Shown: piece after piece, positions 1 to 64,000 of the stretch | Layout of the letters: each line of letters starts with the position of its first letter | Numbering within the stretch: the first letter of the stretch is position 1 | From: Alphaproteobacteria bacterium | GTDB taxonomy: Bacteria; Pseudomonadota; Alphaproteobacteria; Rs-D84 | Assembly (NCBI GenBank): GCA_015062525.1 | Contig: SUUM01000004.1 | Location: forward strand, 24,547 to 88,546 | DNA length: 64,000 bases | Reading direction: 5' to 3' | The notes under the pieces: generated by a model | The model's database searches: none | Told to the model about the DNA's origin: nothing | What the model saw: the letters and a program-made list of their open reading frames with translations, nothing else | Program-made: the position numbers and the translations under genes

Positions 1-29
1 TCTAAAAAATCCCCACAACACACCCCACT

Positions 30-1151
30 TCATTCCAGCGACCTCTTAAACCTGAACACACAAAACAGCAATATCACCAGCGCCTGAAATGCCAAAATGG
101 CATACAGCCACCAAATATCAAAAAACAAACTGCCCTTTAGGAATTGATCACGCGTTATATCCATATAGAACCGCGCTGGGAACAGCGAAGACACATACTG
201 ATATCCACGCGACATATACTCGATAGGGAACACAAACCCCGACAAAATAACCGTCGGCAGCAATCCAATTATTTCCGCATATTGAATTGCGACCTCTTGC
301 TTTTTAGTGGATACAGATATCAACAAACCTATCGCCAAATACCCCAAAATAAATAACCAGGTTCCCAATATCAATTGCCAATAACCGCCTATAAATGGCA
401 CACCAAAAACAACACGCGCAATAATAAACACCAATATAAATCCTGCGAAACTAAGAATCGCATATGGCGCAACCTTGCCCACAATAATATCTAATCGCGT
501 GGCGGGCGTTGACAATAACATTTCCATAGAACCACGTTCCCATTCCCGACAAATCGTCAATGTTGTTAACATAATCGCCACCAGCGCAATTATCACCGCA
601 CTTAATCCCGGCACCGCGAACCACCGAGAATTTAATTCAGGATTAAACAAATATCGCACCTTGAACTGCAAATTTTGCGCAGATGCATTCAGCGGCACAT
701 CCATAATTTTGAAATAGGCGTTCTGATTTATCGTATTCAGATAATTCGCCACCGATGACATAGTTGACGTTTCGGTTCCATCAACCAACACCTGAACCGA
801 TGCACCATCGCCCATTACGTCCTTTTCAAACCCAGGTGGCATAACCAGCCCCACCCGCGCACGCCCCGCCACAATATCATCATATATAGCATCAGGATTG
901 TCTATATCATAGGGTCGAAAATAATTTGAACTGCCAAACGTTTCGACCAGTTTTCGCGATGCGCTGGTTTTATCCGCGTCAACATATGCCATATTTATCG
1001 ATTTGATATTAAATTCAATTGAATTTCCCAAAATCAGTACTATTGCCAATGGCAACATTAACGCCATAATCAGGGTAAATGGATCACGCCAGATATGTTT
1101 GAACTCTTTGGAAAAAATCGCACGTGCGCGCCGCCATGAAAATATTTTCAT
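30..1151 (-). CDS. ABC-2 type transporter permease
   Basis: Six-frame ORF 30..1220; multi-helix hydrophobic protein; likely start at MKIFSW (1151) overlaps the upstream ATPase stop by 4 bp (ATGA), indicating operon coupling. Confidence 0.7.
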   Translation of the reverse strand: MKIFSWRRARAIFSKEFKHIWRDPFTLIMALMLPLAIVLILGNSIEFNIKSINMAYVDADKTSASRKLVETFGSSNYFRPYDIDNPDAIYDDIVAGRARVGLVMPPGFEKDVMGDGASVQVLVDGTETSTMSSVANYLNTINQNAYFKIMDVPLNASAQNLQFKVRYLFNPELNSRWFAVPGLSAVIIALVAIMLTTLTICREWERGSMEMLLSTPATRLDIIVGKVAPYAILSFAGFILVFIIARVVFGVPFIGGYWQLILGTWLFILGYLAIGLLISVSTKKQEVAIQYAEIIGLLPTVILSGFVFPIEYMSRGYQYVSSLFPARFYMDITRDQFLKGSLFFDIWWLYAILAFQALVILLFCVFRFKRSLE

Positions 1152-2059
1152 CGATTTTGTCCCTCGACCAATTTTATAAACACATCCTCCAGCGAAGGCG
1201 CAATCTGTGTTATTTCCCAATCGCGTTGCAAGCGTTTCAAATGAGGCGCCACATGCACCCCATCACGAAATCGCAAATGAAAATTTGCCCCATACGGTTG
1301 CCAAATATCAACCACATCTGGCAACGGCATGGATGGATTTTTCCGGCGCGCCCGCAGGCTATACAACGTATCGCCAAACGTTTTGCGTTTCAGGCTTTCC
1401 GGACTATCTATTGCAATCAATTCCCCCGCACGCATTAATGCGATGCGTGAACAATTTTCGGCCTCGTCCATATAGTGCGTACTAACAAAAATCGTTTTAC
1501 CAGATTGCGCCAATTCACGTATCAACTTCCAAAAGCGCATTCGTGCATGTGGCGCCACACCGGCGGTCGGCTCGTCCAGAAAAACAATAGACGGATCATG
1601 CAATAACGCAACACACAGCGCGACTTCTTGCTTAACACCACCGGGCAAATCATTAACAACCGTTTTCAAATTGCGATTCCATCCGATAAAATCCAGCAAA
1701 ACTTCCCGCCGCGTCAAATATATTTCACGCGACACCCCGCGCAACGCCGCCGCAAAATCCAGGTTCTCTACAACAGACAAATCATTATACAGCGTAAATC
1801 GTTGCGACATGTACCCAACCCGTTTCTTAATGTCATTAGTATATGCAGGCTTAAAATCTATACCATCAATTATCACGCGCCCACTTGTCGCCGGCAACAG
1901 CCCACACAGCACACGTATGGTGGTGGTTTTTCCGGCACCATTAGCCCCCAAAAATCCAAAAACCTCGCCACGTTGCACCTCAAAAGATATATCACGCACC
2001 GCATAAAAATCACCAAATCGCACAGACATATCCTGCACACTCACAATCGGAATTTTCAT
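1148..2059 (-). CDS. ABC transporter ATP-binding protein
   Basis: Walker A GANGAGKTT, ABC signature and Walker B (LDEPT) present in the ORF. Confidence 0.85.
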   Translation of the reverse strand: MKIPIVSVQDMSVRFGDFYAVRDISFEVQRGEVFGFLGANGAGKTTTIRVLCGLLPATSGRVIIDGIDFKPAYTNDIKKRVGYMSQRFTLYNDLSVVENLDFAAALRGVSREIYLTRREVLLDFIGWNRNLKTVVNDLPGGVKQEVALCVALLHDPSIVFLDEPTAGVAPHARMRFWKLIRELAQSGKTIFVSTHYMDEAENCSRIALMRAGELIAIDSPESLKRKTFGDTLYSLRARRKNPSMPLPDVVDIWQPYGANFHLRFRDGVHVAPHLKRLQRDWEITQIAPSLEDVFIKLVEGQNR

Positions 2060-2787
2060 TGTGCAAATCCCCCACGTTGAATAAACAATTCATCAAAATT
2101 CCGACTGTTATATTTTCGCAATAACACGTCTGGCTCACCAGCCGCCAACACACGTCCACGTTCCATTAAAACAACACCACCACATCTTTCGGCTTCGTCC
2201 ATATATGCTGTTGACATTACCACCAAAATCCCACGTGCAACCGCATCGTGCAACAAATCCCAAAACTCACGCCGACTAATTGGATCAACGCCATTTGTTG
2301 GTTCGTCCAATAACATAATCTGGGGCGATCGCAACAACGCACAAATCAACCCCAATTTTTTATACATTCCACCCGATAATTGTCCCGCAGGCCTGTCCAT
2401 AAATTTATCAAGGCGCGCCAAATGCACCAACTCTTTCTTTTTCTGTTCAAAATCCGCATCATCTATGCCATACAGTTTTCGAAAAAAATCCAAATGTTCC
2501 GCCACCGATAAATCCGCATACAAACTCTGGCTTTGTGGCATATATGCAATATGTTCTGCCATATTTTGAAATGAAACCCCACGTCCATTTTCTCGATACA
2601 ACACCACACCCGAATTTGCCCGCATTAAATCCAACATAATCCGAAACAGCGTAGTCTTGCCCGCCCCAGCGGGTCCAATAATGCCATATAAATTTCCTGT
2701 ATCAAAACGCATAGACACATCATCCAAAGCAACCACATCTTTGAATCGTTTTGAAACCCCATCAACATGAATGTTTATATTAGTCAT
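2056..2787 (-). CDS. ABC transporter ATP-binding protein (second ATPase)
   Basis: Walker A GPAGAGKTT, LSGGMYKKL signature, LLDEPT Walker B; 4-bp overlap with the downstream gene. Confidence 0.85.
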   Translation of the reverse strand: MTNINIHVDGVSKRFKDVVALDDVSMRFDTGNLYGIIGPAGAGKTTLFRIMLDLMRANSGVVLYRENGRGVSFQNMAEHIAYMPQSQSLYADLSVAEHLDFFRKLYGIDDADFEQKKKELVHLARLDKFMDRPAGQLSGGMYKKLGLICALLRSPQIMLLDEPTNGVDPISRREFWDLLHDAVARGILVVMSTAYMDEAERCGGVVLMERGRVLAAGEPDVLLRKYNSRNFDELFIQRGGFAQ

Positions 2788-3535
2788 CTGTTATCAACGT
2801 ACTTTCGATTGTCATCCCAGATTTCAATATTAAATCCGGGTTTTCAAATTGCACCTTGACGCCATAGACCAAGCGCGTACGTTCATCACGTGTCTGAACA
2901 TTTTTTGGGGTAAATTCTGCGACCTCGCTTATTTTTATAATGCGCCCACGAAATTGCATATTATCTGCCTCGGGCAAAACACCAATTACATTTTGTCCCA
3001 CGCGCAATTTGTGCAACATACCATACGGCACATAAAAATACGCCCATATATCATACGGATTTGAAACAGATATCAACGGGGTCCCGGGTGCGACCACCTC
3101 GCCTACCTCGCGAAAACGTGTAATTACCATGCCATTAATTGGCGACAGTACACGACACCACTGTAATTTCAAATCATTATCCCGCTTGGTACGCACCAAT
3201 GCATCATATTCAGAATCCGCCAAGTGTCCACGCGATTGTAATTGCGATGCGCGTTCAAAATCTCGGTCAATTTGGGTCGCCAAAATTTTATACACATCAC
3301 ACGATAATTCCACCAACGGTTGGCCAACCGATACATTATCACCCTCTATCACATAAACATCGGAAATATCAGAAGCCACACGCGATGATATTACAACCTT
3401 GGTTGTTTCAAGTGTACCCGCATAATAAAACGGCCGATGTGCCACCCAGTATTTGATAGCAACCACCGCCACCACAATCACAATTGCCGCAATTGTCAAA
3501 CCGGCAAAAATTTTAATCCTATTTTTATTTTTCAT
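2780..3535 (-). CDS. HlyD-family periplasmic adaptor (membrane fusion protein)
   Basis: N-terminal TM anchor then HlyD-like biotinyl-lipoyl/beta-barrel pattern; sits in an operon with the ABC ATPases and permease. Confidence 0.65.
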   Translation of the reverse strand: MKNKNRIKIFAGLTIAAIVIVVAVVAIKYWVAHRPFYYAGTLETTKVVISSRVASDISDVYVIEGDNVSVGQPLVELSCDVYKILATQIDRDFERASQLQSRGHLADSEYDALVRTKRDNDLKLQWCRVLSPINGMVITRFREVGEVVAPGTPLISVSNPYDIWAYFYVPYGMLHKLRVGQNVIGVLPEADNMQFRGRIIKISEVAEFTPKNVQTRDERTRLVYGVKVQFENPDLILKSGMTIESTLITDD

Positions 3536-3589
3536 ACCCCAATTATGCCAGAAATCTGACCTAATTTCGTTGGGTATGAATTCATAAAT

Positions 3590-3994
3590 TTATTTATCAA
3601 TAATCTGATTAACCTGGGCAATCAGCCGAACAAACATATCAAATTTTTTTGTTCCTAATTTTGATTTAATCAGATTCATTTTTTCATTATTTGTCTGTGA
3701 AATTTTATTAAATAAATCTTTACCGCGTTTGCTGGGCATAACATAGACACTGCGCCCATCTTCGGGCGACGGCACACGCACAACCAGGCCATGTTCTATC
3801 AATACCGCCAAATGCGCACTAATCATCGCCTTGGACACATGCAACGTTTCCGCCAATATCGCTGGAACATGTGGTCCCGGTGTTGTGCACATAATACTCA
3901 ACACGGCAAATTGACTGGCACGAATCGGCATATCATCCCCCGCATTACGCATAACCGCCCGACAAAACCGCATTATTTCCGCATTCATTTTCAC
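3590..3994 (-). CDS. MarR family transcriptional regulator
   Basis: ~130 aa winged-helix protein with a MarR-like pattern, directly upstream of the efflux operon. Confidence 0.65.
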   Translation of the reverse strand: MKMNAEIMRFCRAVMRNAGDDMPIRASQFAVLSIMCTTPGPHVPAILAETLHVSKAMISAHLAVLIEHGLVVRVPSPEDGRSVYVMPSKRGKDLFNKISQTNNEKMNLIKSKLGTKKFDMFVRLIAQVNQIIDK

Positions 3995-4232
3995 ACAATT
4001 TAATTAACCAACGTTAACCATTATAATTCACCCAGATTAACTAAATCAAGAAAATAAAAACACCCAGAAAAACCGTCGCGATTGCGACGGAATAACTATT
4101 ATTTTGTTTTAAATGGCGCCACAAATTTGCGACGTTCTTGTCCGGAATTTTATCCAACTTCACAGCTAATCCTTTTTAAGCCTAAGGACCGGCACATCAA
4201 AACAACAAACAATATCAACGAAAGAATCCAAG

Positions 4233-4262
4233 AAAAAATCCCGACATCGTCGGGATTAAAAT
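4233..4262 (-). terminator. rho-independent terminator (AATCCCGACGATGTCGGGATTTTTT on minus strand)
   Basis: Perfect GC-rich hairpin followed by a T-tract immediately after the small ORF. Confidence 0.6.
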
Positions 4263-4424
4263 TTACATTTCGTTGCCACCATTGTCCCCCAGGAACACAT
4301 TTCGCATACGAAATTCCTTCATAATATCAACCTTGGCGCCCGCATTCTTAAAACCACGCACTTTCGCGCCCCCCTGTTCCAGAGATTGCATCGCAATATT
4401 AAAATTTTTTACCATATCAGTCAT
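4263..4424 (-). CDS. small hypothetical protein (53 aa, MTDMVKNFNIAMQSLEQGGAKVRGFKNAGAKVDIMKEFRMRNVFLGDNGGNEM)
   Basis: Absent from the ORF track because it is under 60 aa; GAGG RBS 8 nt upstream of ATG and followed by an intrinsic terminator. Confidence 0.4.
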   Translation of the reverse strand: MTDMVKNFNIAMQSLEQGGAKVRGFKNAGAKVDIMKEFRMRNVFLGDNGGNEM

Positions 4425-4511
4425 TTCAAATGCCTCTTGTCAAAACATCTCTCTGACGCAATCAATATATACCACAAAAAACTTTTTGTCAAGTATTGTT
4501 GCGAGATAATT

Positions 4512-6092
4512 TTACTCTTCACAATCAAATTCAGCACAGCTCCCCATCGAATATTCCTCTATCGCAAACTCCATCGGCACTGGCTTAGGCTCTTCTGTAT
4601 AGTGAACTTCTTTGACGACACGCACACGACGATTTGCCGCATTCGGAGTATTGTCTGGTGTTGGCACCGCCAAATCTTCCTCGCCGGCGGAAACAGCAAC
4701 AATTTGGCTGGCCGGAATTCCGTACTTAATCAACATCTTCTGCACGGCTTCGGCACGACGTCCCCCCAACGCATAGTTATAATTGGATGTACCCGCCGTA
4801 TCGGTATGCCCAACCACAGAAACCCTGATATTTTTATTTTCCTGGGTCACATCAACCAACTGTTTAATCAATTCCTGATATTCTGGTTTAATAGTCGCCT
4901 TGTTAAAATCAAACCGTATTTCGAACACTTCCTCCATAACATGCTGGGTTGGTTCAAGTGGAATCTGCTGAACCTTAATCATTGTTTTTTCGCCCTGATT
5001 CACTTGAATCTGGTCCAGACGCGCATTAATCGCAGCCAATTCCGCACGCATCGCCATCATCATATTGATAAATTCTTCACGCGACACCAGTTCATCCCCA
5101 ATCATTGGTGGTTCTTTTTCTTTTACCACAACCGCCACAGATGGCGCATTTTGACAATTCGCATCACCCTGTGCACATGTATGATTATGCGATTGCGACT
5201 GGCATTCCATATCCCCCGCTGGGCAATCAACCGCCATCAGACGATTAGCACTGTTGTGCATACTGTTGTCATTTGCACTGTTTGAAATTGTTTTATCCCC
5301 ACCATAGATATTCTGATTAAACACCATTGGCTGAACTGGCACAGGATTAATCAGATGTTCTGGCACATTAACGTTATTCACAACAATCACACCTTCGCGT
5401 GCCGCGCCACCACCACGCATAGTGTTCATACCACGCGTTTCCGGATAATAAGCCCCAGCGGTACGTTGCGTTGTTTCAACAACAGTTTCCCGCCCTACAA
5501 CACTCGCGGTTGATTTATTCACAACTTTACCACCATTACAATCACGCAACGCCACCAGGGCTTTATTAAACCTGTCGCGACATTGATTTGCAGTTGCAAC
5601 CTGACCACTTGCCGCCGCAGACAACCAGCAATCAAACTTAGCCTGCGCCTCAGCCGCCAGTTCCGGATTAGTGTACGACGCATCATTTTTCAATTGATCC
5701 ATCAAATCATTATACGCAGCATACAACTCAAACGATTCCTGTTCATTTTCCACCGGCCAATTTTCAAGAGATTCTGGGAATGGCACCTCGCCACTAAATG
5801 CAGCAACGGCCTTGTTAGCAAACAACTCGCCCATATCGGTATAACCACTGGTCCGCGCATTATAAATCGCATAAGAACGATAATTCATTGCCAATTGATT
5901 CAAGAAAGAATCCTGATGCGGTGCGGAATAAACATCCAAAAACTCAACATAATCAACAGTCGGCGTCGCACCAACATCCGTATATTCCATCACATCGCCA
6001 CCCGAACGTGCACACGCACCAACCGCCACAATGCCCACCAGCGCCAGCATACGTGATATAACCCATGTAGCAACATTTGATTTATATTTCAT
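4512..6092 (-). CDS. OmpA-family (peptidoglycan-binding) lipoprotein
   Basis: Signal peptide with lipobox-like VGAC; C-terminal OmpA/MotB domain (VGHTDTAGTSNYNYALGGRRAEAV...RRVRV). Confidence 0.75.
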   Translation of the reverse strand: MKYKSNVATWVISRMLALVGIVAVGACARSGGDVMEYTDVGATPTVDYVEFLDVYSAPHQDSFLNQLAMNYRSYAIYNARTSGYTDMGELFANKAVAAFSGEVPFPESLENWPVENEQESFELYAAYNDLMDQLKNDASYTNPELAAEAQAKFDCWLSAAASGQVATANQCRDRFNKALVALRDCNGGKVVNKSTASVVGRETVVETTQRTAGAYYPETRGMNTMRGGGAAREGVIVVNNVNVPEHLINPVPVQPMVFNQNIYGGDKTISNSANDNSMHNSANRLMAVDCPAGDMECQSQSHNHTCAQGDANCQNAPSVAVVVKEKEPPMIGDELVSREEFINMMMAMRAELAAINARLDQIQVNQGEKTMIKVQQIPLEPTQHVMEEVFEIRFDFNKATIKPEYQELIKQLVDVTQENKNIRVSVVGHTDTAGTSNYNYALGGRRAEAVQKMLIKYGIPASQIVAVSAGEEDLAVPTPDNTPNAANRRVRVVKEVHYTEEPKPVPMEFAIEEYSMGSCAEFDCEE

Positions 6093-6198
6093 TGTTTATT
6101 CCTCTCTTTCTTCAATTGATATTATTATAGTATTTTTAGATCATTTAGTAAAGAATAAAAAACACTCAAAAACAAAAATTGCCAACGACGTTTTACTT

Positions 6199-6669
6199 TT
6201 ATCTTCCTTTCAGGATTCTCGCTTTACTTTTATCCCATTCACGCTGTTTGATTGTTTCGCGTTTGTCCACCTTGTTTTTACCATAGCCAACACCCAACAA
6301 AACCTTTAGCCGCCCACGATTATTAAAATATAATTTCAGAGGTACAATAGTCGCACCTTTTTCCTGTAATTTTCCAATCAAGCGATTAATCTGATTACGA
6401 TGCAATAATAATTGACGACTGCGCCGTTCATCAAAGTTCACGATACGCGCAGCGGTCGGCAACTTTTGAACTTCTACCCCCGCCAGCCACAAATTATCAC
6501 CACGACGTTGCACAAAACCATCAACAATAGTCACCAAACCATATCGGATTGATTTTATTTCCGCCCCCGTCAGGGAAATTCCTGCTTCTATTGTATCTTC
6601 AATAGAATAATTGAACCGCGCCTTGCGGTTTTCTGAAACCTGTCCTGATTTAATAATTTGTCGTACCAT
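6199..6669 (-). CDS. smpB: SsrA-binding protein SmpB
   Basis: 156 aa with the conserved SmpB sequence pattern (KSGQVSENRKARFNYSIEDTIEAGISLTGAEIKS). Confidence 0.9.
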   Translation of the reverse strand: MVRQIIKSGQVSENRKARFNYSIEDTIEAGISLTGAEIKSIRYGLVTIVDGFVQRRGDNLWLAGVEVQKLPTAARIVNFDERRSRQLLLHRNQINRLIGKLQEKGATIVPLKLYFNNRGRLKVLLGVGYGKNKVDKRETIKQREWDKSKARILKGR

Positions 6670-6711
6670 AATGCAACGATTTTATATCACCCCCACAAAA
6701 AAATCAAATAC

Positions 6712-6905
6712 TTCGCTAAATAAAAGTTTAGTGGTTAGTGTAAGTGCTAGTGGTTAGTGGATGTGTGCGGCGAATGCCGCACATTATAGTGCCATCACTT
6801 ACCACTCACACTAACCACTTATCACTAAGATAAACTTTTATTTATCTAAGTGATGATATGTTAATTGCGCTTTGCTCTTTGCGCTTTGCTCTTTGCTCAT
6901 TGAAA
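6712..6905. repeat. palindromic repeat element (ttagtggttagtg family) plus gcgctttgctctttgc direct repeats
   Basis: ~130-bp imperfect palindrome centred on hairpin TGTGCGGCGAATGCCGCACA; copies recur at 13312, 35866, 38185 and 38440. Confidence 0.8.
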
Positions 6906-6930
6906 AAATCCCCCACCAGGGGGATTTTTA

Positions 6931-7983
6931 TCAGAACCTGTACACCCCAGAAACATTGATATTATGCAGTTGAATCACATCATTATATTTATACCGGTAA
7001 CCAATACCAAACTGTACCCCACGTGCCGACAGCAATTCTACACCACCACTAATATTAGCCCACAATGGATCAATATCAATATCATACCGTATAAACTCAT
7101 CCGCTACAGCAAATTTATATTCTGCATGATTTGGCGCACCGAACACATCATATTCCACCCCAATTGATGCATATGGTCGAACTTGGAACCTTGCCGATGG
7201 ATAAATACGTTTCTGTGCAATCAATGAATACCCCGGCGTTAAAACAAAATACCCATCTGATTGCATACGCAGATACTCATGGCCCGCCACCTTTTCTTTG
7301 ACATTAGACCCGAAATTATAGCCAACACGTACATACAAATTACCCACAACATATTGATTCAGAACATCATGCATCAGTCCCCATTCACTCATCAAACTGA
7401 ACGCAGTACCATCACCATCAATTCTGTCAACCAAGTTCTGGGTACGGTCAACGTCAAAGACATGCAAATCCAAGAACGCATTACCATATAAACGTGTCTT
7501 TTCACCCAGTATTTTCATCAAATAACCGCCCAGGCCAATATCAGTATCTGCGACATCAATACTGACATTTCCCACCTGGGTTGTACCAGCATAACTTAAA
7601 TCCACGGAATCACCCGCTTTGGACGTTGTGTGCGACACACGCCCCGACACCCCCAATTGCAAGGTATTTGATTCCTGCCAGTCAAAACCGCCCGCCACAC
7701 TGACACGATGACCGTCTGTATGTTTGCCATCATTAATATTTTGATAGAAAATACCATAATCGACATCCAACCATGCTTTATTCAAATTGCGATGACGATT
7801 CCAGATAAATTCATCAAACATACGGTCTTCGAATGAACGAAAGGACATATGTTCATTTAGCGCGACCGCCCCCGCAATCTGTTCAACAGATACCAGATTT
7901 TGAGCTGTTTCTGGTTCTACTACATCCGCCCCTGCCCCCATTGGCAGCAAGCAACAAACCAAAGATAACAACTTTTTCATCAT
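6931..7983 (-). CDS. outer-membrane beta-barrel protein (family unassigned)
   Basis: Signal peptide MMKKLLSLVCCLLPMGAGA, alternating beta-strand pattern, C-terminal YRF typical of OMPs. Confidence 0.55.
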   Translation of the reverse strand: MMKKLLSLVCCLLPMGAGADVVEPETAQNLVSVEQIAGAVALNEHMSFRSFEDRMFDEFIWNRHRNLNKAWLDVDYGIFYQNINDGKHTDGHRVSVAGGFDWQESNTLQLGVSGRVSHTTSKAGDSVDLSYAGTTQVGNVSIDVADTDIGLGGYLMKILGEKTRLYGNAFLDLHVFDVDRTQNLVDRIDGDGTAFSLMSEWGLMHDVLNQYVVGNLYVRVGYNFGSNVKEKVAGHEYLRMQSDGYFVLTPGYSLIAQKRIYPSARFQVRPYASIGVEYDVFGAPNHAEYKFAVADEFIRYDIDIDPLWANISGGVELLSARGVQFGIGYRYKYNDVIQLHNINVSGVYRF

Positions 7984-8080
7984 TTTTTTATTTCCTTCCT
8001 ATAACAATTGTGATTATATTATGGCACATTTCATTTTCCTATGGCAATATGAAATTGTATATACATCTAAAGGAAACTAA

Positions 8081-9355
<1,275 letters not shown>

Positions 9356-9371
9356 TCACCGCAGAAAGAAT

Positions 9372-9400
9372 AAAAACGGGGGGGCGCACGCCCCCTTTTA
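9372..9400 (+). terminator. intrinsic terminator after eno
   Basis: AAAAACGGGGGGGCGCACGCCCCCTTTTAT hairpin with T-tract. Confidence 0.7.
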
Positions 9401-9410
9401 TAACACACAA

Positions 9411-9617
9411 ATGTTAAACAATATTGACTTTTTACTGATAATAAAATACGCACTGGGTGTAATGTTAACCATTGGGGTCATTTTTGCACCCGCCTGGATT
9501 GCGCGCCAAAATGGACGTGGCAAACCAGACATGCATGCCGTCAGATTGGCCAGTTGGATTTTCGGCTGGTCAATTATCGGTTGGCTGTGGTCTTTATTCT
9601 GGGCAACCCGCAAATAG
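9411..9617 (+). CDS. small membrane protein, superinfection-immunity-like (Imm family)
   Basis: 68 aa with two TM helices and a WIFGWSIIGWLWSLFWA motif resembling PF14373-type proteins. Confidence 0.4.
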   Translation: MLNNIDFLLIIKYALGVMLTIGVIFAPAWIARQNGRGKPDMHAVRLASWIFGWSIIGWLWSLFWATRK

Positions 9618-9626
9618 GTGTCACAA

Positions 9627-12263
9627 TTAATCTACTCCCTCTGGCAAATTCACGTATACACCGCTACCATCACCATCATCAACACAATAACGGAAGCCAT
9701 CACTCCCTTTTTGCACCGTCATCCCAAGTGCACAGACCTGATTAAAATCTGAAAACGAACGTGCTGTACACCAATTATTCTCGGTCGGTTTTTTTGTGAA
9801 ATCAGACCACAACTCTACCCCACTTGTAGTACAACTAGCATCCGCAGCCGCAACCTGTAAACCCTGGTCATCTATCATCGTTGCCGGCAACACCGCAACA
9901 CACTTGGACGATTTTCCCCACTTACTGCGACGTGCACCATTTTCCCAACACAAACACGCACCCCACGACTGGGTCGCAACCCCCAAACTATAATCACGCG
10001 GGCACATATCTTCACCATTTCCAATTCCATATAACGAAACCAACGTATTAGAACCATGTTCACGTATGTCATACCGGGAATCAGTAAAATTCGCCAAACA
10101 CAAATTATTCTCATTATACGCGCCATCATCAAAGAACTGATACTCCATAAATCGTCCCTGCAGATTCGCGCACTGGATGGACAGCATCGATATAATCTGA
10201 TTATAAACCTCGGTCGCGACACCGGTCGGGCGCATATTCCTATGTTCCAGCGCATAGCGATCATTCTCGTCTGCATTTTCAGCCACAAGCCCATATCTGA
10301 CATAGGCGGTATTATTATTATCCGTATTCACGCCACCCCTTGGGACTGCAAACGAAAATCCCACACTATTTTGCAGAACATTCTCTACCTCTGCCACATC
10401 AAACCCACCAAAGGCTTGCTTCATCATACTTTCACTACTGCATGCAGTAATATTTGCCAATTGTTTCGCGCATTCGGATTTAAGAACTTCTACTCTTTGC
10501 CCATTTTCATCATACTTAACCTCATACAAAGCAAACCAATCTGGCGCACTTCCTGAATTTGCTGGGAACAAACCGCTGTACGGGTAATAGAAATTTTCAT
10601 AATTATTCCCACCATATTTATCAAAGCATTGCTTTACAACCGCACGACACGCCGTCAATGTATCTGTGTTTTTAATATTATCCACATATTGTGCAATAAT
10701 ATTACCATCAAACATATTATTACATGACTCCACATAGTCCGAACACATTTGACTATTCAGCACAACTTTATCTGGCTGCAACACAATACTACTATCCCCC
10801 GCCAATTCCGCCATAGCTGTGGTTATTGCCTTATTTCCATTCATATAACAATTGGCCACATAATCCAAGCATCCTTGTTTAATTTCCGAAACCTTTGCTT
10901 TCTGGGCATAATAAATAGACAACATTGCCTTGTCTAAATATTCGGCCCAAACGGTATCTGCGTTTTCCACACACTTATCCAGCGCATCTTGCGCAAATTT
11001 TTTAACCCTGTTTTCAAAATTTTGGACGAATGCCCGATTAGACGAATTTTTAGATAATTTTTGATCAACCGCTTCAACCCCATCGCTGAACACCAGCATT
11101 TGTTCCAATTTATAGAAATCTTCCACTCCAACAATCGGCTTACCGGTTGAAATATCGATATATTGTCCATTATCTAAACACTTATGATAATCTGCACCGC
11201 ACACCTGTTCGCTTAATATCGCCGCTTCCACTTCGTTAATACAGGTTGTAATATCAGACGAATTATGTTTCTGACGATTTTCCACACGCGCCAAATCCAG
11301 CATTGCGCTACCCTCGCGCACAGCGGCCTTCATCTGCTTTTGTGTTTTTTCAACTGCCGCCTGCACTGTATTACAGTCTTGTTCAATTGCCATTAAATAC
11401 GCTGTAATCGCCCGTTGCAACGACGCATCGTTACAATCCGCCCGCACAGCATCACGACATTGGGGATAAACGGCACTATACAGCGCATTACCATTATACG
11501 CGGCGATTGCCTGTCCAGCGTCCACCATCCCAAATGCATTAACCGTATCAAAAGAAATATTAACACTGTTTAAATCTGAATATTTACCACCCACAGATGT
11601 ATCTTCGCCACGAATAGAATTCATAATTGCCTGCAACAACGCCTTGGATGCAGAATTATCATCAGTCAGGGCATTTTCGCCTTCGGTCTGGGTACGCATT
11701 GCCGTTGCCTGAGCGGCGGTCATCCCCACCACATCCAAAGATTCTGTGAACACAGTCAACTTTTCCCCCGCCTGTTCCAGAACGCCACGCACTTCGTCCA
11801 ATTCAAACACACGGTCATTACACGAACAACGGCGATAATTATCATTTTTCAGCATACAAAATTGGTCCATACACGAAAAGTATGTATTTTTACATTGTTC
11901 ATATTCCGCACCGGTCCGCGTAGATGACATTGCCCCCACCGCATCATTTCCCGCGCGCGCAACAATCGGCGTCATATTGCGTGAATTACTGATATTTTTT
12001 GCCACCCGTGTGGTCAAAGAACGAGTGTTTATTCCATTACGTGAAACCGTTGCCCGACTTTTACTAGAATCTGTTGTTGCCCGCGCTGATAAAACAGATG
12101 TACGCGGTTCGCTGCGTTTTACAACCGTGGCGGTTCGTGCCTGGGTCTGGGCCACACTTTTATCTAATTTTGCACGCGAAACCGCCGTTCCATCACGAAC
12201 GGCCGCATTTGCGACACCGACGCAAACCAGCAGATTTGCAAGAAAAACCAGAACTCTCTTCAT
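9627..12263 (-). CDS. large secreted Cys-rich protein, paralog A (unknown function)
   Basis: Signal peptide MKRVLVFLANLLVCVGVANA; T/R/A/S-rich low-complexity segment then a Cys-rich domain homologous to 27766..30762; ORF extends to 12323 but start 12263 gives the signal peptide. Confidence 0.6.
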   Translation of the reverse strand: MKRVLVFLANLLVCVGVANAAVRDGTAVSRAKLDKSVAQTQARTATVVKRSEPRTSVLSARATTDSSKSRATVSRNGINTRSLTTRVAKNISNSRNMTPIVARAGNDAVGAMSSTRTGAEYEQCKNTYFSCMDQFCMLKNDNYRRCSCNDRVFELDEVRGVLEQAGEKLTVFTESLDVVGMTAAQATAMRTQTEGENALTDDNSASKALLQAIMNSIRGEDTSVGGKYSDLNSVNISFDTVNAFGMVDAGQAIAAYNGNALYSAVYPQCRDAVRADCNDASLQRAITAYLMAIEQDCNTVQAAVEKTQKQMKAAVREGSAMLDLARVENRQKHNSSDITTCINEVEAAILSEQVCGADYHKCLDNGQYIDISTGKPIVGVEDFYKLEQMLVFSDGVEAVDQKLSKNSSNRAFVQNFENRVKKFAQDALDKCVENADTVWAEYLDKAMLSIYYAQKAKVSEIKQGCLDYVANCYMNGNKAITTAMAELAGDSSIVLQPDKVVLNSQMCSDYVESCNNMFDGNIIAQYVDNIKNTDTLTACRAVVKQCFDKYGGNNYENFYYPYSGLFPANSGSAPDWFALYEVKYDENGQRVEVLKSECAKQLANITACSSESMMKQAFGGFDVAEVENVLQNSVGFSFAVPRGGVNTDNNNTAYVRYGLVAENADENDRYALEHRNMRPTGVATEVYNQIISMLSIQCANLQGRFMEYQFFDDGAYNENNLCLANFTDSRYDIREHGSNTLVSLYGIGNGEDMCPRDYSLGVATQSWGACLCWENGARRSKWGKSSKCVAVLPATMIDDQGLQVAAADASCTTSGVELWSDFTKKPTENNWCTARSFSDFNQVCALGMTVQKGSDGFRYCVDDGDGSGVYVNLPEGVD

Positions 12264-12382
12264 CTCTGATGAAAAGTCTAGCAAATTTGCCAATTCCCGT
12301 GCAAGCGAATAATACCAAGACATAAAAAACCTATTTTTCTTGTTGCAAAGATTTGAAAATTAATATATTATACCTGTCGCCT

Positions 12383-12469
12383 GCGGATATGGCGGAATTG
12401 GTAGACGCGCTAGTTTCAGGTACTAGTGGTAGCAATACCTTGGAAGTTCGAGTCTTCTTATCCGCACCA
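12383..12469 (+). tRNA. tRNA-Leu (anticodon CAG), type II with long variable arm
   Basis: Manual cloverleaf: acceptor GCGGATA/TATCCGC, anticodon stem CTAGT/ACTAG, loop TTCAGGT, encoded CCA. Confidence 0.8.
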
Positions 12470-12474
12470 GTTCT

Positions 12475-12550
12475 GGGGTTGTAGCTCAGTTGATAGAGCG
12501 CTACGTTCGCATCGTAGAGGTCGTGGGTTTGAGTCCCATCAGCTCCACCA
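12475..12550 (+). tRNA. tRNA-Ala (anticodon CGC)
   Basis: 76 nt; G3:U70 identity pair, loop TTCGCAT, T-loop TTTGAGT, encoded CCA. Confidence 0.8.
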
Positions 12551-12582
12551 AATTTACTTATCGGCTTTGCCGATTAGGAAAT

Positions 12583-12650
12583 TTGAGTGTCTCGGCGGTG
12601 CTTGCACCGACGGACGGAAAGAACTCAAATTGGAACAAACATATTCGATG
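12583..12650. repeat. hairpin element GTCTCGGCGGTGCTTGCACCGACGGAC (single copy of the 27365 tandem-repeat core)
   Basis: Same ~45-bp motif, including flanking aaatttgagt, as the 52-bp tandem units at 27365-27714. Confidence 0.7.
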
Positions 12651-12681
12651 CCGCGAATTGCGGCATTATTAAAAAGTCTTC

Positions 12682-12768
12682 GGGGATATGGCGGAATGGT
12701 AGACGCTGAGGACTTAAAATCCTTTGGTCATTGCGACCGTGTGGGTTCAAGTCCCACTATCCCCACCA
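12682..12768 (+). tRNA. tRNA-Leu (anticodon TAA), type II
   Basis: Acceptor GGGGATA/TATCCCC, loop CTTAAAA, long variable arm, encoded CCA. Confidence 0.8.
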
Positions 12769-12801
12769 CACATTCGCCCAACAAATGGCGATTTTTTATT
12801 T

Positions 12802-12878
12802 GGATGTGTAGCTCAGTTGGTTAGAGCGCTTCGTTCACATCGAAGAGGTCGTTGGTTCGAGTCCAATCACATCCACCA
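12802..12878 (+). tRNA. tRNA-Val (anticodon CAC)
   Basis: 77 nt; anticodon stem CTTCG/CGAAG, loop TTCACAT, T-loop TTCGAGT, CCA. Confidence 0.8.
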
Positions 12879-12892
12879 CAAATTAAACATCT

Positions 12893-13010
12893 CGCCATCC
12901 GGCGGGATTTTTTAGTGGCTAGTGTAAGTGCATCCGTCTGTGCACAGCACAGCCGAGATAAAAAGAGCAAAGAGCAATTAATGTATCTTTACCGCGATGA
13001 ATAAAAGTTT
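12893..13010. repeat. repeat element arm (inverted partner of 13437..13530)
   Basis: agtgtaagtgcatccgtctgtgcacagcacagccgagataaaaagagcaaagagcaattaatgtatctttac is the reverse complement of 13441..13510. Confidence 0.75.
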
Positions 13011-13128
13011 AACAGAGATATTAATTTTTAGAAATTAAGCACCATTACCTGCCCCCGTCGGGCCCCGAAAAATTCAGATGAATTTTTTGGGTGACTTTGT
13101 GGGGCGGGACAGTTTTACTTGACCCGCC

Positions 13129-13314
13129 ATGCGGGGCTTTAGTAAAACTTGGGTGGGGGCAAATATGACAAAACATTCAACACAAGTTATTCGCGCAAAA
13201 CAATTACGCAAAAATATGTCAGACGCAGAAAGCAAATTCTGGTATCGAATTAATCGCAATCAACTAGGTGTAAAATTTCGCCGCAATAACAAAGCCACTT
13301 ACTTCGATAAATAA
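13129..13314 (+). pseudogene. truncated DUF559-like (endonuclease-domain) gene fragment
   Basis: 61 aa matching the N-terminal DUF559 pattern (LRKNMSDAESKFWYRINRNQLGVKFRR) but lacking the C-terminal half; ORF ends at the repeat element at 13312. Confidence 0.4.
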
Positions 13315-13530
13315 AAGTTTAGTGGTTAGTGCAAGTGGTTAGTGGTTAGTGGATGTGTGCGGCGAATGCCGCACATTATAGTGCCATCACTTACCACTTA
13401 CACTAACCACTTATCACTAAGATAAACTTTTATTTAGCGCAGTAAAGATACATTAATTGCTCTTTTTATCTCGGCTGTGCTGTGCACAGACGGATGCACT
13501 TACACTAATCACTAAAAAATCCCCGCTTGG
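13312..13530. repeat. palindromic repeat element (ttagtggttagtg family) plus inverted partner arm
   Basis: Near-identical to 6714..6846; the second half is the reverse complement of 12893..12960; ends in an A-tract/hairpin/T-tract terminator-like module also seen at 23843..23907. Confidence 0.8.
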
Positions 13531-13671
13531 TTGCACCCGCGCAAACGAATGTTTGTGTGGGTGGAATCCAGGGTGTTTTTTTACAAAAAAAAATGTGTGC
13601 TGACACATGTACAAAAACAACAATTTTTTCATACAAAAAACACAAGTAATATCAATATATTAATCCGTGTA

Positions 13672-13699
13672 AAAACTATAAAACAAACCAACGTTTGTT
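13672..13699. promoter_or_regulatory. hix/gix-like 28-bp palindromic site, left copy: TATAAAACAAACC-AA-CGTTTGTTTTATA
   Basis: 13+2+13 architecture with an AA central dinucleotide; A-rich...CC | GG...T-rich half-sites reminiscent of Hin hix sites; the partner site at 13764 has the inverted core. Confidence 0.45.
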
Positions 13700-13763
13700 T
13701 TATACCATTTTGTCAAACAAAAAAATAGCAGATTTCCGCCATTTTTGCAAGCGCAAATCAACT
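13700..13763 (-). promoter_or_regulatory. putative invertible promoter segment: TTGCAA-N17-TGC-TATTTT on the minus strand
   Basis: -35 TTGCAA, 17-bp spacer and extended -10 TGcTATTTT read leftward, away from the Gly-rich operon, in the present orientation. Confidence 0.35.
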
Positions 13764-13791
13764 ATAAAACAAACGTTGGTTTGTTTTATAG
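13764..13791. promoter_or_regulatory. hix/gix-like 28-bp palindromic site, right copy, inverted core: TATAAAACAAACG-TT-GGTTTGTTTTATA
   Basis: Exact reverse complement of the left copy, so the two sites form inverted repeats. Confidence 0.45.
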
Positions 13792-13808
13792 TCTAAATGG
13801 GGGGATTT

Positions 13809-14816
13809 ATGCCGGCAATACATGTTAATAATGTTGATATTCAGGTGTATGAACAGCAGTATACATCACCCACCCTGCACGTGCAAAATACCGACGGAAA
13901 AATATACCATGCAATTGTTATACCCCAGGGGGGCGAATTTCTTGATGCCTCGGAAAAACTGGTATATTCCGCGGATTCAATCAACGAATGCGAACCGGTC
14001 ACATTGGATGCGGGAATGTATCGCGTGGAATTGCGTGGTGGCGCGGGTGGAAAACAATCGCGGTGTAATGTCGGTTTGGGTACAATAAACCCGGTTGCCA
14101 ATACGGTATCCCAGGTTTTTAAATTACCCACACAAACAACCGTATATGCATTTCGTGGTGGCGATGGTAATGACAGTCCCACGGTGACGGTTCATCAGAT
14201 TCCGGGTGGTGGCGCATCGGGTGTGGACAGCATGCTGGTGGTGGGTGACCATGCAATTGTTGGTATCGGCGCACCATCGTCACAGTGTTTTAATTTAGCT
14301 ATTACATCATACCCATACCCCCATGGGGGCACAACAACACGCTTTCAGTGCCAATCCACACCATCTGGAACATATGCCATAGAAAACATTGAAATAGGAC
14401 AAGCTGTAGGTGGTACTTATTTTGGCTGTGGTGGGGGTGGCGGGGGTGCCCCAAATGGTATTGGTGGTACATCGGTTTCATACACAAACGTTAAAATAAC
14501 CGCCGGCACCAATGCGACATCTGATGGGGGTGGGAATGGTGGTGATGCGGAAAATTTAACGGGGGATTCACAAACAAAAAATCTGGGGATTGGTGGCATT
14601 GGTGGCAAAAACGTATATTGGCAATGTGCCGGTCACACGGCGGTATCGTATGGTGGGGGCGGCGGCGGCGCCACATGCATGTTGTACAACCCAAATACGT
14701 GCGCCAGCACAACAAATGCATGGTGTTATTCCGATTGCGCCGATGGTGGCGACGGTGCATCGGGCAGTACCGGCAAATCAGACACCAGTTACGTTAAAAT
14801 TTATAAAATAGGATAA
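13809..14816 (+). CDS. Gly-rich protein, paralog 1 (fibre-like, unknown function)
   Basis: GGGGGG RBS then ATG at 13809; Gly-rich blocks (GGGGGGAPNGIGG, GGGNGGD); ~35% identical to the next gene; no signal peptide. Confidence 0.6.
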   Translation: MPAIHVNNVDIQVYEQQYTSPTLHVQNTDGKIYHAIVIPQGGEFLDASEKLVYSADSINECEPVTLDAGMYRVELRGGAGGKQSRCNVGLGTINPVANTVSQVFKLPTQTTVYAFRGGDGNDSPTVTVHQIPGGGASGVDSMLVVGDHAIVGIGAPSSQCFNLAITSYPYPHGGTTTRFQCQSTPSGTYAIENIEIGQAVGGTYFGCGGGGGGAPNGIGGTSVSYTNVKITAGTNATSDGGGNGGDAENLTGDSQTKNLGIGGIGGKNVYWQCAGHTAVSYGGGGGGATCMLYNPNTCASTTNAWCYSDCADGGDGASGSTGKSDTSYVKIYKIG

Positions 14817-14821
14817 TCATA

Positions 14822-15793
14822 ATGTTATTACCGTTGGCATTATTATCGGCATTATATTTTAAAACATCGGATGGTAATATTTATCATACCATTGATAAAA
14901 TACCGGATGGCATGTGCATACTAAACAATAACGGCGCGGAATTGGTGTACGAAGCAAGCAATTTTAACACCTGTAACGAAATTGTATTACAACCCGGATG
15001 TTATCGTGCGGAACTACGTGGCGGAATTGGCTTACAAAATGAATATTGTTTATCCATTGCCGAACAGGATTTTACCCCCACCATATCCGCAATATTCAGT
15101 ATAAACGAACCAACCACGGTATATGTATTCCGTGGTGGCGATGGTAACCCAGGTGGGGTAAATGTTATAAATAACAGAACTGGTGCATTCGGTGGCGGTG
15201 CATCGGGCGTGGACAGCATATTGGTTGTTGGCGACCGTGTATGGCGTGCATCGGGTGGCGCGGGTAAAACGTGTGTAGCCACAAGATATCATCTGAATGG
15301 CGCTACCAGCTCTAGCTCAGTTTCTGTTGGAAATGGTATTGGTGGGGGCGCAACGTCAAAAATCAGCACTCAATCTCGTTTATATTTACAACAAATATCA
15401 GCACTACGCTTCGAGGTATACGGCATTGGCGGTGGTGGTGGCGCGTCACCAAATGGCGCCGGCGGTACAGATTGGCAATTCCACAGTGCTTTTATCAATG
15501 CGGATGAATATGTAAATGCCGGCACCAATGGCACAGATGAACGTGGTGGTAACGGTGGTGATATTTATTCGTGTAATAACCCATCCTGTACATCCATGGT
15601 ATCCGCCACGGGGGGCACGGGTGGCGCAACCGTTACATATGAATGTGGTGGCCAAACCGCAAAATCATATGGTGGTGGTGGCGGTGGCGGGGCATACAAT
15701 GGAAGCAACTCAACCGCCGCCAACGGCGGTAATGGCGGTTCCGGTTCAACCGGCACCAGCGACACATCATTTGTACGAATTTATCGCATATAA
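14822..15793 (+). CDS. Gly-rich protein, paralog 2
   Basis: AGGA RBS; shares VY.FRGGDGN, GGGASGVDS.LVVGD and TG.SDTS.V.IY.I motifs with paralog 1; tandem arrangement. Confidence 0.6.
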   Translation: MLLPLALLSALYFKTSDGNIYHTIDKIPDGMCILNNNGAELVYEASNFNTCNEIVLQPGCYRAELRGGIGLQNEYCLSIAEQDFTPTISAIFSINEPTTVYVFRGGDGNPGGVNVINNRTGAFGGGASGVDSILVVGDRVWRASGGAGKTCVATRYHLNGATSSSSVSVGNGIGGGATSKISTQSRLYLQQISALRFEVYGIGGGGGASPNGAGGTDWQFHSAFINADEYVNAGTNGTDERGGNGGDIYSCNNPSCTSMVSATGGTGGATVTYECGGQTAKSYGGGGGGGAYNGSNSTAANGGNGGSGSTGTSDTSFVRIYRI

Positions 15794-15809
15794 ATTATTT
15801 ATATCAAAT

Positions 15810-16412
15810 TTATTCCCACCCCTGACGTTTTACAAACTGTGATACAGTCGCGGGATAAACCCCCATTATCTTGGATATTTGATATTTACTGACCCCCATA
15901 TCCAATAAATCTTTCACCAGTTTTGTATTTCTGGCCAGGCCCAATTTCCTTGAACGTGTCGCCATCGGTCGCCCCAGTCTTTTGCCCGTGGCACGAATAC
16001 TGTCCAACGACGCCTTGGTTCGTTGCGATATCAGGTTGCGTTCAATCTCGGCCGATAAACCAAATGCAAATGCCATTACCTTGGACTGAATATCATTTCC
16101 CAAACGATAACTTTCCTTGATGGTCCAAACCTGACAATTTTTATTCATACAAAATTCCAAAATTTTCATAATCTCTAGTACCGAACGCCCCAGACGCGAT
16201 ATCTCGGCGGCAATTAAAATATCACCATCATGCAACCCATTTAACAATAACCATAAACGTCTTTTCGATAATGGTTCACGCGATGATATTTTTTCTTGTA
16301 TCCACCGTTCGACCTTTATATGATTTTGCCTTGAAAATTTATTTATCTCGAAATATTGATGTTCGCACGTTTGTTTATTCGATGACACACGAATATAGCC
16401 GATAATCGCCAT
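15810..16412 (-). CDS. serine recombinase, Hin/Gin/Cin-type DNA invertase (resolvase family)
   Basis: 200 aa; N-terminal catalytic motif IGYIRVSS with the Ser nucleophile; C-terminal HTH (GVSKYQISKIMGVYPATVSQFVKRQG); size typical of small invertases. Confidence 0.8.
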   Translation of the reverse strand: MAIIGYIRVSSNKQTCEHQYFEINKFSRQNHIKVERWIQEKISSREPLSKRRLWLLLNGLHDGDILIAAEISRLGRSVLEIMKILEFCMNKNCQVWTIKESYRLGNDIQSKVMAFAFGLSAEIERNLISQRTKASLDSIRATGKRLGRPMATRSRKLGLARNTKLVKDLLDMGVSKYQISKIMGVYPATVSQFVKRQGWE

Positions 16413-16547
16413 TTTTTGAACCTTTTGATTTAAAATTTATTTTTCAATTTCTTTTACATAATACAAAAGTACAAATTCAATGAATTTTCTGCTTCCATTA
16501 AATATGAAAATTTATTATTATTAACACAGGAAGGAAGAGACAAAGGC

Positions 16548-16883
16548 ATGAGAAAAATTTCATATATCGTTTTTGCGTGTGTATTGTATATCCCATTTGC
16601 AAATGCAAAAATTGCAAGTCAAGAGTATGTTACAACTCATACTAGTAATCACACAAACCCGCATCAGGTCACCAAGGCTCAAGTTGGCCTTGGGAATGTA
16701 CCAAACGTTGACACAACAAATGCGGCTAATATTACTACGGGCACACTTGGGTATGACCGCCTGCCGGTTGGAACGACAGCAAACACCGTTGCCGCCGGAA
16801 ACGATGCCAGGTTTTACGCAATACCAACCGCACAACCAACCGTCAACGCCCCAGAAGGCATGGCGTTGGTATGGTTCAATTAA
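16548..16883 (+). CDS. small secreted protein with a phage tail-fibre-like motif (KAQVGLGNVPNVDT)
   Basis: Strong RBS GGAAGGAAGAG; signal-peptide-like N-terminus; motif resembles the conserved VGLGNVDNTSD block of coliphage tail fibres (from memory, not searched). Confidence 0.45.
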   Translation: MRKISYIVFACVLYIPFANAKIASQEYVTTHTSNHTNPHQVTKAQVGLGNVPNVDTTNAANITTGTLGYDRLPVGTTANTVAAGNDARFYAIPTAQPTVNAPEGMALVWFN

Positions 16884-16892
16884 AAATCGTAC

Positions 16893-16930
16893 TATACACC
16901 ACATAAAAAAACCGCCATACGGCGGTTTTT
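16893..16930. terminator. bidirectional intrinsic terminator
   Basis: AAAAAAACCGCCATACGGCGGTTTTTTTTAT between convergent genes. Confidence 0.75.
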
Positions 16931-16931
16931 T

Positions 16932-17678
16932 TTATTTTAAATAAAATGTTATTGTTGCAACAACACGCACTTTCTTGTTAATCGCCTGACGTTCATTGGA
17001 TGACCAACTGTCGGTTGGATCGCGCGATTCGATACTGAATACACCCTGGTTAGCACTTTTAATTTTGCCCAAACGCGCATCCGCATCCTTGGCGAACTGT
17101 TCACCGGCCGCCGTTGCGTTCTTGGTCGCCTGCTCTATCATAGAAATTTTAATATCGTTCAATCTATTAAAGATATAAATCGGTCCCGCATAATCTTCGG
17201 TAATTGTAATACCACGACGCACCAATTCCCCCATTCTGCGCGACACACTGTCCACCAGCGCAACATTGTGCGACCGCACCATAACCCCCGTTTCAATAAC
17301 ATAACGACCGTCGTTTTGTTGATTCTTTAATTCCGAATCGGTGTACCCCGCGTATTTATCACGTACCTGAACACGCAAGTTCTGAATATCATCGGGCGCA
17401 AAACCCGCATCTATCAAAAACGTATTAATTTCGGTTATATCGTTATCAATGCGCTGTTGCAGTTCCGCCAAATCACCCCCAACACCATTGATTTTAATAT
17501 TCCAAACGGCGGTATCGGCCACAACATCACGTTCGGCCAACCCCTTGACCGTCACCGTTCGTCCCGACATCGCGCGATAAATTCCATCACCAATAAAATA
17601 CCCCCCCAGCGCAATTCCAATCGCCAGCACCACCAGCCAAACACCAGACATAGACTTTAATTTCTGTGTAATTTTCAT
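16932..17678 (-). CDS. SIMPL-domain (DUF541, BP26/YggE-like) periplasmic protein
   Basis: N-terminal TM/signal anchor; ~250 aa with a SIMPL-like pattern; family assignment from recollection. Confidence 0.5.
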   Translation of the reverse strand: MKITQKLKSMSGVWLVVLAIGIALGGYFIGDGIYRAMSGRTVTVKGLAERDVVADTAVWNIKINGVGGDLAELQQRIDNDITEINTFLIDAGFAPDDIQNLRVQVRDKYAGYTDSELKNQQNDGRYVIETGVMVRSHNVALVDSVSRRMGELVRRGITITEDYAGPIYIFNRLNDIKISMIEQATKNATAAGEQFAKDADARLGKIKSANQGVFSIESRDPTDSWSSNERQAINKKVRVVATITFYLK

Positions 17679-17734
17679 GATAACTCCCCCTTTATCACCC
17701 TATAATGTAATATAAAATATGCCCCAGGTCAAAA

Positions 17735-18415
17735 CTATTTATTGCGAACAATTTCCCCAATCACGAAATTCGCCATAATCAATCCAAATGTTCCCGTTAT
17801 CGTTATCACAGACCCCAGGTTTTTTGCATGCCCCATAACCGGTGCAGGCGATTCGGTCGAAAAAACGGCGGGAAAATCTGGCATCGCCGCCCCACGCACC
17901 AATCGCCGCACACGTGCCGCCAATGGACAAACACTTGTTTTTGATATCGGCGCAATTTTGATGTGCGTTGGGTCCGTCTTGGACGCCGCCCCCATACTGG
18001 TAATCAGCGGCACATTATGCACATGTGCCCACCTGTACAACGCGACCTTGGATTCCACGCAATCAATCGCATCAATCACAAAGTCCGGCACAATATCCAC
18101 ATCTGTATTTTCATCCCAACGCAGATTCAGCGCATCAACCACAATATCTGGGTTTATATCATGAATGCGTGCGGTGGCAACATCAACCTTTGCCACCCCA
18201 ACGGTCGATGTCAGCGCAAACAACTGCCGATTTATATTTGATTCTTCGACCACATCAAAGTCCACAACCACTAAATGCCCAACACCGCTGCGCGCCAGGG
18301 CCTCAATCGCAAACGAACCAACCGCACCGCAACCAACAACCATAACCGTTGATTTTTTCAGTTTTTCAACCCCCACATCCCCAAACAATAAACGCGTTCT
18401 GTGTAATCTATCCAT
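17735..18415 (-). CDS. tcdA: tRNA threonylcarbamoyladenosine dehydratase TcdA/CsdL (ThiF/MoeB E1-like)
   Basis: VVGCGAVGSFAIEALARSGVGHLVVVDFDVVEESNINRQ: Rossmann GxGxxG plus the E1-like motif characteristic of TcdA. Confidence 0.7.
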   Translation of the reverse strand: MDRLHRTRLLFGDVGVEKLKKSTVMVVGCGAVGSFAIEALARSGVGHLVVVDFDVVEESNINRQLFALTSTVGVAKVDVATARIHDINPDIVVDALNLRWDENTDVDIVPDFVIDAIDCVESKVALYRWAHVHNVPLITSMGAASKTDPTHIKIAPISKTSVCPLAARVRRLVRGAAMPDFPAVFSTESPAPVMGHAKNLGSVITITGTFGLIMANFVIGEIVRNK

Positions 18416-19061
18416 TTTTCAGCATCCTTATTGTATTTTCATAACAATCACAATTCGGACAAATCGCGGCAAATTGTTCCGCGACCCGAACAATCCCCGT
18501 TGGATTGTTTGAATCCGTTTCAATTAAAATGCGATTACTGGCCACATCTGCCACAACATTCCGTGCATTCATAAACGAAAAATATGCATTATAATCCGCA
18601 CACAATCGCGCCACATCCCCCGCATTACCAGAAAAACGATGGAACAGCATAAAAGGTGGCTGTTTGGATTTAGATTTCTTTAGCACCGCGAACATTTTAT
18701 CCCACGCGCCAACACAATGCACATGCACCCCACGCCCCAATTCCGCTGCTATTTCCAATTGGCGTGAAAAAACATCAATTTGCAAATCCATATCGGGCTT
18801 ATGTTTATCCAATCCTATTTCCCCAACCATAATTTCTGGGTTTTGAATCAACAAATCTTGCAATTTTTCATCCCAGCCCGCCACCAAATCCGCCACAAAC
18901 CACGGATGCACCCCAATTGCAGCCCAAACATTTATATTTTTATTTGCCTGGGCAATCACCCCGCCCCATTCTGACGGCCGGGTTGCATTAACGATTGCCC
19001 CGATATTATCGGGCAATTTTTCATCAAACAAATGACAATGTGCATCTATGTATTTTTTCAT
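18408..19061 (-). CDS. TatD-family metal-dependent hydrolase/DNase
   Basis: N-terminal YIDAHCHL motif; start set at MKKYID (19061). Confidence 0.7.
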   Translation of the reverse strand: MKKYIDAHCHLFDEKLPDNIGAIVNATRPSEWGGVIAQANKNINVWAAIGVHPWFVADLVAGWDEKLQDLLIQNPEIMVGEIGLDKHKPDMDLQIDVFSRQLEIAAELGRGVHVHCVGAWDKMFAVLKKSKSKQPPFMLFHRFSGNAGDVARLCADYNAYFSFMNARNVVADVASNRILIETDSNNPTGIVRVAEQFAAICPNCDCYENTIRMLKNG

Positions 19062-19096
19062 ATTTATGCAAAAAACGCCCACACGGGGCGTTTATC

Positions 19097-20458
19097 TTAA
19101 CCATTAACAATTTCCAGAACACGCCCCGGCACATCTGCAATTGCGACGCGTTCCTGGGCCATTGTATCACGATGACGCAGGGTCACCGAACCATCCTCTA
19201 TTGTCTGGTGGTCAACAGTAATACAAACCGGCGTACCAATTTCATCATGACGGCGATAGTTTTTACCAATATTTCCCGAATTTTCCAGTTCAATGCGCCC
19301 AATTGCCATTTTTCGCAACTTTGCAACAATATCATTCGAAATATCCAGTAATTCTGGCACATTACGCGCCAATGGAATAACCGCCGCCTTGACCGGCGAT
19401 AACTGTGGCTTTAACTTTAACACAGTACGTGTTTTACCGTCGCCCAGATCTTCTTCTTCGTATGCCTCTATCATAACCGCCAACATAGCACGGTTAACAC
19501 CCATCGCGGTTTCAATTACATATGGAATAAAGTTTTTACCACTTTGTGGGTCGCTGTAAGATAACTTGGTCGTACTGTCTTTATTTTCCAATACATTTGC
19601 GTTGATTTTGAAGTCTTTTTGTCCCTTGGTATGCGACCCCAGGTCAAAATCCTGGCGATTATGAATACCTTCGACTTCATCAAATCCGTCTGGGAACTCA
19701 TATTCAATGTCAACCGCCGCCTTGGCATAGTGCGCCAACTTTTCATGTGGCATAAAACGTAATTTTTCCGCCGGAATCCCAAGAACATCAATCCACCACG
19801 CCATACGTTGTTCCATCCACATTTTGTGATATTTTTCATCATCAACCGGATTTACAAAGTACTGCATTTCCGCCTGTTCAAATTCGCGCATACGGAACAC
19901 AAAGCCACGCGGGGAAATTTCGTTCCGGAACGCCTTGCCGATTTGAGCAATACCAAATGGCAACTTATGCGGCTTCGCATCCAGTACATTTTTAAAGTTA
20001 GTATATGTTGTTGTCGCTGTTTCTGGGCGCAGATATGCATTAACCGCCCCATCAGACGTTGCACCAATGGACAATCCCATCATCAACTGATACGCACGTG
20101 GTTCGGTAATATCCGTACTGCCACAGTTATCACACTTGGTTTGGTCTTTCATCTTGTCCTGGCGCATGCGGGTGCCACATTTTTTACATTCAACCAATGG
20201 GTCTGAAAATCCCGCCTCGTGCCCAGAATACTTCCACAGCAATCTGTTTGAAATCAATGCCGCATCCAGTCCTTCGATATCATCACGCGAATAAATCATG
20301 GCGTTCCACCACGCATTGCGAATATTCTTCATCAATTCAACGCCATATGGACCATAATCATATGCACCACCCAATCCACCATAAATTTCAGAACCTGTAA
20401 AAATAAACCCACGACGTTTGCACAATGCAACGATATCATTAACTGTTTTTGCTGGCAT
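19097..20458 (-). CDS. glyQS: glycine--tRNA ligase, homodimeric alpha2 (GlyQS) type
   Basis: 453 aa collinear with Thermus-type class II GlyRS (ALCKRRGFIF..SEIYGGL..YDYGP.GVEL..FRNE..FEQ.E..NIGKAYRRHDE.GTP). Confidence 0.9.
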   Translation of the reverse strand: MPAKTVNDIVALCKRRGFIFTGSEIYGGLGGAYDYGPYGVELMKNIRNAWWNAMIYSRDDIEGLDAALISNRLLWKYSGHEAGFSDPLVECKKCGTRMRQDKMKDQTKCDNCGSTDITEPRAYQLMMGLSIGATSDGAVNAYLRPETATTTYTNFKNVLDAKPHKLPFGIAQIGKAFRNEISPRGFVFRMREFEQAEMQYFVNPVDDEKYHKMWMEQRMAWWIDVLGIPAEKLRFMPHEKLAHYAKAAVDIEYEFPDGFDEVEGIHNRQDFDLGSHTKGQKDFKINANVLENKDSTTKLSYSDPQSGKNFIPYVIETAMGVNRAMLAVMIEAYEEEDLGDGKTRTVLKLKPQLSPVKAAVIPLARNVPELLDISNDIVAKLRKMAIGRIELENSGNIGKNYRRHDEIGTPVCITVDHQTIEDGSVTLRHRDTMAQERVAIADVPGRVLEIVNG

Positions 20459-20615
20459 AAATTCACCCCTATACTTAATCAGACTTATATATTATACCGA
20501 TTTTGATATTTTTCAACTGCGAATTATGTTCGCCGGCAAAAATACTGAATACTTTACAATATCTCGAAAGACAAACGCGCCCACACGGGCGCATTTGTTT
20601 TTAAAATCAATATCA

Positions 20616-21524
20616 TTAAATACTGTCTGCATTAACCCAACGTCCGTTCTTCAACAAGCCCGGGGCCATACCTTCGTTATTACGCAATGCATCAATCACA
20701 CCACGTGCCTGGGCTGCATCCAGGTTCACAATACGAACCTTGAACATATCACCTTCGTTGACAACAACCGCATCACCATATGTTTTCATACGCTGCGCCA
20801 GGGAATCTGCGCTATCTTGGGCATAGAACGCGGCAACCTGTACACTGTAATCACCGGAAACCGGGGCCACTGCAACAGGTTCCGCAACCTGTACCGGCTG
20901 TACTGGTTGTGCAACTGGTTGCGGTTCCACAACCGCAACACTTGTTTCAACCGCGGCCGGTGCTGTTGCACCCAAGGTCGCATTTTTTACCGCCATGGAC
21001 TGTTCAGACAGAACTTGAATCTGAACCTTGCCCTGACCGTTCAAGCCAATTTTCTGTGCCGCCGCCGGTGACAAGTCCATCAAACGAGTATTTACAAATG
21101 GGCCACGATTGTTGATACGCACAACAGTTGACTGACCATTATCCAGATTCGTTACACGCGCAATCGTGGGCAGTGGCAATGTTTTACTGGTTGCGACCAT
21201 TTGATTAATATCGAACACTTCACCATTACTTGTTTTAGTACCATTTAATTCCGTTGGAATGATACCAACCACACCCGTCTGATTATATGTCATATCTTCG
21301 ACTGGGATATATTGCACATCATCAACCTTGTACGCGGTACCAATATAATACTTTGGTGCCGGCGCCAACAAATAAGAATCATTCAAACTTTGCACCGGTG
21401 CATCCATTGTCAATGGTTCCTCGCCGAAACCATCACCATAACTTGTGTTATTCCCGGTTGTGCTTAAATCCGCACACCCCGCCAATACCGCAGTCAAAAC
21501 CGCCAAGGAAACTATTTTTTTCAT
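20616..21524 (-). CDS. rlpA: septal ring lytic transglycosylase RlpA-like lipoprotein (DPBB + SPOR domains)
   Basis: Lipoprotein signal (LAGC); DPBB motif VVRINNRGPF...LS.AAA; C-terminal SPOR-like domain. Confidence 0.7.
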   Translation of the reverse strand: MKKIVSLAVLTAVLAGCADLSTTGNNTSYGDGFGEEPLTMDAPVQSLNDSYLLAPAPKYYIGTAYKVDDVQYIPVEDMTYNQTGVVGIIPTELNGTKTSNGEVFDINQMVATSKTLPLPTIARVTNLDNGQSTVVRINNRGPFVNTRLMDLSPAAAQKIGLNGQGKVQIQVLSEQSMAVKNATLGATAPAAVETSVAVVEPQPVAQPVQPVQVAEPVAVAPVSGDYSVQVAAFYAQDSADSLAQRMKTYGDAVVVNEGDMFKVRIVNLDAAQARGVIDALRNNEGMAPGLLKNGRWVNADSI

Positions 21525-21600
21525 ATCTGGAACTCCTTACATTCTTTTATGATTTACATTTTATCATAAATTAGGGTCCGTTTCAAATTTATTTTATCTA

Positions 21601-23064
21601 TTATTTAATACGCCTATCAATCACATACGCCACCGGCAAATATAACATCCCATACCCCGCAATTACGCCCCCCAGAATCCAAATACTGCCGATTTCAACA
21701 CGCGCCATAATCAGTCCCAATATCGCCGCCCACAAACCAAATGCGACAACTGCACGCATAGTGCGCCCATCATGATGCACCAACGCACGCGCACGACATG
21801 CCCGCCCCAGCAGATAATTTTTCAGATAACCACTGGCCACCACGCCAATCGGCACCGCCAGGTACCCAACAATCGGGAACAATGCCAAATACATTACCGC
21901 CGCCGCCCCCAACGACACCATACTGGTTTTAACCGGGGTCTTAACATCCTGGGACGCATACAGGGTTTTACTGTAAATCTGGCTGACCAACATAGCCGGC
22001 AATACAAACGCCTGAATCATAATCGCATGCGCCACCGCCCGTGTTGATTCAGCCGTCCAAGCACCATATTCAAACAGATACTTGATAATAGGTTCCGCCA
22101 ACACAACCAGTCCCACCACACAAGGCAAAATCAGCATCAGCGATCGTCGCATAGATGAATTTTGTTGAATATAAACGCTGCGCATATTTTTATCTGCCAA
22201 CGCATTGGAAATAGACGACATCAAAACCGTCCCCACCGCCAACCCAATCATCGCAAACGGCAATTGCACAATACGGTCTGAATAATACAGCCACGACACC
22301 GCCCCACTTTGGAAACTGGCCACCAGCGTACCTACAATAATCGTAATCTGATAAAAACCACTGCCGATAATGCTGACCCCTAAACGTTTGAACAAAGACC
22401 GCATCCGCGGGGTCCAACGTGGCACAACCAATCGCAATCCAAAGTGTTTATGTCGAATCCGCCGCCACAACACACCAAACTGAATAATTCCCGACAATAC
22501 AACCGTTCCCGCCATCAGATAAAGGACATTTTGCGTTCCCCACACCATCGCAATCAATAATGCACCAATCAACATGATGTTCAGCAACACCGGCATAAAC
22601 GCCGCCAACAAAAATCGCGAAAACGCATTCAATATAGCCGACAAAAACGCCGCCCCACAAACAAAAATCACATAAACAAACATTATTCGCGATATAACAA
22701 CGGTCATTTCCATTTTACCTGGCACCACATCAAATCCCGGCGCCAGAATCCACACGACCAAAGGCATAAATATTTCGAATAATATTGTAATCCCCAGCAA
22801 CCCAACCATCAGCCACGAAAACACATTTCGCGCAAACGATTCGTCCCGTCGCGAATCCGCATACATGGGAATAAAGATTGCAGACAAAGCCCCCTCGCCC
22901 AATAAATCGCGGAATAAATTCGGCAATTTGAATGCCGCCAAAAAAATGTCTGACAAGCGTCCCGCGCCCAAAACGCGCGCAATTAACATATCGCGCACAA
23001 ATCCGAACACACGACTGATGCCGGTCATGGCACCAACACCAAAAATATGTTTGCCCAGTTTCAT
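21601..23064 (-). CDS. murJ: lipid II flippase MurJ
   Basis: 487 aa, ~14 TM helices; conserved N-terminus (VGAMTGISRVFGFVRDMLIARVLGAG). Confidence 0.85.
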   Translation of the reverse strand: MKLGKHIFGVGAMTGISRVFGFVRDMLIARVLGAGRLSDIFLAAFKLPNLFRDLLGEGALSAIFIPMYADSRRDESFARNVFSWLMVGLLGITILFEIFMPLVVWILAPGFDVVPGKMEMTVVISRIMFVYVIFVCGAAFLSAILNAFSRFLLAAFMPVLLNIMLIGALLIAMVWGTQNVLYLMAGTVVLSGIIQFGVLWRRIRHKHFGLRLVVPRWTPRMRSLFKRLGVSIIGSGFYQITIIVGTLVASFQSGAVSWLYYSDRIVQLPFAMIGLAVGTVLMSSISNALADKNMRSVYIQQNSSMRRSLMLILPCVVGLVVLAEPIIKYLFEYGAWTAESTRAVAHAIMIQAFVLPAMLVSQIYSKTLYASQDVKTPVKTSMVSLGAAAVMYLALFPIVGYLAVPIGVVASGYLKNYLLGRACRARALVHHDGRTMRAVVAFGLWAAILGLIMARVEIGSIWILGGVIAGYGMLYLPVAYVIDRRIK

Positions 23065-23116
23065 GTTTTAGATTATACTGCCATCATCAAATAAAAATCA
23101 AGACAGGAATAAATAT

Positions 23117-23839
23117 ATGAAAAAACAAATTACCCTGATTGGCATATTGGCGATATTGGCGGGCTGCGCCGGTTCAGACAATGAAATTGTGGCGGATCAA
23201 CCCCTGCCCGAAATATACGCAAACGCCTATGCAGAATTTAATGATGAAAATTATGAAGAAGCCGCCACGGAATTCCTGCGTGCTGAAACCCAGCACCCGG
23301 CCAGTTCCTGGGCCCCAGATGCATTGATTATGGCGGCATATTCACATTATATGGATGGCGACTTTGCCGGCGCGTTATTGGCGACCGACCGATTTATGCG
23401 ATTCCATCCCGGCCATCGTGATGTGCCATATGTAATGTACCTGCGCGGCATGTGTTATTATCGCCAGGTCAGCGATGTCCGCCGCGAACCCGGCATGTCC
23501 GCGTACGCATTGACGCAGTTTCAGACATTGGTCCAACGTTTCCCCAACAGCGAATATGCAAAAAATGCCGAAAACAAAATCAATATATTAAAGAACTATA
23601 TAGCGGGCAAGGTTATGTATTCCGCCCGCAACGACATGCGCGTTGAAAATTGGCCCAGCGCGATAAACCAATTACAAACCATTGTTCGCGACGCCCAGGA
23701 AACCGCCATGACGCCCGAGGCCCTGTACCGCCTGACCGAGGCTTATACCGCAATCGGCCTGCCCGAACAGGCGCACGGATACGCCGAAATGTTAAAATTA
23801 AACTTTCCGGACAACACCTGGACAAAAAAGTTAAAATAA
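23117..23839 (+). CDS. bamD: outer membrane protein assembly factor BamD-like TPR lipoprotein
   Basis: Lipobox LAGCAG; TPR-like helices; ~240 aa, the size and pattern of BamD/YfiO. Confidence 0.65.
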   Translation: MKKQITLIGILAILAGCAGSDNEIVADQPLPEIYANAYAEFNDENYEEAATEFLRAETQHPASSWAPDALIMAAYSHYMDGDFAGALLATDRFMRFHPGHRDVPYVMYLRGMCYYRQVSDVRREPGMSAYALTQFQTLVQRFPNSEYAKNAENKINILKNYIAGKVMYSARNDMRVENWPSAINQLQTIVRDAQETAMTPEALYRLTEAYTAIGLPEQAHGYAEMLKLNFPDNTWTKKLK

Positions 23840-23842
23840 AAA

Positions 23843-23907
23843 AAATCCCCCATCCGGGCCCCGCGCAAACAAATGCTTGCGTGGGTGGACATCCGGGGGT
23901 TTTTCAA
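23843..23907. terminator. terminator-like repeat module (A-tract, GC hairpin, T-tract), homolog of 13507..13572
   Basis: aaaaaatcccccatccgggccccgcgcaaacaaatgcttgcgtgggtggacatccgggggttttt; shared cgcgcaaac..aatg.ttg.gtgggtgga core. Confidence 0.6.
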
Positions 23908-23928
23908 GACAAGAAAGGAACTGGTATT

Positions 23929-24834
23929 CTATATCAATCCAAAGGACGTGATATAGTTGAAAGATATTCCCATGATAAAGTTGCTGCCATAGACATCAAC
24001 CCCACGGGCGCGGGCGCGACGATACTGCACATATGGCCCCATCGTCAAATCACCCCACAAATTCGTATCCAAGCGCAAAACCGCACTTAAATCGCGTTCC
24101 AGGTCCGTTGGAACAAACTGCGAATAACTTAGATATTCACGATAGTACCCATTGGACGATAATTTTACCCCTTCGCGAATTTGATATTCCAAACGCCAAC
24201 CAAGTTCCGCCGCCAATTTGCTGGTCTTTTCATTGGCAAAGGTAAAATCATATTCATACACACCCGTCAAATACAGGCTTTTTACAATTGCATTGTCAAA
24301 CAGCGAAATACCGGCACTGCCACGAACGACCTGCTGGCGCGGTGTATCATCTGCGGTTTTAAATTCTGTATCATATGCCGCACGAACCGTCGGACCAAAT
24401 TTAAATCCATAAGATTCCCAACACGCATAAGACAAATCGCTACTTAACAAAATATCATCGGCGTTTTCACTAACCGTTTCTGGCTCATCATATGGTTGCA
24501 ACTTGGTTTCACCATATTCCATAAACAGTGAATTATCCCACTGAAAACGATTTTTGCTGTATTCCAGCGCCGTATCAAAAACGCCCTTAACAAATGTCTG
24601 ACTGTCTGCCTTTAACGCAGAAATTGGCGATTTTTGATATTCAGCCGCATTTTTCACATCAGTACGCGACCATTCCAACCCAATTCGACGCACCGCCAAT
24701 GTCAGTTTAGCAGAATCCACCGCCGGCGCATCATCCGCCAATGCCATTCCCGGCAACATAAATAACAAAGCAACCCACGATATTTTTCTCAAATCAACAC
24801 CCCATTTATTTCCAAATTCGCAATACACCATCAT
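23929..24834 (-). CDS. hypothetical secreted/envelope protein
   Basis: ORF 23929..24885; signal-peptide-like KISWVALLFMLPGMALA; start uncertain. Confidence 0.45.
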   Translation of the reverse strand: MMVYCEFGNKWGVDLRKISWVALLFMLPGMALADDAPAVDSAKLTLAVRRIGLEWSRTDVKNAAEYQKSPISALKADSQTFVKGVFDTALEYSKNRFQWDNSLFMEYGETKLQPYDEPETVSENADDILLSSDLSYACWESYGFKFGPTVRAAYDTEFKTADDTPRQQVVRGSAGISLFDNAIVKSLYLTGVYEYDFTFANEKTSKLAAELGWRLEYQIREGVKLSSNGYYREYLSYSQFVPTDLERDLSAVLRLDTNLWGDLTMGPYVQYRRARARGVDVYGSNFIMGISFNYITSFGLI

Positions 24835-25420
24835 TATTGGCGAATCGCCATCCGGCCTCGCGCACGGCAATCGTAAATTTACCACGCGCCGACACAGGCA
24901 ATTCCAACACCGCTGAATCCGCAGTCATGGTCTTGGTTCCCAAATCAATTTTTTCATTCCGTGCAATCTGATTTAATTCTGCCCAATTTTGCATTCCGTT
25001 CGACATATTTACATTTACAACAAACACATCCTGTTTTGATTCATCGGGCAACCAATGCTGCACCGCATTATTGTCCAACCATGTGCGCGCCGCCCCGCCA
25101 TCAACCGCCATTGAAATATTCGCGGAATACGTTGTATCAGACAACTTTTCACCATCAATACTGGATGATGCAATCAGGTTCATTAAATCCGAACTTTTCG
25201 CCTGCGAAACGGCCGATTTCAGCGCTTCCACGTCTGCATATTGCCGCAATACATCGTTTATAATCTGCCGACGCGCCTCGTCAAAGGCAATATTTTTTGC
25301 ATTTGCAGCCGTATCACTTGTGATATTCACAGATGCCACACCATGCAAATCCACCGCATATGCCGACACCAGTAATCCGCACCCCAACATTCCGAACAAA
25401 AAAGCACGTATTTTCCGCAT
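24806..25420 (-). CDS. hypothetical secreted protein
   Basis: Signal peptide MRKIRAFLFGMLGCGLLVSAYA; start chosen at 25420 to avoid overlapping the upstream OMP gene. Confidence 0.45.
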   Translation of the reverse strand: MRKIRAFLFGMLGCGLLVSAYAVDLHGVASVNITSDTAANAKNIAFDEARRQIINDVLRQYADVEALKSAVSQAKSSDLMNLIASSSIDGEKLSDTTYSANISMAVDGGAARTWLDNNAVQHWLPDESKQDVFVVNVNMSNGMQNWAELNQIARNEKIDLGTKTMTADSAVLELPVSARGKFTIAVREAGWRFANNDGVLRIWK

Positions 25421-25424
25421 ACTA

Positions 25425-27062
25425 TCAGAACCTTGCATTCACCCCGATACGAATCCCAAGTGATTTATAAAAAGATTTTATTTCGCTATCCACCTTGTCT
25501 TCCCAGTTGTTTGCACGCACCACGGCAACATATTCAGGATCTAATTCAACCACTTGTCCATTCGTATCCAGGATACGATCTGCCTGGGAAATACCATTTT
25601 GCATAAAATGCTCTATCTGCGAATCCGAAAAAGTGTTTCCAAAATCAGTATTCAGCACCTTTTTCCACAGGTTAAATGCATTTTCATATTCTGGCACCCA
25701 ATAAGACGGATTCAAATACGTCGTAGCATCCGCGTCAGACACAGAATAATAATCATATGTCAAACCAATAGACAACGCAACCTTGTCCGTTATCGCGGTA
25801 CGCCAATTTGCCCCCATACCAAAATGGATTCCGGAACCAATCCCCCCCTTGTCCTGAACGGATTTTGGGTGTTGCCAATCAATACGATACGGCTGGTCGC
25901 CCGTGGCGGTGTACGACGGCAATCCTAACTCAACATTTGCCACCACAACATTATTCTGATTGATATCATATTGCATATCCAAAGCGACGTATGGACCCGA
26001 CCACTCAACCTCGTACGAATGACTCACATCCGGCTGCTCAAAATAGAACGTTCCTTCGGCCTCAACTAAATCATAGCCCCCAGGCACCTGAACCGCCGCA
26101 TAAACCGCATCCCCTTCCAGATAGCCATCGCCATCACTATCCACTAACTGATTTCCATTTGCATCAAAATAAGAATACCCAGGATACGCAGGATTCGCAT
26201 AATTCTGAATACCGTCAAACACCGCAATCAGTGGCCAACATTGTGTTGAACCGTCCATCAACGTTACACAGGACGCATCATAATCCGCATTAACAAAAAC
26301 CACACCTTTGTTGTTTGTCGTTTTCAAATCATATTTTAAATAGCGCCAACCAACCGATGGTGTAATTCTCAAATTCCCCAATTTAAAAAAGTCCGTCAGT
26401 CCAATACCAACATTGTAACCAAACATATCACCGTCTTTACTGACACCACTTGATAAAGCATGCCCCAGCTTCTCCCCTGTGAACGCATTACCCGCACTAT
26501 TCACACCATAATACAAACCATACAAATAACCACCATGACTAATATCATCATCAATCATACTGGTTTCACCAGTCTGCATACCATACTGCAACCCTGCGCC
26601 AATTTGCACGGCAGTATTACCAACATCAAAGACAGATTTAGCTGCCGCATCAAACACCAACCAGTCTATATTATCATAGTGTAATTTTGACCCCGCGGTA
26701 TCCATTTCAAATTCCCACATCGCCACCTGCTTAGACAACCCGGCATCCAAACTGAACCCATGCGCACTAGATTGTGTTGCCACACGTTTTTGTTGTGATT
26801 GCTGTGGCTGTTGTGGCTGTTGCGTCATTCCAGCACGCGAATTTGTTGTATACCCCGCATTTGCATACTGATTACGATTATACGCCGACACGCCCTGGGA
26901 CGAATAATTCGTTGTACGAGCACGCTGGGTATAAGACTGTTGCGAATAACTTCTCTGGGGGGATTGGTAATTCCCTGTATAATACGTGCCCGCAGCATGC
27001 GCACCCGCCGACACCAGCACAATTGCAGAACAACTAAACAAAAAACGTGGCAAGATTTTCAT
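25425..27062 (-). CDS. outer-membrane beta-barrel protein with a Q-rich N-terminal region
   Basis: Signal peptide MKILPRFLFSCSAIVLVSAGAHA; C-terminal beta-signal ending in ARF. Confidence 0.55.
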   Translation of the reverse strand: MKILPRFLFSCSAIVLVSAGAHAAGTYYTGNYQSPQRSYSQQSYTQRARTTNYSSQGVSAYNRNQYANAGYTTNSRAGMTQQPQQPQQSQQKRVATQSSAHGFSLDAGLSKQVAMWEFEMDTAGSKLHYDNIDWLVFDAAAKSVFDVGNTAVQIGAGLQYGMQTGETSMIDDDISHGGYLYGLYYGVNSAGNAFTGEKLGHALSSGVSKDGDMFGYNVGIGLTDFFKLGNLRITPSVGWRYLKYDLKTTNNKGVVFVNADYDASCVTLMDGSTQCWPLIAVFDGIQNYANPAYPGYSYFDANGNQLVDSDGDGYLEGDAVYAAVQVPGGYDLVEAEGTFYFEQPDVSHSYEVEWSGPYVALDMQYDINQNNVVVANVELGLPSYTATGDQPYRIDWQHPKSVQDKGGIGSGIHFGMGANWRTAITDKVALSIGLTYDYYSVSDADATTYLNPSYWVPEYENAFNLWKKVLNTDFGNTFSDSQIEHFMQNGISQADRILDTNGQVVELDPEYVAVVRANNWEDKVDSEIKSFYKSLGIRIGVNARF

Positions 27063-27237
27063 ATTACACCCTTTCCTTTTAATCCGTATCAAAAGATATT
27101 TTATCATAAAAAAGTTGAAAAACAAATTTAATATTGCAAAAATATATCACCAGGACACATATCATGTCTCACATTTGCGATCATGGCGACTACGTGAGCG
27201 AACGCGAACGTGCCGCCCAGAACCATTATTCAAACAC

Positions 27238-27322
27238 GCGACCATGGCGGAACTGGTAGACGCGCAGCACTAAGGATGCTGTGGGGCAACCCTTGGGGGT
27301 TCGATTCCCCCTGGTCGCACCA
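27238..27322 (+). tRNA. tRNA-Leu, type II; anticodon reads AAG (A34, unusual) by manual folding
   Basis: Acceptor GCGACCA/TGGTCGC; anticodon stem CAGCA/TGCTG with loop CTAAGGA; 5' half nearly identical to tRNA-Leu(CAG) at 12383. Confidence 0.65.
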
Positions 27323-27364
27323 CCAAATTTTCAAGCAAGCGCAGCGCGCGTTGAAAATTTGAGT

Positions 27365-27714
27365 GTCTCGGCGGTGCTTTGCACCGACGGACAGCAAGAA
27401 CCAACGGTTATTCAATGTCTCGGCAGTACCTTGCACCGACGGACAGCAAGAACCAACGGTTATTCAATGTCTCGGCAGTACCTTGCACCGACGGACAGCA
27501 AGAACCAACGGTTATTCAACGTCTCGGCGGTGCTTTGCACCGACGGACAGCAAGAACCAACGGTTATTCAGTGTCTCGGCGGTGCTTTGCACCGACGGAC
27601 AGCAAGAACCAACGGTTATTCAATGTCTCGGCGGTGCTTTGCACCGACGGACAGCAAGAACCAACGGTTATTCAATGTCTCGGCGGTGCCTTGCACAGAC
27701 GGGGTCTTGTCTCC
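27365..27714. repeat. 52-bp tandem repeat, 6 full + 1 divergent copy, each with hairpin CGGTGC-TTT-GCACCG
   Basis: Exact 52-bp periodicity (units at 27365, 27417, 27469, 27521, 27573, 27625, 27677); units 2-3 carry three transitions in the hairpin arm; a single homologous copy lies at 12583. Confidence 0.9.
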
Positions 27715-27765
27715 ATTTTCTACTTGCTCGACTTTTGATAAATTTGCTAACATTCATTCAACAGA

Positions 27766-30762
27766 ATGAAGGGAATTAAACTGCTTTTGGCTGTATTGCT
27801 TGCACCGCTTGCGTTTCAAGCGGTGGCGGCTGACAACACATCCGAAATCGCCCGCGCGGCTACGCGTCAAAACACTGGTGGCGGCATCACATCCGCCCGT
27901 CAAAGGGGCAACGCAACCCAACAAAAACCAACCTCAACATCACGTACAAGGAATGCCAACAAATCTGGGTCAACGTCCGTACGTGAACGCACAACCACCA
28001 CACCACGTGATGGCGCAACCACCACACGCACTGCCAAGACCCCCGAAAAAAACGTGTCGGCACGCAACGCGACAAAAATTCAGCCACGAACAATAAAAAC
28101 TGTTGCCCACGCCACACAACCACGTGCCACAACAACGGCACGCGTCGCGACAAAATCACGCGTTGCCACCACCACACCCAAAACACGCGCGCGCAATGCC
28201 ACCGCACCAGCAACAGGCACCGACGTATTAAACCGCGACTTTTCCAAGTGTCGTACGGTATTTTATGACTGTATGGATGAATTCTGCGCGAACAAGGACA
28301 GCCAACTGAAACGTTGCGCATGTTCAGCCCGCATAAACGAATTTGACGGGACTAAACGAAATCTTGCTAATGTAGAGGAAAAACTGCTGGATTTCAGCCA
28401 ACGTCTATTGACTGTCAATATGGACAAAGAAGATGCAATGGCGTTGTACAAACCGACCGAGGGCGAACTGGCCTATGCTACCGAAGACACATCTGCATCT
28501 AAAAAGATGTTGGACGAAATCGCCAAGAAATTAAACACAAGTTTTAACGACAACAACTTTGACCAGGGGTTAAACACCATATCTTTGTCATTAAATATGG
28601 ATTCTGCATTTGATACAGTTGATTCCATGGCGGGCGCATCAACGGCGGCAAAATCCGGCACAGATTTATACATATCCGCCCTGCCCGTATGCCGCGAAAT
28701 GGCGCTTGAGGTTTGCAGTTCCGACGACCTAGCAATCGCAGAAAGCAGTTATCAAATGGCAATTGAAAGCGACTGCAACACAGTAAAAAAATCATACCAA
28801 ACCCAGGTTGACCAGGCCCGCGAACAGGTATTTGAATCAGGCGCCCTGTTGGACATGTCGCGCCTTGACATTCATCAGAAACGAAATTCAGACGACGTAT
28901 TAACCTGCAAACGCAAGATGCTGGATATGCTAACCGATTCGACCGTCTGTGGCACAGACATGGGCAAATGCCTGGATACCACGGGGCGATACATTGACCC
29001 CACAACGGGCAAGGCGTTCCTGACAACGGAATTGGCAAACCTTGCTACATTAATAACACACCCCGAAACAGGTCAAACATGGCGCACCGCCCCTGGCAAT
29101 GACCGCTTCGTCACATTTTTAAATTCAAAAAAGAAGTTCTTAGAACCCGCCATGGAAAATTGCCAAGATATTTCCGACTATGTTTGGGACGAATTTATTA
29201 ACGACGCATTGGCACAAATCAAATTAGCCCAAGACAAAAAACTGGAAGAAATGCGCCAATCATGCACCACATTAACAACCCAATGTCTGGCAGAAACATA
29301 CGATTCGATTACAGAATTTGATGCACGTGCCCTATCAATTTTTGGCGTTGCCGCCGACAAAACCGTTAATGCTATGTGCGCTGACGTACAAACTGCATGC
29401 ACAGCATTAATGGAAACATCGGGCGGCGGTACAGATTGGCAATCCGGCATGACCGCAATCGCAACAGAAAAAACATATGAAACTATCCTGCAAACATGTC
29501 GTGAAGTTGGGCGCACCTGCATCATCCAAACATGCTCATCAATATCCGGCAACTTTGGGCTGTGTGAAAACATAGACACATCAATTAACCGCAAATCAAT
29601 AATCAACCGCAGTGCCTGCTGGAACGAAGTTGTCGCCTGTATTGCCAGTGCCGGTGCAGATTCCCTGACAAAAATTCAGTCACTGCATGCTTTGGACACA
29701 ATTAGAAACTCGGTTTCGGACACAACCGGCAATTCAACGGTAAATCGCCCAAATACATTCCGCACATTTTATGGCGAAATGTACGGCATAACAAATGCGG
29801 AAGATATTACCGTATCATTATCAGACACCGACACCATAACCCCATGTATCAGCAATGATGACACAAACTGTGTTTATGACATATGCACCACAGAATGTGC
29901 AAACGCAACCGAACAATCACCCGTTCCCACCGAATGTTATACATGTCGTCTGGCGGAACGTATTTGGGGCAATTGCGAAGCACCATCAAACACAGAATTG
30001 ACCAATACGCAACCCAACATCGACGGCAATGAAACAAGTGCTACATATCACAACCGCATTAAAACGAATGCGGACACCCTGTTGGCATGGTTTGCAGAAA
30101 ACACAGGAACCGACGGTTTAACCGACAGCTGTCGCGACACCAGTTGTCGCCCAGGCTATAAACTGGCCAACAATGGTTCATGTGTACCACCAGCCCTTAT
30201 TGCAGACAACGGTGAAACGTGCACAACTACTGATGATTACAGATATAATATCTACGACGATTATTCAGCATGTTGCGAAAGTGGCAAGAAAGATTATTAT
30301 GGCAACTGCTGCGAAGAAGAAGTCGCCAACCTCAACAACACAATAACCACACAAAACGACGACATATACTTTGGTGAAAAAGTCGTCAGTAAGATTTGCG
30401 CAACCCCAACCGCCAATTTGGCAAACCTGGTTGTTCGTTATACAGCCGACGACAAAACATATGATTTGATATGCCAAGGCGACATAACCTGGACAGGCAA
30501 TGAAGAAATCGGCTATCCAAACGGCAAAACCGTACATTGTAATGGCGAACTGGTACGCATTGACACAGACGGACACTATGATTCACCCCTAGGAACAAAT
30601 GGCATAACCGTATCAAATTATTACCTCGACCATGGACTCACATATAAATATGCTGGCACCCAACAGGGTAATATGTGGAATAACTGCGGTACAACATCAC
30701 AACCACAAACAACAGAAAATATTATAAATTGGTCAATTAAATACACAGAAGTATGTAATTAA
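27766..30762 (+). CDS. large secreted Cys-rich protein, paralog B (unknown function)
   Basis: Signal peptide MKGIKLLLAVLLAPLAFQAVA; T/R/A-rich disordered region; Cys-rich domain alignable with paralog A (CRTVFYDCMDEFC / CKNTYFSCMDQFC, etc.). Confidence 0.7.
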   Translation: MKGIKLLLAVLLAPLAFQAVAADNTSEIARAATRQNTGGGITSARQRGNATQQKPTSTSRTRNANKSGSTSVRERTTTTPRDGATTTRTAKTPEKNVSARNATKIQPRTIKTVAHATQPRATTTARVATKSRVATTTPKTRARNATAPATGTDVLNRDFSKCRTVFYDCMDEFCANKDSQLKRCACSARINEFDGTKRNLANVEEKLLDFSQRLLTVNMDKEDAMALYKPTEGELAYATEDTSASKKMLDEIAKKLNTSFNDNNFDQGLNTISLSLNMDSAFDTVDSMAGASTAAKSGTDLYISALPVCREMALEVCSSDDLAIAESSYQMAIESDCNTVKKSYQTQVDQAREQVFESGALLDMSRLDIHQKRNSDDVLTCKRKMLDMLTDSTVCGTDMGKCLDTTGRYIDPTTGKAFLTTELANLATLITHPETGQTWRTAPGNDRFVTFLNSKKKFLEPAMENCQDISDYVWDEFINDALAQIKLAQDKKLEEMRQSCTTLTTQCLAETYDSITEFDARALSIFGVAADKTVNAMCADVQTACTALMETSGGGTDWQSGMTAIATEKTYETILQTCREVGRTCIIQTCSSISGNFGLCENIDTSINRKSIINRSACWNEVVACIASAGADSLTKIQSLHALDTIRNSVSDTTGNSTVNRPNTFRTFYGEMYGITNAEDITVSLSDTDTITPCISNDDTNCVYDICTTECANATEQSPVPTECYTCRLAERIWGNCEAPSNTELTNTQPNIDGNETSATYHNRIKTNADTLLAWFAENTGTDGLTDSCRDTSCRPGYKLANNGSCVPPALIADNGETCTTTDDYRYNIYDDYSACCESGKKDYYGNCCEEEVANLNNTITTQNDDIYFGEKVVSKICATPTANLANLVVRYTADDKTYDLICQGDITWTGNEEIGYPNGKTVHCNGELVRIDTDGHYDSPLGTNGITVSNYYLDHGLTYKYAGTQQGNMWNNCGTTSQPQTTENIINWSIKYTEVCN

Positions 30763-30842
30763 AAAAATCCAACACACTAAAATGTTGGATTTTTTTATTG
30801 CTCGAAATATAATTATCAGCTATGCTTGTACTATAATAAATC

Positions 30843-31835
30843 ATGACAAGGATTTACGCATTTTTTTTCATATTATTATGCACGCATTCCATAGCATACG
30901 CGGTTGGCGTTGGTGGTGTTTGTGACCCATCAGGGTCTGCAGAACAACAATGTGACAACAACTTGTACTGCAATGAAATGGATGAATGCCAACGATGCCC
31001 AGTCTCATACCCAAATTCCATCCAGGGACAAAACAACATGATAGAATCATGTTATACAAACTGCGGCGCCAAACCCAATTTTTATCATGGCACATGGTTA
31101 CCAGATGATTCTACGGTATATTATGGAGATGTATGTCAATACACTAACAGCGATAATATCTCATGCGATAATTCAGCAGACCCGTGCATCGGATTTCACC
31201 TTGAAGGAACGGGCGACAATTCAAGGTGCGTTTCAAATATTACCGAATGTGAATCAGGATTCAAGATATACGATTCTGCCACATCTGGCTGGGGCGAATG
31301 CCTTATAACAGAATGCGAATCGGGATATCATCTGGAAATCACCGGCCGCATGTGCGAACAAAATCATGGGAACTGCGTTTCAGATACACACACATGTGAA
31401 TCTGAATTAACATGCGACTACGGGGAAATAACGGGAACATTTCACTGGCAAGAAAATGCATATGACTATTCTGAGTGCGAGTGCACCGGACCGGTAAATC
31501 TAAACCATGGCACAGGTACCAAACTTTGCACATGGGACAACAACTCATGGTCCAACTGTCAAATAACATTAGAAACATGTATTGCAGGTTATTGGCAGGG
31601 CGAATCTGAAAATCCAACAGATTGCACCCAGGTTTCTGCGGGTTATTATTCAGCCGAAAACGAACTTACCCGCTATGCATGTCCTGCGGGCTCGACATCC
31701 GCAGCGGGTTCAACCGACATAACCGCTTGCTATATGACCGGTGGCACAACACAAATTTGTGATGGGGACACCCCTGCAAATTGTTTCACCCTGCCCGACA
31801 ACGTCGGCTCAATCTATTATCACGGCGCCCAATAA
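30843..31835 (+). CDS. secreted Cys-rich protein with repeated CESG(Y/F) modules
   Basis: Signal peptide; repeats ITECESGFKIYD / ITECESGYHLEI / THTCESELTCDY; ~10% Cys. Confidence 0.55.
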   Translation: MTRIYAFFFILLCTHSIAYAVGVGGVCDPSGSAEQQCDNNLYCNEMDECQRCPVSYPNSIQGQNNMIESCYTNCGAKPNFYHGTWLPDDSTVYYGDVCQYTNSDNISCDNSADPCIGFHLEGTGDNSRCVSNITECESGFKIYDSATSGWGECLITECESGYHLEITGRMCEQNHGNCVSDTHTCESELTCDYGEITGTFHWQENAYDYSECECTGPVNLNHGTGTKLCTWDNNSWSNCQITLETCIAGYWQGESENPTDCTQVSAGYYSAENELTRYACPAGSTSAAGSTDITACYMTGGTTQICDGDTPANCFTLPDNVGSIYYHGAQ

Positions 31836-31898
31836 TTTTCCCAAAATCCAGACCCACGCACACCTTCGTTTACGCAGGTGGACATAGGCAGAATTTTT

Positions 31899-32420
31899 TT
31901 ACCATAATTTGATATTATCAATCACACCATGAATCAATTCTAACTGTTGTGGCCCGAATTTCCCCAGCACCCAATCCGCCGGATCCATTGGCAAACCAAA
32001 ATCACGCGGATGCCCAATACCAATCCTTATACGCCGGTAATCGCGTCCAACGTGCGCATCAATTGAACGAATACCATTGTGCCCGGCGCTACCCCCACCA
32101 ATTTTTTCGCGGCAATTACCAACCGTAATATCCATATCATCATGGATTACAATTAAATTTTCCAATGGTACCTTATAAAAAGCCATCAATGCCCCAACCG
32201 CCACGCCACTGTTATTCATAAACGTCTGGGGTTTTACAAATATCACACGTCGTCCATCAATATCCATGCGGACGGTTAACGCATCTTTTTCGTTTTTCCA
32301 CGTTGCCCCCGCCCCCGCCAGGCAATCCACCGCCATAAATCCAACATTATGACGCGTATTGGCATACCCCGCCCCGGGATTACCCAATCCAACAACTAAA
32401 AACGGTTTATTTTCTTGCAT
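31899..32420 (-). CDS. pth: peptidyl-tRNA hydrolase
   Basis: FLVVGLGNPGAGYANTRHNVGFMAVD motif; start at MQENKPF (32420) within the longer ORF. Confidence 0.85.
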   Translation of the reverse strand: MQENKPFLVVGLGNPGAGYANTRHNVGFMAVDCLAGAGATWKNEKDALTVRMDIDGRRVIFVKPQTFMNNSGVAVGALMAFYKVPLENLIVIHDDMDITVGNCREKIGGGSAGHNGIRSIDAHVGRDYRRIRIGIGHPRDFGLPMDPADWVLGKFGPQQLELIHGVIDNIKLW

Positions 32421-32466
32421 ATTTACCACTCTTTTTTTTATTATAGTATCACAGAAAGGAGAAAAC

Positions 32467-33006
32467 ATGAACACAAAATCATTCGCTATTTTAACCGCCA
32501 CCACCATTATGTTATCAGCGGGCGCGGCAAACGCAAACATGTTATTCGATATTTATGCCGGTGGCACATACGGTTTTGGTGGCTATACAATGTACACGGG
32601 CGACCACGACATTTCAAAATCTGCCCAATCTTATGGCGCGGTTTTGGGTATGGACATCCCGATGTTCCGCGTAGAACTGGAATACAACTACCTGGATGCA
32701 GATGCATTAAACATAAACACAGGCTTTGTAAATGCATACTTTAAAATCCCAACCCCAATTGTAAAGCCATACATAGGCGCGGGTATTGGTTCTACATTTG
32801 ACAGCAAATATGAACCAACGCACGGCATAAAAACAGACATTGACGATGTAATGGCATACCAGGGTATGTTGGGTATTACACTGAATCTGCCGGTTATACC
32901 ATTTAATATCGACGTCGAAGGTCGCGTTATGTACGCCCCAGATATTATGACGGACATTGACCTGTTGCAATACGAAGGACGCGCAAAACTGCGATATGTA
33001 TTTTAA
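32467..33006 (+). CDS. small outer-membrane beta-barrel protein (OmpW/opacity-like)
   Basis: GGAG RBS; signal peptide ending ANA; ~180 aa with alternating hydrophobic strands and C-terminal YVF. Confidence 0.55.
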   Translation: MNTKSFAILTATTIMLSAGAANANMLFDIYAGGTYGFGGYTMYTGDHDISKSAQSYGAVLGMDIPMFRVELEYNYLDADALNINTGFVNAYFKIPTPIVKPYIGAGIGSTFDSKYEPTHGIKTDIDDVMAYQGMLGITLNLPVIPFNIDVEGRVMYAPDIMTDIDLLQYEGRAKLRYVF

Positions 33007-33064
33007 TTAATAAATGGGGGGGCGTATGCCCCCCAAACTAACTGAACCACGGGAAGAAATTCAT

Positions 33065-35833
33065 ATGCTGACATTAATTGACGGAAATTCACTTTTATTT
33101 CGCGCATACTATGGTGTACACAGTCGCCTAACACGCGCAGACGGCACCCCAACCGGTGCGGTATATGGATTTTTTAATATGATTTTGCCAATTTTGGCAT
33201 CTGCAAAACCGGACGACGCATTTGTATGCGTATTTGACGCATCACGCATCACATTTCGCCAGGGTATTTACCCAGAATACAAAATGAATCGTTCTGAAAC
33301 ACCCGCCGATTTAATTGTCCAGGGGCAAATGATTCAGTCCGGTCTGATATCCATGGGCATGCCCGTCCTGTGCGTCCCTGGGGTCGAAGCAGACGATGTT
33401 ATCGCCACCCTTGCACGCAATAATTGTACCGAACCAAATGCCACCCGCATTATCACCAGCGACAAAGATTTAATGCAACTGGTGTCCGACTGCGTATTTT
33501 TATATGACGGCATGAAGAATCGCGAAATTCGCGAGCCCGAAGTTTTGGAAAAATTCGGTGTTAAACCACATCAGGTAATTGATGTTCAATCCCTGATGGG
33601 CGATTCGTCCGATAATGTACCCGGGGTCCCCGGCATTGGTCCGAAAAAGGCATCAGAACTTATCAACCAATTTAGCACCCTGGACAATTTATATGCAAAT
33701 CTGAACGACGTCAAAAACGAACGTATTCGCAATCTGTTGCGCGACAACCGCGAAATGGCATATATATCCAGACAGTTGGTATCTTTAAAGACAGATGTTG
33801 ATTTATCCGGGTTGACGATTACACCATTTCGGTTTAACACACCGGGCGCACTGGAATTTATTCGCACCAATGTGGAAAGTAATTCCCTGGTCACAAAAAT
33901 TGAAAAATTATTCCCAATTGAAAAAAATTCACCGACCACACCCGCATTTAATTTTCCCGGCAACGCATGTGATATACCTGATAATCCGCCCACAACCACA
34001 CAAACAAAAAAACGCGACATCAAATGCGAAACAATTACGACTGTTGCGGCATTGGACAAATATCTGGGCAAAATCGATAAGATATTGGCACTAGACACGG
34101 AAACAACGGGCCTGAACCACACAGTCGACAAAATTGTTGGTATATCATTGGCAATAGACGACACACACGGCGCATACATTCCGATTCGCCACCGTGTTGG
34201 CACACCCGACCTTTTTGGAGGCAATACAATCGCACCAAATCAACTTGATATAGATACGGTGCGCGAAAAATTATGGCCAATATTAACAAATCCAAACATC
34301 GTCAAAATTGGACACAACCTGAAATACGATTTGCATATTATGGCGAACGAAGGTTGGGAAACAACACAAATTCATCCCATTGACGACACAATGCTGTTAT
34401 CATATGCATTGCACGGCACCCGCCATGGACATGGGCTGGACGAATTGGCGCTGATGTACCTGGGACATGAAAACATTAAATTCGCATCCCTGTTTCCACC
34501 AAAAACCCGCGATGAAGCCATGCGATTTGACCAATTGTTAATCGCGGACGCATGCCTGTATGCCGCCGAAGATGCATGTATCTGTCGCGCACTGTATGAT
34601 TTAATGCGTCCTGAATTAAACGCGGACGACAAATTACGCAAATTATATGAAACATGCGACCTGCCATTAATGCCGATATTAATGCAAATGGAACGCGCGG
34701 GTGTATTGGCCGACCGGGCGAAATTACAACACCTGTCCACCGTATTCCATGAGCAATTGCAAAAATTACAGACCGATATTTGGCAACTGGCCGGGCACGA
34801 ATTTAATATAGCAAGCCCCAAACAACTGGGTGCAGTACTGTTCGATGAATTACATTTGCCGGCAAATAAAAAGCGTTCCACAGACGCCGATTCATTAAAC
34901 GATTTAATTGATGCCCACGAAATCATTGAAAAAATACTAAATTGGCGTTCAATCGCAAAACTTGCCGGAACATACGCGGACGCATTGCCGCGCCAAATTG
35001 CACACGACGGTCGTATTCATACAACCTATCTTCAAACCAGTACCAACACCGGCCGCCTGTCCAGTCGCGATCCAAACCTGCAAAACATACCGATTAAAAC
35101 CGAACTAGGCGAAGAAATCAGGAAATGCTTCATCGCCGCCCCCGGTTATACGTTGATTTCGGTGGATTATTCCCAGATTCAATTGCGCCTGTTGGCGGAT
35201 TTGGCAGACGTTCAAACATTCAAAGAAACATTTAATAATAACGCAGACATCCACGAACAAACCGCCCGCAAAATATTTGACATCCCGTCCGACCAACCGG
35301 TCCCGCGCGATTTGCGTCGTGCGGCAAAAACCGTGAACTTTTCAATTATTTATGGCATATCATCATTTGGCCTGTCATCCCAATTGGGCGTATCACAAAC
35401 CGACGCACAAAACATTATTAACACCTATATGGCGGGATTACCCGAAATCCGCGAATACATTGAAAAAACAAAACAATTCGCATTGGCGCACGCCTGTGTG
35501 TACACCCCTTGGGGACGGCGAATTGAATTGCCAGACGTAAAAAATCCGCGTATGCGTGCATACGCTATGCGTGCGGCAATCAACGCCCCAATCCAGGGAT
35601 TCGAAGCCGACCTGATGCGACGCGCCATGGTTGAAGTTGATAAAAACATCATTCGCCCCAACGCCGATAAAATTCGTATGATTATGCAGGTACACGATGA
35701 AATCGTATTTGAATGCAAATCTGAATTTGCCGATGAATTTGCCCATAAAATAAAATCAGCCATGGAACACATAACAAAACTATCTGTTCCATTGGTGGCT
35801 GAATTTACAATTGGCACCGCATGGGGCAAATAA
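33065..35833 (+). CDS. polA: DNA polymerase I
   Basis: 5'-3' exonuclease, 3'-5' exonuclease and pol A family palm motifs (LSSRDPNLQNIP, VHDEIVFE); ORF begins at 33014 but MLTLIDGNSL at 33065 is the conserved start. Confidence 0.9.
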   Translation: MLTLIDGNSLLFRAYYGVHSRLTRADGTPTGAVYGFFNMILPILASAKPDDAFVCVFDASRITFRQGIYPEYKMNRSETPADLIVQGQMIQSGLISMGMPVLCVPGVEADDVIATLARNNCTEPNATRIITSDKDLMQLVSDCVFLYDGMKNREIREPEVLEKFGVKPHQVIDVQSLMGDSSDNVPGVPGIGPKKASELINQFSTLDNLYANLNDVKNERIRNLLRDNREMAYISRQLVSLKTDVDLSGLTITPFRFNTPGALEFIRTNVESNSLVTKIEKLFPIEKNSPTTPAFNFPGNACDIPDNPPTTTQTKKRDIKCETITTVAALDKYLGKIDKILALDTETTGLNHTVDKIVGISLAIDDTHGAYIPIRHRVGTPDLFGGNTIAPNQLDIDTVREKLWPILTNPNIVKIGHNLKYDLHIMANEGWETTQIHPIDDTMLLSYALHGTRHGHGLDELALMYLGHENIKFASLFPPKTRDEAMRFDQLLIADACLYAAEDACICRALYDLMRPELNADDKLRKLYETCDLPLMPILMQMERAGVLADRAKLQHLSTVFHEQLQKLQTDIWQLAGHEFNIASPKQLGAVLFDELHLPANKKRSTDADSLNDLIDAHEIIEKILNWRSIAKLAGTYADALPRQIAHDGRIHTTYLQTSTNTGRLSSRDPNLQNIPIKTELGEEIRKCFIAAPGYTLISVDYSQIQLRLLADLADVQTFKETFNNNADIHEQTARKIFDIPSDQPVPRDLRRAAKTVNFSIIYGISSFGLSSQLGVSQTDAQNIINTYMAGLPEIREYIEKTKQFALAHACVYTPWGRRIELPDVKNPRMRAYAMRAAINAPIQGFEADLMRRAMVEVDKNIIRPNADKIRMIMQVHDEIVFECKSEFADEFAHKIKSAMEHITKLSVPLVAEFTIGTAWGK

Positions 35834-35859
35834 TCCCATTAATAATTCGTTTGCTTAGA

Positions 35860-36060
35860 TAAATAAAAGTTTAGTGGTTAGTGTAAGTGCTAGTGGTTAG
35901 TGGATGTGTGCGGCGAATGCCGCACATTATAGTGCCATCACTTACCACTTGCACTAACCACTAAACTTTTATTTAGCGAAGTAATCATGGATTCCGCCAC
36001 TTACCACTAACCACTTACACTAACCACTTGCACTAACCACTAAAAAAATCCCCCAAACGG
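35860..36060. repeat. palindromic repeat element copy plus an extra half-copy (ttagtggttagtg family)
   Basis: Near-identical to 6714..6846; followed by a bidirectional terminator at 36041..36074. Confidence 0.8.
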
Positions 36061-36076
36061 GGGATTTTTATTAACA

Positions 36077-37672
36077 TTAAAACAATTTGAACTTGTAATT
36101 TGTTCCTGCACGGAATGTAACATTTGAATCCGCTAAACCGGCCGCCGCATTCACGGACCAGTTATCGCTCAGACCCATTGCCGCACCCAATGCAATCGCG
36201 GATTGACTGTTGTAATAGCCATAACCACCACCAACAGACACTTCGCCCTTGCCTACGCCAGACACCGCAACCGACGACATAGCGGCCGCACTTGCGATAC
36301 CAGCAGACAAATCTTCTTCCAGTGCATCGACCTTTTTATCCGTATAATCATAGGCGGACTTTAATGCCAATTCATTCTTGGAATCAACATATGCCTTGGC
36401 GGATGCCAACGTCATTTCATCGCCCGCAATACGATTTGCAACCTCTTCTTCAATTGCAGTCTTGTTTGCTGCAATGTTTGTTGCGTTTGTTTCAATCGCA
36501 ACCTTGTTTGCAGACACTGCGTCATCAATCGCATTGATCGCACCACTGAATGTTGCTTCATCGCCTGCAATTTCACCGGTCAACGCATCTGACACGGCAT
36601 CTGATTTTGCTGATTCAATCCCCAGCGTGTTGTCAACCCACTGTTGCTTTTCCGCAAAGATATATTCTGCTTCATCGCGCATGGAATCCAATGCAACATC
36701 AATCGCACCATTATCCGCCAATGCATTATCAATTTCTGCCTTGGCACCATTTGTAATTGTTTCCAGAATTGGCGCATCATAGACGTCTTTTGCTGCCTGA
36801 TACAATTCACCATTTGCAACATATGCATCTGCCGCCAGCTGTTTCGCCGCCTGTGCCTCTGCTAACTTAGTCGTTGCTTCGCCAACAGTTGCAAAATAAC
36901 CATCCAGTTCTGCGATTTTTGCACTATCATTTTCGAAAACAGTATTTGCCGCAGCAAAATTAACATCCTCGGTCGCTTTATTCGCAGTGGTCGTGGTCTC
37001 GGCTGTTGCAATATTAGCTTTATCGGCATTATATGCAGCAACCATATTATTAAATTCTGTTTCCAACGCAGAACCAGCAGTCGGCGTCACATCCAAATTT
37101 CTATCATCAACCAATTTTGTACCATCTGCTGACAGATGATATACATAACCGGAATCTTCAACTGTATACAATGTTCCATCAAATTCAACAGCAGTACCAT
37201 TGACAACATCAACCGATGCACCACCCGTGTATGTAGCATCTAATGCAACAACTTCCACCATATCTTGTGCATTTTCGCCCAGTGTTACAGTTTCACCCGC
37301 ACCATTTTTATAGGTGTAATTATCACGGCTGGCGGTTGCACCTGCGGCAATTGTCTGTGTACTTACGATATCGCCCGACGCGGTTGTTGTGCCGGTATAT
37401 GTCGATATATCTGGTGTTCCGTCTTGCAGGCTTTTTGTTGAACCATCTACATCCTTATATGTAAAATCAGTCAAAACCGGGTCTGAATTATATGCAATAC
37501 CCGTCGCGGTTGTACCGTCTGATTTTACGTAATCATACGTTGTACCAGCTACCCCGGCCGAGATATCCATACCACCGTTATATTTACCACCGAATGTGAC
37601 ATCTGTTGCCGCCACGGCTGGGCAAGACATTGCAATTGCAACCAGCGAAGTTAAAACAAAGTGTTTTTTCAT
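36077..37672 (-). CDS. surface adhesin-like protein, possibly a trimeric autotransporter (YadA-like C-terminal anchor)
   Basis: Signal peptide; long Ala/Thr-rich coiled/repetitive passenger; Gly/Ala-rich C-terminal ~80 aa ending FKLF. Confidence 0.5.
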   Translation of the reverse strand: MKKHFVLTSLVAIAMSCPAVAATDVTFGGKYNGGMDISAGVAGTTYDYVKSDGTTATGIAYNSDPVLTDFTYKDVDGSTKSLQDGTPDISTYTGTTTASGDIVSTQTIAAGATASRDNYTYKNGAGETVTLGENAQDMVEVVALDATYTGGASVDVVNGTAVEFDGTLYTVEDSGYVYHLSADGTKLVDDRNLDVTPTAGSALETEFNNMVAAYNADKANIATAETTTTANKATEDVNFAAANTVFENDSAKIAELDGYFATVGEATTKLAEAQAAKQLAADAYVANGELYQAAKDVYDAPILETITNGAKAEIDNALADNGAIDVALDSMRDEAEYIFAEKQQWVDNTLGIESAKSDAVSDALTGEIAGDEATFSGAINAIDDAVSANKVAIETNATNIAANKTAIEEEVANRIAGDEMTLASAKAYVDSKNELALKSAYDYTDKKVDALEEDLSAGIASAAAMSSVAVSGVGKGEVSVGGGYGYYNSQSAIALGAAMGLSDNWSVNAAAGLADSNVTFRAGTNYKFKLF

Positions 37673-37699
37673 TTTCTTTTCCCTTTTTCGTTTAATTAA

Positions 37700-37730
37700 A
37701 CAAAAACCGTCATGGAAATGACGGTCAGGG
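37700..37730 (-). terminator. terminator-like hairpin (CCGTCATTTCCATGACGG + T-tract) 20 nt upstream of the adhesin start codon
   Basis: On the minus strand the hairpin and U-tract immediately precede the RBS; it insulates the gene from rpsB-tsf read-through or acts as a leader attenuator. Confidence 0.5.
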
Positions 37731-37984
37731 GGTTAAGAAAATCATATCGCAGAATGACCTCCGTGGCTTTTACGCGTATGCGCTGTTGTATGGCCACGGA
37801 CCCCCCGACAAAATCGGGCAGAAAATTGCAAAATAAAAAGCGCATCCGCGCCCTGGTTCTTTTATTTTGCCAAAGTCGGATATCAATGCAATATATGCAC
37901 CGCTGCAATAAAGGATTTCTTACGTCCCTGACCCAACATCCCTGTTGGTTCCCAGACATTATAAAATAAACAAAATATAAATTC

Positions 37985-38535
37985 AATTACTTTGATAAAT
38001 AAAAGTTTATCTTACAAAACACGTTAAGTGTTTTGTCATTCCGTGGCTTGACCACGGAACCCAGGTTATGCGCGCAAAGCGCGCACAAATAATAAGGATT
38101 CTATTACCTGGGTCCCGGTGTCAAGCACCGGGATGACAGAATTTTTTTACAAAAATTCTGTTTTTATTTACCCCACTAAACTTTTATTTAGCGAAGTAAT
38201 CATGGATTCCGCCACTTACCACTAACCACTTACACTAACCACTAAAAATCCCCCATTTACCCCGCTAAATAAAAGTTTAGTGAAATATTTAATTGTTAAA
38301 AAAATTAAGAACAGAGACAAGTTCTCCTCCGTGGGAGGAGTACGGCGTAGCCGGGAGGTGGGTTAACCCACCCCGTCCGCTTCGCGTCCACCCCTCCCCG
38401 GGGGCGCATGTGCGCCGCCGACGGAGGGGAACTTTTACCCCGCTAAACTTTTATTTATCGCAGTAATCATGGATTCCGCCACTTACCACTAACCACTTAC
38501 ACTAACCACTAAAAAAATCCCCATTACCGGGGATT
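37985..38535. repeat. composite intergenic repeat region: MITE-like element with ~33-bp TIRs (38035..38165), repeat-element half copies, GC-rich structured insert (38285..38450)
   Basis: TIR tgtcattccgtggcttgaccacggaacccaggt versus acctgggtcccggtgtcaagcaccgggatgaca; GC-rich hairpins ctcctccgtgggaggag and gggaggtgggttaacccacccc. Confidence 0.7.
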
Positions 38536-38541
38536 TTTTTA

Positions 38542-39411
38542 TTACTTCAACATCTTAGCAACTTCATCGGCCAGATTGTCTTCGCGTTTTTCAATACCTT
38601 CGCCCAGTACATAGTACGCAAAGCCCGCCAATTTACCACCGGCCTCGCCTACTACTTCTTTGACTGTTTTCGATGGATCCATAACGAATGGCTGTTCTTC
38701 CAGAACCGATTCGCCATAGTATTTCTTGATACGACCTTCGACCATCTTTTCAACGATGTTTTCTGGTTTGCCCGCCGTTGCACCAGATTCGATAAACACT
38801 TTCTTTTCGCGTTCAACCGCAACTGGGTCAACATCCGCAATTGTCATAAATTCTGGTTTATTCGCCGCAATGTGCATTGCGATTTTGTAACCAATTTCAT
38901 CAATTTTTGCGTCATCACCATTGATAGCAACCGCAACACCAATCTGTCCCATACCTGGAACCAGGGCATTGTGAATATACGTAAAGATTTTATCGCCCTG
39001 CACCTTGGCAATACGACGCAGGTTCATATTTTCACCAATTGTTGAAATAGTCGCCGCGATATCATCTTTGACCGCCGCCATTGTTGCATCAAAATCACCC
39101 TTTAATTCCATAGCCTTGTTTGCGACATCCGCAACCAACTTCTGGAACTTGTCATTTTTGGCAACAAAGTCTGTTTCGGCATTCAATTCAACGACACAGC
39201 CCATACCATCGCATTTAACAACGGTCACCAAACCAGATGCTGCAACACGCCCGGCCTTGGATGCCGCTTTGACAATACCCTTCTGACGCAACCAATCGGC
39301 GGCGGCTTCGATATTGCCATCATTTTCGATTAAGGCTTTCTTACAATCCATCATACCCGCAGATGTTTTTTCGCGCAGTTCTTGAATCAATTTTGCTGTA
39401 ATTTCTGCCAT
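38542..39411 (-). CDS. tsf: elongation factor Ts
   Basis: AEITAKLIQELREKTSAGMMDCKKAL N-terminus; 289 aa. Confidence 0.92.
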   Translation of the reverse strand: MAEITAKLIQELREKTSAGMMDCKKALIENDGNIEAAADWLRQKGIVKAASKAGRVAASGLVTVVKCDGMGCVVELNAETDFVAKNDKFQKLVADVANKAMELKGDFDATMAAVKDDIAATISTIGENMNLRRIAKVQGDKIFTYIHNALVPGMGQIGVAVAINGDDAKIDEIGYKIAMHIAANKPEFMTIADVDPVAVEREKKVFIESGATAGKPENIVEKMVEGRIKKYYGESVLEEQPFVMDPSKTVKEVVGEAGGKLAGFAYYVLGEGIEKREDNLADEVAKMLK

Positions 39412-39490
39412 TTTGAATCTCCCATATTTTTTATAAGAATCTTATTGTCGTGGGGGATTTCCCCACGACGATTAAATATCATTCCAGATA

Positions 39491-40351
39491 TTATTTATCG
39501 GCTTTTTCCGTCAATTTACCACGACGTTCTGCACGTGCCTCTGATGTCTTAGATTTCATCTTGGCTTCTTTTTCCTTGATTTCATCTTCTAATTCATCGG
39601 CTGCATCTGCACGCATATCAGATTCGACCTTTTTACCGGCCGCCCCGCCCAAACGTTTTTCGATACCAGACAAAATTGCATCTACGAACAGGTCGCAGTA
39701 CAACTGGGTTGCGCGCGCCGCGTCATCATTCCCTGGGACTGGGTAATCAACCATCTCGGGATTTGCATTTGTATCACAAATCGCGATTGTTGGGATATCC
39801 AAATTTCTAGCTTCGCGAACGGCATTCATTTCACGTGGCACATCAATAACGACCATCGCCTGTGGCGTGCCATGCATATCCAAAATACCACCGAAAATAT
39901 CGCGCAGTTTTTCAACTTCTTTGGTCATAACACCAACTTCTTTTTTGGTTAATCCCAATTTGTCAGCATTTGCGATATCTGCTTCCATTTTCTTCAAACG
40001 ACGAATTGACTGGGAAACCGTTGTCCAGTTTGTCAACATACCGCCCAACCAGCGATTGTTCACATAGTACTGACCGCAACGTTCCGCCGCATCTTTGACA
40101 ATATCTTTTGCCTGATGTTTAGTTGCAACGAACAAAACCTTGCCACCTGCGGCCGCGATTGCTTCTAATGCAACCAAGGAACGATGCAACAAAGGTGCTG
40201 TTTTATTCAGGTTAATGATATGAATTTTATCTTTTACGCCATAAACATATGGTGTCATCAACGGATTCCAGCGACGTGTGTGGTGACCAAAATGAACACC
40301 TGCTTCCATCAACTGTTTCATTGTAAATGTTGGCAATGCCATGATTTTCAT
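39491..40351 (-). CDS. rpsB: 30S ribosomal protein S2
   Basis: MALPTFTMKQLMEAGVHFGHHTRRWNP N-terminus; canonical rpsB-tsf gene order. Confidence 0.95.
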   Translation of the reverse strand: MKIMALPTFTMKQLMEAGVHFGHHTRRWNPLMTPYVYGVKDKIHIINLNKTAPLLHRSLVALEAIAAAGGKVLFVATKHQAKDIVKDAAERCGQYYVNNRWLGGMLTNWTTVSQSIRRLKKMEADIANADKLGLTKKEVGVMTKEVEKLRDIFGGILDMHGTPQAMVVIDVPREMNAVREARNLDIPTIAICDTNANPEMVDYPVPGNDDAARATQLYCDLFVDAILSGIEKRLGGAAGKKVESDMRADAADELEDEIKEKEAKMKSKTSEARAERRGKLTEKADK

Positions 40352-40609
40352 CCTTTTTTGTGTTATTATCCTCGCCGTCTGTGGAAACCCAAATTATTCA
40401 TTTGGACACAAATATAACAGAACGGCTGTGTTCTTCGCACAAGGTGCGTGCCCAGATAATACACAAACGCCTGCAAAAAATCAAGTAAAAATATAAAAAA
40501 ATAACCTGATTTACCCGAACAAGAAAAACACCGTTTAATATTGACAAACAAAACCTTTGTACTATATTAATAGTGTGTGGCGTGTGTCCACCCAGGAAAA
40601 AGGAAAGAA

Positions 40610-42454
40610 ATGACAAAGTACAGAATAATTTTGACCGCTGTTTTGTCTGGCACATTGTGTTGTGCGCCGGTGTTGGCCGCAAACAATTGCGACAACCAAA
40701 TATATCGTCGTTATAATCCCGACAAATGCGCAACGGAATTAAGTGATTCTGGTTTTTCATTTGGGACAACCGCCACCATAGCATCAGGCACCGTCGCATT
40801 AATCGGTGGTGCAATCGCATTACTGGGCGGCCCATCCGATGACAATTCTTCATCATCCGCCGTACACCCAACATTACCAACATATACTATGGTTGGTGGC
40901 GACGTAGATTACGTACATTTATCATCGATACTGAACAACACTGATTACACAAGCAACGCAAACCAATATAATGATATCCGCGCGGCATATTCCCTGGCGC
41001 GTGGTTATACCGGCAAAAATTCGTATATCGCCGTCTTTGATTCCAGCAGCGCAACATCACACGGCGCAAACGTAGCGGCCCTGGCCGGTGGAACAATTGC
41101 CCCAGATGCAGATGTAAATATTTATACAGTTGCCCGTTCCCAATATGACTTTGATTCATTTTATGATATCGGCAATACAATCCGGAACGCGACCACAGAC
41201 GGTGCAGATATTTACAATTTCAGTTGGTCAGCCGACATGTTCGCAAACCAAATTCGTTCACGTTATCACATGGAACAATTAACTGACAAAAACTTTATCA
41301 ATTCTTTGACAAATGCAGCCTCAACAAACGATGCTATTTTTGTCTGGGCGGCGGGCAACGATTCTAATTCCCAGTCCAGCGCATTATCTGCCATGCCATT
41401 ACACATCCCAGAATTAAATGGACATTTCATAAATGTGGTTGCCTGGGACAGTGCGACCGGCGAACTGGCATATTACAGCAACCAGTGTGGCATTACAAAA
41501 AACTATTGTATTACCGCCCCAGGCAGCAATATTAACGCCCCCGCCACCAACGAAATAATTGATGGCACCAGTTTTGCGGCCCCAATCGTTTCCGCCGCCA
41601 TCGCAGTAATCCGCGAAGCATTCCCATACATGCGGGCAAACCAAATCACAGCCCTGCTGTTTGAAACGGCGCGTGACATCGGCGAAGTTGGCGTTGACAC
41701 GGTTTATGGACATGGCATGCTGGACCTTGAACGCGCGACACGTCCCGTGGGTGCCGAACTTGTCCCATTATCAGACGGCATGACCGTTGCCCTGCGCACC
41801 GCACACATGACGGGCGGTATCGCACACAACGTAAAATCAGAAAATATTAAATTTGCGTTTGTTGACAGCTATGGTCGCGCATTTGACGCAAACCTGAATG
41901 ATAATATCAGCATAAAAAACCGCGGCATTGGATTTGAACGCCTGCGCGATAATAATGAAACACGCATGCAATTTGGAAACATAGAATTTGGCTTCAAAAA
42001 CACAGAATTGTTAAAAGGCGACGGATTTTTATCAACCGATTCCCAGAACACAATTACATTCATTGGTCTGAACAGCACCATACAAATGGGTCATGCAACA
42101 TTATTCAGCCGCACAACCATTGGCACCATGCACCCGACCGCATCTGCCGAATCGATGATAAACGGATTTTCAGAAATCATGACGGGATCTATTACCCTGG
42201 GTACAACAATGGGCGATTGGACATTTACAATTGGCACAACAGATACAATTATTGACGGCAACATGTACCTGCGCATACCAACCGGACGCCGTGTTAATGG
42301 CGAATACACATTTGCAAACCACACAATCGATATGGCAACCCGTCCACCTGTCGAAATATCAGCATCATATAAATTCATGACCGCAGGCTTCGTAGATAAT
42401 CCATTCGGAACTGATGAAGTCTATGTACTTGCAAAAACCAAATTACAATTTTAG
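40610..42454 (+). CDS. subtilisin-like (S8) serine protease, probably with an autotransporter or OM-anchoring C-terminal domain
   Basis: Catalytic triad motifs ([29 protein letters not shown]); signal peptide; C-terminal region ends KLQF. Confidence 0.65.
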
Positions 42455-42540
42455 TACCAGCCAGACCGAAAAAACACTTGCTTTTTAGGGTCATAATTGC
42501 TCAAATCGTACTATATAAGCAAAAACTAAAAGGAAGCGTT

Positions 42541-42999
42541 ATGGCAGGAAGCATTAATAAAGTAATATTGGTCGGAAACATCGGTCAAGAACCTCAGGTT
42601 CGCACCATGGGCAGCGGTCAAAAGGTGGTCAGTTTTTCCCTTGCGACATCTGATCGTTGGCGCGACCGCACAACCGGCGAACAAAAGGAACAAACCGAAT
42701 GGCATCGCGTTGTAATCTTTAATCCCAACCTGGTCGAGGTTGCCGAACGCATGCTACAAAAGGGAACAAAATTGTATTTAGAAGGTTCCCTGCGCACCCG
42801 CAAATGGCAAAACCAGTCCGGCGCAGATGTTTATACAACCGAAGTCGTCTTGAATCCATTTAGTGGACAAATGGTAATCCTGGGTGGCGCAAAATCAATG
42901 GATGGCATGGGTTCTGAATACTCGGCACCCGCGGCACCGGCATCCACCCCACGCGAAGAAATTTCCGTCGCCGACATCGGGGACGATATTCCGTTCTAA
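42541..42999 (+). CDS. ssb: single-stranded DNA-binding protein
   Basis: OB-fold N-terminus ([14 protein letters not shown]...RWRDR...TEWHRVV.F) and acidic C-terminal tail DIPF. Confidence 0.9.
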
Positions 43000-43023
43000 A
43001 AAATCCCGCGCTTGCGGGATTTT

Positions 43024-43944
43024 TTATTTCTGTATTGCACATGCATAATCCGAAACCAATTTTTGATGAATATCTTCCTGAATTTGGGCAAATGATTTAT
43101 ATCCACCTTTATCGGTCTTGAAAGGCACCCGCCCAACCGCTTCCAGATAACTACCATTAATCCCAACCGTACCATCAGGGTAAAAACAATATACCAATCG
43201 CCCACGCGCACCACAAATTGGTGGCACAACGATATCGGTCAACTTTTGCACCACCGGCACCGCCCTTACATCAACAAATTTCCCCACACACGATTCGACC
43301 CACACACCATTTATCGTATATCTAGCCGCCCATATACCTGACATTTTTTCAAAATTTTCTATATTCAGTTTTGGATTATTCAAAACACGAGAATCCAGTA
43401 ATGGCACAGAATCTGCAACTGTAGCCGTTATTAAATTCACCCTGTTGCGCAATTTCTTGTCGTTTGTAATCAAATCAGCAATTTTCACAAACCAATCCGC
43501 CGATTGGACGGGGTGCAATTTATCATCCACAGACACCGCCATACTTAAGTCACGCCCCGGATTTAAATTGCGCAGCATATTAACAACTGATTTCTGCTTT
43601 TGCGCATCCGCAACCCATGCACCATTTGTCTTTAACTGCAATTCCATTCCGCGCCCCAAAACCATATTGACACACGATTCGACATACTTAATCGGCGCGG
43701 TAAATATTTCGCCACCCGAAAACACAACACAATTGATAAATGTTGGAACCTTGGCAAATTCATCCGAATAAAATCTTATATCCGCATACGGCAATACGTC
43801 CCGGGGCGCATTTGGCGACGAACGCATATAACACCCACGACACCGCAAATTACAATACTGGGTTAAATAAAACACTACCTCAATCTCGTAATTTTTCGTA
43901 TCATATATAATATCAGATATATGCTTGGAATAAGAATCTACCAT
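43024..43944 (-). CDS. radical SAM protein (function unknown)
   Basis: CNLRCRGC (CxxxCxxC) cluster near the N-terminus; 306 aa. Confidence 0.6.
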   Translation of the reverse strand: MVDSYSKHISDIIYDTKNYEIEVVFYLTQYCNLRCRGCYMRSSPNAPRDVLPYADIRFYSDEFAKVPTFINCVVFSGGEIFTAPIKYVESCVNMVLGRGMELQLKTNGAWVADAQKQKSVVNMLRNLNPGRDLSMAVSVDDKLHPVQSADWFVKIADLITNDKKLRNRVNLITATVADSVPLLDSRVLNNPKLNIENFEKMSGIWAARYTINGVWVESCVGKFVDVRAVPVVQKLTDIVVPPICGARGRLVYCFYPDGTVGINGSYLEAVGRVPFKTDKGGYKSFAQIQEDIHQKLVSDYACAIQK

Positions 43945-44234
43945 CTAAGTTTTTCCAATTCCTGCTTTGACTTAATCAACCTTTGAATATTATCATGACA
44001 GTCCCTGGCGCACCGAACATGTGCCTGCCCCAGACACAGATTCAATGCCCCAATCAATGAATTCACAATCGCCATATCATAATTTTCATGAACCGCCGTC
44101 GCAATGGCTGCCAATATACACGAAGCACCAATCGCGACACCACCATAACCAACAACCTTGGACATTTTTGCCCTGTCCTGTAATTTTTTTATCATTTCTT
44201 CTGTTGATTTAATCAGTTCTTGTTTTGGTGTCAT
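43938..44234 (-). CDS. small hypothetical membrane protein, translationally coupled to the radical SAM gene
   Basis: AAAGGTAGG RBS; one predicted TM helix; stop overlaps the downstream start. Confidence 0.4.
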   Translation of the reverse strand: MTPKQELIKSTEEMIKKLQDRAKMSKVVGYGGVAIGASCILAAIATAVHENYDMAIVNSLIGALNLCLGQAHVRCARDCHDNIQRLIKSKQELEKLRW

Positions 44235-44405
44235 TATACCTACCTTTGATTTTGATTATTATCTATTTTCTTTTTGGCTTTATATTACAACTATTGTTAT
44301 GATTAAAAGGATAAGCACTCATACCCAATACATTAACCCTAAATCCATATTTCGTCAACAAAAAAGTATTTTATTTCTGGCGCAAATCTTGCTATTGTTG
44401 CAATC

Positions 44406-45032
44406 ATGACAAAGCAAACACCTGACTTTTCGTTGGAAATTACGTGCGGTGCAAAATTGGTTGCCGGCGTGGACGAAGCGGGCCGTGGCCCCCTGTGCGG
44501 TCCCGTTGTTGCGGCGGCGGTGATATTTCCCCGCCACGATATTGAAATTCCGGTAATAATCCGCGATTCTAAACAAATGACACCAACCCAGCGCGCATGC
44601 GCATACGATTGGATAACCCAGAACACACTCTGGGCGGTTGCCGAATGCAGTCCCGCCGAAATTGATGAATTAAATATATTATGGGCATCCATGACCGCCA
44701 TGAAGCGCGCGATTGAAAAACTGGCGCAAAAACCTGACCATTGCCTTGTTGACGGGAACAGATTGCCGCACGATTTAAACGGCACCGCCGTCGTTCGTGG
44801 TGACGCAAAATCATTATCAATCGCCGCCGCATCCATTATTGCCAAGGAAACCCGCGACCGCATCATGCATGATTTATCGCAACAATTCCCCCAATACGGC
44901 TGGGATAAAAACGCGGGCTATCCCACAAAATCACATTTGCGCGCCCTTGACCAATATGGTATAAATGAACATTATCGAAAAAGTTTTGGCCCGATTAAGG
45001 AAAGGATAAAAAATGAAACTTCGCACAATTGA
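44406..45032 (+). CDS. rnhB: ribonuclease HII
   Basis: VAGVDEAGRGPL active-site motif; 208 aa. Confidence 0.9.
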   Translation: MTKQTPDFSLEITCGAKLVAGVDEAGRGPLCGPVVAAAVIFPRHDIEIPVIIRDSKQMTPTQRACAYDWITQNTLWAVAECSPAEIDELNILWASMTAMKRAIEKLAQKPDHCLVDGNRLPHDLNGTAVVRGDAKSLSIAAASIIAKETRDRIMHDLSQQFPQYGWDKNAGYPTKSHLRALDQYGINEHYRKSFGPIKERIKNETSHN

Positions 45033-46182
45033 AAATCTGGATTTACGCGGAAAATATGTATTACTGCGCGACGATTTTAACGTCCAAATTGTTGACGGCA
45101 CAATTACCGAACCATTCAGAATTGATGAAAGTATGCCAACCATCAACGCCCTGCGTACGGCCGGCGCGCGCGTCGCGATTGTTGCCCACCGTGGCCGCCC
45201 ACGGGGGGTGCGTAATATGGAATACACCCTGAAACCCATCGCAGATTATATGGGAATAAAACTAATCCCCGATTGCCTGGACAAATCATTTATGACCGAA
45301 ATGCACGACGGCGACGTGGTATTACTGGAAAATGTTCGATTTTATGCAGGCGAAGAATCAAATGACCCCGCATTTTCCGCGGACCTGGCGCGCGGATTTG
45401 ATATATTTGTAAATGATGCATTTGCGGTGTCCCACCGCGCCCATGCCAGTACCGTTGGTGTGGCGGAAATCCTGCCATCATATGCGGGAAAATTGCTGGC
45501 GTCTGAAATTGAACACCTGACCGCGGTTATGGAAAATCCGGCGCGTCCCCTGCTATCTATCGTCGCAGGCAGCAAGGTTTCCACAAAAATCGGCGTATTA
45601 AAGGCCCTGGCCAAACTGTCCGATACACTGATAATCGGTGGCGCATTGGGTACAACGTTCAACTATGCAACGGGCGGCCGCGTTGGCAATTCGCTGTACG
45701 AAGCTGACCAGCGCAACACCGCCCTGGAAATTTTGGAATACGCAAAACAAAACAACTGTCGCGTGCTTTTGCCATTGGACAAAGGCGTTGCTAAAACATT
45801 TGAACGTGATGCCACGCGCACAAACAAAGACTTCACCGAAATCGAAGACGACGATGTAATTATCGACGCGGGAATCAAAACCACCGAACGCGACGTTGCG
45901 GCAATCCGTGATGCAAAAACGGTTATCTGGAACGGCACGGTTGGCATGGCGGAATGGGCACCAACATGGTCGTATGGGTCATTTGCAGTGGCACGTGCGA
46001 TTGCCGAACAAACCCGCGCCGGCAAATTAACCAGCATTGTTGGCGGTGGTGACACGGTCGCGGCCCTGTCTGCATGCGGGGTAAAAGGCGACATAACCTA
46101 TGTATCCACCGGTGGCGGCGCATTTCTGGAATTTATCGAAGGGCGCACCCTGCCCGGCATTGCAATATTGGAAAACAAATAA
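45013..46182 (+). CDS. pgk: phosphoglycerate kinase
   Basis: 389 aa with conserved PGK motifs (RVDFNVP-like N-terminus, GGGA...G C-terminal hinge). Confidence 0.9.
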   Translation: MKLRTIENLDLRGKYVLLRDDFNVQIVDGTITEPFRIDESMPTINALRTAGARVAIVAHRGRPRGVRNMEYTLKPIADYMGIKLIPDCLDKSFMTEMHDGDVVLLENVRFYAGEESNDPAFSADLARGFDIFVNDAFAVSHRAHASTVGVAEILPSYAGKLLASEIEHLTAVMENPARPLLSIVAGSKVSTKIGVLKALAKLSDTLIIGGALGTTFNYATGGRVGNSLYEADQRNTALEILEYAKQNNCRVLLPLDKGVAKTFERDATRTNKDFTEIEDDDVIIDAGIKTTERDVAAIRDAKTVIWNGTVGMAEWAPTWSYGSFAVARAIAEQTRAGKLTSIVGGGDTVAALSACGVKGDITYVSTGGGAFLEFIEGRTLPGIAILENK

Positions 46183-46208
46183 CAAAAAACCGCCAAATGG
46201 CGGTCTTT

Positions 46209-47468
46209 TTATTTACGATGCTTGGCCTTGTACGCCAAAACGTATGGCACAAATTTGTCGGCATATTTATCACCCAACCACGCCCGCGGGATTAAGATTG
46301 AATTTCCCATGCCTGCGGCCATCTTTTCAACCGTTTCGCCATTTTTGGCATTAATTAATTCGGTCAATTTAACAGTCACAGAATCCATTGTCCCGGGCAA
46401 AATAAATGTAATTTCATCGCCCATGCGCGTTTCATTACGCAATTCAAATGTTATATTTTTATCATCCACCGCTGTAATCACACCCGCCGCATGATAATCG
46501 GATGTACTGCGCGTTGTTTCATAGTTATGCGCCGACGGTGGCACCGGCCCATCAAAGAACGCCGTCGTGTACCCACGCGTTTCCAGGCGATTCAATGCAT
46601 CCATAAACGGCGCGGGGTCAAAATTATCTGGATTCTCCGCATACGCGTCCAATGCGCAACGATACGCATTTACAACCGAACCAACATAGTATTCGGACCG
46701 ATTGCGCCCTTCGATTTTCAGGCTATCCGGTCCCGCCGCCACAACATCCGCCAACCGTGGCATTAAACACAGGTCTTTGGAATTCATAATATATGCGCCA
46801 CGTTCGTCTTCATCAATTGACATTTCGACGCCTGTTTCCACCTCGCGCAAAATCACATCATACTTCCACCGGCACAGTTGCGCGCACGCACCACGGTTTG
46901 CCGGCCGCCCAGTAATAAAGTTAGACAACAAACACCGCCCCGAATACGACATGCACATCGCCCCGTGAACAAAGATTTCCAATCCCACATCCGGACATTC
47001 TGCGCGAATATTTTTAAATTCGCTGTGCGACACCTCGCGCGCCAACACACACAATTTCGCGCCCGCGTTTTGCCAGAATTTGACTGTTTTCGCCGAACAA
47101 ATATTTGCCTGGGTTGAAATATGTATCGGCATATCTGGGAAATTTTCACGCACCCACATAACGATACCTGGGTCAGACACAATCAGCGCATCTGGTTTCA
47201 GATACCGAATAATTTCCGCCACACGCGGCATATTTGCATATTCGTGATCATGCGCAAACAGGTTGAACGCCAAATAAACCCTTTTTCCCGCCGCATGCGC
47301 CAATTCTATACCTTGGCGAACGCCTTCTACATCAATTTTCGCGCGTGCCCGCATTGAAAACCCGGGCAGTCCCGCATAAATAGCATCTGCGCCATATAAA
47401 ATGGCGGTACGAAAGGCATCCAACGTCCCCGCCGGCGCCAATAATTCTGGTAATTTTATGTTTTTCAT
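46209..47468 (-). CDS. peptidase U32 family protein (RlhA/TrhP/UbiU-like)
   Basis: N-terminal LELLAPAG...AI..GADAIY TIM-barrel signature of the U32 family; start at MKNIKLPELLAPAG. Confidence 0.75.
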   Translation of the reverse strand: MKNIKLPELLAPAGTLDAFRTAILYGADAIYAGLPGFSMRARAKIDVEGVRQGIELAHAAGKRVYLAFNLFAHDHEYANMPRVAEIIRYLKPDALIVSDPGIVMWVRENFPDMPIHISTQANICSAKTVKFWQNAGAKLCVLAREVSHSEFKNIRAECPDVGLEIFVHGAMCMSYSGRCLLSNFITGRPANRGACAQLCRWKYDVILREVETGVEMSIDEDERGAYIMNSKDLCLMPRLADVVAAGPDSLKIEGRNRSEYYVGSVVNAYRCALDAYAENPDNFDPAPFMDALNRLETRGYTTAFFDGPVPPSAHNYETTRSTSDYHAAGVITAVDDKNITFELRNETRMGDEITFILPGTMDSVTVKLTELINAKNGETVEKMAAGMGNSILIPRAWLGDKYADKFVPYVLAYKAKHRK

Positions 47469-47603
47469 ACCCCCTATTCTGCCCCAAATAAATATAAAGG
47501 CAAGAAATTTATACATCACATATTTTATCTCGCCTTCATTCAACTTTTTATTGCTAAACGCATTAATTTTGCTATGCTTCGGCGCAAATCAAAAGGATTA
47601 TAT

Positions 47604-48938
47604 ATGTACATACTTGCGTTAAATTGTGGTTCTTCATCATTAAAATATCAGGTTTTTGATGCCAACACAAAAACACCAATAATCAGTGGCAATGTTGAAA
47701 AAATCGGTTCTGCGGATTCCTTTATAACTCAAAAAATACCCGAGGGCACGAAACACACAAAAGAAATCCCCATGAAAAATCATGAAAAAGCATTGGGTGT
47801 TGTGTTGGCTATGCTTGAACATGATTCTATTGATTTGACTAAAATCAATGGTGTTGGACATCGCGTTGTAATGGGTGGCGATAAATTTGCCTCATCAATA
47901 AAAATCAATGACGACGTCATCAGGACCATTAATAAATTATCACCATTGGCACCATTACACAACCCACCTGCCCTGTGTGGCATCATAACCGCGAAACAGT
48001 TATTACCAAACGCGACCCAAATTGCGGTATTTGACACCGCGTTCCACCAAACAATGCCAGACTATGCATACCGTTATGCCGTGCCATCTGCATGGCACCG
48101 TGAACTGGGCGTACGTCGCTATGGTTTTCACGGCACATCACACATGTATGTTTCTAAACGCGCTGCATCAATGCTTAACAAACCCGCAAACGAATGTAAT
48201 CTCATCACAATGCACATAGGTTCTGGCGCATCTGCAACAGCAATCAAAAATGGTGTATCGGTGGACACATCATTGGGCATGACCCCACTGTCCGGTTTGA
48301 CAATGGGCACACGTCCGGGCGACCTGGACCCAGGTGTAATATTATACGTCATGGAACAGCTAAAATTAACACCATCCCAAATGCAAACACACCTAAACAA
48401 AAGTTCTGGTCTTCGGGGTATCACAGAACAATTTGCCGACCGTCGCGATATCGAAGACAACCGCTTCACCAACGATAAATGTCGTCTGGCAATGGATATC
48501 GAGATACACAATGTCAAGAAATACATTGGTGCCTATATGGCGGAATTGGGCCGCACAGATGCGCTGGTATTTACGGCGGGCGTTGGTGAAAATGATGACT
48601 TATTGCGCGATAAATTCTGCCGTGGGATGGAACACATGGGCATAAAAATGGACTTTAACAAAAACAAGGGCTTATTGGCGCGCAACGGCGCTGGTGAATC
48701 TGTGCTCAGCACCCCAGACAGCCCCGTTAAAATCTTTATGATACCAACGAATGAAGAATTGGTAATTGTCGAAGATACCTTGGCAATCATGAATGGAACA
48801 TACAATCCCAATCATTTGGAAATGGATTACAGTTTCGCGCCAAAACCATCGGCCTATGCAACTGCCCAGTCCACATTCAAGAATGCACAACGATTGCAAC
48901 AACAGACACAAAAAACAGCAGCACAACACACAAAGTAA
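47604..48938 (+). CDS. ackA: acetate kinase
   Basis: ILALNCGSSSLKYQVFD N-terminus plus VGHRVVMGG and FHGTSH motifs. Confidence 0.9.
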   Translation: MYILALNCGSSSLKYQVFDANTKTPIISGNVEKIGSADSFITQKIPEGTKHTKEIPMKNHEKALGVVLAMLEHDSIDLTKINGVGHRVVMGGDKFASSIKINDDVIRTINKLSPLAPLHNPPALCGIITAKQLLPNATQIAVFDTAFHQTMPDYAYRYAVPSAWHRELGVRRYGFHGTSHMYVSKRAASMLNKPANECNLITMHIGSGASATAIKNGVSVDTSLGMTPLSGLTMGTRPGDLDPGVILYVMEQLKLTPSQMQTHLNKSSGLRGITEQFADRRDIEDNRFTNDKCRLAMDIEIHNVKKYIGAYMAELGRTDALVFTAGVGENDDLLRDKFCRGMEHMGIKMDFNKNKGLLARNGAGESVLSTPDSPVKIFMIPTNEELVIVEDTLAIMNGTYNPNHLEMDYSFAPKPSAYATAQSTFKNAQRLQQQTQKTAAQHTK

Positions 48939-48966
48939 AAAAATCCCCAACTGCGGATTTTTTACT

Positions 48967-48994
48967 TGCGTTGCGAGTTCATATATGTATAATT
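48967..48994 (+). promoter_or_regulatory. sigma70-like promoter for tRNA-Thr (TTGCGT-N16-TATAAT)
   Basis: -35/-10 hexamers with 16-bp spacing, ending ~10 bp before the tRNA 5' end. Confidence 0.5.
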
Positions 48995-49004
48995 GTTTGG
49001 CATT

Positions 49005-49080
49005 GCCGGTTTAGCTCAGCTGGTAGAGCGGCTGATTTGTAATCAGTAGGTCGTTGGTTCAAGTCCGACAACCGGCACCA
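49005..49080 (+). tRNA. tRNA-Thr (anticodon TGT)
   Basis: 76 nt; acceptor GCCGGTT/AACCGGC; loop TTTGTAA; T-loop TTCAAGT; encoded CCA. Confidence 0.8.
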
Positions 49081-49290
49081 GAATTAAAACGTACCATTTG
49101 GTGCGTTTTTTCGTTGGGTTTCCCTGCCTTTTTGATTTTTGTGTTGGGTGGCGAACTTGCGCGGGGCTGGCTATTTTTATTTTATTCGGGGCATGTAATT
49201 CCAACCCATTTCCGCCCCATGCCCCCAAACCACCAAAAACTGTGATGCAACAATAAAAAAAGGCGCCAGTCTGACGCCTTGCTGTATCAA
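49081..49290. repeat. modular ~300-bp repeat, copy R1 (tRNA-Thr-adjacent, terminator-exit variant)
   Basis: Shares the gcgttttttcgtt...attttattcggggc...ctgtgatgcaacaataaaaa core with R2, R3 and R5; ends in a hairpin terminator for the minus-strand gene. Confidence 0.8.
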
Positions 49291-49296
49291 AAAAAT

Positions 49297-49587
49297 TTAC
49301 TCACCATAAACCATCACACAACTTTCAACAAAGAATGGATACAATCCTTCGTTTCTTTCTTCTATGTAGTAAATTTTGCTTATATCAGCATCTAGTGCCG
49401 CCTTCAAAATACTTTTCTCATATTCTATTGGCAATACAAATAAAGCAATTGCGTTACAGGCTTTTCCAACCTTTAATTCTTCAATTTTTGAAAAATCAGT
49501 TTTATTCAAGTCTATTTGGTTTATATATGGCGCATTTACACAAGCAGATAAAAACAACACCGCAAGCAAACAAAATAATTTTTTCAT
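49297..49587 (-). CDS. small lipoprotein (unknown function)
   Basis: Lipobox LSACV; 96 aa; GGAGAAACAT RBS. Confidence 0.5.
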   Translation of the reverse strand: MKKLFCLLAVLFLSACVNAPYINQIDLNKTDFSKIEELKVGKACNAIALFVLPIEYEKSILKAALDADISKIYYIEERNEGLYPFFVESCVMVYGE

Positions 49588-49683
49588 ATGTTTCTCCTTT
49601 TTACTTACATAAAACTAACAGAATATTTTCATAAAATCAATCTTCAATAAGACATGTACAAGCTGAATAATACTTGTTAAAAC

Positions 49684-49985
49684 GCTATGTGAGGCGATGT
49701 GTGATGCAGGCGGACCAAATCAACTGGCCGACCACTATTGGAAATCTTGGACTTTGGACTCGCCTTGGCATCCCGACAAAGGCTACCCGTTTAAAAACGC
49801 ACCAAACGGTGCGTTTTTTGTTTAGATTTCCCTGCCCTGTTGGATTTTGTGTCGGGTGGCGAACTTGCGTGGGGCGGGCTATTTTTATTTTATTCGGGGC
49901 GTGCAATTCCAACCCAATCCCGCCCCATGCGCTAAAAATACAAAAAACTGTGATGCAAAGTGTGATGCATTGTGGTATAGTTAAC
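49684..49985. repeat. modular repeat copy R2 (promoter-exit variant, TGgTATAGT extended -10 at 49973..49981)
   Basis: Contains the gctatgtgaggcgatgtgtgatgcaggc head, a tRNA-Thr 3'-end-like stretch (CGCCTTGGCATCCCGACAAAGGCTACC), terminator AAAAACGCACCAAACGGTGCGTTTTTT, and TGTGATGCA direct repeats before the -10. Confidence 0.85.
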
Positions 49986-50001
49986 TCAAAAGGCACATAA
50001 T

Positions 50002-51201
50002 ATGCAACAGAGACAATTAAACAAATTAAAAGAAATAACCAAACAAAATTTTAGCTTTGTTCCTGCAGATAAAAATATGTATGGAATCAAATACTATGAA
50101 CACAAATGCACAAATGATGCTGAGTACCATGAAATTGCAGGTATATTAAATCAATACCCCAATATGTTCTATACTTGCATAGAACATAAAGACAACACTG
50201 TTTCTATTGCAGTTTTACAAAATATTTTGGACAAAAAACGCATAGAAAATATAATGTGGCACAAAGATTGCCAAGCATCAAAAGTAGAATCCATAGGTAA
50301 AATTCATGGAAATGATATTTTTTTGGAACAAATCCCGACACAATCTGGAACAATGCACAACGTTATCAATCACAGCAACCGGGCAGTCGCAATCGTAAAT
50401 ATTAACGGCTATCGGTTGCCCTTTTATGTCTCTTCTGGAATTTCCGGGAAGGAAACAGAATATGGTATACCGTCAGAAAAATGGTATCCTTTGCAGGGAA
50501 TATCAGACAGTGGTTGGTTAAATAAAATGCCCGACATGCAAAAAAATCCATACCCAGAACTGGACGAAATTTGCAAAATTCTGGAAACAAAATTCCCCGC
50601 CACAAAATACAAAGAAATGGCACTGAACGAAAGTTTGCCTAGAGCCGACAAAACCATACTTTTGGAATATGCGAACAGCAACTTTCCCGAAGGAACCCCT
50701 TTTAATGAAAACGGATTATACCAATACTACAGAAATCACATAATATATTTGCCAGCAATAATAGACGCATGGCGTTCTAAACCAAATGACTATTTAGAAA
50801 TATCAAAAGGAGTGTTGCAGATTTCTGAATTGAACACAGTAGACAAAATTCGCACATTAGATTTGATGGCCAACTCATCATTAGATGGCGATTATATCTG
50901 GTTAAAACCCGTCCAACATCAATTAAAAAACCAGACAGGCGCAGAAACAAGCCAAAACATACAGAATCAACTGCACAACATTGGTATTTTTTCCAATACC
51001 GTTGTTAGCTCTGATAATAAAAATGGGTTTGGTATACCAATCCAAATATTTCAAGACTATTTTAGACAAAAACAAACACAGAAATTTGTGGATGCCACAC
51101 AAAAAATTGATAAGACAGATTCAAAAAAAGACAAAAGACAAAATATTTCACAACATATTATGAAACGCTTTAAAGACCTTCTTGATAACTATAAACGGTG
51201 A
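50002..51201 (+). CDS. hypothetical protein (399 aa, no recognisable domain)
   Basis: Driven by the R2 promoter; AAAGG RBS. Confidence 0.5.
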   Translation: MQQRQLNKLKEITKQNFSFVPADKNMYGIKYYEHKCTNDAEYHEIAGILNQYPNMFYTCIEHKDNTVSIAVLQNILDKKRIENIMWHKDCQASKVESIGKIHGNDIFLEQIPTQSGTMHNVINHSNRAVAIVNINGYRLPFYVSSGISGKETEYGIPSEKWYPLQGISDSGWLNKMPDMQKNPYPELDEICKILETKFPATKYKEMALNESLPRADKTILLEYANSNFPEGTPFNENGLYQYYRNHIIYLPAIIDAWRSKPNDYLEISKGVLQISELNTVDKIRTLDLMANSSLDGDYIWLKPVQHQLKNQTGAETSQNIQNQLHNIGIFSNTVVSSDNKNGFGIPIQIFQDYFRQKQTQKFVDATQKIDKTDSKKDKRQNISQHIMKRFKDLLDNYKR

Positions 51202-51492
51202 GGCGATGTGTGATGCAGGCTGAGTAATCAACTGTCTGAAACCATTGGAAATCTTGGACTTTGGACTCGCCTTGGTATCCCGACAAAGGCTACCCGTTTA
51301 GAAACGCACCAAATGGTGCGTTTTTTCGTTGGTGGTTCCCTGCTCTTTTGATTTTTGGATTGGGCGCAACACCCATGCGGGGCGGGAGGGTTTTATTTTA
51401 TTCGGGGCGCACAAATCCAACCCAAATCCGCCCCACGACCCCAAAACACCAAAAACTGTGATGCAAAGTGTGATGCAGTGTGGTATAATTTG
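51197..51492. repeat. modular repeat copy R3 (promoter-exit variant, TGgTATAAT at 51481..51489)
   Basis: Same architecture as R2; perfect extended -10 consensus 25 bp upstream of the next ATG. Confidence 0.85.
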
Positions 51493-51514
51493 TAGGAAAA
51501 TAAAGGGATAAGTT

Positions 51515-52612
51515 ATGACCAAGATACCAACAGTCAGAGAAATGGAAGAATTATTACTGCGTGATTCCACAACAGACGATTTGATGCCGGGCATGCCCGA
51601 TAAAGACATGCCTGAAAAACAAATAACCGCAGCAGATGTAAAACACGATGTCTCGGTCTTGGCACGATTGCTAATTCGTGCGTATGTTGGATGGCCGGTT
51701 CACAGCCAGATAATAAAAAGAAAGGTTCTTAAAGACCTGGTTGATATTTATAACAATGCCCACGATATGACGGCGATGGAGTTTTTTGAACAACTGAAAC
51801 CGGTCCTGTCATATATCCCAGACAATCACATATCGCTGCGTTTTAATAGGCAACGCGTTGGAACACACAGGACGCGCAAGGCAGTCAATGTCGGAAAAAA
51901 TATTGCTGGCGACAAACAAATTGCCACACAGATGAAAAATGGCATCGCCATAATCGGCTTTACACGCATGTTGCGCAATGATGATTTTGCCAACACAATT
52001 CTTGAATTTGCTAAAAACACACTGCCCAAATCCACCGCATTGATAATAGACCTGCGTGGCAATGGTGGCGGAAACAGTTTTTATTCCGACAAGTTCTCGG
52101 AACATCTGTGTGGCACACGGATTGATAGCATGAAAGAAGTATATATCAGGGCCACCCCAGAGGCAAAAAAACTACAACATGCGGCACAACCAAATGCCGG
52201 CTGGAAAGATGTTCCGGAATCAGAAGAACTGACATTATGGAAAACAGGCAAAAACTATACGGCCAATCCAGAGAAAGCGTATATGAAACCGATATATATT
52301 CTGACCGATGGCCAGACCGGGTCCAGTGCAGAAATGTTCCTGTTGCGCATGATTCACCACCCATGTGTTCATGTTGTTGGCGATAATTCAGCTGGAATGG
52401 AAGAATACGGCAATATGGCAAACAGTTTCCTGCCACACAGCCAAATAACCGTTGCAGTCGGTATGAACTATCGCAAATTATTACAAGAAGATTTCGAATT
52501 AAATGGACACGACCCCGACATCAAATGTCCAGATGGCACAGATGCATTTGCCGTTGCAATGGCCCAGATTGAAAAAGCCAAAACATTACAATCGCAGACA
52601 CCCGAAAGATAG
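51515..52612 (+). CDS. S41-family (C-terminal processing/tail-specific protease-like) peptidase
   Basis: IIDLRGNGGGNS motif typical of S41 peptidases; no signal peptide. Confidence 0.55.
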   Translation: MTKIPTVREMEELLLRDSTTDDLMPGMPDKDMPEKQITAADVKHDVSVLARLLIRAYVGWPVHSQIIKRKVLKDLVDIYNNAHDMTAMEFFEQLKPVLSYIPDNHISLRFNRQRVGTHRTRKAVNVGKNIAGDKQIATQMKNGIAIIGFTRMLRNDDFANTILEFAKNTLPKSTALIIDLRGNGGGNSFYSDKFSEHLCGTRIDSMKEVYIRATPEAKKLQHAAQPNAGWKDVPESEELTLWKTGKNYTANPEKAYMKPIYILTDGQTGSSAEMFLLRMIHHPCVHVVGDNSAGMEEYGNMANSFLPHSQITVAVGMNYRKLLQEDFELNGHDPDIKCPDGTDAFAVAMAQIEKAKTLQSQTPER

Positions 52613-52622
52613 TCCAAAAATC

Positions 52623-53261
52623 CTACACTGCTTGCGATAACCAATCCGGCATATCAATCAGCGTGAATTTTTCACCATCATATTCCAGTTTGAAATATTC
52701 TGCATTTGGCATTCCGCCACGTGGCCATTTTATATCTGTGAATTGTTTGATTATATTTTTCGCCACCCCCGTATGTGTTGCAATGGCGATTGTTTTGCCG
52801 TCTGAGTTTTTTACGATATCCAATATCGCATTACGAACACGCGCAATAAACATATTATAACTTTCACCGTTTGGTGGGACATAATCGTCATTAGACAGCA
52901 ATGCAAACGGTGCATAAATTACATCACCTGACATATCAATCGGGGTATCTGCAGGGCTATCAGTCAATTTTACAATATGTCCACAAAAATCACCCATATT
53001 CCATTCACGCAAATCACCATTTTGTATAATCTGTTGGTCGCCAGCCACCGCACGTGCTGTATCCAATGCACGCGACAACGACGAAGAATACACAACATCA
53101 AACTTTATACCCGACAATTTTTGTGCCAATGCTTGTGCCTGGGCCACACCATTGGCATTTAATGGCACGTCCAGCCACCCCTGCATACGTTTTTGGATAT
53201 TTGCGTCTGTTTCGCCATGTCGAAAGATATAAAGTATTTTTTTCATGATAGAATTATACAA
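52623..53261 (-). CDS. histidine phosphatase (phosphoglycerate mutase-like) family protein
   Basis: N-terminal RHGETDAN catalytic motif. Confidence 0.7.
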   Translation of the reverse strand: MYNSIMKKILYIFRHGETDANIQKRMQGWLDVPLNANGVAQAQALAQKLSGIKFDVVYSSSLSRALDTARAVAGDQQIIQNGDLREWNMGDFCGHIVKLTDSPADTPIDMSGDVIYAPFALLSNDDYVPPNGESYNMFIARVRNAILDIVKNSDGKTIAIATHTGVAKNIIKQFTDIKWPRGGMPNAEYFKLEYDGEKFTLIDMPDWLSQAV

Positions 53262-53289
53262 TCTAAACCACCAATTATCAACATGTGTT

Positions 53290-53345
53290 ATCTGTTAAAA
53301 TGCTATGTGAGGCGATTTGTGATGCACTAATAAAAAAACCGCCCA
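53290..53345. repeat. partial modular repeat R4 (head motif + terminator)
   Basis: gctatgtgaggcgatttgtgatgca followed by ctaataaaaaaaccgcccaatcgggcgggg. Confidence 0.7.
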
Positions 53346-53361
53346 ATCGGGCGGGGTAATA

Positions 53362-54255
53362 TTACCTGTCGTTTTGGTTGTTATTTTTTGCCCAGGACTT
53401 TTGCATCTGATATTTTATTTCATCAAATCTAAATTCTGCAAAACCAATCAATTCAGACAAAAGCATTTCTTTTTCAGCGCGCGTAAATTTGCGCGGTTTA
53501 TGGGTTGCGACAAAATCCGCACGCATTTGGCGTAATTTTGTAGTCTGTTCCCCTGTTGGCATTTTGTGTGGTGACAAAGCCCTGTCTGTGCGAACAATAT
53601 TATTCTGGCGCAGGTTTATGTACGCCATATCGCCGGGACCTTCGGTATAATTTTGATATTTGAAACCAGTCAGACCAATTGATTCAAAATACAAAATCAT
53701 ACGCTGAAAGAACAAGTTTTCTGCGCTGTGGATATCAAATAATGTTTCCAAACCTAATTCTGTTTGTATTGCTTCCACAGTCATTGTGCTACGCACCGGT
53801 TCACATATCCAATCAAACTGCCACGGCACATCAATGTCCTTATCCAACACCGCTTGTTTTGCTGTTTCAATCTGTTTGCGAAACTCAGATTCGTCATGAA
53901 TATTCAACACACGAATGAAGTCGGCAATTTTATCGCCACACATATACTGAAATAAAACCCCCATAAAGTTCTGCACACTGTGGTCGTTCAGGTCTGGTAT
54001 TTCATCCCAACGCCCAGCCTGCAAATTCACGGGTATTATCTTGGGCTTTGTAATATCAATATTTGGGTCGCGTTTCCATTTTCCTTCGTTCAGATTGGTT
54101 TGTGCATTCACCAATTTGCCAAAGTGTGTCAATGGGCGAAAATAATCAAAATCATAATAAGTGCCATGATACATTGTTAAAGGTTTGCCATCTGTCCCCA
54201 ACAACACCGGCGATAAACAATCGGGCATATCAATAATATATGGAAACGAAACCAT
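53362..54255 (-). CDS. hypothetical protein (297 aa)
   Basis: Start overlaps the GNAT gene stop (operon); no recognisable domain. Confidence 0.5.
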   Translation of the reverse strand: MVSFPYIIDMPDCLSPVLLGTDGKPLTMYHGTYYDFDYFRPLTHFGKLVNAQTNLNEGKWKRDPNIDITKPKIIPVNLQAGRWDEIPDLNDHSVQNFMGVLFQYMCGDKIADFIRVLNIHDESEFRKQIETAKQAVLDKDIDVPWQFDWICEPVRSTMTVEAIQTELGLETLFDIHSAENLFFQRMILYFESIGLTGFKYQNYTEGPGDMAYINLRQNNIVRTDRALSPHKMPTGEQTTKLRQMRADFVATHKPRKFTRAEKEMLLSELIGFAEFRFDEIKYQMQKSWAKNNNQNDR

Positions 54256-54836
54256 TACTTACCCTTATATTCCGACTTTAGTTTCGAAAACAACAGATGA
54301 TTCATATATGTGCCGTCTGGCATTTTATTCGCAGCACGTTCAACACCATCCAGTTGATAACCAGCCTTTTTAATCGAATTTACCGAACAAACATTGCCCT
54401 CCATCGCCTGACGACAGATACGATTTACCCCCAGTTCTTCAAAACCCAATTTATCAATCAGCTTATGCACTTCCTGATTAAAGCCTTGGCCGCGAGCAGA
54501 TTTAATAAACCATACACTGGAACACTGTATCGTATCACAATGGTCTATGTAGTGAAACCGCTGATATCCAACGAATTTGCCATTATGAAAGATATACCAA
54601 ACAACACCGTCTTTATAACCTGCCTCTCGCTGCATCAATTTTAACAGTTCATCGACAGATTCAGGCAAATGATTTTTGTATGATGCTGAATACCGCATAT
54701 ACTGATAATCGGCTGGATTTTCATTTTTCAGCACATCCCACAACATCTGTGCGTTCGCAATAGTTGGCTTTAATACTCGCAACTCTAAACGTTCCGTCTT
54801 AATATCGCGATTAAATATTTCATAAAATTTTTCCAT
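54255..54836 (-). CDS. GNAT family N-acetyltransferase (RimJ/RimL-like)
   Basis: 193 aa with acetyl-CoA-binding motifs (Q/R-x-x-G-x-G/A pattern ARGQGFNQ). Confidence 0.65.
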   Translation of the reverse strand: MEKFYEIFNRDIKTERLELRVLKPTIANAQMLWDVLKNENPADYQYMRYSASYKNHLPESVDELLKLMQREAGYKDGVVWYIFHNGKFVGYQRFHYIDHCDTIQCSSVWFIKSARGQGFNQEVHKLIDKLGFEELGVNRICRQAMEGNVCSVNSIKKAGYQLDGVERAANKMPDGTYMNHLLFSKLKSEYKGK

Positions 54837-54888
54837 CTACTTTGTCCTTTTGTTATCCCATTTATTTTATCACATTTTTTGTTAAAAT

Positions 54889-55195
54889 GCTATGTGATGC
54901 GATGTGTGATGCAGGCGGACCAAATCAACTGTCTGAAAATATTGGAAATCTGGGACTTTGGACTTGCCTTGGCATTCCGACAAAGGCTACCCGTTTAAAA
55001 ACGCACCAAACGGTGCGTTTTTTGTTTGGTTTTCCCTGCCCTGTTGAGTTTTTATGCTTGGCGCGCCACCTGCGCAGGGCGGATGGGTTTTATTTTATTC
55101 GGGGCGTGCAAACGCAACCAAATCCTACCCCACGTCCCCAAAACACCAAAAACTGTGATGCAACAATAAAAATCCGCCCATTTGGGCGGGTTTAT
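54889..55195. repeat. modular repeat copy R5 (terminator-exit variant)
   Basis: Full-length copy ending ctgtgatgcaacaataaaaa + hairpin ccgcccatttgggcgg. Confidence 0.85.
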
Positions 55196-55215
55196 CTTGT
55201 TAAATATTTTCACAA

Positions 55216-55782
55216 TTATTCTGCGTCCTGTTGTTTCTTGCGCAACATTAATTCTGGTTTGCCAGCATTTAATTCTGGCGACACTGCAAAACCCAATCCG
55301 TCTATGAATGATTGAATCTGAGATTTCACTTGCGCCACATCCACATCATCGGCGGTGCAATATTCCACCTCTAAAAACAGCCCCAGATCTGCCACAGTTT
55401 CAAATTCAATTGTATAATCGCCCGCACGGTATGTGCGTTTCAGGTTGTCAATCCGTATCAATTCACGCAACCCCAGCGCATTCATAATATCGCACAAAGT
55501 TGACATATCAGCAACGGTTGTTTCGGATTCATCAGAATACAACCATGTGTCACCGTCAAAATGGTCGTACTTGTACGTGATATAATTTGTGCCGTCTTTT
55601 GCACGTGTGCGACAGCATGCATACAAGCGGCCATTGCTGTCGGGTTGTAAATCTGGGCGCAATGGGTCGTAATAGTATGTATCCACCGTACGTTTATCGC
55701 CCAAGAAGTCAAATTCAGATAATTTACGCAGAACATCTGCTTCGTCTGCGAAAACCTGAACCAAGATTTCAATTTCTTTCAT
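55216..55782 (-). CDS. CYTH-domain protein (triphosphate tunnel metalloenzyme / class IV adenylate-cyclase-like)
   Basis: N-terminal KEIEIL and C-terminal GLFLEVEY motifs typical of CYTH; the Lys of EIExK is replaced. Confidence 0.55.
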   Translation of the reverse strand: MKEIEILVQVFADEADVLRKLSEFDFLGDKRTVDTYYYDPLRPDLQPDSNGRLYACCRTRAKDGTNYITYKYDHFDGDTWLYSDESETTVADMSTLCDIMNALGLRELIRIDNLKRTYRAGDYTIEFETVADLGLFLEVEYCTADDVDVAQVKSQIQSFIDGLGFAVSPELNAGKPELMLRKKQQDAE

Positions 55783-56170
55783 AAGATGCACCCTTTGTGA
55801 TATTCTAAACCGCTTTTTCAGAAATATCAATATTTTCCAATGGAATATAATGTCTGTGACACAAGTAAATCCGCCGGCAGTTGTGGATGGAATAGCAGGT
55901 CCAGGATTGGCACCCAGTGCATATCATCGTGGACACGCAGTTGGATTTCGTATGTGTGGTCCAAAATCTTGTATACGTGCGGAATTACACAAGCAGAAAA
56001 TATTGCGCAACCGATAAGAATCTTTTGTTATCCCGCAATTCAATGCTCACCCAAATTCAACAGATGTCAAAAAGGATTGTATGCTGTGAAAAAATCAGCA
56101 TATATAAACTTTGACAACATAAATATTGTAATCTATACTGATTCTATAACCCCAGCCATAAGGATTTGAA

Positions 56171-57016
56171 ATGCCTGAAAAAAACACCCTGTATGATAAT
56201 TTGCGCAATCCAGTTTCAACAATTGAACGCGGGCAACCAATCCCCAGCGGATTGAACAAGCTGTCTGTGCATGTATGGATTGTAAATGATGCCGGCGAAT
56301 ACCTGTTGCAACAACGCATGGGTACGGCCAAGAAATTTCCAAATATGTGGGGCCAGACTGGTGGCGGGGCAATCGCAGGCGAATCCAGTTGGGATGCGTG
56401 TGTTCGCGAAACAATGGAAGAGTTAGGACTGACACCAGACCCAAAAAAATCTGTATTGGTTGGCACAATTAAGCGACCGATAGATTTCGTTGATGTGTGG
56501 CTAGTGCACAGTAATGTTAAAATTTCTGATTTAAAACCACAGGCAAGCGAGGTGCAATCCGTCAAGTGGGCAACACTGGCGGATATTCAACACATGCAGT
56601 ACGACAATGAATTTATTCCGTCTATTGTTCCAGGGTTTAATATGGTTTTGAATTATCAGAAAATGGTAAATCCCACGCCAGTAAATGCACGTGATTTCTT
56701 GGGCAAATTAGTGCGTGTACAAATGGACAGGCCCCTGGGCAGCAAACATCCAAAACACGGCTTTACATACGAAGTGAATTATGGTTTTATCCCAAACACC
56801 ATATCGGGCGATGGCGAGGAGTTAGATGCGTATGTATTGGGGCCAGATTATCCGTTAAAGGATTTTCTGGGACGATGTATTGCAATCATTCACCGTACTA
56901 ATGACAACGACGATAAACTGATTGTTGTACCGGATGGGTTTGATTTTGCAGATGAATATATTGAACAAAAAACTGCTTTCCAAGAACAGTGGTTCAAGCA
57001 CACGATTATAAGATAA
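56171..57016 (+). CDS. NUDIX hydrolase fused to an inorganic pyrophosphatase-like domain
   Basis: Nudix box GGGAIAGESSWDACVRETMEELGL; C-terminal region matches family I PPase (YEVNYGFIPNTISGDGEELDAYVLG vs E. coli [23 protein letters not shown]). Confidence 0.65.
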   Translation: MPEKNTLYDNLRNPVSTIERGQPIPSGLNKLSVHVWIVNDAGEYLLQQRMGTAKKFPNMWGQTGGGAIAGESSWDACVRETMEELGLTPDPKKSVLVGTIKRPIDFVDVWLVHSNVKISDLKPQASEVQSVKWATLADIQHMQYDNEFIPSIVPGFNMVLNYQKMVNPTPVNARDFLGKLVRVQMDRPLGSKHPKHGFTYEVNYGFIPNTISGDGEELDAYVLGPDYPLKDFLGRCIAIIHRTNDNDDKLIVVPDGFDFADEYIEQKTAFQEQWFKHTIIR

Positions 57017-57035
57017 AATCAAGGGGGGGATAGTC

Positions 57036-57440
57036 ATGCGAACACAAACAACAAGCAGATGTTTAATTGTTCAAGGTGATAGCATCGTTTTATGCAAGCA
57101 CTTGGCTGGCGGTTATTATTTCTTGCCTGGTGGTGGATTGGAAATTGGCGAAACATTGAATCAGTGCATTACACGTGAACTGAATGAAGAAATGGGCGTT
57201 GCAGAATCTGACATCACTATTCATGATGGCATCTTATTGGCTATTGAAAATCAGGGCTATGATTCCAATGGAAATTTCCTGTACGGGATTGAAGTTATTA
57301 AACGTGTGGACATCGATGCAGATGACATAAGCAGCAAAGAGGATTTGATTGGCTTTGAAAAAGTGAAAATTTCTGATTTGCCAGGCACAAAATTATATCC
57401 TGTTGTTATTAAAAATTGGATAATAGAAAGATTCAAATAG
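57036..57440 (+). CDS. NUDIX hydrolase
   Basis: Nudix box GGGLEIGETLNQCITRELNEEMGV. Confidence 0.8.
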   Translation: MRTQTTSRCLIVQGDSIVLCKHLAGGYYFLPGGGLEIGETLNQCITRELNEEMGVAESDITIHDGILLAIENQGYDSNGNFLYGIEVIKRVDIDADDISSKEDLIGFEKVKISDLPGTKLYPVVIKNWIIERFK

Positions 57441-57455
57441 AAGGAACACTTACAA

Positions 57456-58205
57456 ATGACAAGATATTATTGCAGCGGTTTTGACCTTAATAATATTTTT
57501 GGACACGGACTTGGCAAGATGTTCAAAGCCGAACTAGAAGACACAAAGAGCATAGTCTATATTCCTGCTGGTGCGGAAAAAATAGAAAAAGCACGTGCAA
57601 AACATATTCCTAATTTCACAAAGCATTTCAAAAATGTGGGAATAGAATTTGAATCTGTAAATATCATCACGCCCGAACTGTCCCCCGCAGAAGCAAAGGA
57701 TATGATAAAAAATGCAAACTTTGTCATGCTGATGGGTGGTAACCCCTATAAGCAAAAAGACCTTTGTAAAAGTTTGAACATTTTAGACGACTTGAAGAAC
57801 TATAATGGTGTTATGCTGGGGTTTAGTGCGGGTGCTATGATGATGTCTAAATATATCATTATCACGCCTTGTAGTGATGAGTTTCCAAATTTTCATATTG
57901 AGCCAGGTTTAAATCTGGATGGCATTTCAATTTATCCACATAATAACACATCAGACAAGGATTATCCGGAAGAACTTGTTTCTGGTGATGAAGTGTATAA
58001 AAAGTCAGATTTGCTACAGGTTGCCAAAGATTATGGTAAATTCTATCTATTACAGGATAATTTAAGAGAAGATGGCCTAACAGATGTCAGCTTTATCAGA
58101 TGTTCTAATGGTAATGTTGAATTTTATATCGAAAACGATGGCAAGATTTGGTTAGTTGACAAGGATATAACGCTGGTTAAAAATAATGAACCGTTGGACT
58201 TTTGA
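57456..58205 (+). CDS. peptidase S51 (dipeptidase E/cyanophycinase-like) family protein
   Basis: LMGGNPY and GFSAGA (Ser nucleophile) motifs match PepE IVGGGNTF / GWSAGA. Confidence 0.6.
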   Translation: MTRYYCSGFDLNNIFGHGLGKMFKAELEDTKSIVYIPAGAEKIEKARAKHIPNFTKHFKNVGIEFESVNIITPELSPAEAKDMIKNANFVMLMGGNPYKQKDLCKSLNILDDLKNYNGVMLGFSAGAMMMSKYIIITPCSDEFPNFHIEPGLNLDGISIYPHNNTSDKDYPEELVSGDEVYKKSDLLQVAKDYGKFYLLQDNLREDGLTDVSFIRCSNGNVEFYIENDGKIWLVDKDITLVKNNEPLDF

Positions 58206-58524
58206 TAATGATGAATTGTTTGAACTAGTGCGCATAGGTCGAAAACGTGGAACCTGTGGCCGGAATTCTGACGAAGAACCAATGGCAAAAATTGGTGATG
58301 TTCAGGAAATCTATAATAGTCGTGGCGAAACAATACGAATTCAAATTACAGCCGTTCGAAAGTGTCGGTTTTGTGACATTGATGACGCATGGGCAAAAAT
58401 AGAGGGCGAAGGCGACCTGTCCCTGGCATACTGGCGTACGGTTCATATTGAATTTTTTAACAAATACTTTCCCGATTTTCAGGAAACTGATTGGCTGGAA
58501 TTAAACGAGTTTGTGGTTATATAA
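58186..58524 (+). CDS. ASCH (PUA-like) domain protein
   Basis: EGEGDLSLAYWRTVHIEFF pattern typical of the ASCH domain. Confidence 0.55.
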   Translation: MNRWTFDNDELFELVRIGRKRGTCGRNSDEEPMAKIGDVQEIYNSRGETIRIQITAVRKCRFCDIDDAWAKIEGEGDLSLAYWRTVHIEFFNKYFPDFQETDWLELNEFVVI

Positions 58525-59299
58525 CCTCTAATTCAATCCCCACAATGCCGTATTTTGATTCCATTTCGGCATCGTAAAATTTTGATATTGCGGACATCAA
58601 TGCGTTTAGCGATGCGAAACCGGTTCGGGGCATGCTGATTTTTGTGGCCAAGTCTGCAAAACTGCGCGCAATATGCAGGCGAACGATCTTTGCACGAATA
58701 TAATCATTGCGATTTTGCGCATCATATATCAGAATAACGTCGCCGTTGTGCATTCTGCGACGTTTTTCATCATACAGGCACAGTTCAATATCCTTTTCGC
58801 CGGAACGCACCATTTCATAATATTCAGGGCGCAAGCTCATTGAAAATTTACAGTCCAAGTTTGGCAAAATGTGCAGCGCATAAAATTCACGCATATCGTC
58901 AAATGGTGTGATTTTTGGGTTTAATAAGTCGTCGGGGGCAACCCATGCAACCGAAATTTCTTCGGGGCGATTTTCACAGAAATTCAATTCCATATCATCT
59001 GGGACGTGAACGATAAAAAAGTGATGTTCTTCGGCCCATGCGCCACGTTTTTGCGCCCGTTCGGGGGTTGGGTGACGAAATGCATATGGCACCGGAATTT
59101 CAACCACTTGGTCTGCCAGCGCAGATACAGCTTCGCCCAATTCTTCGGTCAGTTCACGCCGCAACGCAGTCAAAAAATCTTCGCCATCATCCAGTCGCCC
59201 GCCAATTGGTCCGTATCCGTTTTCGCCGTATTTTAATAGTGCAACCTGTCCATCACGCACTGGCAAGATATATGCTGAATAACTGATATCTTTTATCAT
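58517..59299 (-). CDS. NUDIX hydrolase fused to a C-terminal ASCH-like domain
   Basis: Nudix box PIGGRLDDGEDFLTALRRELTEELGE; C-terminal YYEMVRSGEKDIELCLYDEKRR..GDVILIY resembles ASCH. Confidence 0.6.
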   Translation of the reverse strand: MIKDISYSAYILPVRDGQVALLKYGENGYGPIGGRLDDGEDFLTALRRELTEELGEAVSALADQVVEIPVPYAFRHPTPERAQKRGAWAEEHHFFIVHVPDDMELNFCENRPEEISVAWVAPDDLLNPKITPFDDMREFYALHILPNLDCKFSMSLRPEYYEMVRSGEKDIELCLYDEKRRRMHNGDVILIYDAQNRNDYIRAKIVRLHIARSFADLATKISMPRTGFASLNALMSAISKFYDAEMESKYGIVGIELEVI

Positions 59300-59301
59300 C
59301 T

Positions 59302-59802
59302 CTATTCCTGGGGTTGTAGGGGTTCAATTGTTTGAATCGTCATATGTATTTCGCCTGATGGCACACTAACGGTTGTTTCATCCCCAACAGATAATCCGAC
59401 CAAGGGATGAACCAGTGGCATATTATATGCGTACTTTTGTTGCGGTATGTCTTCTGCCCCCAATGGCACAATCCCCAGCCTGCATTCTGTTTCTGCGCCA
59501 GTGGTTTCATTTTCTTGGGTCACGCATACCCAGCAATACAGTCCGACTGTTTCTGTGGTTGCCGGCTTATTCCTTGGTACGACAAGCATATTGTCCAGGT
59601 CTGCCAATAAATCAGCGACCAATTTTTCTGTCTGCTTTTCTTCCCTGGTCAAATGTTCATAGGCAAAATTATCATGCCATGTGTTTGTGTCTTCTGTGTA
59701 TGCAGCTGTCTTATCGTTGCGTATCTGGGCCAGTCGCTCTTGCAGCCCTTGAACCTTCCGTTGGGACTTATCAAAGTATTCTTTTGTTACAAAAATTTTC
59801 AT
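59302..59802 (-). CDS. GreA/GreB-domain protein (Rnk-like)
   Basis: C-terminal FKBP-like GreA domain pattern (VGLSVGDETTVSVPSGEIHMTIQTIE). Confidence 0.5.
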   Translation of the reverse strand: MKIFVTKEYFDKSQRKVQGLQERLAQIRNDKTAAYTEDTNTWHDNFAYEHLTREEKQTEKLVADLLADLDNMLVVPRNKPATTETVGLYCWVCVTQENETTGAETECRLGIVPLGAEDIPQQKYAYNMPLVHPLVGLSVGDETTVSVPSGEIHMTIQTIEPLQPQE

Positions 59803-59811
59803 TTCTGTTCC

Positions 59812-60582
59812 TTACAGATTTAATAAAACATCCTTTATTCGTGAACGAACTGCATGGTATTTTGCACGCAAGTCTGCGCCTTGGCCGACCAGATGTTGGC
59901 CAACGGCTGAATTATCAGACACAACCAACAGTGCCGATGCGGGTTTGCCTATAATCTGCATGGCCTTGAAAAAGGTTGCCGTTTCCATTTCTATCAGGGT
60001 TGCGCCCATTTGTCGAAACTCGTCCAAGTGTGCATATTCGCAAGCGATACTGTCGATTGATATTGGTGTCGCATCTTTGGTAGACATACCAACACTTGTG
60101 CAAACTCTCGACAATTCTGCATTTAATTCTGGTGATGAATATGTGCGTTCAAACATCTTTTCTGGACTTAATTTATCATCCAGGTACAATGTTGCGCCAT
60201 TGCCAGATATAGAACATGTTGGAACAATAACATCCCCGATTTCTAGTTCCGGAACCAATGAACCCACCGAGCCAACAAATACAAATTTTGCACAGTTGGC
60301 CGAATGACAGGACAAACAAAAGTCAACTATATTTGGCGCACCAACCTGTAATTGAATATATAAGTATGATTTGCCGTTATGTTTTATACGATGTGATTTT
60401 GAGAATCTGTCTGAATATATTTCAGCAATATCTGTTGTGGCACTATCAAAGACTTTATCAATTGGCCAAGATGGTGCAATAAATACGCAATCAAAATGTT
60501 CGGCAGACGATATTCCATACAGCTGTTGTAACATATCCGAACAAGATATGTTATCCTGACATGATTTGACTATTTTATTCAT
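59812..60582 (-). CDS. PNP/UDP-phosphorylase superfamily nucleosidase/phosphorylase (MTAN-like)
   Basis: FVGSVGSL and IEMETA motifs of the PNP_UDP_1 fold. Confidence 0.6.
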   Translation of the reverse strand: MNKIVKSCQDNISCSDMLQQLYGISSAEHFDCVFIAPSWPIDKVFDSATTDIAEIYSDRFSKSHRIKHNGKSYLYIQLQVGAPNIVDFCLSCHSANCAKFVFVGSVGSLVPELEIGDVIVPTCSISGNGATLYLDDKLSPEKMFERTYSSPELNAELSRVCTSVGMSTKDATPISIDSIACEYAHLDEFRQMGATLIEMETATFFKAMQIIGKPASALLVVSDNSAVGQHLVGQGADLRAKYHAVRSRIKDVLLNL

Positions 60583-61052
60583 TTTGTATCCTTTGATGCA
60601 CTGCGATATGATTTACATTCGGAATATATTTCGCCACGCGCCAATCCCGCCAATGATATACGGGTTGTTGAAACAACGTTCTTCAATTTGGCGACTTCGT
60701 CCAATGTGAAATATTGCATATCGGCACACTTGTCCCCCTCGCAATTACGAATTGTGCCGGTGTATTTTGACACCTCGAAAAAGAAATCAAAAGATTCTGT
60801 GCGACTGGCCAGATTGCTGGTAACGTGTACGCATTTGATGTCGTCGGGCGCAATGTCGATATCCAGTTCTTCTTTGGCCTCACGTATGGCGGCGGCACGT
60901 GCGGTTTCACCTTGTTCAATGTGCCCCGCCGGCAGAACCCACCAACCACCATCATAATTAAAAAAGCCATCATTGCGGAAGAATAATAACACTTTGTCGT
61001 CTTTTTTTATAATCAGGTTTATTACACCCTTGAACATTGCGCGTTCTGCCAT
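60579..61052 (-). CDS. NUDIX hydrolase
   Basis: Nudix box GHIEQGETARAAAIREAKEELDI; 4-bp overlap with the upstream gene. Confidence 0.8.
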   Translation of the reverse strand: MAERAMFKGVINLIIKKDDKVLLFFRNDGFFNYDGGWWVLPAGHIEQGETARAAAIREAKEELDIDIAPDDIKCVHVTSNLASRTESFDFFFEVSKYTGTIRNCEGDKCADMQYFTLDEVAKLKNVVSTTRISLAGLARGEIYSECKSYRSASKDTK

Positions 61053-61317
61053 TTCTTATCCTTTTTCTTATCTTAAACTGCTTTTTACGAAAATTCAATT
61101 ATTTCATATGGCCATTTTTATAATCGATATTTCTAATTCTTCTGGTGTTATACCTGCGTGGTGACTTTTAAGCACAAATGTGTCTGGCCGCTGTTTCAAG
61201 TCATATTTATCAGTTGCCAGCGCAACAAAATCATCAAAAACCGTGATATGATAAGATAAAAAACTTTTTTACACAAAACAGCCAATCGTAAAAAGAAAGC
61301 ACCATTTGGTGCTTTCT

Positions 61318-61832
61318 TTATTTTGTATTTGATTTCATTTTCATCGCTGATTTTACCAAAATATTATCTGGTTTGTTATTTTTTTGCAGGACTTCTGAAA
61401 TCAGATTTATCATAGGTTCACGATGACTGTTCACAAAACTCTTTATCTGATTTTGAATAATTTGCTGGACATCTTTCTCAGAATATTCTTTGAAAAATGC
61501 CGCCGTATTAGTCCAAATACCATATACATTGCCCAAATATAGATTATGCAGGGTTACAGGCTCGCCACGTTTGGCACGAACCCAACCATATTCATTACGC
61601 CCGGCATTAGTAATATGCAATCTCAAAGTCTCTGCTGACTTTACTGTTTTAGGAAACATATCAATATTCAAAGCAAAATTATCTTGAAACTTTACAATTA
61701 TGTTAAAAAATTTAACTGCATAATCATATATTTCTTTACCGTTTGGCGCAGGCCCCAATTTAGATAATTCCTTTTGCATCTGCTCTAGCTGATTCATCGT
61801 TTCAACTTTATTAATAGCTTTTTTAAACATCT
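61318..61832 (-). CDS. hypothetical protein (start at MFKKAINK; the ORF extends further upstream)
   Basis: GGAGA RBS before the internal ATG at 61832; no recognisable domain. Confidence 0.4.
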
Positions 61833-62028
61833 TATCTCCTTTTTTATTTACATTTATTATAACATAAATAAATAAAAAAAAAATAAAATAAAGCAGATAC
61901 AATAAAATCAACATCGGGATGCGAATCAGGACGCCAGATAAAAAAACCTGTACAAACTGAATAAGACTTGAAAACTGCTCTACAGGGCTAAGCGTTATAC
62001 AATTATGCTCAAACAACCGTTTTTTGTT

Positions 62029-62415
62029 TTATCTTGTTTTTTGGCATCTGTTATAGTGTCTGATATTACTAATTTTTTTATTCATTTCACACGCTTCGCT
62101 ATATGATTCCCGGTCGTATACAGGTATTAATACAATTGTTATATTTTGAACACTGTGGCCACAATCGGCTTTTAGCACACCCGATGTATTTTGAACAATT
62201 TTATTTGGTGTTATTTGTTTTGTGTTTATTTTTAGTTTTTTCAACAGTTTTATATTGGCATCAATTGCATTCTTTAAATCATATAAATAATCCTCTACTA
62301 TGGTCCCCCCCAGGGCCAGATTATCTTTTTCAGCTATAAAGAATGGTGGTGTGGTTGAAACAATAAAAATATTGTAATCATTATATATTTCGATTAAATG
62401 CTTCTGTTTTTGCAT
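62029..62415 (-). CDS. hypothetical protein (128 aa)
   Basis: ORF abutting the next gene's stop; no recognisable domain. Confidence 0.4.
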   Translation of the reverse strand: MQKQKHLIEIYNDYNIFIVSTTPPFFIAEKDNLALGGTIVEDYLYDLKNAIDANIKLLKKLKINTKQITPNKIVQNTSGVLKADCGHSVQNITIVLIPVYDRESYSEACEMNKKISNIRHYNRCQKTR

Positions 62416-63930
62416 TTATTTACCTTTTGTTGGTTGGGTGGTTGATGTTAAATCTGATGCACTCACTACTGTATACACGTCTGTTGCTAGACCACTTGCT
62501 TTCGTAGTTGCTTTTACGTCATTTGAAACCGTTTGCACTTGTTTTAGTGTATTTGTCGCTTTCATGCCTTTTATTGCTTTTATAGCATGACTACTGGGAC
62601 TCAGCGAAACCATACTTGCAGCAAAGGCCCCCGTGTCAATAGCATCTTTTATGACTTGATGAAAACTCATCCTATCTACAAGTGTGTTTAATTTGTTTGG
62701 CAGGTCTTTTTCATCTATACACGAGTCTTCAATAGATTTTAACGACTCGTCAAGAATTGCTTGCATATCCGGTGTTGAATTTACCATTGCATATGGAACA
62801 AGGTCATATATTTTATCAACATCGCAATTTTTGCTGTTACATGTGTTACATACATTGCATTTGTCACTGGTGCAAGCTGTTTTACATCCGCACTGATTTA
62901 TTAGATTAAGTATATCAAATCCGCTGGATGTGCCAACATTTTGCTGAATCTTATTCACTTCTGTTAACACTATGGATGTACTTGCTGCAACAATTGCTAA
63001 TGTTCCACCAGAGGCAACTGTGGCGGCAAAAAAACCCAGTGCCACCGCGCCTTCGATCAAAGCATCTACATTTTCTGATGTTTTCGCATCGGGCAAGTCA
63101 CAAATTTGCAGTTTTGGATTGAATCTGGTTTTTACCCCAAATTGGATCCCAAGGGCATTGCATTGTGCTTCACTTACCCCTGTACATCTGCCAGCAACAT
63201 ATTTCCCACCATCTACAAGGCATGCCATTTTTGATTTATCAGCTTGGCTGGTAATGCCACTGAATTCGCTTAGATCATCAAACACAAATTCTATGTTGTA
63301 TGAACCTTTTTCTTTGGTGGTGGTCAGAACACATTCTATTATATCGTCGGATGTACCCTTGACATTTTTACCATAATAAGCTTTTGTCATGGATGCACAC
63401 TCTAAAGATTTAAAATCACTTCCTAATTTAGATTCTACGTATTGACCTATCAGTACCTTGGTTGAATTATCAAATTTTGTTTGATAGCCTTGGAAAATAA
63501 ATGGATCTAGACCGGGATAGGTTTTCACGGACTCATCAGCGGTTTTTACCTTGAAATCAACGTAACAATAATAATTCCTAGTAGGTGTAACTGTACTTCT
63601 ATCTTGTTCATAAGTTGCACTAAAAGCAAATTTGTCAGAAACAACTTTTAGTTTATTACACAGTTCCCCTGTTTTTATTTTTTCACCACCCATACAAACC
63701 GTTTGCTTATTCGGTAAAATTCTGCCGCCGTAAAGTGTGCACAGCCCCTTGAGTGTCCCATATCGCATGTCATCGTCAACAGATTCAACCAGGTCATCAA
63801 ATTCAAATTCGAATACGTATTTGCCATCCGTAGAAGTGCAGGCTAAATAATCATTATTACCATCTTGTCTGTAACGCATCTGGCATTGAATGGTGTATGG
63901 GCCAATTTTTTCATAAACGTATTCTTGCAC
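62416..63930 (-). CDS. hypothetical Cys-rich protein (504 aa) with one predicted TM segment
   Basis: Cys cluster CGCKTACTSDKCNVCNTCNSKNC; hydrophobic stretch ALGFFAATVASGGTLAIVAAS. Confidence 0.45.
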   Translation of the reverse strand: MQEYVYEKIGPYTIQCQMRYRQDGNNDYLACTSTDGKYVFEFEFDDLVESVDDDMRYGTLKGLCTLYGGRILPNKQTVCMGGEKIKTGELCNKLKVVSDKFAFSATYEQDRSTVTPTRNYYCYVDFKVKTADESVKTYPGLDPFIFQGYQTKFDNSTKVLIGQYVESKLGSDFKSLECASMTKAYYGKNVKGTSDDIIECVLTTTKEKGSYNIEFVFDDLSEFSGITSQADKSKMACLVDGGKYVAGRCTGVSEAQCNALGIQFGVKTRFNPKLQICDLPDAKTSENVDALIEGAVALGFFAATVASGGTLAIVAASTSIVLTEVNKIQQNVGTSSGFDILNLINQCGCKTACTSDKCNVCNTCNSKNCDVDKIYDLVPYAMVNSTPDMQAILDESLKSIEDSCIDEKDLPNKLNTLVDRMSFHQVIKDAIDTGAFAASMVSLSPSSHAIKAIKGMKATNTLKQVQTVSNDVKATTKASGLATDVYTVVSASDLTSTTQPTKGK

Positions 63931-64000
63931 TAACTCAACAGCAGGTTGATATTGAGTATTAACTTCCCTGAATATTTTGACACATTCACCCTTCGCCCCA

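Follow-up and report, generated by a model that had tools for sequence, protein, structure and literature searches.

Bacterial tRNAs that carry A at position 34 and do not accept arginine are among the rarest bacterial anticodon choices. The original prediction for this DNA was correct in stressing this rarity. Experimental work on A34 outside the arginine tRNA rests almost wholly on the Lactobacillales. The minimal TadA substrate architecture is an A34 in a 7-nt loop that is capped by C32-A38 and set on a 5-bp stem. Conversion of bacterial tRNA-Leu(AAG) to the IAG form is established in Oenococcus and Streptococcus, and surveys find Leu(AAG) nearly confined to the Bacilli, with scattered cases in Mollicutes and Prochlorococcus, in AT-rich genomes (PMC13249217; bioRxiv 10.64898/2026.05.15.725136; PMC8266599). 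The TadA of Streptococcus pyogenes has the loop consensus YUAMGRA, relaxed at positions 35 and 37, whereas Escherichia coli TadA rejects the Leu(AAG)-type loop and fails to deaminate the streptococcal Leu(AAG) (PMC11472039). The C32-A38 pair is extensively hydrogen-bonded by TadA (PMC11802342). In E. coli, ANN tRNAs engineered for four-fold boxes escape modification (bioRxiv 10.64898/2026.05.15.725136). Lack of modification is also reported for some A34 tRNAs that occur naturally in bacteria, and base pair 32-38 modulates how G34 tRNAs decode (PMC8266599).

We analyzed a tRNA-Leu(AAG) gene at 27238..27322 (+ strand) in a 64,000-nucleotide stretch of Rs-D84 alphaproteobacterial DNA, called the window throughout. 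Rs-D84 genomes are ~0.75-1.0 Mb (PMC12306168), and the window is therefore ~7% of a genome. The Leu(AAG)/(IAG) of Lactobacillales (S. pyogenes, S. mutans, Oenococcus oeni) is likewise a type II tRNA with A34. Its loop likewise fits YUAMGRA, with positions 33-38 identical as judged from PMC11472039, and it is likewise fixed in its lineage and accompanies CUU-rich leucine usage. It stands in the usual place of Leu(GAG), as the Rs-D84 tRNA probably does. The hosts differ in that Rs-D84 is a Gram-negative, reduced-genome alphaproteobacterium of ~44% GC and the Lactobacillales are AT-rich firmicutes. CUC is nearly abolished in Rs-D84, whereas the Lactobacillales show increased use of both codons, CUU as well as CUC (PMC13249217). 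Demonstrations of I34 and of a permissive TadA exist for the Lactobacillales, and both are putative in Rs-D84.

Three other systems are informative for comparison. The canonical I34 system, tRNA-Arg(ACG) and TadA, has the same A34, 7-nt loop, C32-A38 cap, and 5-bp stem; tRNA-Leu(AAG) has A35 and G37 in place of C35 and A37, and serves another amino acid. The alphaproteobacterial Leu(GAG) tRNAs offer the closest backbone, with the same D-arm and a similar variable arm, but they have G34, the loop UUGAGGU, and a G31-C39 pair, compared to A34, CUAAGGA, and A31-U39 in tRNA-Leu(AAG). The unmodified-A34 tRNAs, namely tRNA-Thr(AGU) of Mycoplasma capricolum and the engineered ANN tRNAs of E. coli, share A34, a four-fold box, and a small genome with the Rs-D84 case. 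They are tolerated or beneficial and favor U-ending codons. Rs-D84 differs from them by the near-disappearance of the C-ending codon and by a loop with TadA-type features. The Leu(AAG) type is thus already known from lactic acid bacteria, and what is new is not a mechanism but a phylogenetically distant, Gram-negative, reduced-genome lineage in which it is fixed.

A tRNA-Leu(AAG) gene fixed in the Rs-D84 clade

ARAGORN identified six tRNAs in the window and placed a tRNA-Leu with the anticodon aag at exactly 27238-27322 (+). The gene is type II, with a long variable arm (13 nt with a 3-bp stem), discriminator A73, and an encoded CCA. Rfam RF00005 matched 27238-27319 at 54.5 bits (E 5.8e-09 for the whole window; gathering score 29), which is comparable to the scores of the other leucine tRNAs in the window, Leu(CAG) at 52.8 bits and Leu(UAA) at 62.4 bits. 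The Infernal alignment defines the anticodon arm at 27265..27281 (+), in which the stem CAGCA/UGCUG (27265-27269 and 27277-27281, TGCTG in the DNA) carries the 7-nt loop CUAAGGA (CTAAGGA, 27270-27276). ARAGORN and Infernal agree on the anticodon A34-A35-G36 at 27272..27274 (+), and no alternative register yields GAG or TAG. The manual fold and AAG anticodon of the original prediction are borne out by both programs, which also settle its concern that an alternative fold might give a different anticodon. The candidate inosine deamination site, A34, is nucleotide 27272; G37 is directly 3' of the anticodon at 27275, and C32 (27270) and A38 (27276) cap the loop, all on the + strand. The combined pattern of D-arm, loop, and T-loop occurs once in the window compared to 0.00 times expected from shuffles. 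The thermodynamic minimum free energy fold shifts the anticodon stem by one pair and was set aside in favor of the covariance model and covariation.

LeuRS ignores the anticodon and recognizes A73 and the tertiary core, as known for the E. coli enzyme. The leucine identity elements that are independent of the anticodon are present in the gene: A73 before CCA, the conserved D-arm core, and G18G19. The D-arm GGCGGAAnTGGTAGACGC is the same as the D-arm of the organism's three other leucine tRNAs. Because LeuRS is blind to the anticodon and uses A73 and the core, the tRNA would still be charged with leucine. A weak sigma-70-like promoter match (TTGAAA, 17 nt, AAAAAT, with TG), tentatively assigned by consensus scan, lies at 27115..27143 (+), ~95 nt upstream of the tRNA. 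The scan returned 2 sites against 0.7 expected from shuffles, and the match is no evidence of function.

Four independent metagenome assemblies, each from a different sample, contain the 85-nt gene without a single difference. JGI contig Ga0257089_10002047 overlaps the window, and this organism was met again in many samples. A scan of one genome per GTDB species, using a pattern composed of a Leu-type D-arm, CTAAGG, and a T-loop, gave at least 120 loci. Among the matches listed, 18 loci have the anticodon arm GCAGCA-CTAAGGA-TGCTG, and they belong to animal-gut Alphaproteobacteria MAGs that include Candidatus Enterousia. The closest among the matches listed are identical at 84/85 (L091) and 82/85 (L095) positions. 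ARAGORN called Leu(aag) in 18 of the 18 clade loci, and A34 is present in all of them. The stems are intact in the 16 distinct clade variants, where all 368 stem cells pair (100%). Changes on both sides of a pair occur at five of the seven acceptor pairs and at one variable-arm pair, and the covariation score is 0.236 compared to 0.086 for shuffled alignments and ≤0.054 with the partners slid. None of these variants has a change in the D, anticodon, or T arm.

A search of 241 million metagenome records for this backbone with A34 replaced by C, G, or T found no clade relative, which indicates that A34 is fixed in the clade. The sole non-A34 backbone match in these records was a Leu(UAG) from an unrelated organism of 74% GC. 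Across the clade, the AAG gene always lies between the Pom gene and a gene for a 998-aa Cys-rich protein. This position is conserved despite only 66-77% DNA identity in the flanking genes, so tRNA-Leu(AAG) is an old orthologue. A sequencing or assembly error in the loop, which the original prediction had named as a risk, or a pseudogene, has nothing in its favor beyond the rarity of the AAG anticodon. Set against it are the four identical assemblies, A34 in 18 related species-level MAGs, the compensatory stem changes with complete pairing, and the normal covariance-model score, which make the chance of an artefact or dead gene negligible. These data show that the gene is a real, functional-looking tRNA-Leu with an AAG anticodon and that it is fixed throughout the Rs-D84/Candidatus Enterousia group.

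The scan also located Leu(AAG) outside this clade. The matches listed include Akkermansia muciniphila and many Akkermansiaceae and other Verrucomicrobiales, Opitutales, and Planctomycetota, along with Nannocystis, Haliangium, Micavibrio, Deferribacterales, Acidimicrobiia, and one Saccharibacteria MAG. Cultured strains are represented by Luteolibacter sp. AS25, Rubritalea spongiae, Luteolibacter marinus, and Nannocystis pusilla. Our literature search found no report of Leu(AAG) for Alphaproteobacteria, Verrucomicrobiota, Myxococcota, or Planctomycetota. The range of Leu(AAG), which includes the last three of these phyla, is wider than in published surveys. The view that Leu(AAG) occurs in only a few lineages agrees with the literature, but the genome scan finds a far wider spread.

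Origin and probable decoding role of the gene

BLAST comparison to PLSDB, which includes several alphaproteobacterial chromosomes and chromids, gave best-matching tRNAs in Sinorhizobium, Rhizobium, Methylobacterium, and Ruegeria. Each of these tRNAs is a Leu(GAG), with 77-84% identity to tRNA-Leu(AAG). In three of the four genera the GAG arm is CAGCG-UUGAGGU-CGCUG compared to CAGCA-CUAAGGA-UGCUG in tRNA-Leu(AAG), and four of the five anticodon-stem pairs are common to both. Because the nearest outside relatives are all Leu(GAG), the AAG gene is an altered GAG isoacceptor that differs by G34A, U32C, U38A, and a change of the 31-39 pair from G-C to A-U. Its ancestor was an ordinary alphaproteobacterial tRNA-Leu(GAG) in which G34 was replaced by A, U32...U38 by C32...A38, and the G-C closing pair at 31-39 by A-U. 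The derived state was fixed ahead of clade diversification.

Two other origins were considered. The original prediction saw the gene as a recent duplicate of tRNA-Leu(CAG), the CUG reader at 12383..12469 (+), with a changed anticodon, and pointed to near-identity in the 5' half. The two genes are indeed nearly identical over positions 7-28, but this stretch is the D-arm, ATGGCGGAAnTGGTAGACGC, which is generic to leucine tRNAs and is not a signal of duplication. It is also found in the organism's Leu(UAA) and Leu(CAA) and in the foreign Leu(GAG) of Sinorhizobium, Rhizobium, Methylobacterium, and Ruegeria. Across the whole alignment of the AAG and CAG genes, 64 of 89 columns are identical (72%), and the acceptor, anticodon, and T stems of the AAG gene differ from those of Leu(CAG). 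Together with a locus that is syntenic over a deeply diverged clade and GAG tRNAs as the nearest outside relatives, these differences make a recent CAG duplicate very improbable, and that part of the prediction is abandoned. Horizontal gain of a ready-made Leu(AAG) from a gut neighbor, such as Akkermansia or a member of the Lactobacillales, would draw on the fact that AAG-bearing Akkermansia live in the same habitat. However, no more than 64-68 of the 85 positions agree with the Akkermansia tRNAs, whose acceptor and anticodon stems also differ, whereas the backbone is 77-84% identical to alphaproteobacterial Leu(GAG) and has the stem CAGC/GCUG in common with it. The conserved chromosomal position also argues against transfer, which we regard as highly unlikely. 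Derivation from a GAG isoacceptor is the origin that we retain.

The leucine tRNAs in the ~82 kb made up of the window and ~18 kb of flanks are CAG, UAA, AAG, and CAA. The companion tRNA-Leu(UAA), which reads UUR, is located at 12682..12768 (+), and the fourth, Leu(CAA), is found ~7 kb past the window's right end (L124, 1397-1481). Leu(GAG), Leu(UAG), and Arg(ACG) were not found in the window and its ~18 kb flanks, which cover ~9% of a ~0.9 Mb genome. Leu(CAG) and Leu(UAA) are part of a tRNA cluster at 12383-12878 with the order Leu(CAG)-Ala(CGC)-Leu(UAA)-Val(CAC). Isoacceptors with C34 are usually dispensable. Three of them are kept in this ~0.9 Mb genome, and thus the tRNA set is not minimal.

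In this inventory, tRNA-Leu(AAG) would be the clade's decoder of CUU and CUC, and possibly of CUA. We infer that the gene is expressed, that its product is charged with leucine, and that it replaces Leu(GAG) genome-wide. A G34 reads U by G:U wobble only. CUU exceeds CUC ~10- to 20-fold in the clade, so a wobble base that pairs well with U, either A34 or I34, would be favored over G34.

Leucine codon usage and the state of position 34

CTC accounts for 7 of the 1371 leucine codons in the window (0.39 per 1000 codons). No sense codon is rarer, and the next rarest is 6-fold more frequent. The CTC/CTT ratio over 17 clade loci, 16/345 = 0.05, is below the C/T ratios of all other codon pairs and compares to 1.18 for CGC/CGT. 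The depletion extends beyond the codon. The GAG/CTC trinucleotide occurs in the window at 0.18 of expectation, or 0.45 after dinucleotide correction, and it is depleted on both strands and in all three frames, with weaker depletion in intergenic DNA (0.31-0.46). GAG/CTC odds are 0.06-0.28 in 17 of the 18 clade loci, and the AG/CT dinucleotide has odds of ~0.5 at all three codon positions, also across the codon junction. Sense-strand counts are 2 against 101 expected for CTCC and 18 against 249 expected for GGAG. CTC is at 0.05 of expectation in frame compared to 0.15-0.18 off frame, a gap that can be explained by synonymous sites that are free to respond to the same pressure. The gap is therefore not clean evidence for a decoding defect.

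Because GAG/CTC is scarce in every frame, on either strand, and between genes, decoding does not account for most of the CUC rarity, and on these grounds a purely translational avoidance of CUC was rejected. Shine-Dalgarno avoidance as the sole cause was also rejected, because CTC on the sense strand is even rarer than GAG. The ribosome-binding sites resemble AAGGA/AGGA, and GAG is found at -22 to -4 in only 9 of 54 predicted genes; Shine-Dalgarno sequences thus avoid GAG too. There was no signal of CUC reassignment in the alignment of three CTC codons from acetate kinase and RNase HII to solved homologues, where they correspond to Ile, Ile, and Leu.

The same tRNA does not bring this pattern elsewhere. 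The 13 other AAG-bearing groups sampled, which include Akkermansia, Luteolibacter/Rubritalea, Opitutales, Planctomycetota, Nannocystis/Haliangium, and other Alphaproteobacteria, have CTC/CTT ratios of 0.26-4.5 that track GC content, and CUC makes up 7-44% of their leucine codons. Their AG/CT and GAG/CTC values are normal. CUC at 7-44% of leucine needs an efficient reader of C, and these groups therefore presumably need I34. Within the clade, the relative L098 (55% GC) has the same tRNA arm and uses CUC for ~8-15% of leucine.

With modest confidence, we favor deamination of A34 to inosine over an unmodified A34. The organism's TadA would convert the tRNA to tRNA-Leu(IAG), as occurs in Streptococcus and Oenococcus, and this form would read CUU, CUC, and CUA. 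The loop CUAAGGA fits the relaxed consensus YUAMGRA and not the strict E. coli consensus YUACGAA, from which it departs at positions 35 and 37. These are also the only positions at which it differs from the tRNA-Arg(ACG) loop, and they are splayed out and flexible in the streptococcal enzyme. C32-A38 caps the 5-bp stem and is derived compared to the U32/U38 of the GAG tRNAs. A38 is present in 121 of the 121 AAG tRNAs among the matches listed, which come from many phyla, although this position was left free in the search; all 121 have the loop CUAAGGA, and 115 have A31-U39. CGC is heavily used (CGC/CGT 0.8-1.2), which suggests that an active TadA acts on tRNA-Arg. A regular-expression search for the CDA-type motif H(A/S)E...PCxxC found no tadA in the window, the ~18 kb flanks, or the 18 clade loci.

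The original prediction posed the right choice here, between a TadA of relaxed specificity and an unmodified A34 decoder. The second has the same gene, origin, and function but leaves A34 unmodified, so that the tRNA would be a CUU specialist that pairs A:U and decodes CUC poorly, with the codon near extinction. In a variant, GAG/CTC avoidance removed CUC first, and the change from G34 to A34 was harmless with TadA unchanged. The near-absence of CUC is what an unmodified A34 predicts, and it would also remove selection for I34. The codon data give this reading substance: CTC is the rarest sense codon, the clade CTC/CTT ratio is the lowest in contrast to CGC/CGT in the presumed I34 arginine box, CTC is scarcer in frame than off frame, and the pattern is seen in 0 of the 13 other AAG-bearing groups. 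Biochemical precedent points the same way, since Leu(AAG) is not accepted by E. coli-type TadA, cells tolerate unmodified ANN tRNAs in four-fold boxes, and some A34 tRNAs found naturally in bacteria reportedly lack the modification. The rejection by E. coli TadA and the unmodified ANN tRNAs mean that a permissive proteobacterial TadA is not to be assumed. The change to C32/A38 could reflect tuning of codon-anticodon affinity after the loss of G34 rather than TadA recognition. However, the GAG/CTC depletion also affects the other frames, the opposite strand, and intergenic DNA, and the excess depletion in frame is explicable by freely responding synonymous sites. The derived C32-A38 loop, universal among the AAG tRNAs listed, is a TadA contact, L098 combines this tRNA arm with use of CUC, and I34 is present in each natural bacterial Leu(AAG) tested to date. 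An unmodified A34 is therefore a substantial possibility that we hold with less confidence than deamination. Its more specific form, in which a strand-symmetric GAG/CTC pressure converts CTC to CTT codons and the GAG to the AAG anticodon in parallel while A34 stays unmodified, is offered tentatively, as less likely than not. If it were true, Rs-D84 would have a natural unmodified-A34 leucine decoder, and CUC would be heading to unassigned in a 44% GC genome.

Returning to the favored inosine reading, the distribution of the gene suggests that Verrucomicrobiota (including Akkermansia muciniphila), Myxococcota, Planctomycetota, and other phyla came to the same solution, in every case with an A38 loop. 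If so, TadA of relaxed specificity would be commoner than the E. coli paradigm implies. What distinguishes Rs-D84 is the link of Leu(AAG) to the near-loss of CUC and to a GAG/CTC avoidance. The combination of Leu(AAG) with the near-loss of CUC makes Rs-D84 an informative outlier. It provides a natural test of whether I34 is needed once the C-ending codon is gone, and of the joint evolution of compositional pressure and anticodon choice.

Surroundings of the locus

The genes neighboring the tRNA include BamD/YfiO, MurJ, Pom, and Pth, and GcrA is encoded in the flank. Their identities help to assign the window to Rs-D84, an uncultured gut order that comprises Candidatus Enterousia and its relatives. 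The outer-membrane gene of the Pom family (Protochlamydia-type) occupies 25425-27125 on the - strand. Directly downstream of the tRNA, in a position conserved across the clade, are two genes for Cys-rich, secreted-looking proteins without a Pfam match, one of 998 aa (27766-30762, +) and one of 330 aa (30843-31835). Three of the seven CTC codons in the window are in the C-terminal part of the 998-aa gene. A MAG contig labelled 'uncultured Muribaculaceae' (L045, CAZUED010000014.1) carries an Rs-D84-type tRNA-Leu(AAG) whose flank matches the Pom region at ~25.9-27.3 kb, and this contig is probably mis-binned.

A 52-bp tandem repeat of 6.5 copies with 95% identity spans 27364-27702 and starts 42 bp 3' of the tRNA. 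Each unit forms a hairpin of -16.6 kcal/mol, and the array generates spurious open reading frames at 27281-27779. The array has 5 compared to 6 cores between samples and is absent from L091, the closest relative among the matches listed. Lying between the tRNA and the 998-aa gene, it constitutes a VNTR that differs at the strain level.

The right part of the window differs between samples. Genes at ~61.3-64 kb are common to L125 and L126, which represent the same organism in other samples, and the adjoining genes differ. L125 and L126 carry an HNH endonuclease and a phage-type integrase where the window has NUDIX, ASCH, PNP_UDP, GreA, and CYTH. GC content falls to 0.37-0.42 at ~52000-61300, and this segment looks like a strain-variable island.

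Two further features of composition extend over larger distances. GATC (0.13 of expectation, 0.14 after Markov correction) and CTAG (0.12) are strongly avoided in the whole window, and for GATC this points to a restriction system or a constraint related to Dam. GC skew is very strongly negative (-0.19 to -0.29) in many 2-kb segments of positions 1-55000 and shifts toward or above zero at + strand genes, for example at 12-16 kb and 56-58 kb. The skew follows gene strand, and the coding strand is therefore markedly G-rich over C.

Follow-up and report, generated by a model that had tools for sequence, protein, structure and literature searches.

Several described repeat systems come close to the locus considered here. 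REP/BIME (PU) sequences of enterobacteria are extragenic imperfect palindromes of ~30 nt with a conserved foot, sometimes clustered and usually transcribed in 3′ regions, and the RIME of rhizobia are alphaproteobacterial mosaic elements. In E. coli, the tyrT trailer contains 178-bp repeats in about three copies, and promoter-proximal repeats tune adhesin genes in other bacteria, with 7-bp units at hmw of H. influenzae and TAAA units at nadA of N. meningitidis. The BOX elements of Streptococcus pneumoniae include a variable tandem number of boxB modules, each of which folds alone and whose number varies more in larger elements, and the pneumococcal SPRITE repeats are terminator-like stem-loops enriched downstream of genes and possibly co-opted as terminators (PMC3049150). 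The tyrT operon is also the source of the rtT RNA (10.1101/2024.07.17.603846).

The array described here lies between a tRNA-Leu(aag) gene and the gene of a large, predicted secreted protein in the window, that is, the whole 64-kb stretch of alphaproteobacterial DNA that was analysed. Judged from its published description, BOX is the nearest analogue (PMC3049150). Both are modular dispersed repeats with a module of ~45–50 bp in variable tandem number, with a stem-loop of its own and with length variation between strains, and both are intergenic, beside genes, the effects of BOX on its neighbours being debated and orientation-dependent (PMC3049150). The array differs from BOX in its host, which belongs to an unrelated phylum, no sequence relation being expected; in its lack of boxA/boxC-type inverted ends, as the inverted-repeat search of 27100..27800 returned only a first hairpin (hp1) and the tRNA acceptor stem; and in its anchoring behind the CCA end of a tRNA, with a hairpin that also occurs in two other element architectures.

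The array is a real and well-delimited repeat, belonging to an undescribed family of a familiar kind. TRF detects one strong array at 27364..27702 (+ strand) with period 52, 6.5 copies, 95% matches, 0% indels and a score of 608, and the same array is seen in a register print-out, in covariance model scores of 40–47 bits and in predicted folds; a 31-nt pattern derived from the unit matches six times with at most three mismatches, against none in 100 shuffles. The 52-bp periodicity given in the preliminary description is thus borne out, whereas its count of 6.7 copies, which stems from a slightly longer end coordinate, becomes 6.5. Each unit consists of a 28-nt hairpin, denoted H, and a 24-nt linker in which folding predicts a 4-bp mini-hairpin (AACC-AAC-GGTT). 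According to the covariance model, the seven array hairpins start at 27365, 27417, 27469, 27521, 27573, 27625 and 27677, all on the + strand and head-to-tail.

In register, the units read U1 V V U4 U U U7′. Units 1, 5 and 6 are identical in sequence, unit 4 deviates at two boundary bases only, and unit 7 is a partial, degenerate half unit in which the fold of the intact units is gone; this last half unit, abutting the conserved block discussed below, is constant among relatives. The perfect hairpin CGGTGC-TTT-GCACCG originally reported within a longer imperfect stem is present in units 1, 4, 5 and 6, inside GTC(T)CG(G)CGGTGC/GCACCG(A)CGGAC, which gives these intact units an 11-bp interrupted stem of −16.6 kcal/mol per 52-mer. 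Units 2 and 3 (V), identical to each other, carry exactly three transitions (G>A, G>A, T>C), all of which fall in the 5′ arm; these had been said to weaken the hairpin and in the prediction abolish it, leaving another fold with an MFE of −7.5 kcal/mol. Since the V units are unfolded without compensating changes, the constraint on single units seems weak, and the identity of units 1, 5 and 6 and of units 2 and 3 points to recent amplification.

In size and setting the hairpin resembles REP, being a 28-nt imperfect palindrome in intergenic DNA and falling within the 20–40 nt of that class. In contrast to REP/BIME, its seven copies run head-to-tail instead of alternating or being inverted, its foot is (G/A)TCTCGGC and not GTAG, its density is low, at 3 sites in 64 kb, and no Y1/RAYT transposase gene was found among window ORFs of at least 150 aa. 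With RIME the family shares mosaic assembly from palindromic modules held in common, but the array is set apart from both SPRITE and RIME by the absence of a U-rich tract after the stem, by unrelated sequences and by tandem head-to-tail amplification. Neither terminal inverted repeats nor a target-site duplication, as expected of a MITE, surround the array, and the empty site in a related genome (L128) has no clean insertion boundary; a ~200-bp Enterousia element that contains H does, unlike the array, have MITE-like inverted ends. A CRISPR was rejected, as the whole 52-bp unit repeats, linker included, and no Cas family occurs among the ORFs scanned; together with it, the tRNA-like minihelix, attC and iteron readings were ruled out on anatomy.

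The array starts 42 nt 3′ of tRNA-Leu(aag) (27238..27322, + strand; ARAGORN, Rfam tRNA score 54.5 bits), on the same strand. Upstream, a consensus scan finds the promoter-like site TTGAAA-17-AAAAAT with a TG (27115..27143, + strand), which is also present in the orthologous locus L117, is visibly conserved in L110, L118 and L124–L128, and may be taken as the tRNA-Leu promoter. Reading of the sequence between this site and the tRNA reveals a ~61-bp unit (27176..27237, + strand) whose start duplicates the 5′ end of tRNA-Leu (gcgatcatggcg...) and of which the window has a single copy and L117 a tandem pair; any homology of its 3′ end (AGAACCA..TTATTCAA) to the 52-bp linker is weak, since 13 of 500 shuffles reach the same score. 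Directly after the CCA follows hp1, here of type 1 (CAAATTTTCAA...TTGAAAATTTG; 27324..27361, + strand), an 11-nt perfect inverted repeat with a predicted hairpin fold.

Tandem repeats in a tRNA 3′ trailer recall the E. coli tyrT trailer (rtT, rttR; Rfam RtT), but position is the only shared feature. The unit measures 52 bp against ~178 bp, the module is dispersed to non-tRNA contexts, and the tRNA-end fragment found in a repeat lies upstream of the tRNA in the window and in L117, the array units being devoid of a tRNA 3′ fragment. Rfam RtT gave no match either at the gathering score over the whole window or at E up to 10 over 27100..27900, searches in which Rfam as a whole returned tRNAs and noise only. 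It could be hypothesized, on the precedent of the rtT RNA from the tyrT operon (10.1101/2024.07.17.603846), that the units are tandem small-RNA genes processed from the tRNA precursor, acting in trans or titrating an RNA-binding protein, and their tandem, tRNA-co-oriented place in the trailer, the stable hairpin with its invariant foot and the conserved linker mini-hairpin would suit such a role. This is nevertheless very improbable: no Rfam family is matched, RtT included, the element is missing in L117 and L128, degenerate units are tolerated, and the hairpin is found in either orientation within inverted repeats and is a component of MITE-like elements too.

A covariance model of H, built from 14 distinct variants and run over the window, recovers exactly ten hairpins at three sites in 64 kb: seven in the array, one after tRNA-Ala and two in a 620-bp element. 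The copy behind tRNA-Ala(cgc) (12589..12615, 43 bits) is part of a composite at 12551..12640 (+ strand) that begins with hp1 of type 2 (ATCGGCTTTGCCGAT) and has the Ala and Leu-taa genes of a single tRNA cluster on either side. This copy is preceded by aaatttgagt, has the loop TT instead of TTT and is enclosed by an outer stem, AATTTGAGT/ACTCAAATT, with a fold of −28.8 kcal/mol (z −3.6). The 620-bp element (12904..13523) has 130-nt terminal inverted repeats and is inserted at the tRNA-Val terminator; one H variant (ATCTCGGCTGTGCTGTGCACAGACGGAT) lies in its left repeat (12932..12959, − strand, 41.9 bits) and one in its right repeat (13468..13495, + strand, found by the covariance model, fold −12.6 kcal/mol), both with a G-C pair changed on both sides to T-A. 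The preliminary description had reported the core once outside the array, after tRNA-Ala; that copy is confirmed, but the two diverged copies of the 620-bp element had been missed. A 49-aa DUF559 fragment inside the same element was considered as a partner of the hairpin and rejected, as it has truncated relatives only and the one locus compared (L129) is without H.

Behind tRNAs the components follow a fixed order, namely the CCA end, AAATTT-hairpin-AAATTT, GAG and H, with hp1 joined to H via AAATTTGAG. This composite stands behind the tRNA-Ala(cgc) genes of the window and L112, behind tRNA-Leu(aag) in the window, L110, L116, L118–L123 and L124–L127, and behind a 17–19-nt duplicate of the tRNA-Val 3′ end in L112, and at all three tRNA sites its orientation is that of the tRNA. 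The earlier view of a tRNA-associated element that became amplified at this locus therefore holds for the window and for its relatives. The tRNA-Val duplicate in L112 may be an attachment site of an integrative element, although local duplication of the tRNA end with its terminator fits equally. At tRNA-Leu(aag), hp1 is of type 1, in identical form, in the window, L118, L124 and L127, and of type 2, the type found behind tRNA-Ala, in L110, L116, L125 and L126; such a swap of types between close relatives would be explained by recombination between trailers.

The gene order of a divergent porin-like gene, tRNA-Leu(aag) and the large secreted protein is conserved in the relatives, and the compared loci range in DNA identity to the window from 99.99% down to ~75%. 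Seven H hairpins (6.5 units) are present in the window, in L106/L107 and in L109 (99.99% DNA identity), and six (5.5 units, one V unit being absent) in L108, which is 99.6% identical in DNA over 12.5 kb. Related species have 0 to 2.5 units: there are three hairpins in L110 (~80% DNA identity) and in L118–L123 (66% protein identity; order B-A-B, where B has a different hairpin top), two in L127 (65% protein), one each in L116 (92% DNA, 96% protein), L125 (74% protein) and L126 (70% protein), and about half a hairpin in L124 (65% protein). The array is entirely absent from L117 (70% protein), which has a canonical terminator-like hairpin instead, and from L128 (60% protein), where 71 nt separate the tRNA from the ATG, and both keep the same downstream gene.

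The tandem module is thus variable in the manner of BOX, its hairpin count at this one locus being 7, 6, 3, 2, 1, about 0.5 or 0. All copy numbers derive from short-read assemblies in which several contigs break or start at the array; as the exactly periodic stretch extends over ~141 nt and no 140-mer repeats, the one-unit difference of L108 should, by calculation, resolve at k = 141. Variation by strain and species, together with absence in relatives, suggests a fast-evolving, dispensable VNTR. The comparison between isolates proposed in the preliminary description accordingly yields a count that is not invariant, and the use of the locus as a VNTR marker, also proposed there, is supported by 6.5 versus 5.5 units at 99.6% identity and by the 0 to 2.5 units of related species.

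The position of the array may be described as a terminator slot, since canonical terminators come after tRNA-Leu(taa) and tRNA-Val in the window and after the tRNA-Leu(aag) gene of L117. Terminators at the equivalent place behind Leu-taa, Val and the element-free L117 tRNA make a barrier or insulating side effect plausible. A stronger version would hold that the hairpins, perhaps with hp1, were selected to stop or attenuate transcription from the strong tRNA-Leu promoter, leaving the secreted-protein gene under the sole control of its own promoter, with more units giving tighter insulation. Consistent with it, the array has conserved promoter-like sequences on either side, the site upstream of the tRNA and a block in front of the gene, no canonical terminator stands anywhere between tRNA and gene in the window, the stems are stable (−16.6 kcal/mol), and the element is co-oriented with the tRNA throughout. 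However, units 1, 4, 5 and 6 provide the G+C-rich stem-loop of an intrinsic terminator without its U-run: AGCAAGAACC follows the stem, and a terminator scan of 26900..27950 returned 0 sites. With no U-tract behind any hairpin, these are not canonical terminators. Moreover, two of the seven units have no fold, L128 manages with neither element nor terminator in its 71-nt spacer and L124 with half a hairpin, so that insulation does not appear essential, and termination would be odd between Ala and Leu-taa, where the element sits inside one tRNA cluster. A selected insulator is for these reasons considered unlikely.

The array ends 13 nt before the block ATTTTnnnCTTGCnnGnCTTTTnATAAATTTGCTAa (27715..27753, + strand) and 64 nt before the ATG at 27766. 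In the alignment of 10 orthologous loci this block is unchanged in 10/10 relatives and better conserved than coding sequence. It can be read as a −35 TTGCTC (27724..27729) followed, after a spacer of 18 nt, by an extended −10 TGC-TAACAT that ends at 27753; although it falls below the threshold of the consensus promoter scan, it is probably the downstream gene’s own promoter. Read as a promoter, the block would leave the downstream gene a very short leader.

The location of this block bears directly on the proposal that the array is a contingency regulator, a phase or rheostat locus in which gain and loss of 52-bp units would switch or tune the secreted protein in the gut population. A length polymorphism between close strains, as in phase-variable loci, is indeed seen (5.5 units in L108 against 6.5, one unit between 99.6%-identical strains), the downstream product is secreted and fast-evolving, and in relatives the element also has heptamer repeats, (CATGTCT/CCTGTCTCAT)n, at its flanks. 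But the repeat lies neither in an ORF nor between or overlapping promoter elements, as the promoter is assigned here: being upstream of the invariant promoter-like block, a change in unit number alters neither the −35/−10 spacing nor the proximal upstream sequence nor the reading frame, and classical phase variation is not supported. In addition, only two alleles occur among the readable near-identical contigs, the array is missing in close species, and 52-bp units slip far less often than repeats of 1–7 bp. With the block invariant in 10 relatives and the gene kept in L117 and L128 despite loss of the array, the contingency proposal of the preliminary description could not be sustained, and such a role now has little probability.

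Beyond the window, a degenerate hairpin pattern was scanned against species-representative (GTDB) genomes, among which the window’s own species is not included. The scan gave 105 loci, ~95 of them chance matches in high-GC genomes and 9 relevant; the latter belong to gut alphaproteobacterial MAGs (Ca. Enterousia, rumen, omasum) with a G+C of 0.39–0.47, against 0.436 in the window. In 8 of these 9 MAGs and in four metagenome contigs, ATCTCGGCGGTGCTTTGCACCGACGGAT is a module of a multi-hairpin, MITE-like element of ~200 bp with inverted ends ttccagagaatcgtca...tgacg..tctggaa, and inside such elements the hairpin is 26/26 identical in MAGs of Ca. Enterousia and further gut Alphaproteobacteria with a G+C of 0.42–0.47. 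At L039 a 16S rRNA gene follows ~130 nt downstream of the hairpin. The foot of H does not vary between genera or among three element architectures. A metagenome scan with the linker pattern CGGACAGCAAGAACCAACGG gave 0 matches, and a scan of viral contigs also gave 0, hence no sign of phage origin. Within the databases scanned, the family is restricted to one group of gut Alphaproteobacteria, Ca. Enterousia and its relatives (order Rs-D84). Enterousia is placed in the order Rs-D84, whose genomes are <1 Mb (PMC12306168).

The window holds several other modular repeat families, and a relative’s locus (L129) is a dense patchwork of other repeat modules without the H hairpin. Being common to several element types amid other modular repeats, the hairpin is one of the modules from which a mosaic repeat system is assembled. 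Within H, the foot TCTCGGC...GACGG is invariant across the 14 distinct variants. Copies linked to a tRNA have G-C as their outermost pair, those in MITE-like elements and inverted repeats A-T. The linker AGAACCAACGGTTATTCA persists even where the orthologous proteins of two species share only ~65% identity. Such constancy of foot and linker is beyond that of neutral DNA and may reflect a function or a factor that recognises them. In H, covariation is modest, with 89.6% of cells paired and three pairs changed on both sides, values that 16–19 of 500 shuffles reach, so that selection on the fold is unproven.

It is intriguing to hypothesize that the H foot is a binding or cleavage site of a trans-acting factor, transposase-like or RNA-processing, and that the trailer arrays serve as copy-number-tunable valves, although this is given a rather slim chance. 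If true, the arrays would set how much transcription from strong tRNA promoters reaches the adjacent secreted-protein gene, and would represent a new kind of long-unit contingency locus.

More probably, the array is a dispensable module that behaves as a VNTR within a mosaic repeat family and affects its surroundings only incidentally; this explanation is held with reasonable though not full confidence. The number of units would rise and fall, 52 bp at a time, through slippage during replication or through unequal recombination between near-identical, hairpin-forming units, and the element would move between tRNA trailers by recombination, remaining dispensable and mostly neutral or selfish. 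By read-through from the tRNA promoter, the array would be transcribed as part of the tRNA precursor, and each intact unit would fold into a stable stem-loop in the read-through RNA. Any effect would then be a copy-number-dependent by-product, for instance pausing or incomplete termination, a block to exonucleases, or processing at a site that separates the tRNA from the downstream mRNA, and the array would be no purpose-built switch. Regulatory significance is unproven, and dispensability in relatives argues against it.

The array also opens all three + frames, and ORFs can be called across it at 27281..27769, 27363..27779 and 27379..27738, a 136-aa product having been annotated by a gene caller on a JGI contig. 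A genuine protein-coding repeat is nonetheless extremely improbable: 52 is not divisible by 3, the start of one ORF falls within the tRNA gene, none has a Pfam match above cut-off, the exact 136-aa product is not on record, L108 has no called gene there, and relatives with 0–1 units are unable to encode these ORFs. They are artefacts of a unit without stop codons on the + strand, as had been supposed from the start.

These results add an undescribed modular hairpin-repeat family to the uncultured, genome-reduced Rs-D84 / Ca. Enterousia lineage from animal guts, in whose genomes of <1 Mb (PMC12306168) much repetitive non-coding DNA is unexpected. In practical terms, the locus can be used as a VNTR strain marker for Rs-D84 / Ca. 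Enterousia organisms, and it is a trap for gene callers, as the 136-aa “protein” exemplifies, that also breaks short-read assemblies. Should the hairpins limit read-through from the tRNA promoter, the relatives would provide a natural series of 0 to 7 units for the study of barriers that have no U-tract, although no observation requires this.

The gene downstream encodes a 998-aa Cys-rich protein (27766..30762, + strand; from the ORF list and its translation). Its earlier label as a surface protein is not substantiated, the evidence being a signal-peptide-like N-terminus, with no domain returned by a Pfam search. The exact protein is present on 20 contigs, and its family comprises >846 homologues, some of them named hypothetical proteins of Alphaproteobacteria MAGs; judged by these homologues, the family is conserved in gut Alphaproteobacteria.

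Directly upstream of tRNA-Leu(aag) lies a unit of about 61 bp (27176..27237) whose start duplicates the tRNA's first 12 nt, so this tRNA gene, with the 52-bp tandem array behind it, carries repeats on both flanks. In L117, one of the relatives' loci orthologous to the array locus, the unit is present in two tandem copies (about 2165..2287). Shorter repeats accompany other orthologous loci: L110 has, in direct orientation, (CATGTCT)5 heptamers upstream of tRNA-Leu (about 4790..4830) and (CCTGTCTCAT/ATCTCAT)n heptamers downstream of the hairpins (about 5080..5140), and L125-L127 likewise carry heptamer repeats upstream of the large secreted-protein gene. The number of heptamers differs among these relatives, and TGTCTC is common to their repeats and to the start of the 52-bp unit.

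Repeated sequences also adjoin other tRNA genes. On the minus strand of L112, a relative's locus, tRNA-Val and its terminator are followed by about 170 nt, after which the 3' end of tRNA-Val recurs as a 17-19-nt duplicate (3370..3700); directly behind it come 1.9 units of the hairpin composite (a first hairpin, then the H hairpin, the 28-nt module of the array) and a second terminator copy. The arrangement is either an attachment-site-like scar or the product of local duplication. Within the window, a 186-nt sequence occurs in three direct copies (49065..49250, 49773..49958 and 51281..51466), the second and third matching the first at 82% and 66%, respectively. The first copy opens where tRNA-Thr(tgt) ends and takes in the terminator of that gene, and small ORFs are bracketed by the copies. 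A 31-nt repeat with TGTGATGCA(G) at its end occurs at four places. These repeats may be remnants left by insertions at tRNA-Thr(tgt).

A 620-bp element (12904..13523) has inserted into the tRNA-Val terminator, at the T-run. Its terminal inverted repeats span about 130 nt (67 nt at 97% and 63 nt at 81%), and it contains H-hairpin variants together with a 49-aa DUF559 fragment (13165..13314; Pfam E 1.3e-6), whose relatives in the protein database are exclusively truncated. A serine recombinase with a Resolvase N-terminal domain and HTH (15810..16412, minus strand) lies 2.3 kb from the element, separated from it by two ORFs (13797..14816 and 14822..15793) with no Pfam matches; this stretch may be a small islet that follows the cluster of tRNA genes.

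The window also holds a second repeat family, in which (TTAGTGG)n and (CCACTAA)n heptamer runs form long palindromes around gtgtgcggcgaatgccgcacat (6700..6850, 13290..13450, 35860..36045, 38170..38250 and 38440..38515). Their feet read gataaataaaagttta, canonical terminators of the form aaaaatccccc...gggggattttt usually adjoin them, and one such palindrome lies inside the 620-bp element. A MITE-like multi-hairpin element (gtcattccgtggcttgaccacggaa ... cccggtgtcaagcaccgggatgacag) at 38010..38150 is of the same module kind as the H-hairpin-bearing element of about 200 bp found in Ca. Enterousia.

Outer-membrane or secreted proteins are abundant in the window (4512..6092, 6931..7983, 25425..27125, 32359..33006 and 36077..37672), namely OmpA-domain, autotransporter beta-domain, Pom-like porin, OMP beta-barrel and YadA-anchor proteins, and their genes are surrounded by housekeeping genes, e.g., those for enolase, PolA, Pth, EF-Ts, S2 and SmpB.

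Follow-up and report, generated by a model that had tools for sequence, protein, structure and literature searches.

In an uncultured rumen alphaproteobacterium, a patchwork of non-coding repeats fills the 870-nt spacer between tsf and the gene of a YadA-like surface protein; it most likely belongs to a system of non-autonomous mosaic repeats resembling NIME, REPIN or MITE elements. Two of its components, a palindrome with GTCAT termini and a GC-rich element of five hairpins, had been noticed in a sequence-only reading of this DNA; both are real, with corrected boundaries. They are modules of one mosaic system, a connection which that reading missed; in other genomes the GC element is positioned directly beside or between GTCAT-type arms (such arms directly flank GC elements in L059, L066, L021, L026, L049 and L011).

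Repeats between tsf and the YadA-like gene

Coordinates refer to the window, the whole 64-kb stretch of DNA that was analysed. The spacer and its flanking genes comprise the following features.

36077..37672, minus strand: surface-protein gene, 531 aa, YadA_anchor domain (ORF; Pfam PF03895 assigned in L001, whose gene is identical)
37986..38009, unstranded: left end-half of a local palindromic element (PE), ATTACTTTGATAAATAAAAGTTTA, pairing with 38177-38200 (inverted repeat I3, 24 nt, 92% complementary)
38031..38141, unstranded: GTCAT palindromic element, two 39-nt inverted arms around a 33-nt core
38167..38261, unstranded: direct-repeat copy 1 (repeat D1), PE right end (38177-38200) followed by a 7-nt array
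38257..38280, unstranded: PE left end bounding the GC-element composite, TTACCCCGCTAAATAAAAGTTTAG (inverted repeat I5 with 38443-38466)
38281..38318, plus strand: AT-rich linker, tgaaatatttaattgttaaaaaaattaagaacagagac, conserved in L003 (both copies), L008, L009 and L010
38319..38432, plus strand: GC-rich five-hairpin element (covariance model R1)
38443..38466, unstranded: PE right end bounding the composite, CTAAACTTTTATTTATCGCAGTAA (inverted repeat I5)
38434..38528, unstranded: direct-repeat copy 2 (repeat D1), PE right end and 7-nt array (about 38479-38513)
38510..38541, minus strand: terminator-type hairpin immediately past the stop codon of tsf, GGGGATTTTTTTA / TAAAAAAATCCCC (inverted repeat I9, 13 nt, 100% complementary)
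38542..39411, minus strand: tsf, elongation factor Ts, 289 aa (Pfam EF_TS)

The EF-Ts protein is identical to MBE6460847.1 ('Alphaproteobacteria bacterium'). The terminator-type hairpin, in whose place L002 has a different stem sequence, separates tsf from the repeats, and the repeat thicket lies upstream of the YadA_anchor gene. A scan of the region for tRNA and tmRNA genes returned none; a sub-threshold Rfam match to sRNA-Xcc1 falls at 37716-37809.

Complete PE copies with these ends are found at about 6709-6850, 13299-13445 and 35858-35985 of the window. The 95-nt direct repeat D1 (38167-38261 compared to 38434-38528, 92% identical) contains in its first copy the 7-nt repeats CCACTTA/CCACTAA at about 38212-38246, and this copy shows 100% identity over 71 nt with 35958-36028. 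The GC block sits, as the sequence-only reading had it, between half-copies of the palindromic element, 24-nt ends at 38257-38280 and 38443-38466 with 88% complementarity. In the clade of the window genome it is part of a ~205-nt unit bounded by PE ends: the same left end also precedes the GC element in L003, L008, L009 and L010, the same right end also follows it in L003, L008 and L009, and the AT-rich linker co-travels with it.

The GTCAT element, which had been placed at 38035..38165, exists, its right end being at about 38141. Its arms (38031-38069 and 38103-38141; 39 nt, 79% complementary, 33 nt apart) have the termini GTCAT (38035-38039) and ATGAC (38133-38137) and enclose the core hairpin GCGCGCAAAGCGCGC (GCGCGC-AAA-GCGCGC, 38070-38084), in agreement with the terminal inverted repeats around a hairpin core that had been described. 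Each arm folds as a hairpin of its own (about 38040-38059 and 38114-38132); on their own strands the arms read ATTCCGTGG-CTTGA-CCACGGAA and ATCCCGGTG-CTTGA-CACCGGGA. The ssDNA fold of the element reaches -35.6 kcal/mol, compared to -14.1 +/- 2.7 for shuffles (z -8.0; 0/200 shuffles as good), and the arm pattern, with 0.02 chance matches expected in the window, is found twice, at the two arms.

Complete GTCAT elements are present in the window, in L002/L004 (tsf locus), L059, L023, L064 and L055, while single arms are common in related loci, where they consist of 20-21-bp inverted repeats with the pattern AT-N-CC-S ... S-GG-N-AT with a covarying position 3. There is no second complete copy within the 64-kb window, and the sole related complete copy at the tsf locus elsewhere is the divergent one of strains L002 and L004. 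No direct repeat was seen to border the element, either in the window or in L002, though its exact ends are uncertain and a clean empty site is lacking; an autonomous partner was not found. The designation "classic MITE" is therefore only partly supported: the element is small, non-coding and bounded by terminal inverted repeats (TIRs), but a target-site duplication (TSD), a second complete copy in 64 kb and an autonomous partner were not seen. The element aligns to the whole 151-position model of the Wolbachia small RNA 46 (WsnRNA46, RF02625) on both strands, GUCAU..CC..UGAC..GG.A.CCAG being common to both arms; however, its minus- and plus-strand scores (38.0 and 33.8 bits) are well under the gathering score of 65.3, and in a five-locus search the GTCAT elements of L002, L023 and L059 were unmatched at E 0.001.

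The GC-rich five-hairpin family

The GC-rich block, formerly drawn at 38285..38450, occupies 38319-38432 (114 nt, 71% GC compared to 43.6% in the window), positions 38285-38318 being the AT-rich linker; the three hairpins quoted for it are all present. Its high GC content stems from the conserved hairpin stems of a repeat family and not from foreign coding DNA, which speaks against the proposal of a horizontally acquired fragment. The five hairpins are H1 (38324-38340), H2 (38344-38352), H3 (38353-38374), H4 (38375-38389) and H5 (38391-38429), the loop of the last holding an additional hairpin (38398-38422), and the two strands reach minimum free energies of -74.9 kcal/mol (plus, z -4.7) and -83.0 kcal/mol (minus, z -6.4). 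The element consists of two inverted, non-identical units of ~45-50 nt around a variable spacer, each unit running from TTCYCCTCC-loop-GGAGGRG through a short GC hairpin (with a G-N-A triloop in most copies) to GGG(A)GGTGG. The sequence of the termini and of the junction blocks does not vary, and the small hairpins are maintained via compensatory change. The termini, AAGTTCTCCTCC / GGAGGGGAACTT, mirror each other, with a terminal pair that is G-C in 15 and A-T in 8 sequences.

A check for other genomic copies, advised by the sequence-only reading, yielded roughly 70-80 family members in the fetched sequence. A single exact-pattern scan of each collection returned 4 true loci from GTDB genomes, in 3 MAGs, and 56 loci from JGI metagenomes; the search words fixed 21 H1 bases, so the sampled family is biased toward the H1 block, and model R1 recovers more copies without the search word. 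The 49 complete copies (43 distinct) share an identical block order, and about 54 bases are invariant in the family. In a 23-sequence alignment the stem positions pair in 91.8% of cells, compared to 44-56% in slid controls. Covariation scores 0.132, a value reached by 0/500 shuffles (shuffles 0.061, slid controls 0.02-0.06); it is seen in stems H2, H3 and H4, with 9 pairs changing at both positions. With R1 the window copy, the only match in the 64 kb, reaches 66.9 bits (E 9e-17) in plus-strand and 41 bits in minus-strand orientation. The same GC-element sequence occurs in independent JGI, ENA and NCBI assemblies.

Rfam 15, a search that had likewise been recommended, left the GC element unmatched in the window region, in two canonical copies and in 15 loci: at E up to 10, the window copy, L057 and L036 returned nothing relevant (miRNA-type hairpin noise only), and at the gathering score ten loci returned tRNA genes only. 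A literature search by sequence strings found no relevant paper for the GC-element family, and PLSDB plasmids had no match to either element. The match in a Ruminococcus MAG (L007) was discarded as a 26-nt chance match in a coding region. A phage origin was likewise rejected: a partial copy is present in one contig flagged as viral (L067, which is also L054), and 15 H3-only pattern matches in viral contigs are due to chance.

A long-range P1 fold is preferred by single-sequence folding and by RNAalifold, which gives a closed three-way junction of -47.5 kcal/mol, but it needs a conserved wobble and a mismatch and was rejected as the sole structure. Contrary to P1, H1 and H5 are each perfectly self-complementary, and L030 and L034 have a double change within H5; the P1 fold and separate H1/H5 hairpins may both form. 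Wobble pairs are uninformative for strand assignment, as G-U and A-C cells in the stems number 14 to 14. This equality, the opposite-strand R1 scores of 41-90 bits across copies and the location of the G-N-A loops of H2 and H4 on opposite strands are better accommodated by a palindrome acting at the DNA level than by a one-strand RNA.

Dispersal and variation among strains

The GC element is present in several rumen Alphaproteobacteria MAGs and in one Bacteroidales MAG, which has at least 16 copies, at 16 loci, along with arrays of 7-nt repeats and palindromes of the GTCAT type. Single contigs can carry several copies: 4 in one of 223 kb and 3 in one of 146 kb. The copies are intergenic, and of the 32 that are fully flanked only 2 lie in spacers of divergent genes. 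Housekeeping genes, e.g. pgk, tatC, rnhB, recR and rpsO, are the neighbours of most copies, while a secreted-protein family of 10 members with a Cys-rich C-terminus adjoins elements in 9 loci. Among 148 flanking ORFs no transposase or recombinase family recurs, Y1_Tnp is not among the families recurring beside elements, and the loci, about 410 kb in all, showed no gene-sized insert lying between inverted units.

Within the clade of the window genome the ~205-nt composite is present at unrelated loci of three other MAGs and is 95-98% identical in L008, L009 and L010, where its neighbours (e.g. rpsO/truB) are different. Strains whose flanks at the tsf locus agree to at least 98.7% have the unit once (the window and L001), as a tandem double (L003) or not at all (L002 and L004, in which another GTCAT element takes its place); past the doubled unit, the genome of L003 runs into different genes. 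In L014 and L021, with flanks 65-68% identical, the element is at the same spot with different H2/H3/H4 modules, and 2 copies in L017 correspond to 1 in L057. Partial GC-element copies sit within H3 loops and beside one another. Nine contigs or fetched stretches (L005, L010, L015, L033, L038, L041, L047 and L051 among them) end within or right at an element. No target duplication was seen at PE or GC-element edges, the exact ends being uncertain and a clean empty site lacking; L009, a candidate empty site, proved to have a PE remnant instead. A mobile structured element, raised by the sequence-only reading in the form of a mobile structured RNA, is supported by the many copies at unrelated loci, the covariation of stems and the differences among strains in presence and copy number; the further copies and the covariation are also the opposite of what that reading had named as refuting it.

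Origin and significance of the mosaic

We hold it somewhat more probable than all alternatives taken together that the spacer is an array of non-autonomous interspersed repeats, assembled from exchangeable modules and spread in a hairpin-directed manner by a trans-acting enzyme. The modules would be the ends of the ~140-nt PE, 7-nt arrays of the TTAGTGG type, the GTCAT-type palindrome and the 114-nt five-hairpin element. Hairpins extruded as ssDNA or cruciform, and secondarily in RNA, would be the feature that a trans-acting recombinase or transposase recognises; copies would spread to intergenic sites at gene 3' ends, swapping modules among sites, and elements would duplicate in tandem and serve as recombination break-points. 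Those followed by a U-tract may also function as transcription terminator or 3' stabiliser. Mobilisation in trans, recognition of DNA and effects on neighbouring genes are what we infer; counting against transposition, neither an enzyme nor an autonomous copy nor a target-site duplication was found in the loci examined, and much of the variation could be owed to tandem duplication, to homologous recombination and to gene conversion. The conservation of about 54 bases in two phyla, together with retention at orthologous sites (flanks ~66% identical), exceeds that of a usual selfish repeat, and this unusual conservation could reflect a host function, e.g. as an RNA or a protein-binding site.

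The mosaic shares traits with three known repeat classes. In NIME arrays, which are dynamic, lie beside surface genes and are an integration site of a phage recombinase, modules are flanked by dRS3, the 20-bp inverted repeat ATTCCCNNNNNNNNGGGAAT of the form ATTCCC-N8-GGGAAT (PMC1797815). Here too, short GC-rich inverted repeats alternate with many families of 50-150-bp non-coding modules, and arrays vary in content and length among strains, are often beside surface-protein genes and coincide with rearrangements. The GTCAT arms of related loci, e.g. ATTCCGCGGTAACGCGGAAT, or ATTCCAGCGCAGGCAGGAAT in L002, are near to dRS3 in form; the L002 arm has 5+5 of the 6+6 fixed bases and so falls short of the consensus, and the arms in the window are 23-nt hairpins outside it. 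The hosts here are Alphaproteobacteria and Bacteroidales rather than Neisseria, a dRS3-specific recombinase or phage was not seen, and a five-hairpin element with its own long invariant blocks, common to phyla, has not been described for RS elements. With REP doublets (REPINs) and BIMEs, which RAYT (Y1 HUH) transposases mobilise, the elements share their non-coding, GC-rich and intergenic nature, the preference for gene 3' ends, the inverted pair of hairpin-forming units around a short spacer with compensatory stem changes, the tens of copies per genome, a mobilising gene that is not adjacent, and a possible side role as RNA 3' stabiliser or terminator. However, a REP has one hairpin of ~20-35 nt while the halves here have two in ~45-50 nt, the GTAG head is absent and the units carry GAGTACGG instead, a RAYT gene was not found in the fetched sequence, and REP families are usually species- or genus-specific, in contrast to about 54 invariant bases across two phyla. 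Like MITEs (e.g. the Correia elements of Neisseria, or palindromic elements in Rickettsia and Wolbachia), they are non-coding, TIR-bounded and dispersed units of 100-210 nt, polymorphic among strains and nested within one another; on the other side, neither a TSD nor a related autonomous transposon came to light in the loci covered, and the ends of the units are hairpin-containing units whose stems covary independently per end, not simple protein-binding repeats.

The strongest competitor, to which we give roughly a chance in the range of one fifth to one quarter, is that the GC element functions as a structured RNA, either a cis-acting 3'-UTR terminator or 3'-exonuclease barrier (as proposed for REP) or a multi-copy sRNA, the small-ncRNA option that the sequence-only reading had also raised, in which case the DNA repeats are simply RNA genes. 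Stem covariation, the invariant blocks common to two phyla, retention at orthologous intergenic sites of diverged species and the closed three-way junction agree with it; so does the position of 30 of the 32 fully flanked copies facing at least one gene 3' end, with a minus-orientation excess of 13 to 6 in tandem-gene contexts, although this orientation bias is a weak one, which loci that are paralogous or orthologous inflate. In the Bacteroidales copies the last minus-strand hairpin, CUCCUCC-loop-GGAGGAG, is followed by AA and a U-run (GGAGGAG-AA-TTTTTT), in the manner of an intrinsic (Rho-independent) terminator with its U-run at 0-2 nt from the hairpin, an arrangement to which the solo units of L019/L065 conform loosely, with the U-run 4-5 nt past the minus-strand stem. 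The window copy, however, lies beyond the tsf terminator hairpin, has no U-run adjoining H1 or H5 on either strand, and its sole terminator-like call (38332-38311, minus strand) concerns a weak non-family stem. Moreover, neither strand has an excess of G-U pairs, both strands fold and score with R1, no Rfam family matches, and the tandem duplicates, nested fragments and contig breaks are repeat-like and not RNA-gene-like. Somewhat less probable still is that the array repeats act like dRS3 in Neisseria NIME, promoting exchange or rearrangement of adjacent surface-protein genes and not their own movement. The array does stand between tsf and the YadA-like gene, its content differs among strains, the L003 rearrangement break-point is inside it, the Cys-rich secreted-protein family adjoins elements, the related GTCAT arms are covarying inverted repeats of 20-21 bp, and NIME arrays offer a precedent. 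But most copies are flanked by housekeeping genes, no recombinase gene was seen, the window arms fall outside the dRS3 consensus, and the conserved blocks of the five-hairpin element would be unexplained.

Two further alternatives are highly improbable. Fib_succ_major- and FGE-sulfatase-type domains are common targets of diversity-generating retroelements (DGRs), and in the Bacteroidales MAG 7 copies are 150-310 nt downstream of Fib_succ_major-domain genes, one is near an FGE-sulfatase-domain gene and one is 280 nt from a reverse-transcriptase fragment, as if the GC element were a retroelement accessory, the GC-rich hairpin after the variable repeat of a DGR target gene. This link was rejected as largely refuted: these loci yielded no template/variable repeat (TR/VR) pair, reverse transcriptase is represented by one lone fragment, truncated at its N-terminus, at a single locus, the alphaproteobacterial copies, that of the window included, adjoin housekeeping genes, and the copy number per genome is too high. 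Least credible of all is a one-off (a chance palindrome, an assembly artefact or a horizontally acquired scrap without family), which the single copy in the window and its deviating GC content might evoke; it is refuted by the family copies and their stem covariation, and the recurrence of the sequence in independent assemblies also counts against it.

REP, NIME and MITE repeats shape genome rearrangement, surface-antigen variation and mRNA stability, and nearly all characterised families are from cultured Proteobacteria and lineage-specific. The five-hairpin family is set apart by combining invariant sequence blocks with covarying hairpins in two gut-bacterial phyla, in both of which the same companion modules travel with it, and this combination argues for a specific recognising factor, be it an enzyme or an RNA partner. 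Metagenome assemblies of rumen Alphaproteobacteria break at these elements, which also mark hypervariable loci beside surface-protein genes, and covariance model R1 could serve to annotate the family. We tentatively propose, as a minority possibility, that the GTCAT palindromes, the 7-nt arrays of TTAGTGR type and the five-hairpin element constitute an undescribed tripartite cis-acting system common to gut Alphaproteobacteria and a Bacteroidales lineage; it may be the substrate of a hairpin-specific mobilisation or recombination machinery that passed between phyla and was amplified later, or else a structured-RNA class with a host function, and its ~54 bases would be fixed by interaction and not by recent descent.

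The tsf spacer and its palindromic elements

The repeats lie between tsf and the gene of a YadA-like protein, with rpsB past tsf and polA at the opposite side of the spacer region. Tsf has the same amino-acid sequence as MBE6460847.1, which comes from an uncultured "Alphaproteobacteria bacterium" MAG, and a 66-kb JGI metagenome contig has 100% identity to the window across the 3.5 kb compared.

Features of the window (the last line, of related MAGs)
36077-37672, minus: gene of 531 aa with a YadA_anchor domain
37673-38541: repeat-bearing spacer of 870 nt between the YadA_anchor gene and tsf
38542-39411, minus: tsf
about 6709-6850, 13299-13445 and 35858-35985: complete copies of the local palindromic element (PE), a ~140-nt palindrome
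37986-38009 and 38177-38200: PE end-halves flanking the GTCAT element
38257-38280 and 38443-38466: PE end-halves flanking the GC element, within a 95-nt direct repeat
6727-6760, 13318-13352, 35870-35900, 35990-36045, 38212-38246 and 38479-38513: 7-nt repeat arrays
L008 385-430, L009 about 6600-6660 and 6965-7020, L010 120-180: ~58-nt GC-rich module

The sequence-only reading had placed a MITE-like element at 38035-38165 and a GC-rich structured block at 38285-38450. Both elements are real, with boundaries that we correct to 38031-38141 (the GTCAT element) and 38319-38432 (the GC element). The latter has 71% GC (window, 43.6%), 38285-38318 being an AT-rich linker, and its description as nested between palindromic half-copies is correct, since it sits between PE end-halves within the 95-nt direct repeat.

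The GTCAT element opens with GTCAT at 38035 and closes with ATGAC at 38137. Its 39-nt arms (38031-38069 and 38103-38141, 79% complementary in the repeat search) each form a separate hairpin of 8-9 bp that has CTTGA as its loop, and its 33-nt core contains GCGCGC-AAA-GCGCGC; the DNA fold is -35.6 kcal/mol versus -14.1 in shuffles (z -8.0). The MITE label is thus only partly supported: inverted repeats are present, while neither a target-site duplication at the element nor a second copy within the 64-kb window was found. The sole database resemblance is to Rfam WsnRNA46, with 38.0 bits on one strand and 33.8 bits on the other (gathering score 65.3 bits); the element is WsnRNA46-like, not a member of that family. 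At this position strains L002 and L004 have another GTCAT element, whose arms are 20-bp inverted repeats (ATTCCAGCGCAGGCAGGAAT and ATCCCCGCCGTCGCGGGGAT).

Upstream of the YadA-like gene, a structured element (37716-37809, minus), kept in strain L002, resembles Rfam sRNA-Xcc1 with 36.2 bits (E 1.9e-4), below the gathering score of 53. Terminator-like hairpins are present at 37726-37705 and at 37854-37837, and TTGAAT-17-TATAAT (37986-37958) resembles a promoter; the structured element may be a regulatory leader.

Architecture and folding of the GC element

Strong hairpin folding of the GC-rich block, as claimed from the sequence, was borne out on either strand (z -4.7 and -6.4). The aligned copies have a single architecture with five hairpins (H1-H5), (CAGAG.GC.A)AG TTCTCCTCC-NNN-GGAGGAG TAC GG[H2]CC GGGAGGTGG[H3]CCACCCC G[H4]C A CCCCTCC-NNN(N)-GGAGGGGAAC. 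H2 forms a stem of 3-5 bp in every copy, in most cases capped by a G-N-A triloop (CGTAG, CGAAG, TGTGGAACA, CGTGGAACG, CCTAGCAGG, TCGAAGA and others); H4 is variable too (e.g. GGCCTGCGGCC, GGCACTTCGTGCC, GTCGCTACGCGAC, GGCGGGTGCTACCCGCC), with loops that are mostly the complement of G-N-A, and the H3 loop varies from 6 to about 70 nt. The right half thus repeats the left in inverted but non-identical form. Of all copies, that of the window has the shortest H3 (GGTGGGTTAACCCACC), and its H5 loop contains an additional hairpin.

In a 23-sequence MAFFT alignment (A2), in which the window type was left out, the five-hairpin structure has 91.8% of cells paired versus 44-56% in slid controls, with nine both-sided pair changes (two in H2, four in H3 and three in H4). 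The covariation score, obtained on related sequences with H1 fixed by the search word, is 0.132 versus 0.061 in shuffles (0 of 500 reach 0.132) and 0.02-0.06 in slid controls. RNAalifold gives an alternative, a long-range stem that joins the two termini and encloses a three-way junction from which H2, H3 and H4 branch. The terminal pair of this stem covaries, G-C in 15 alphaproteobacterial and A-U in eight Bacteroidales sequences, as expected of a genuine stem but equally of inverted ends that mirror each other. H1 and H5 each show perfect self-complementarity, and H5 carries a double change (CCCCTCT...AGAGGGG) in L030 and L034; local hairpins and a long-range fold are therefore both possible, and two alternative pairings of the four arms may be the reason for the frozen arm sequence.

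Copies, hosts and turnover

A GTDB scan (one genome per species) with a 20-mer from the 5' hairpin of the block matched three other Alphaproteobacteria MAGs. The composite, a ~205-nt unit of PE end, AT-rich linker, GC element and PE end, recurs with 93-98% identity at unrelated loci in KG228-117 (L008, where rpsO and a small ribosomal-protein gene flank it) and KV104-158 (L009, L010); a goat-reticulum MAG (L006) has only the first hairpin in common with the window GC element. A Ruminococcus MAG match was rejected as a chance match within a gene. In JGI metagenomes a slightly degenerate 24-mer matched 56 loci. The covariance model R1, built from A2, scored the window GC element with 66.9 bits on the plus strand (E 9e-17) and 41 bits on the minus strand and found nothing else in the 64-kb window; over 410 kb of loci it gave 146 hits, both strands counted, some lacking the search word. 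The sequence-only reading had considered the block possibly mobile, and additional copies are indeed many, by our estimate roughly 70-80 distinct ones across these loci. The family is absent from Rfam 15, where neither three distinct copies (E up to 10) nor 15 loci had a match; PLSDB plasmids gave none either, and the literature, queried by characteristic sequence strings, held nothing relevant. Only one viral-flagged contig carries the element, as a partial copy: in L054, which is the same as L067 (IMG/VR, 6050 bp), a partial, rearranged GC element at 500-620 adjoins a phage head-to-tail connector (portal-type) gene.

Exact-protein look-ups assigned L011, L036, L040 and L049 to Alphaproteobacteria MAGs, and L018, L020, L041, L043, L048, L051 and L061 to Bacteroidales MAG records MCL20268xx-MCL20287xx, probably a single MAG (one locus tag, FWG79, was seen). 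The Bacteroidales-assigned contigs also bear typical Bacteroidota genes (T9SS CHU_C and Fib_succ_major domains), and this organism has the GC element at 16 loci within one metagenome. Diversity is low among Bacteroidales and high among alphaproteobacterial copies, and the two groups have about 54 invariant alignment columns in common, only 21 of them search-imposed. We infer that the element was transferred into the Bacteroidales lineage and then amplified.

For 32 copies an ORF was called on each side: the neighbouring genes are convergent around 11 and divergent around only 2, and tandem genes surround 13 copies in minus and 6 in plus orientation. The flanking genes are housekeeping (pgk, tatC, rnhB, recR, rpsO) or encode secreted or surface proteins. 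A secreted-protein family adjoins elements in nine alphaproteobacterial loci (L015, L024, L025, L028, L031, L042, L049, L059, L066); its Cys-rich C-terminus is conserved (...CWCKM..P...WVF......C...CA..CA....R..MF), some members have YadA-stalk-like repeats, and the recurrent families listed held no Pfam name for it. In L019 (288-337) and L065 (920-970) an isolated left half (H1, H2 and GGGAGGTGG) lies in antisense orientation 0-4 nt past the stop codons of 195-aa genes that are orthologues, and a U-rich run comes next on the gene strand; this half-unit of ~50 nt is nearly identical in loci that are only 75% identical as DNA, and looks like a recruited terminator. In L037 (Bacteroidales MAG) 135-nt direct repeats (8-142 and 2702-2836, 97.8% identical) bracket a ~2.7-kb segment with a GC element and a YhcG/DUF1016 PDDEXK-nuclease gene.

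At the tsf locus, compared among strains with a tsf-side flank at least 98.7% identical, the composite is absent from L002 and L004, single in the window, L001 and 12 similar contigs, and a tandem double in L003 (222-nt period, the copies differing at one base). Past the array, L003 (4400-6870, compared with window 36000-38250) runs into a 91-aa ORF, rmuC and def in place of the YadA-like gene and polA; a rearrangement break-point therefore lies within the array. Further tandem pairs are seen in L017, L040 and L045. At orthologous sites the element persists with altered modules: L014 and L021 (flanks 65-68% identical) differ in H2, H3 and H4, and L017 has two copies versus one in L057 (flanks 79-89% identical). 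Seven contigs (L005 and similar ones) end exactly at the GC element and eight other contigs or stretches inside it, the expected assembly effect of a multi-copy repeat.

Companion modules and the nature of the family

GTCAT-type arms (e.g. GTCATTCCGCGGTAACGCGGAATCTCC) precede the GC element by 18-20 nt in L059, L066, L021 and L026 and, inverted, lie downstream of it in L049 and L011. The alphaproteobacterial loci contain 20 such arms of 20-21 bp, in which position 3 of the pattern AT-N-CC-S...S-GG-N-AT covaries. Downstream of Bacteroidales GC elements come 7-nt repeat arrays of the CGTAAAT and TTAGTGA types and, in L023, L064 and L055, also a complete GTCATTGCGAG...CTCGCAATGAC palindrome; in the window, as in other alphaproteobacterial loci, the heptads are TTAGTGG-type. 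Since such arms and arrays accompany GC elements, the GTCAT and GC elements are modules of one mosaic system.

Heptad arrays (TTAGTGG, TTAGTGT, TAAGTGG) also adjoin terminator hairpins throughout the alphaproteobacterial loci, and a very similar heptad (TTAGTGA, ATAGTGA) follows Fib_succ_major stop codons in the Bacteroidales MAG (L018, L039, L044, L061); we presume a likeness to the WATCACW heptads bound by ribbon-helix-helix repressors. A larger element inside PE ends (window 12985-13290, L003 about 4960-5400) has long inverted ends (…ttagaaattaagcaccattacctgccccc…gggccccgaaaaa…tttttgggtga…) and, in the window, precedes a truncated ORF whose start (MTKHSTQVIRAKQLRKNMSDAESKFWYRINRNQLGVKFRR) looks DUF559-like. 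Its gggccccg-A-run/T-run-gggtga hairpin module is inserted elsewhere in H5 loops or GTCAT arms (L027-29, L059, L066, L021). The ~58-nt GC-rich module (tataagcaaccctccccaccggcatgcgccggtccgccccctccaccggaggggaatt) repeatedly adjoins PE ends and a terminator hairpin in MAGs related to the window source.

The main alternatives to a mosaic repeat are a functional RNA and a recombinase target array. The former we consider unlikely; G-U and A-C cells in the stems number 14 to 14, and neither strand is marked as RNA. The closest description is the neisserial NIME, in which 20-bp dRS3 inverted repeats (ATTCCC-N8-GGGAAT) surround many 50-150-bp module families in dynamic arrays that adjoin surface genes, dRS3 being used by a phage recombinase (PMC1797815); the form agrees, whereas the dRS3 consensus and the Neisseria host do not. 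That the repeats are a recombinase target array seems to us distinctly improbable; no recurring transposase or recombinase family is present among 148 flanking ORFs. REPIN/RAYT and MITE logic also fits, the hairpin units forming an inverted doublet that lacks an adjacent enzyme; no GTAG head, RAYT gene, target duplication or autonomous partner was found in the loci examined. A DGR link, considered because of Fib_succ_major neighbours and one RT fragment, was rejected.

With boundaries corrected, the earlier observations as a whole are confirmed, and the GC block belongs to a large, dispersed structured repeat family in two phyla. We lean towards seeing the GC element as a mosaic repeat, hairpin-based and non-autonomous, whose copies spread and recombine at the 3' ends of genes.

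Follow-up and report, generated by a model that had tools for sequence, protein, structure and literature searches.

Downstream of tRNA-Thr(tgt) in a gut bacterium of Candidatus Enterousia type (order Rs-D84; genome sizes below about 1 Mb), a ~300-bp junction module recurs between unrelated cargo genes, as four long copies (R1, R2, R3 and R5) and one short fusion, R4 (Table 1). With a probability of about 0.6, this array arose by tandem accretion of integrase-less cassettes at tRNA-Thr and was later remodelled by deletion and duplication between short repeats. The junctions probably now also supply terminators and outward promoters, and the locus is likely to be a hotspot at which cassettes are added, shuffled and lost between lineages.

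According to this model, each repeat would be an att-derived junction composed of a left arm (two direct 9-mers, TGTGAKGCR), a core derived from tRNA-Thr and a right arm (a tRNA-type terminator, a GC-rich spacer and one to three copies of TGTGATGCA). Small circular elements would insert serially and site-specifically at the tRNA-proximal core, an order of events that would place tRNA, core and right arm first (R1) and leave whole junctions between cassettes (R2, R3 and R5). The integrase would act in trans or have since been lost, and the cassettes would for that reason lack one, as cis-mobilizable elements do. Later deletions and tandem duplications between short direct repeats would account for R4 and, in relatives, for junctions that are empty or fragmentary. 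The bidirectional terminator would insulate the upstream cassette, and the right arm would give plus-strand cargo an outward extended -10 promoter together with a 5'UTR and RBS.

A SINGLE ARRAY ANCHORED AT tRNA-Thr

The window, that is, the whole 64-kb stretch analysed, was searched with an nhmmer profile built from R2, R3 and R5. The four long copies were recovered with E values of 1e-46 to 1e-108, and R1 to R5 all lie in the same orientation. These matches, along with motif counts, bear out the positions and anatomy that an earlier note had given for the repeats. The sequence TGTGATGCA occurs ten times in the window, always on the plus strand and inside the array region (1.44 expected by chance), the core 18-mer TTTTATTTTATTCGGGGC four times (0.18 expected) and the terminator palindrome at four sites (0 expected). 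Two TGTGATGC 8-mers outside the island, at 27884 and 33246 on the minus strand, are not junction copies. Profile, 9-mer and 18-mer searches found no module elsewhere in the window, and none was found on the organism's other contigs.

Full modules run from paired direct repeats TGTGAKGCR (12-nt period) through a tRNA-3'-end core, terminator and spacer to one to three further TGTGATGCA copies, which on sequence grounds has the layout of a phage-type attP site. All four parts described by the earlier note are present in R2, R3 and R5; R1 is headless, its spacer carrying GGGGC..GCCCC and TTTTATTTTATTCGGGGC. The head is not one motif, as had been thought, and consists of two 12-nt-period repeats, TGTGAGGCG atg TGTGATGCA.

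Table 1. Coordinates of array features and of the serine recombinase gene within the window
Feature	Position	Strand	Evidence or remark
Serine recombinase, small	15810-16412	-	33 kb away from array
tRNA-Thr(tgt), array anchor	49005..49080	+	ARAGORN; Rfam 72.8 bits; alignment
R1, headless tRNA-proximal junction, attL-like (B-O-P')	49081..49280	+	Starts at tRNA 3' end; nhmmer 49062-49271, model 96-299, E 1.8e-46
R1 terminator	49086-49110
R1 single tail repeat TGTGATGCA	49241-49249
R1 terminator-type exit, hairpin	49260-49280		Serves minus-strand TRL gene
Cargo 1, TRL-like small protein, 96 aa	49297..49587	-	Pfam PF13146, 37.9 bits
R2, full junction, attP-like (P-O-P')	49674..49990	+	nhmmer 49674-49988, E 6e-108
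R2 head repeats	49688-49696, 49700-49708
R2 tRNA-3'-end core	49773-49788		Diverged
R2 bidirectional terminator	49793-49818		Followed by spacer
R2 tail repeats	49949-49957, 49961-49969
R2 extended -10	49973-49981		TGgTATAGT
Cargo 2, 399-aa protein	50002..51201	+	No family match
R3, full junction	51197..51498	+	nhmmer 51184-51496, E 3e-106
R3 head repeats	51197-51205, 51209-51217
R3 core	51280-51295
R3 terminator	51302-51325
R3 tail repeats	51457-51465, 51469-51477
R3 TGgTATAAT	51481-51489		Then conserved 5'UTR and RBS to ATG at 51515
Cargo 3, S41 peptidase and histidine phosphatase	51515..53261
S41 peptidase	51515-52612	+	Pfam
Histidine phosphatase (His_Phos_1)	52623-53246	-	Pfam
R4, head fused at TGTGATGCA straight onto terminator-type exit	53290..53354	+	No junction interior; nhmmer 53293-53326, head only, E 1e-4
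R4 head	53292-53326		Repeat 53318-53326
R4 exit hairpin	53339-53354
Cargo 4, 297-aa protein and GNAT acetyltransferase	53362..54836	-
GNAT acetyltransferase	54255-54836	-	Pfam
R5, full junction	54879..55197	+	nhmmer 54879-55197, E 7e-107
R5 head repeats	54893-54901, 54905-54913
R5 core	54977-54992
R5 terminator	54997-55022
R5 single tail repeat	55154-55162
R5 terminator-type exit, hairpin	55174-55189
CYTH / class IV adenylate cyclase (CyaB)	55216..55782	-	Pfam; TIGR00318 above cutoff

It is very unlikely that the module is one of the usual dispersed intergenic repeats (REP, BIME or MITE-like), dense here by chance. It is indeed a repeated intergenic module with a palindromic hairpin found in many related genomes, but its copies keep a single orientation, cluster after tRNA-Thr to the exclusion of the rest of the 64 kb and the other contigs, have no terminal inverted repeats and begin with one that is continuous with the tRNA. 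Less credible still is a module encoding a structured small RNA (from head to terminator, or in the GC-rich spacer) or a small protein. A strong terminator does lie ~110 nt 3' of the head, the inverted repeat GGGGCGG...CCGCCCC is conserved, in nine of ten full copies one frame stays free of stops for 88-119 codons, and a 98-aa ORF spanning R2 is predicted by gene callers. However, Rfam gave no match at E values as high as 10, and the changes seen in the inverted repeat are not compensated. From copy to copy, 1-nt indels put the open frame out of register, and its start is not consistent. Upstream of the head, a search for promoter-like sites was negative. The readings as an integron, REP/MITE, structured RNA or coding sequence each failed their tests.

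THE CORE IS DERIVED FROM tRNA-Thr

The same module forms arrays in metagenome-assembled genomes (MAGs) of many Candidatus Enterousia and other gut Alphaproteobacteria, and wherever the fetched sequence shows a complete tRNA beside an array it is always tRNA-Thr. Equivalents of R1 at L008, L018, L019, L023 and L064 likewise consist of tRNA-Thr and then the right arm, with no head. The last 16-17 nt of the window's tRNA-Thr(tgt) are CCGACAACCGGCACCA, a core sequence that recurs in the junction modules of related genomes. Full copies at L019, L020 (two copies), L038 and L050 contain the exact 16-17-nt tRNA-Thr 3' end, CCGACAACCGGCACCAG, at the place where R2, R3 and R5 carry CCGACAAAGGCTACCCG. 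The resemblance to the tRNA that the earlier note had pointed out can thus be traced to descent, since relatives' modules carry the tRNA's exact end. In the alignment, homology to the tRNA locus begins at the core and runs on through the terminator and spacer. The core in the window matches at 9/16 tRNA-derived positions, a divergence such that any recombination between the window's junction copies and the tRNA would damage the latter. The phenomenon seen at tRNA-Thr recurs at tRNA-Gln loci of this MAG group, with the motif GGGGCATTTTTATTTTATTCGGGGC in common.

INTEGRASES AT THE SAME tRNA IN RELATIVES

No tyrosine integrase was found in the 64-kb window. The earlier note's statement that it lacks any integrase holds to that extent; a small serine recombinase is encoded there, and no homolog of it was found at junction arrays in the fetched loci. 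Among roughly 40 loci examined, no head-bearing junction has an integrase beside it. At L015, L031 and L057, a P4-type integrase (Arm-DNA-bind_3 plus Phage_integrase) and a displaced 48-nt half of tRNA-Thr lie ~150 nt apart, the half continuing into the same right arm as the junctions. The complete 6-kb element L075, bounded by a 49-nt tRNA repeat, comprises tRNA-Thr, an HTH_17 excisionase-like gene, RloB, AAA_21 and int. Both its arms carry paired direct TTGCTAC repeats with an 11-12-nt period in the same orientation, and its right arm has the terminator and then TTCCCTGCCCT, as in the junction module. The att layout is therefore shared, whereas the arm motif differs. All members of this integrase family examined have TTGCTAC arm repeats, with a 48-49-nt core where att sites are readable, and in none are TGTGATGCA arms combined with a 17-nt core. 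No integrase matching the TGTGATGCA repeats was found. We infer that these repeats are putative integrase arm sites and that strand exchange would take place at the core.

EXITS, PROMOTERS AND TERMINATORS

The two exit types described by the earlier note are real. A promoter-type exit, TGnTATAAT/TATAGT, precedes plus-strand genes at R2 and R3, and a terminator-type exit, ACAATAAAAA plus a hairpin, faces minus-strand genes at R1, R5 and also R4. At least seven distinct copies keep promoter, 5'UTR and RBS conserved as far as the ATG of unrelated genes, and the predicted outward promoters may well fire. Terminator-like sites number 16 (6.7 expected). The tail repeats overlap the -35 position, where they fit an operator as well as an arm site.

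It is conceivable, if rather improbable, that the module is in essence a regulatory or insulating unit, a bidirectional terminator with an operator-controlled outward promoter, spread by tandem duplication and homologous recombination. The TGTGATGCA copies would be operators for one co-regulating transcription factor and the tRNA-like piece no more than a leftover from when the tRNA flank was first duplicated. The position of the tail repeats, the conservation up to unrelated start codons, the excess of terminators, an arm motif unlike that of all integrases found, and the split, permuted phosphatase/297-aa gene (see below), which shows within-array tandem duplication, all accord with it. It leaves unexplained, however, the exact tRNA-Thr 3' end that several genomes keep next to a head unrelated to the tRNA, a layout that copies the attP of a real tRNA-Thr element, and wholly different cargo between lineages at the same anchor. 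Moreover, TGTGATGCA is absent from the rest of the window, the outlying 8-mers not being junction copies, and no regulator gene is consistently linked.

CARGO IS SHUFFLED BETWEEN LINEAGES

The cargo genes are mutually unrelated by Pfam, as the earlier note had proposed. At the same anchor, L064 carries HNH, a 389-aa protein, a UvrD-like helicase, DUF4379 and IMS, and shared cargo recurs between lineages in other orders and orientations. The stop codon of cargo 2 falls within the first head repeat of R3; its homolog in L064, 68% identical, is inverted and lies beyond CYTH. Between different flanks, L026 carries an S41 coding sequence of 96.5% identity; that of CYTH/CyaB is 99% identical in another lineage with both flanks unrelated. 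In L068 the TRL cassette sits behind a different tail, with 94% identity from the tail repeat on and an upstream spacer that resembles another copy. Homology breakpoints cluster at the head repeats, core, terminator and tail repeats, and several sharply bounded shared segments stop not at the core but at TGTGATGCA or where a coding sequence ends. An invariant cassette order, which the earlier note would have held against its reading, is not what relatives show, because cargo content and order differ between lineages. The array is identical across this strain's 23 contigs and thus gives no sign of current mobility; individual cassettes might still be mobile.

The histidine phosphatase and the 297-aa protein are the N- and C-terminal halves of a gene that is fused in relatives, and L055 has a full junction at the place equivalent to R4. 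On this permutation evidence, R4 marks the join left when part of one cassette was duplicated in tandem, and is not a degraded integration scar. L064rc:2257 is likewise a head fused to an exit without interior, and in L070:2603 a tail runs straight into a head interior without cargo; all three are as expected from recombination between direct repeats.

Such structures could also come from a dedicated cassette platform, although this is improbable. Paired TGTGATGCA copies would be crossover sites for some recombinase, cargo and the 240-bp interior would both be cassettes, and cargo would enter in either orientation via conserved promoter- or terminator-type ends. R4 and L064rc:2257 would then read cargo-repeat-cargo and L070:2603 interior-repeat-interior. 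Several breakpoints at model positions 15-36 and 276-296, the tail-repeat boundary in L068 and the inversion of homologous cargo between lineages fit as well. Yet the repeats have no linked recombinase candidate, and tyrosine or serine recombinases do not typically cross over at direct 9-mers that lack dyad symmetry. BLAST alignment ends within a conserved repeat are imprecise, and the junctions call for no new enzyme, as deletion or duplication between 9-21-bp direct repeats explains them too.

Of the readings considered, serial integration at tRNA-Thr that left att-derived junctions behind has the best support. The core, the P4-type integrases at displaced tRNA-Thr halves and the cargo variation bear out this suggestion of the earlier note; the five modules need not stand for five separate integrations.

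COMPARISON WITH KNOWN SYSTEMS

The attP sites of lambda/P4-type tyrosine integrases with an arm-binding domain have a core identical to the tRNA 3' end and arms of same-orientation tandem direct repeats, spanning ~300 bp. The junction module, like the local example L075, has a core and repeat-bearing arms totalling about 300 bp, but its putative arm sites are TGTGATGCA rather than TTGCTAC and its core is 17 nt rather than 48-49 nt. Cis-mobilizable elements (CIMEs), such as those related to ICESt1, are described as elements without integration genes that retain att sites and accumulate in tandem at the 3' end of a target gene (PMC5704250, citing Pavlovic 2004, Bellanger 2011). The array resembles them in its integrase-less units with att sites in tandem at a target 3' end. 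It differs in that each cassette is very small, with one or two genes in 0.4-1.8 kb, and in that the junctions are whole ~300-bp attP-like modules, conserved well past the tRNA-derived core, that also bear a terminator and a predicted outward promoter. No helper element for these cassettes was identified.

In Dehalococcoides, also a small genome, multiple tandem islands lie downstream of the single small-RNA gene ssrA, bounded by a ~20-nt repeat of the gene's 3' end with a conserved motif just upstream; insertion takes place in the T-loop region, and an integration module is missing from many of the islands (PMC3146451). Tandem array, small genome, small-RNA 3'-end repeat, upstream motif and missing integration module are all shared, whereas those multi-gene islands use a large serine recombinase and conserve ~85 bp round the repeat (PMC3146451), as against 300 bp here with paired arm-like repeats on both sides. 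Prochlorococcus tycheposons occupy islands by specific tRNAs, including a tRNA-Thr, built by repeated integration, in which partial tRNAs separate elements, remnants are scattered and cargo forms plug-in cassettes (bioRxiv 10.1101/2020.12.28.424599). Repeated tRNA-anchored integration of cassette-like cargo is common to both, but what defines a tycheposon is a set of recombinase and replication genes of its own, of which the array has none, and junctions here are much longer than a partial tRNA. The integron-like platform suggested by the earlier note fell away, the window having no IntI-type tyrosine integrase and the junctions being direct 300-bp modules rather than attC-type imperfect palindromes. 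As in integron cassette arrays, mostly single-gene, unrelated cassettes stand in a row and owe part of their expression to the platform; unlike integrons, where IntI, attI and attC would be expected and none was found here, the array repeats its promoter at each junction, holds cassettes in both orientations and is anchored at a tRNA.

A modular array downstream of tRNA-Thr

The stretch that follows tRNA-Thr(tgt) is a real and well-delimited feature, in which one conserved module recurs in a single orientation. Copies were detected with nhmmer using a profile built from R2, R3 and R5, and the matches (see table), confined to the + strand, confirm the recurrence proposed in an earlier note made from the sequence alone; the four-part build and two exit types described there are likewise all present in the window. 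The tRNA runs straight into R1, so that the array begins at the tRNA 3′ end. In the 64-kb window the 9-mer TGTGATGCA occurs at 10 sites where 1.4 are expected, all ten on the + strand and inside the array region, the invariant 18-mer TTTTATTTTATTCGGGGC is found four times against an expectation of 0.18, and the terminator palindrome has four sites against none expected. As the earlier note had held, the genes separated by the copies are mutually unrelated: TRL, a 399-aa orphan, an S41 peptidase, a histidine phosphatase, a 297-aa protein and GNAT, followed by CYTH/CyaB. The 399-aa protein and its 394-aa homolog in the related locus L064 (8505-9689) have no match among Pfam, NCBIfam or PADLOC families. 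A defence-island reading of the window cargo was set aside, the only PADLOC hits being weak ones of NUDIX type. The GC content of the array (49000-55000) is 0.355-0.425, somewhat below that of the upstream housekeeping flank (44000-49000; 0.42-0.50).

Features of the array, of the resolvase locus and of integrase elements in relatives
Feature	Position	Strand	Description
tRNA-Thr(tgt)	49005-49080		anchor of the array
R1	49062-49271	+	profile match, E 1.8e-46
R2	49674-49988	+	profile match, E about 1e-106 to 1e-108
399-aa protein	50002-51201	+	cargo
R3	51184-51496	+	profile match, E about 1e-106 to 1e-108
Histidine phosphatase	52623-53246	-	cargo
R4	53293-53326	+	34-nt profile match, head only
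297-aa protein	53362-54255	-	cargo
R5	54879-55197	+	profile match, E about 1e-106 to 1e-108
Terminator stems	49086-49110; 49793-49818; 51302-51325; 54997-55022		constant stem
tRNA Leu-Ala-Leu-Val cluster	12383-12878		upstream of resolvase
Glycine-rich, tail-fibre-like genes	13797-15793; 16548-16883	+	neighbours of resolvase
Serine recombinase	15810-16412	-	intact, 200 aa, Resolvase family
Integrase-family elements	L075 7958-9896; L078 11389-16272; L093 2064-7358; L094 5052-5906		defence-type cargo

It is very improbable that the module is a dispersed repeat of the REP or MITE type, which would lie at scattered loci in both orientations and carry terminal inverted repeats; nothing of the kind is seen in the window or the other contigs of this organism, all copies being on the + strand at 49-55 kb and none in those other contigs.

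Anatomy of the junction module

A full module opens with two direct 9-mers, TGTGAGGCG atg TGTGATGCA, spaced 12 nt from start to start, which are followed by about 65 nt of conserved head and a 16-nt core that reads CCGACAAAGGCTACCC in the window copies. The bidirectional terminator AAAAACGCACCnnnnGGTGCGTTTTT comes after the core, then a spacer of about 125 nt holding TTTCCCTGCC, GGGGCGG, the invariant 18-mer and CCGCCCC, and finally a tail with one to three further TGTGATGCA repeats, again with a 12-nt period. Arm-like repeats (TGTGAKGCR), two in the head and one to three in the tail, are thus arranged on either side of a tRNA-derived core. R1 has nothing to the left of the core, and the tRNA stands in that place.

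The promoter-type exit consists of TGnTATAAT and a conserved 5′ UTR and ribosome-binding site, extending as far as the start codon ATG of plus-strand genes that are unrelated to one another, and the terminator-type exit of AATAAAAA and a CCGCCCnnnnGGGCGG hairpin that is predicted to terminate minus-strand genes. The tail promoters have weak -35 elements and so escape a simple sigma-70 scan; their promoter activity is therefore putative. A rival reading, which we consider unlikely, makes the module purely regulatory, with TGTGATGCA as its operator.

The terminator hairpin is the sole strong palindrome in the junctions. Its stem is constant and its 4-nt loop occurs in either orientation, as ATTT in R1 and as AAAC or AAAT in R2, R3 and R5, with both forms present in relatives; this would fit hairpin-mediated inversion of the loop.

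That the module is an RNA or small-protein gene has next to no probability. The only elements that RNAalifold returns are the terminator and a GGGGCGG/CCGCCCC helix, changes in this helix are uncompensated, and the module has no match in Rfam; long stop-free frames are present, but the frame shifts from copy to copy. The modules are unusually poor in stop codons, nine of ten copies having + strand stop-free stretches of 88-119 codons (window 49674-50000 and 54842-55315; L019, L020, L050 and L059 among the related loci), and a 98-aa ORF that gene callers place across R2 is spurious.

The core and the 3′ end of tRNA-Thr

Contigs from many gut metagenomes match the window, and when species-representative genomes were scanned with the 18-mer TTTTATTTTATTCGGGGC, the hits fell in MAGs of Candidatus Enterousia and of other gut Alphaproteobacteria. 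The order of Enterousia, Rs-D84, is uncultured, and most of its genomes are smaller than 1 Mb (PMC12306168). True module copies were found by nhmmer in 17 loci, several with arrays of two to four modules. In the full copies of L019, L020 (two copies, L020a/b), L038 and L050 the core is CCGACAACCGGCACCAG, which matches the last 16-17 nt of tRNA-Thr exactly; what lies to the left of this core is unrelated to the tRNA. R2, R3, R5, L055 and L059 have one diverged version, CCGACAAAGGCTACCC, in common. Direct joining of tRNA-Thr to the right-hand part is also found in L008, L018, L019, L023 and L064. To judge from this identity, the junction core is the 3′ end of tRNA-Thr.

Only these last 16-17 nt are clearly tRNA-derived. 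That the head is a degenerate full-length tRNA is improbable, as alignment z-scores against tRNA-Thr were inconsistent (1.3-4.5, 5′ part); the head has no tRNA match in Rfam at E up to 10. At tRNA-Gln(ctg) in four Enterousia MAG loci (L043, L053, L056 and L009), a unit of about 190 nt follows the tRNA and is ended by a second copy of the tRNA's 3′ end, CCAGCTGCCCCAACCAAGAT. It looks like a cargo-less mini-element, and GGGGCATTTTTATTTTATTCGGGGC is common to this unit and the tRNA-Thr junction spacer.

Cargo variation and remodelling

All 23 contigs that encode an identical 399-aa protein or acetate kinase have the same neighbourhood, and the array is therefore fixed in this strain. Comparison of the locus across relatives, as the earlier note had proposed, shows that element content at tRNA-Thr nonetheless varies between lineages. 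L064, L065 and L067 encode the same CYTH protein as the window; in them tRNA-Thr is the anchor of an array whose cargo is wholly different (a 134-aa protein, an HNH_5 protein, a 389-aa protein, a UvrD-like helicase, DUF4379 and an IMS polymerase), with head fragments between the genes. A gene homologous to that of the 399-aa protein is found in inverted orientation on the opposite side of CYTH. The window and these loci share only the CYTH coding sequence, at 99% over 620 nt. In L064 this segment (10001-10620, against window 55166-55782) has both flanks unrelated to the window, and the identity ends exactly at the start codon and within the terminator hairpin.

Metagenome relatives show further rearrangements. 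In L068 the TRL cassette lies behind another tail, and in L069 the 297-aa gene is joined to the phosphatase without GNAT. L070 has junction modules after the NUDIX genes, so that in other lineages the 'NUDIX island' falls inside the junction-bounded array. To the right of CYTH, the window's NUDIX genes (56107-57429) are 91% identical to L070 1-1323, after which L070 has junction fragments and a full module. The S41, GNAT, LysR, MFS, HNH_5 and ABC-F families recur in new combinations across loci, and the points at which shared segments break off are clustered at the head repeats, core, terminator and tail repeats.

In L055 a full module occupies the place of the short copy R4. In L070 (position 2603) a tail passes straight into the interior of a head, free of cargo, and L064 (reverse complement, 2257) has, like R4, a head fused to an exit. 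A single continuous protein of 486-501 aa in L026, L056 and L069 corresponds to the phosphatase and the 297-aa protein, which in the window are separate and flank R4 in permuted order. The segment IDMPDWLS is kept in both halves, with a 25-nt repeat at 52634-52658 and 54210-54234. This is the pattern expected if one cassette had been duplicated in tandem and the outer halves then lost, R4 being the probable joint between copies.

Integrases and a proposed accretion model

The earlier note's statement that the window has no integrase holds for tyrosine recombinases, none being present among called genes or by tblastn; the window does encode an intact serine recombinase. This gene lies beside tail-fibre-like genes, just downstream of a tRNA cluster, and may be part of an invertase or phase-variation system or of a small island. 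It was rejected as the array's recombinase, there being no homolog at any array among the fetched loci.

In L015, L031 and L057 a displaced 48-nt half of tRNA-Thr precedes the right-hand part, and about 150 nt ahead of this half lies a 389-399-aa gene with Arm-DNA-bind_3 and Phage_integrase domains. Such integrases are P4-type and sit at tRNA-Thr in relatives, with a 48-49-nt core and TTGCTAC arms; the window has none of them. The family is large (259 homologs at E below 1e-40), and every inspected member has TTGCTAC arms, even at about 50% identity (L078, L093 and L094). Defence-type genes are frequent cargo of elements with an integrase of this family (AAA_21 with RloB, Fic, SMODS/CD-NTase, Mrr-type nuclease). 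L078 was rejected as a clean case of an integrase element inserted in an internal junction because its left boundary is a patchwork of junction fragments.

A complete 6-kb element is found in L075, where tRNA-Thr adjoins the same U32 peptidase gene as in the window's locus. It encodes an HTH_17 excisionase-like protein, RloB, AAA_21 and the integrase, and ends in a 49-nt repeat of the tRNA 3′ half. Both arms, left and right of the core, carry paired direct TTGCTAC repeats of one orientation with a period of 11-12 nt; the right arm opens with a terminator and then TTCCCTGCCCT, like the junction module. Since the layout of arms, core and terminator is the same, with repeated arm motifs flanking a core shared with attB, the module has the attP architecture of this kind of integrase.

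The reading that we favour, with a probability of roughly 60%, is that small integrase-less elements have accreted in tandem at tRNA-Thr. Their insertion at the tRNA-proximal core would give tRNA, core and right arm first, followed by whole attP-like junctions between cassettes, and the junction order predicted by core insertion is the order seen. Later deletion and duplication between direct repeats of 9-21 nt would produce R4, the empty junctions and the fragments, and the junctions would additionally insulate and express neighbouring cargo. The first interpretation of the earlier note, serial integration with att-derived junctions retained, was largely right; the steps from an attP-like layout to integrase binding and recombination are ones that we infer. 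The mismatch in arm motif and the diverged window core count against current activity.

A tblastn search with the integrase family found no integrase next to the TGTGATGCA repeats, in the window or in the fetched loci; three viral-contig scans and five look-ups of family-member contigs for a cognate enzyme gave only TTGCTAC-armed elements or chance hits. A further, distinctly improbable reading is that recombination takes place at the paired TGTGATGCA repeats themselves, as part of a cassette-capture platform of a kind not described before, with tRNA-Thr as its anchor. A recombinase encoded elsewhere would insert, excise, duplicate and invert single genes with standard promoter- or terminator-type ends, and the array would be an integron-like gene-sampling device for a very small symbiont genome, derived from a domesticated attP.

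Significance and relation to known systems

This locus shows that in an Enterousia-type genome at least one tRNA gene is the anchor of a flexible region that is compact and highly modular. Its junctions are recognisable by sequence and offer a practical marker for the flexible gene pool in MAGs of Enterousia and its relatives, which also explains the breaks of assemblies there. If the junctions are still recombinase substrates, this would be unusually miniaturised island accretion, with one gene per cassette and expression signals in the att site, and an active system would have a place between integrons and classical genomic islands; if the junctions are no more than fossils, it would be a clear but ordinary case of tandem accretion followed by decay.

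The integron-like alternative raised in the earlier note fails, as the window has neither an IntI-type integrase with attI and Pc nor attC, the junctions being 300-bp direct modules rather than imperfect palindromes. Tycheposons differ in having their own recombinase and replication hallmark genes, and the interval 49081-55800 contains none of these. The tRNA-anchored islands of Prochlorococcus are among the closest known systems, as are the ssrA island arrays of Dehalococcoides (PMC3146451) and tandem accretion with cis-mobilizable elements (CIMEs; PMC5704250). In common with CIME-type accretion, the array starts at a tRNA 3′ end, its junctions repeat that end and its content varies between genomes. 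Unlike in these three systems, the cassettes are of one gene, the whole junction of about 300 bp is conserved, and expression signals are built into it.
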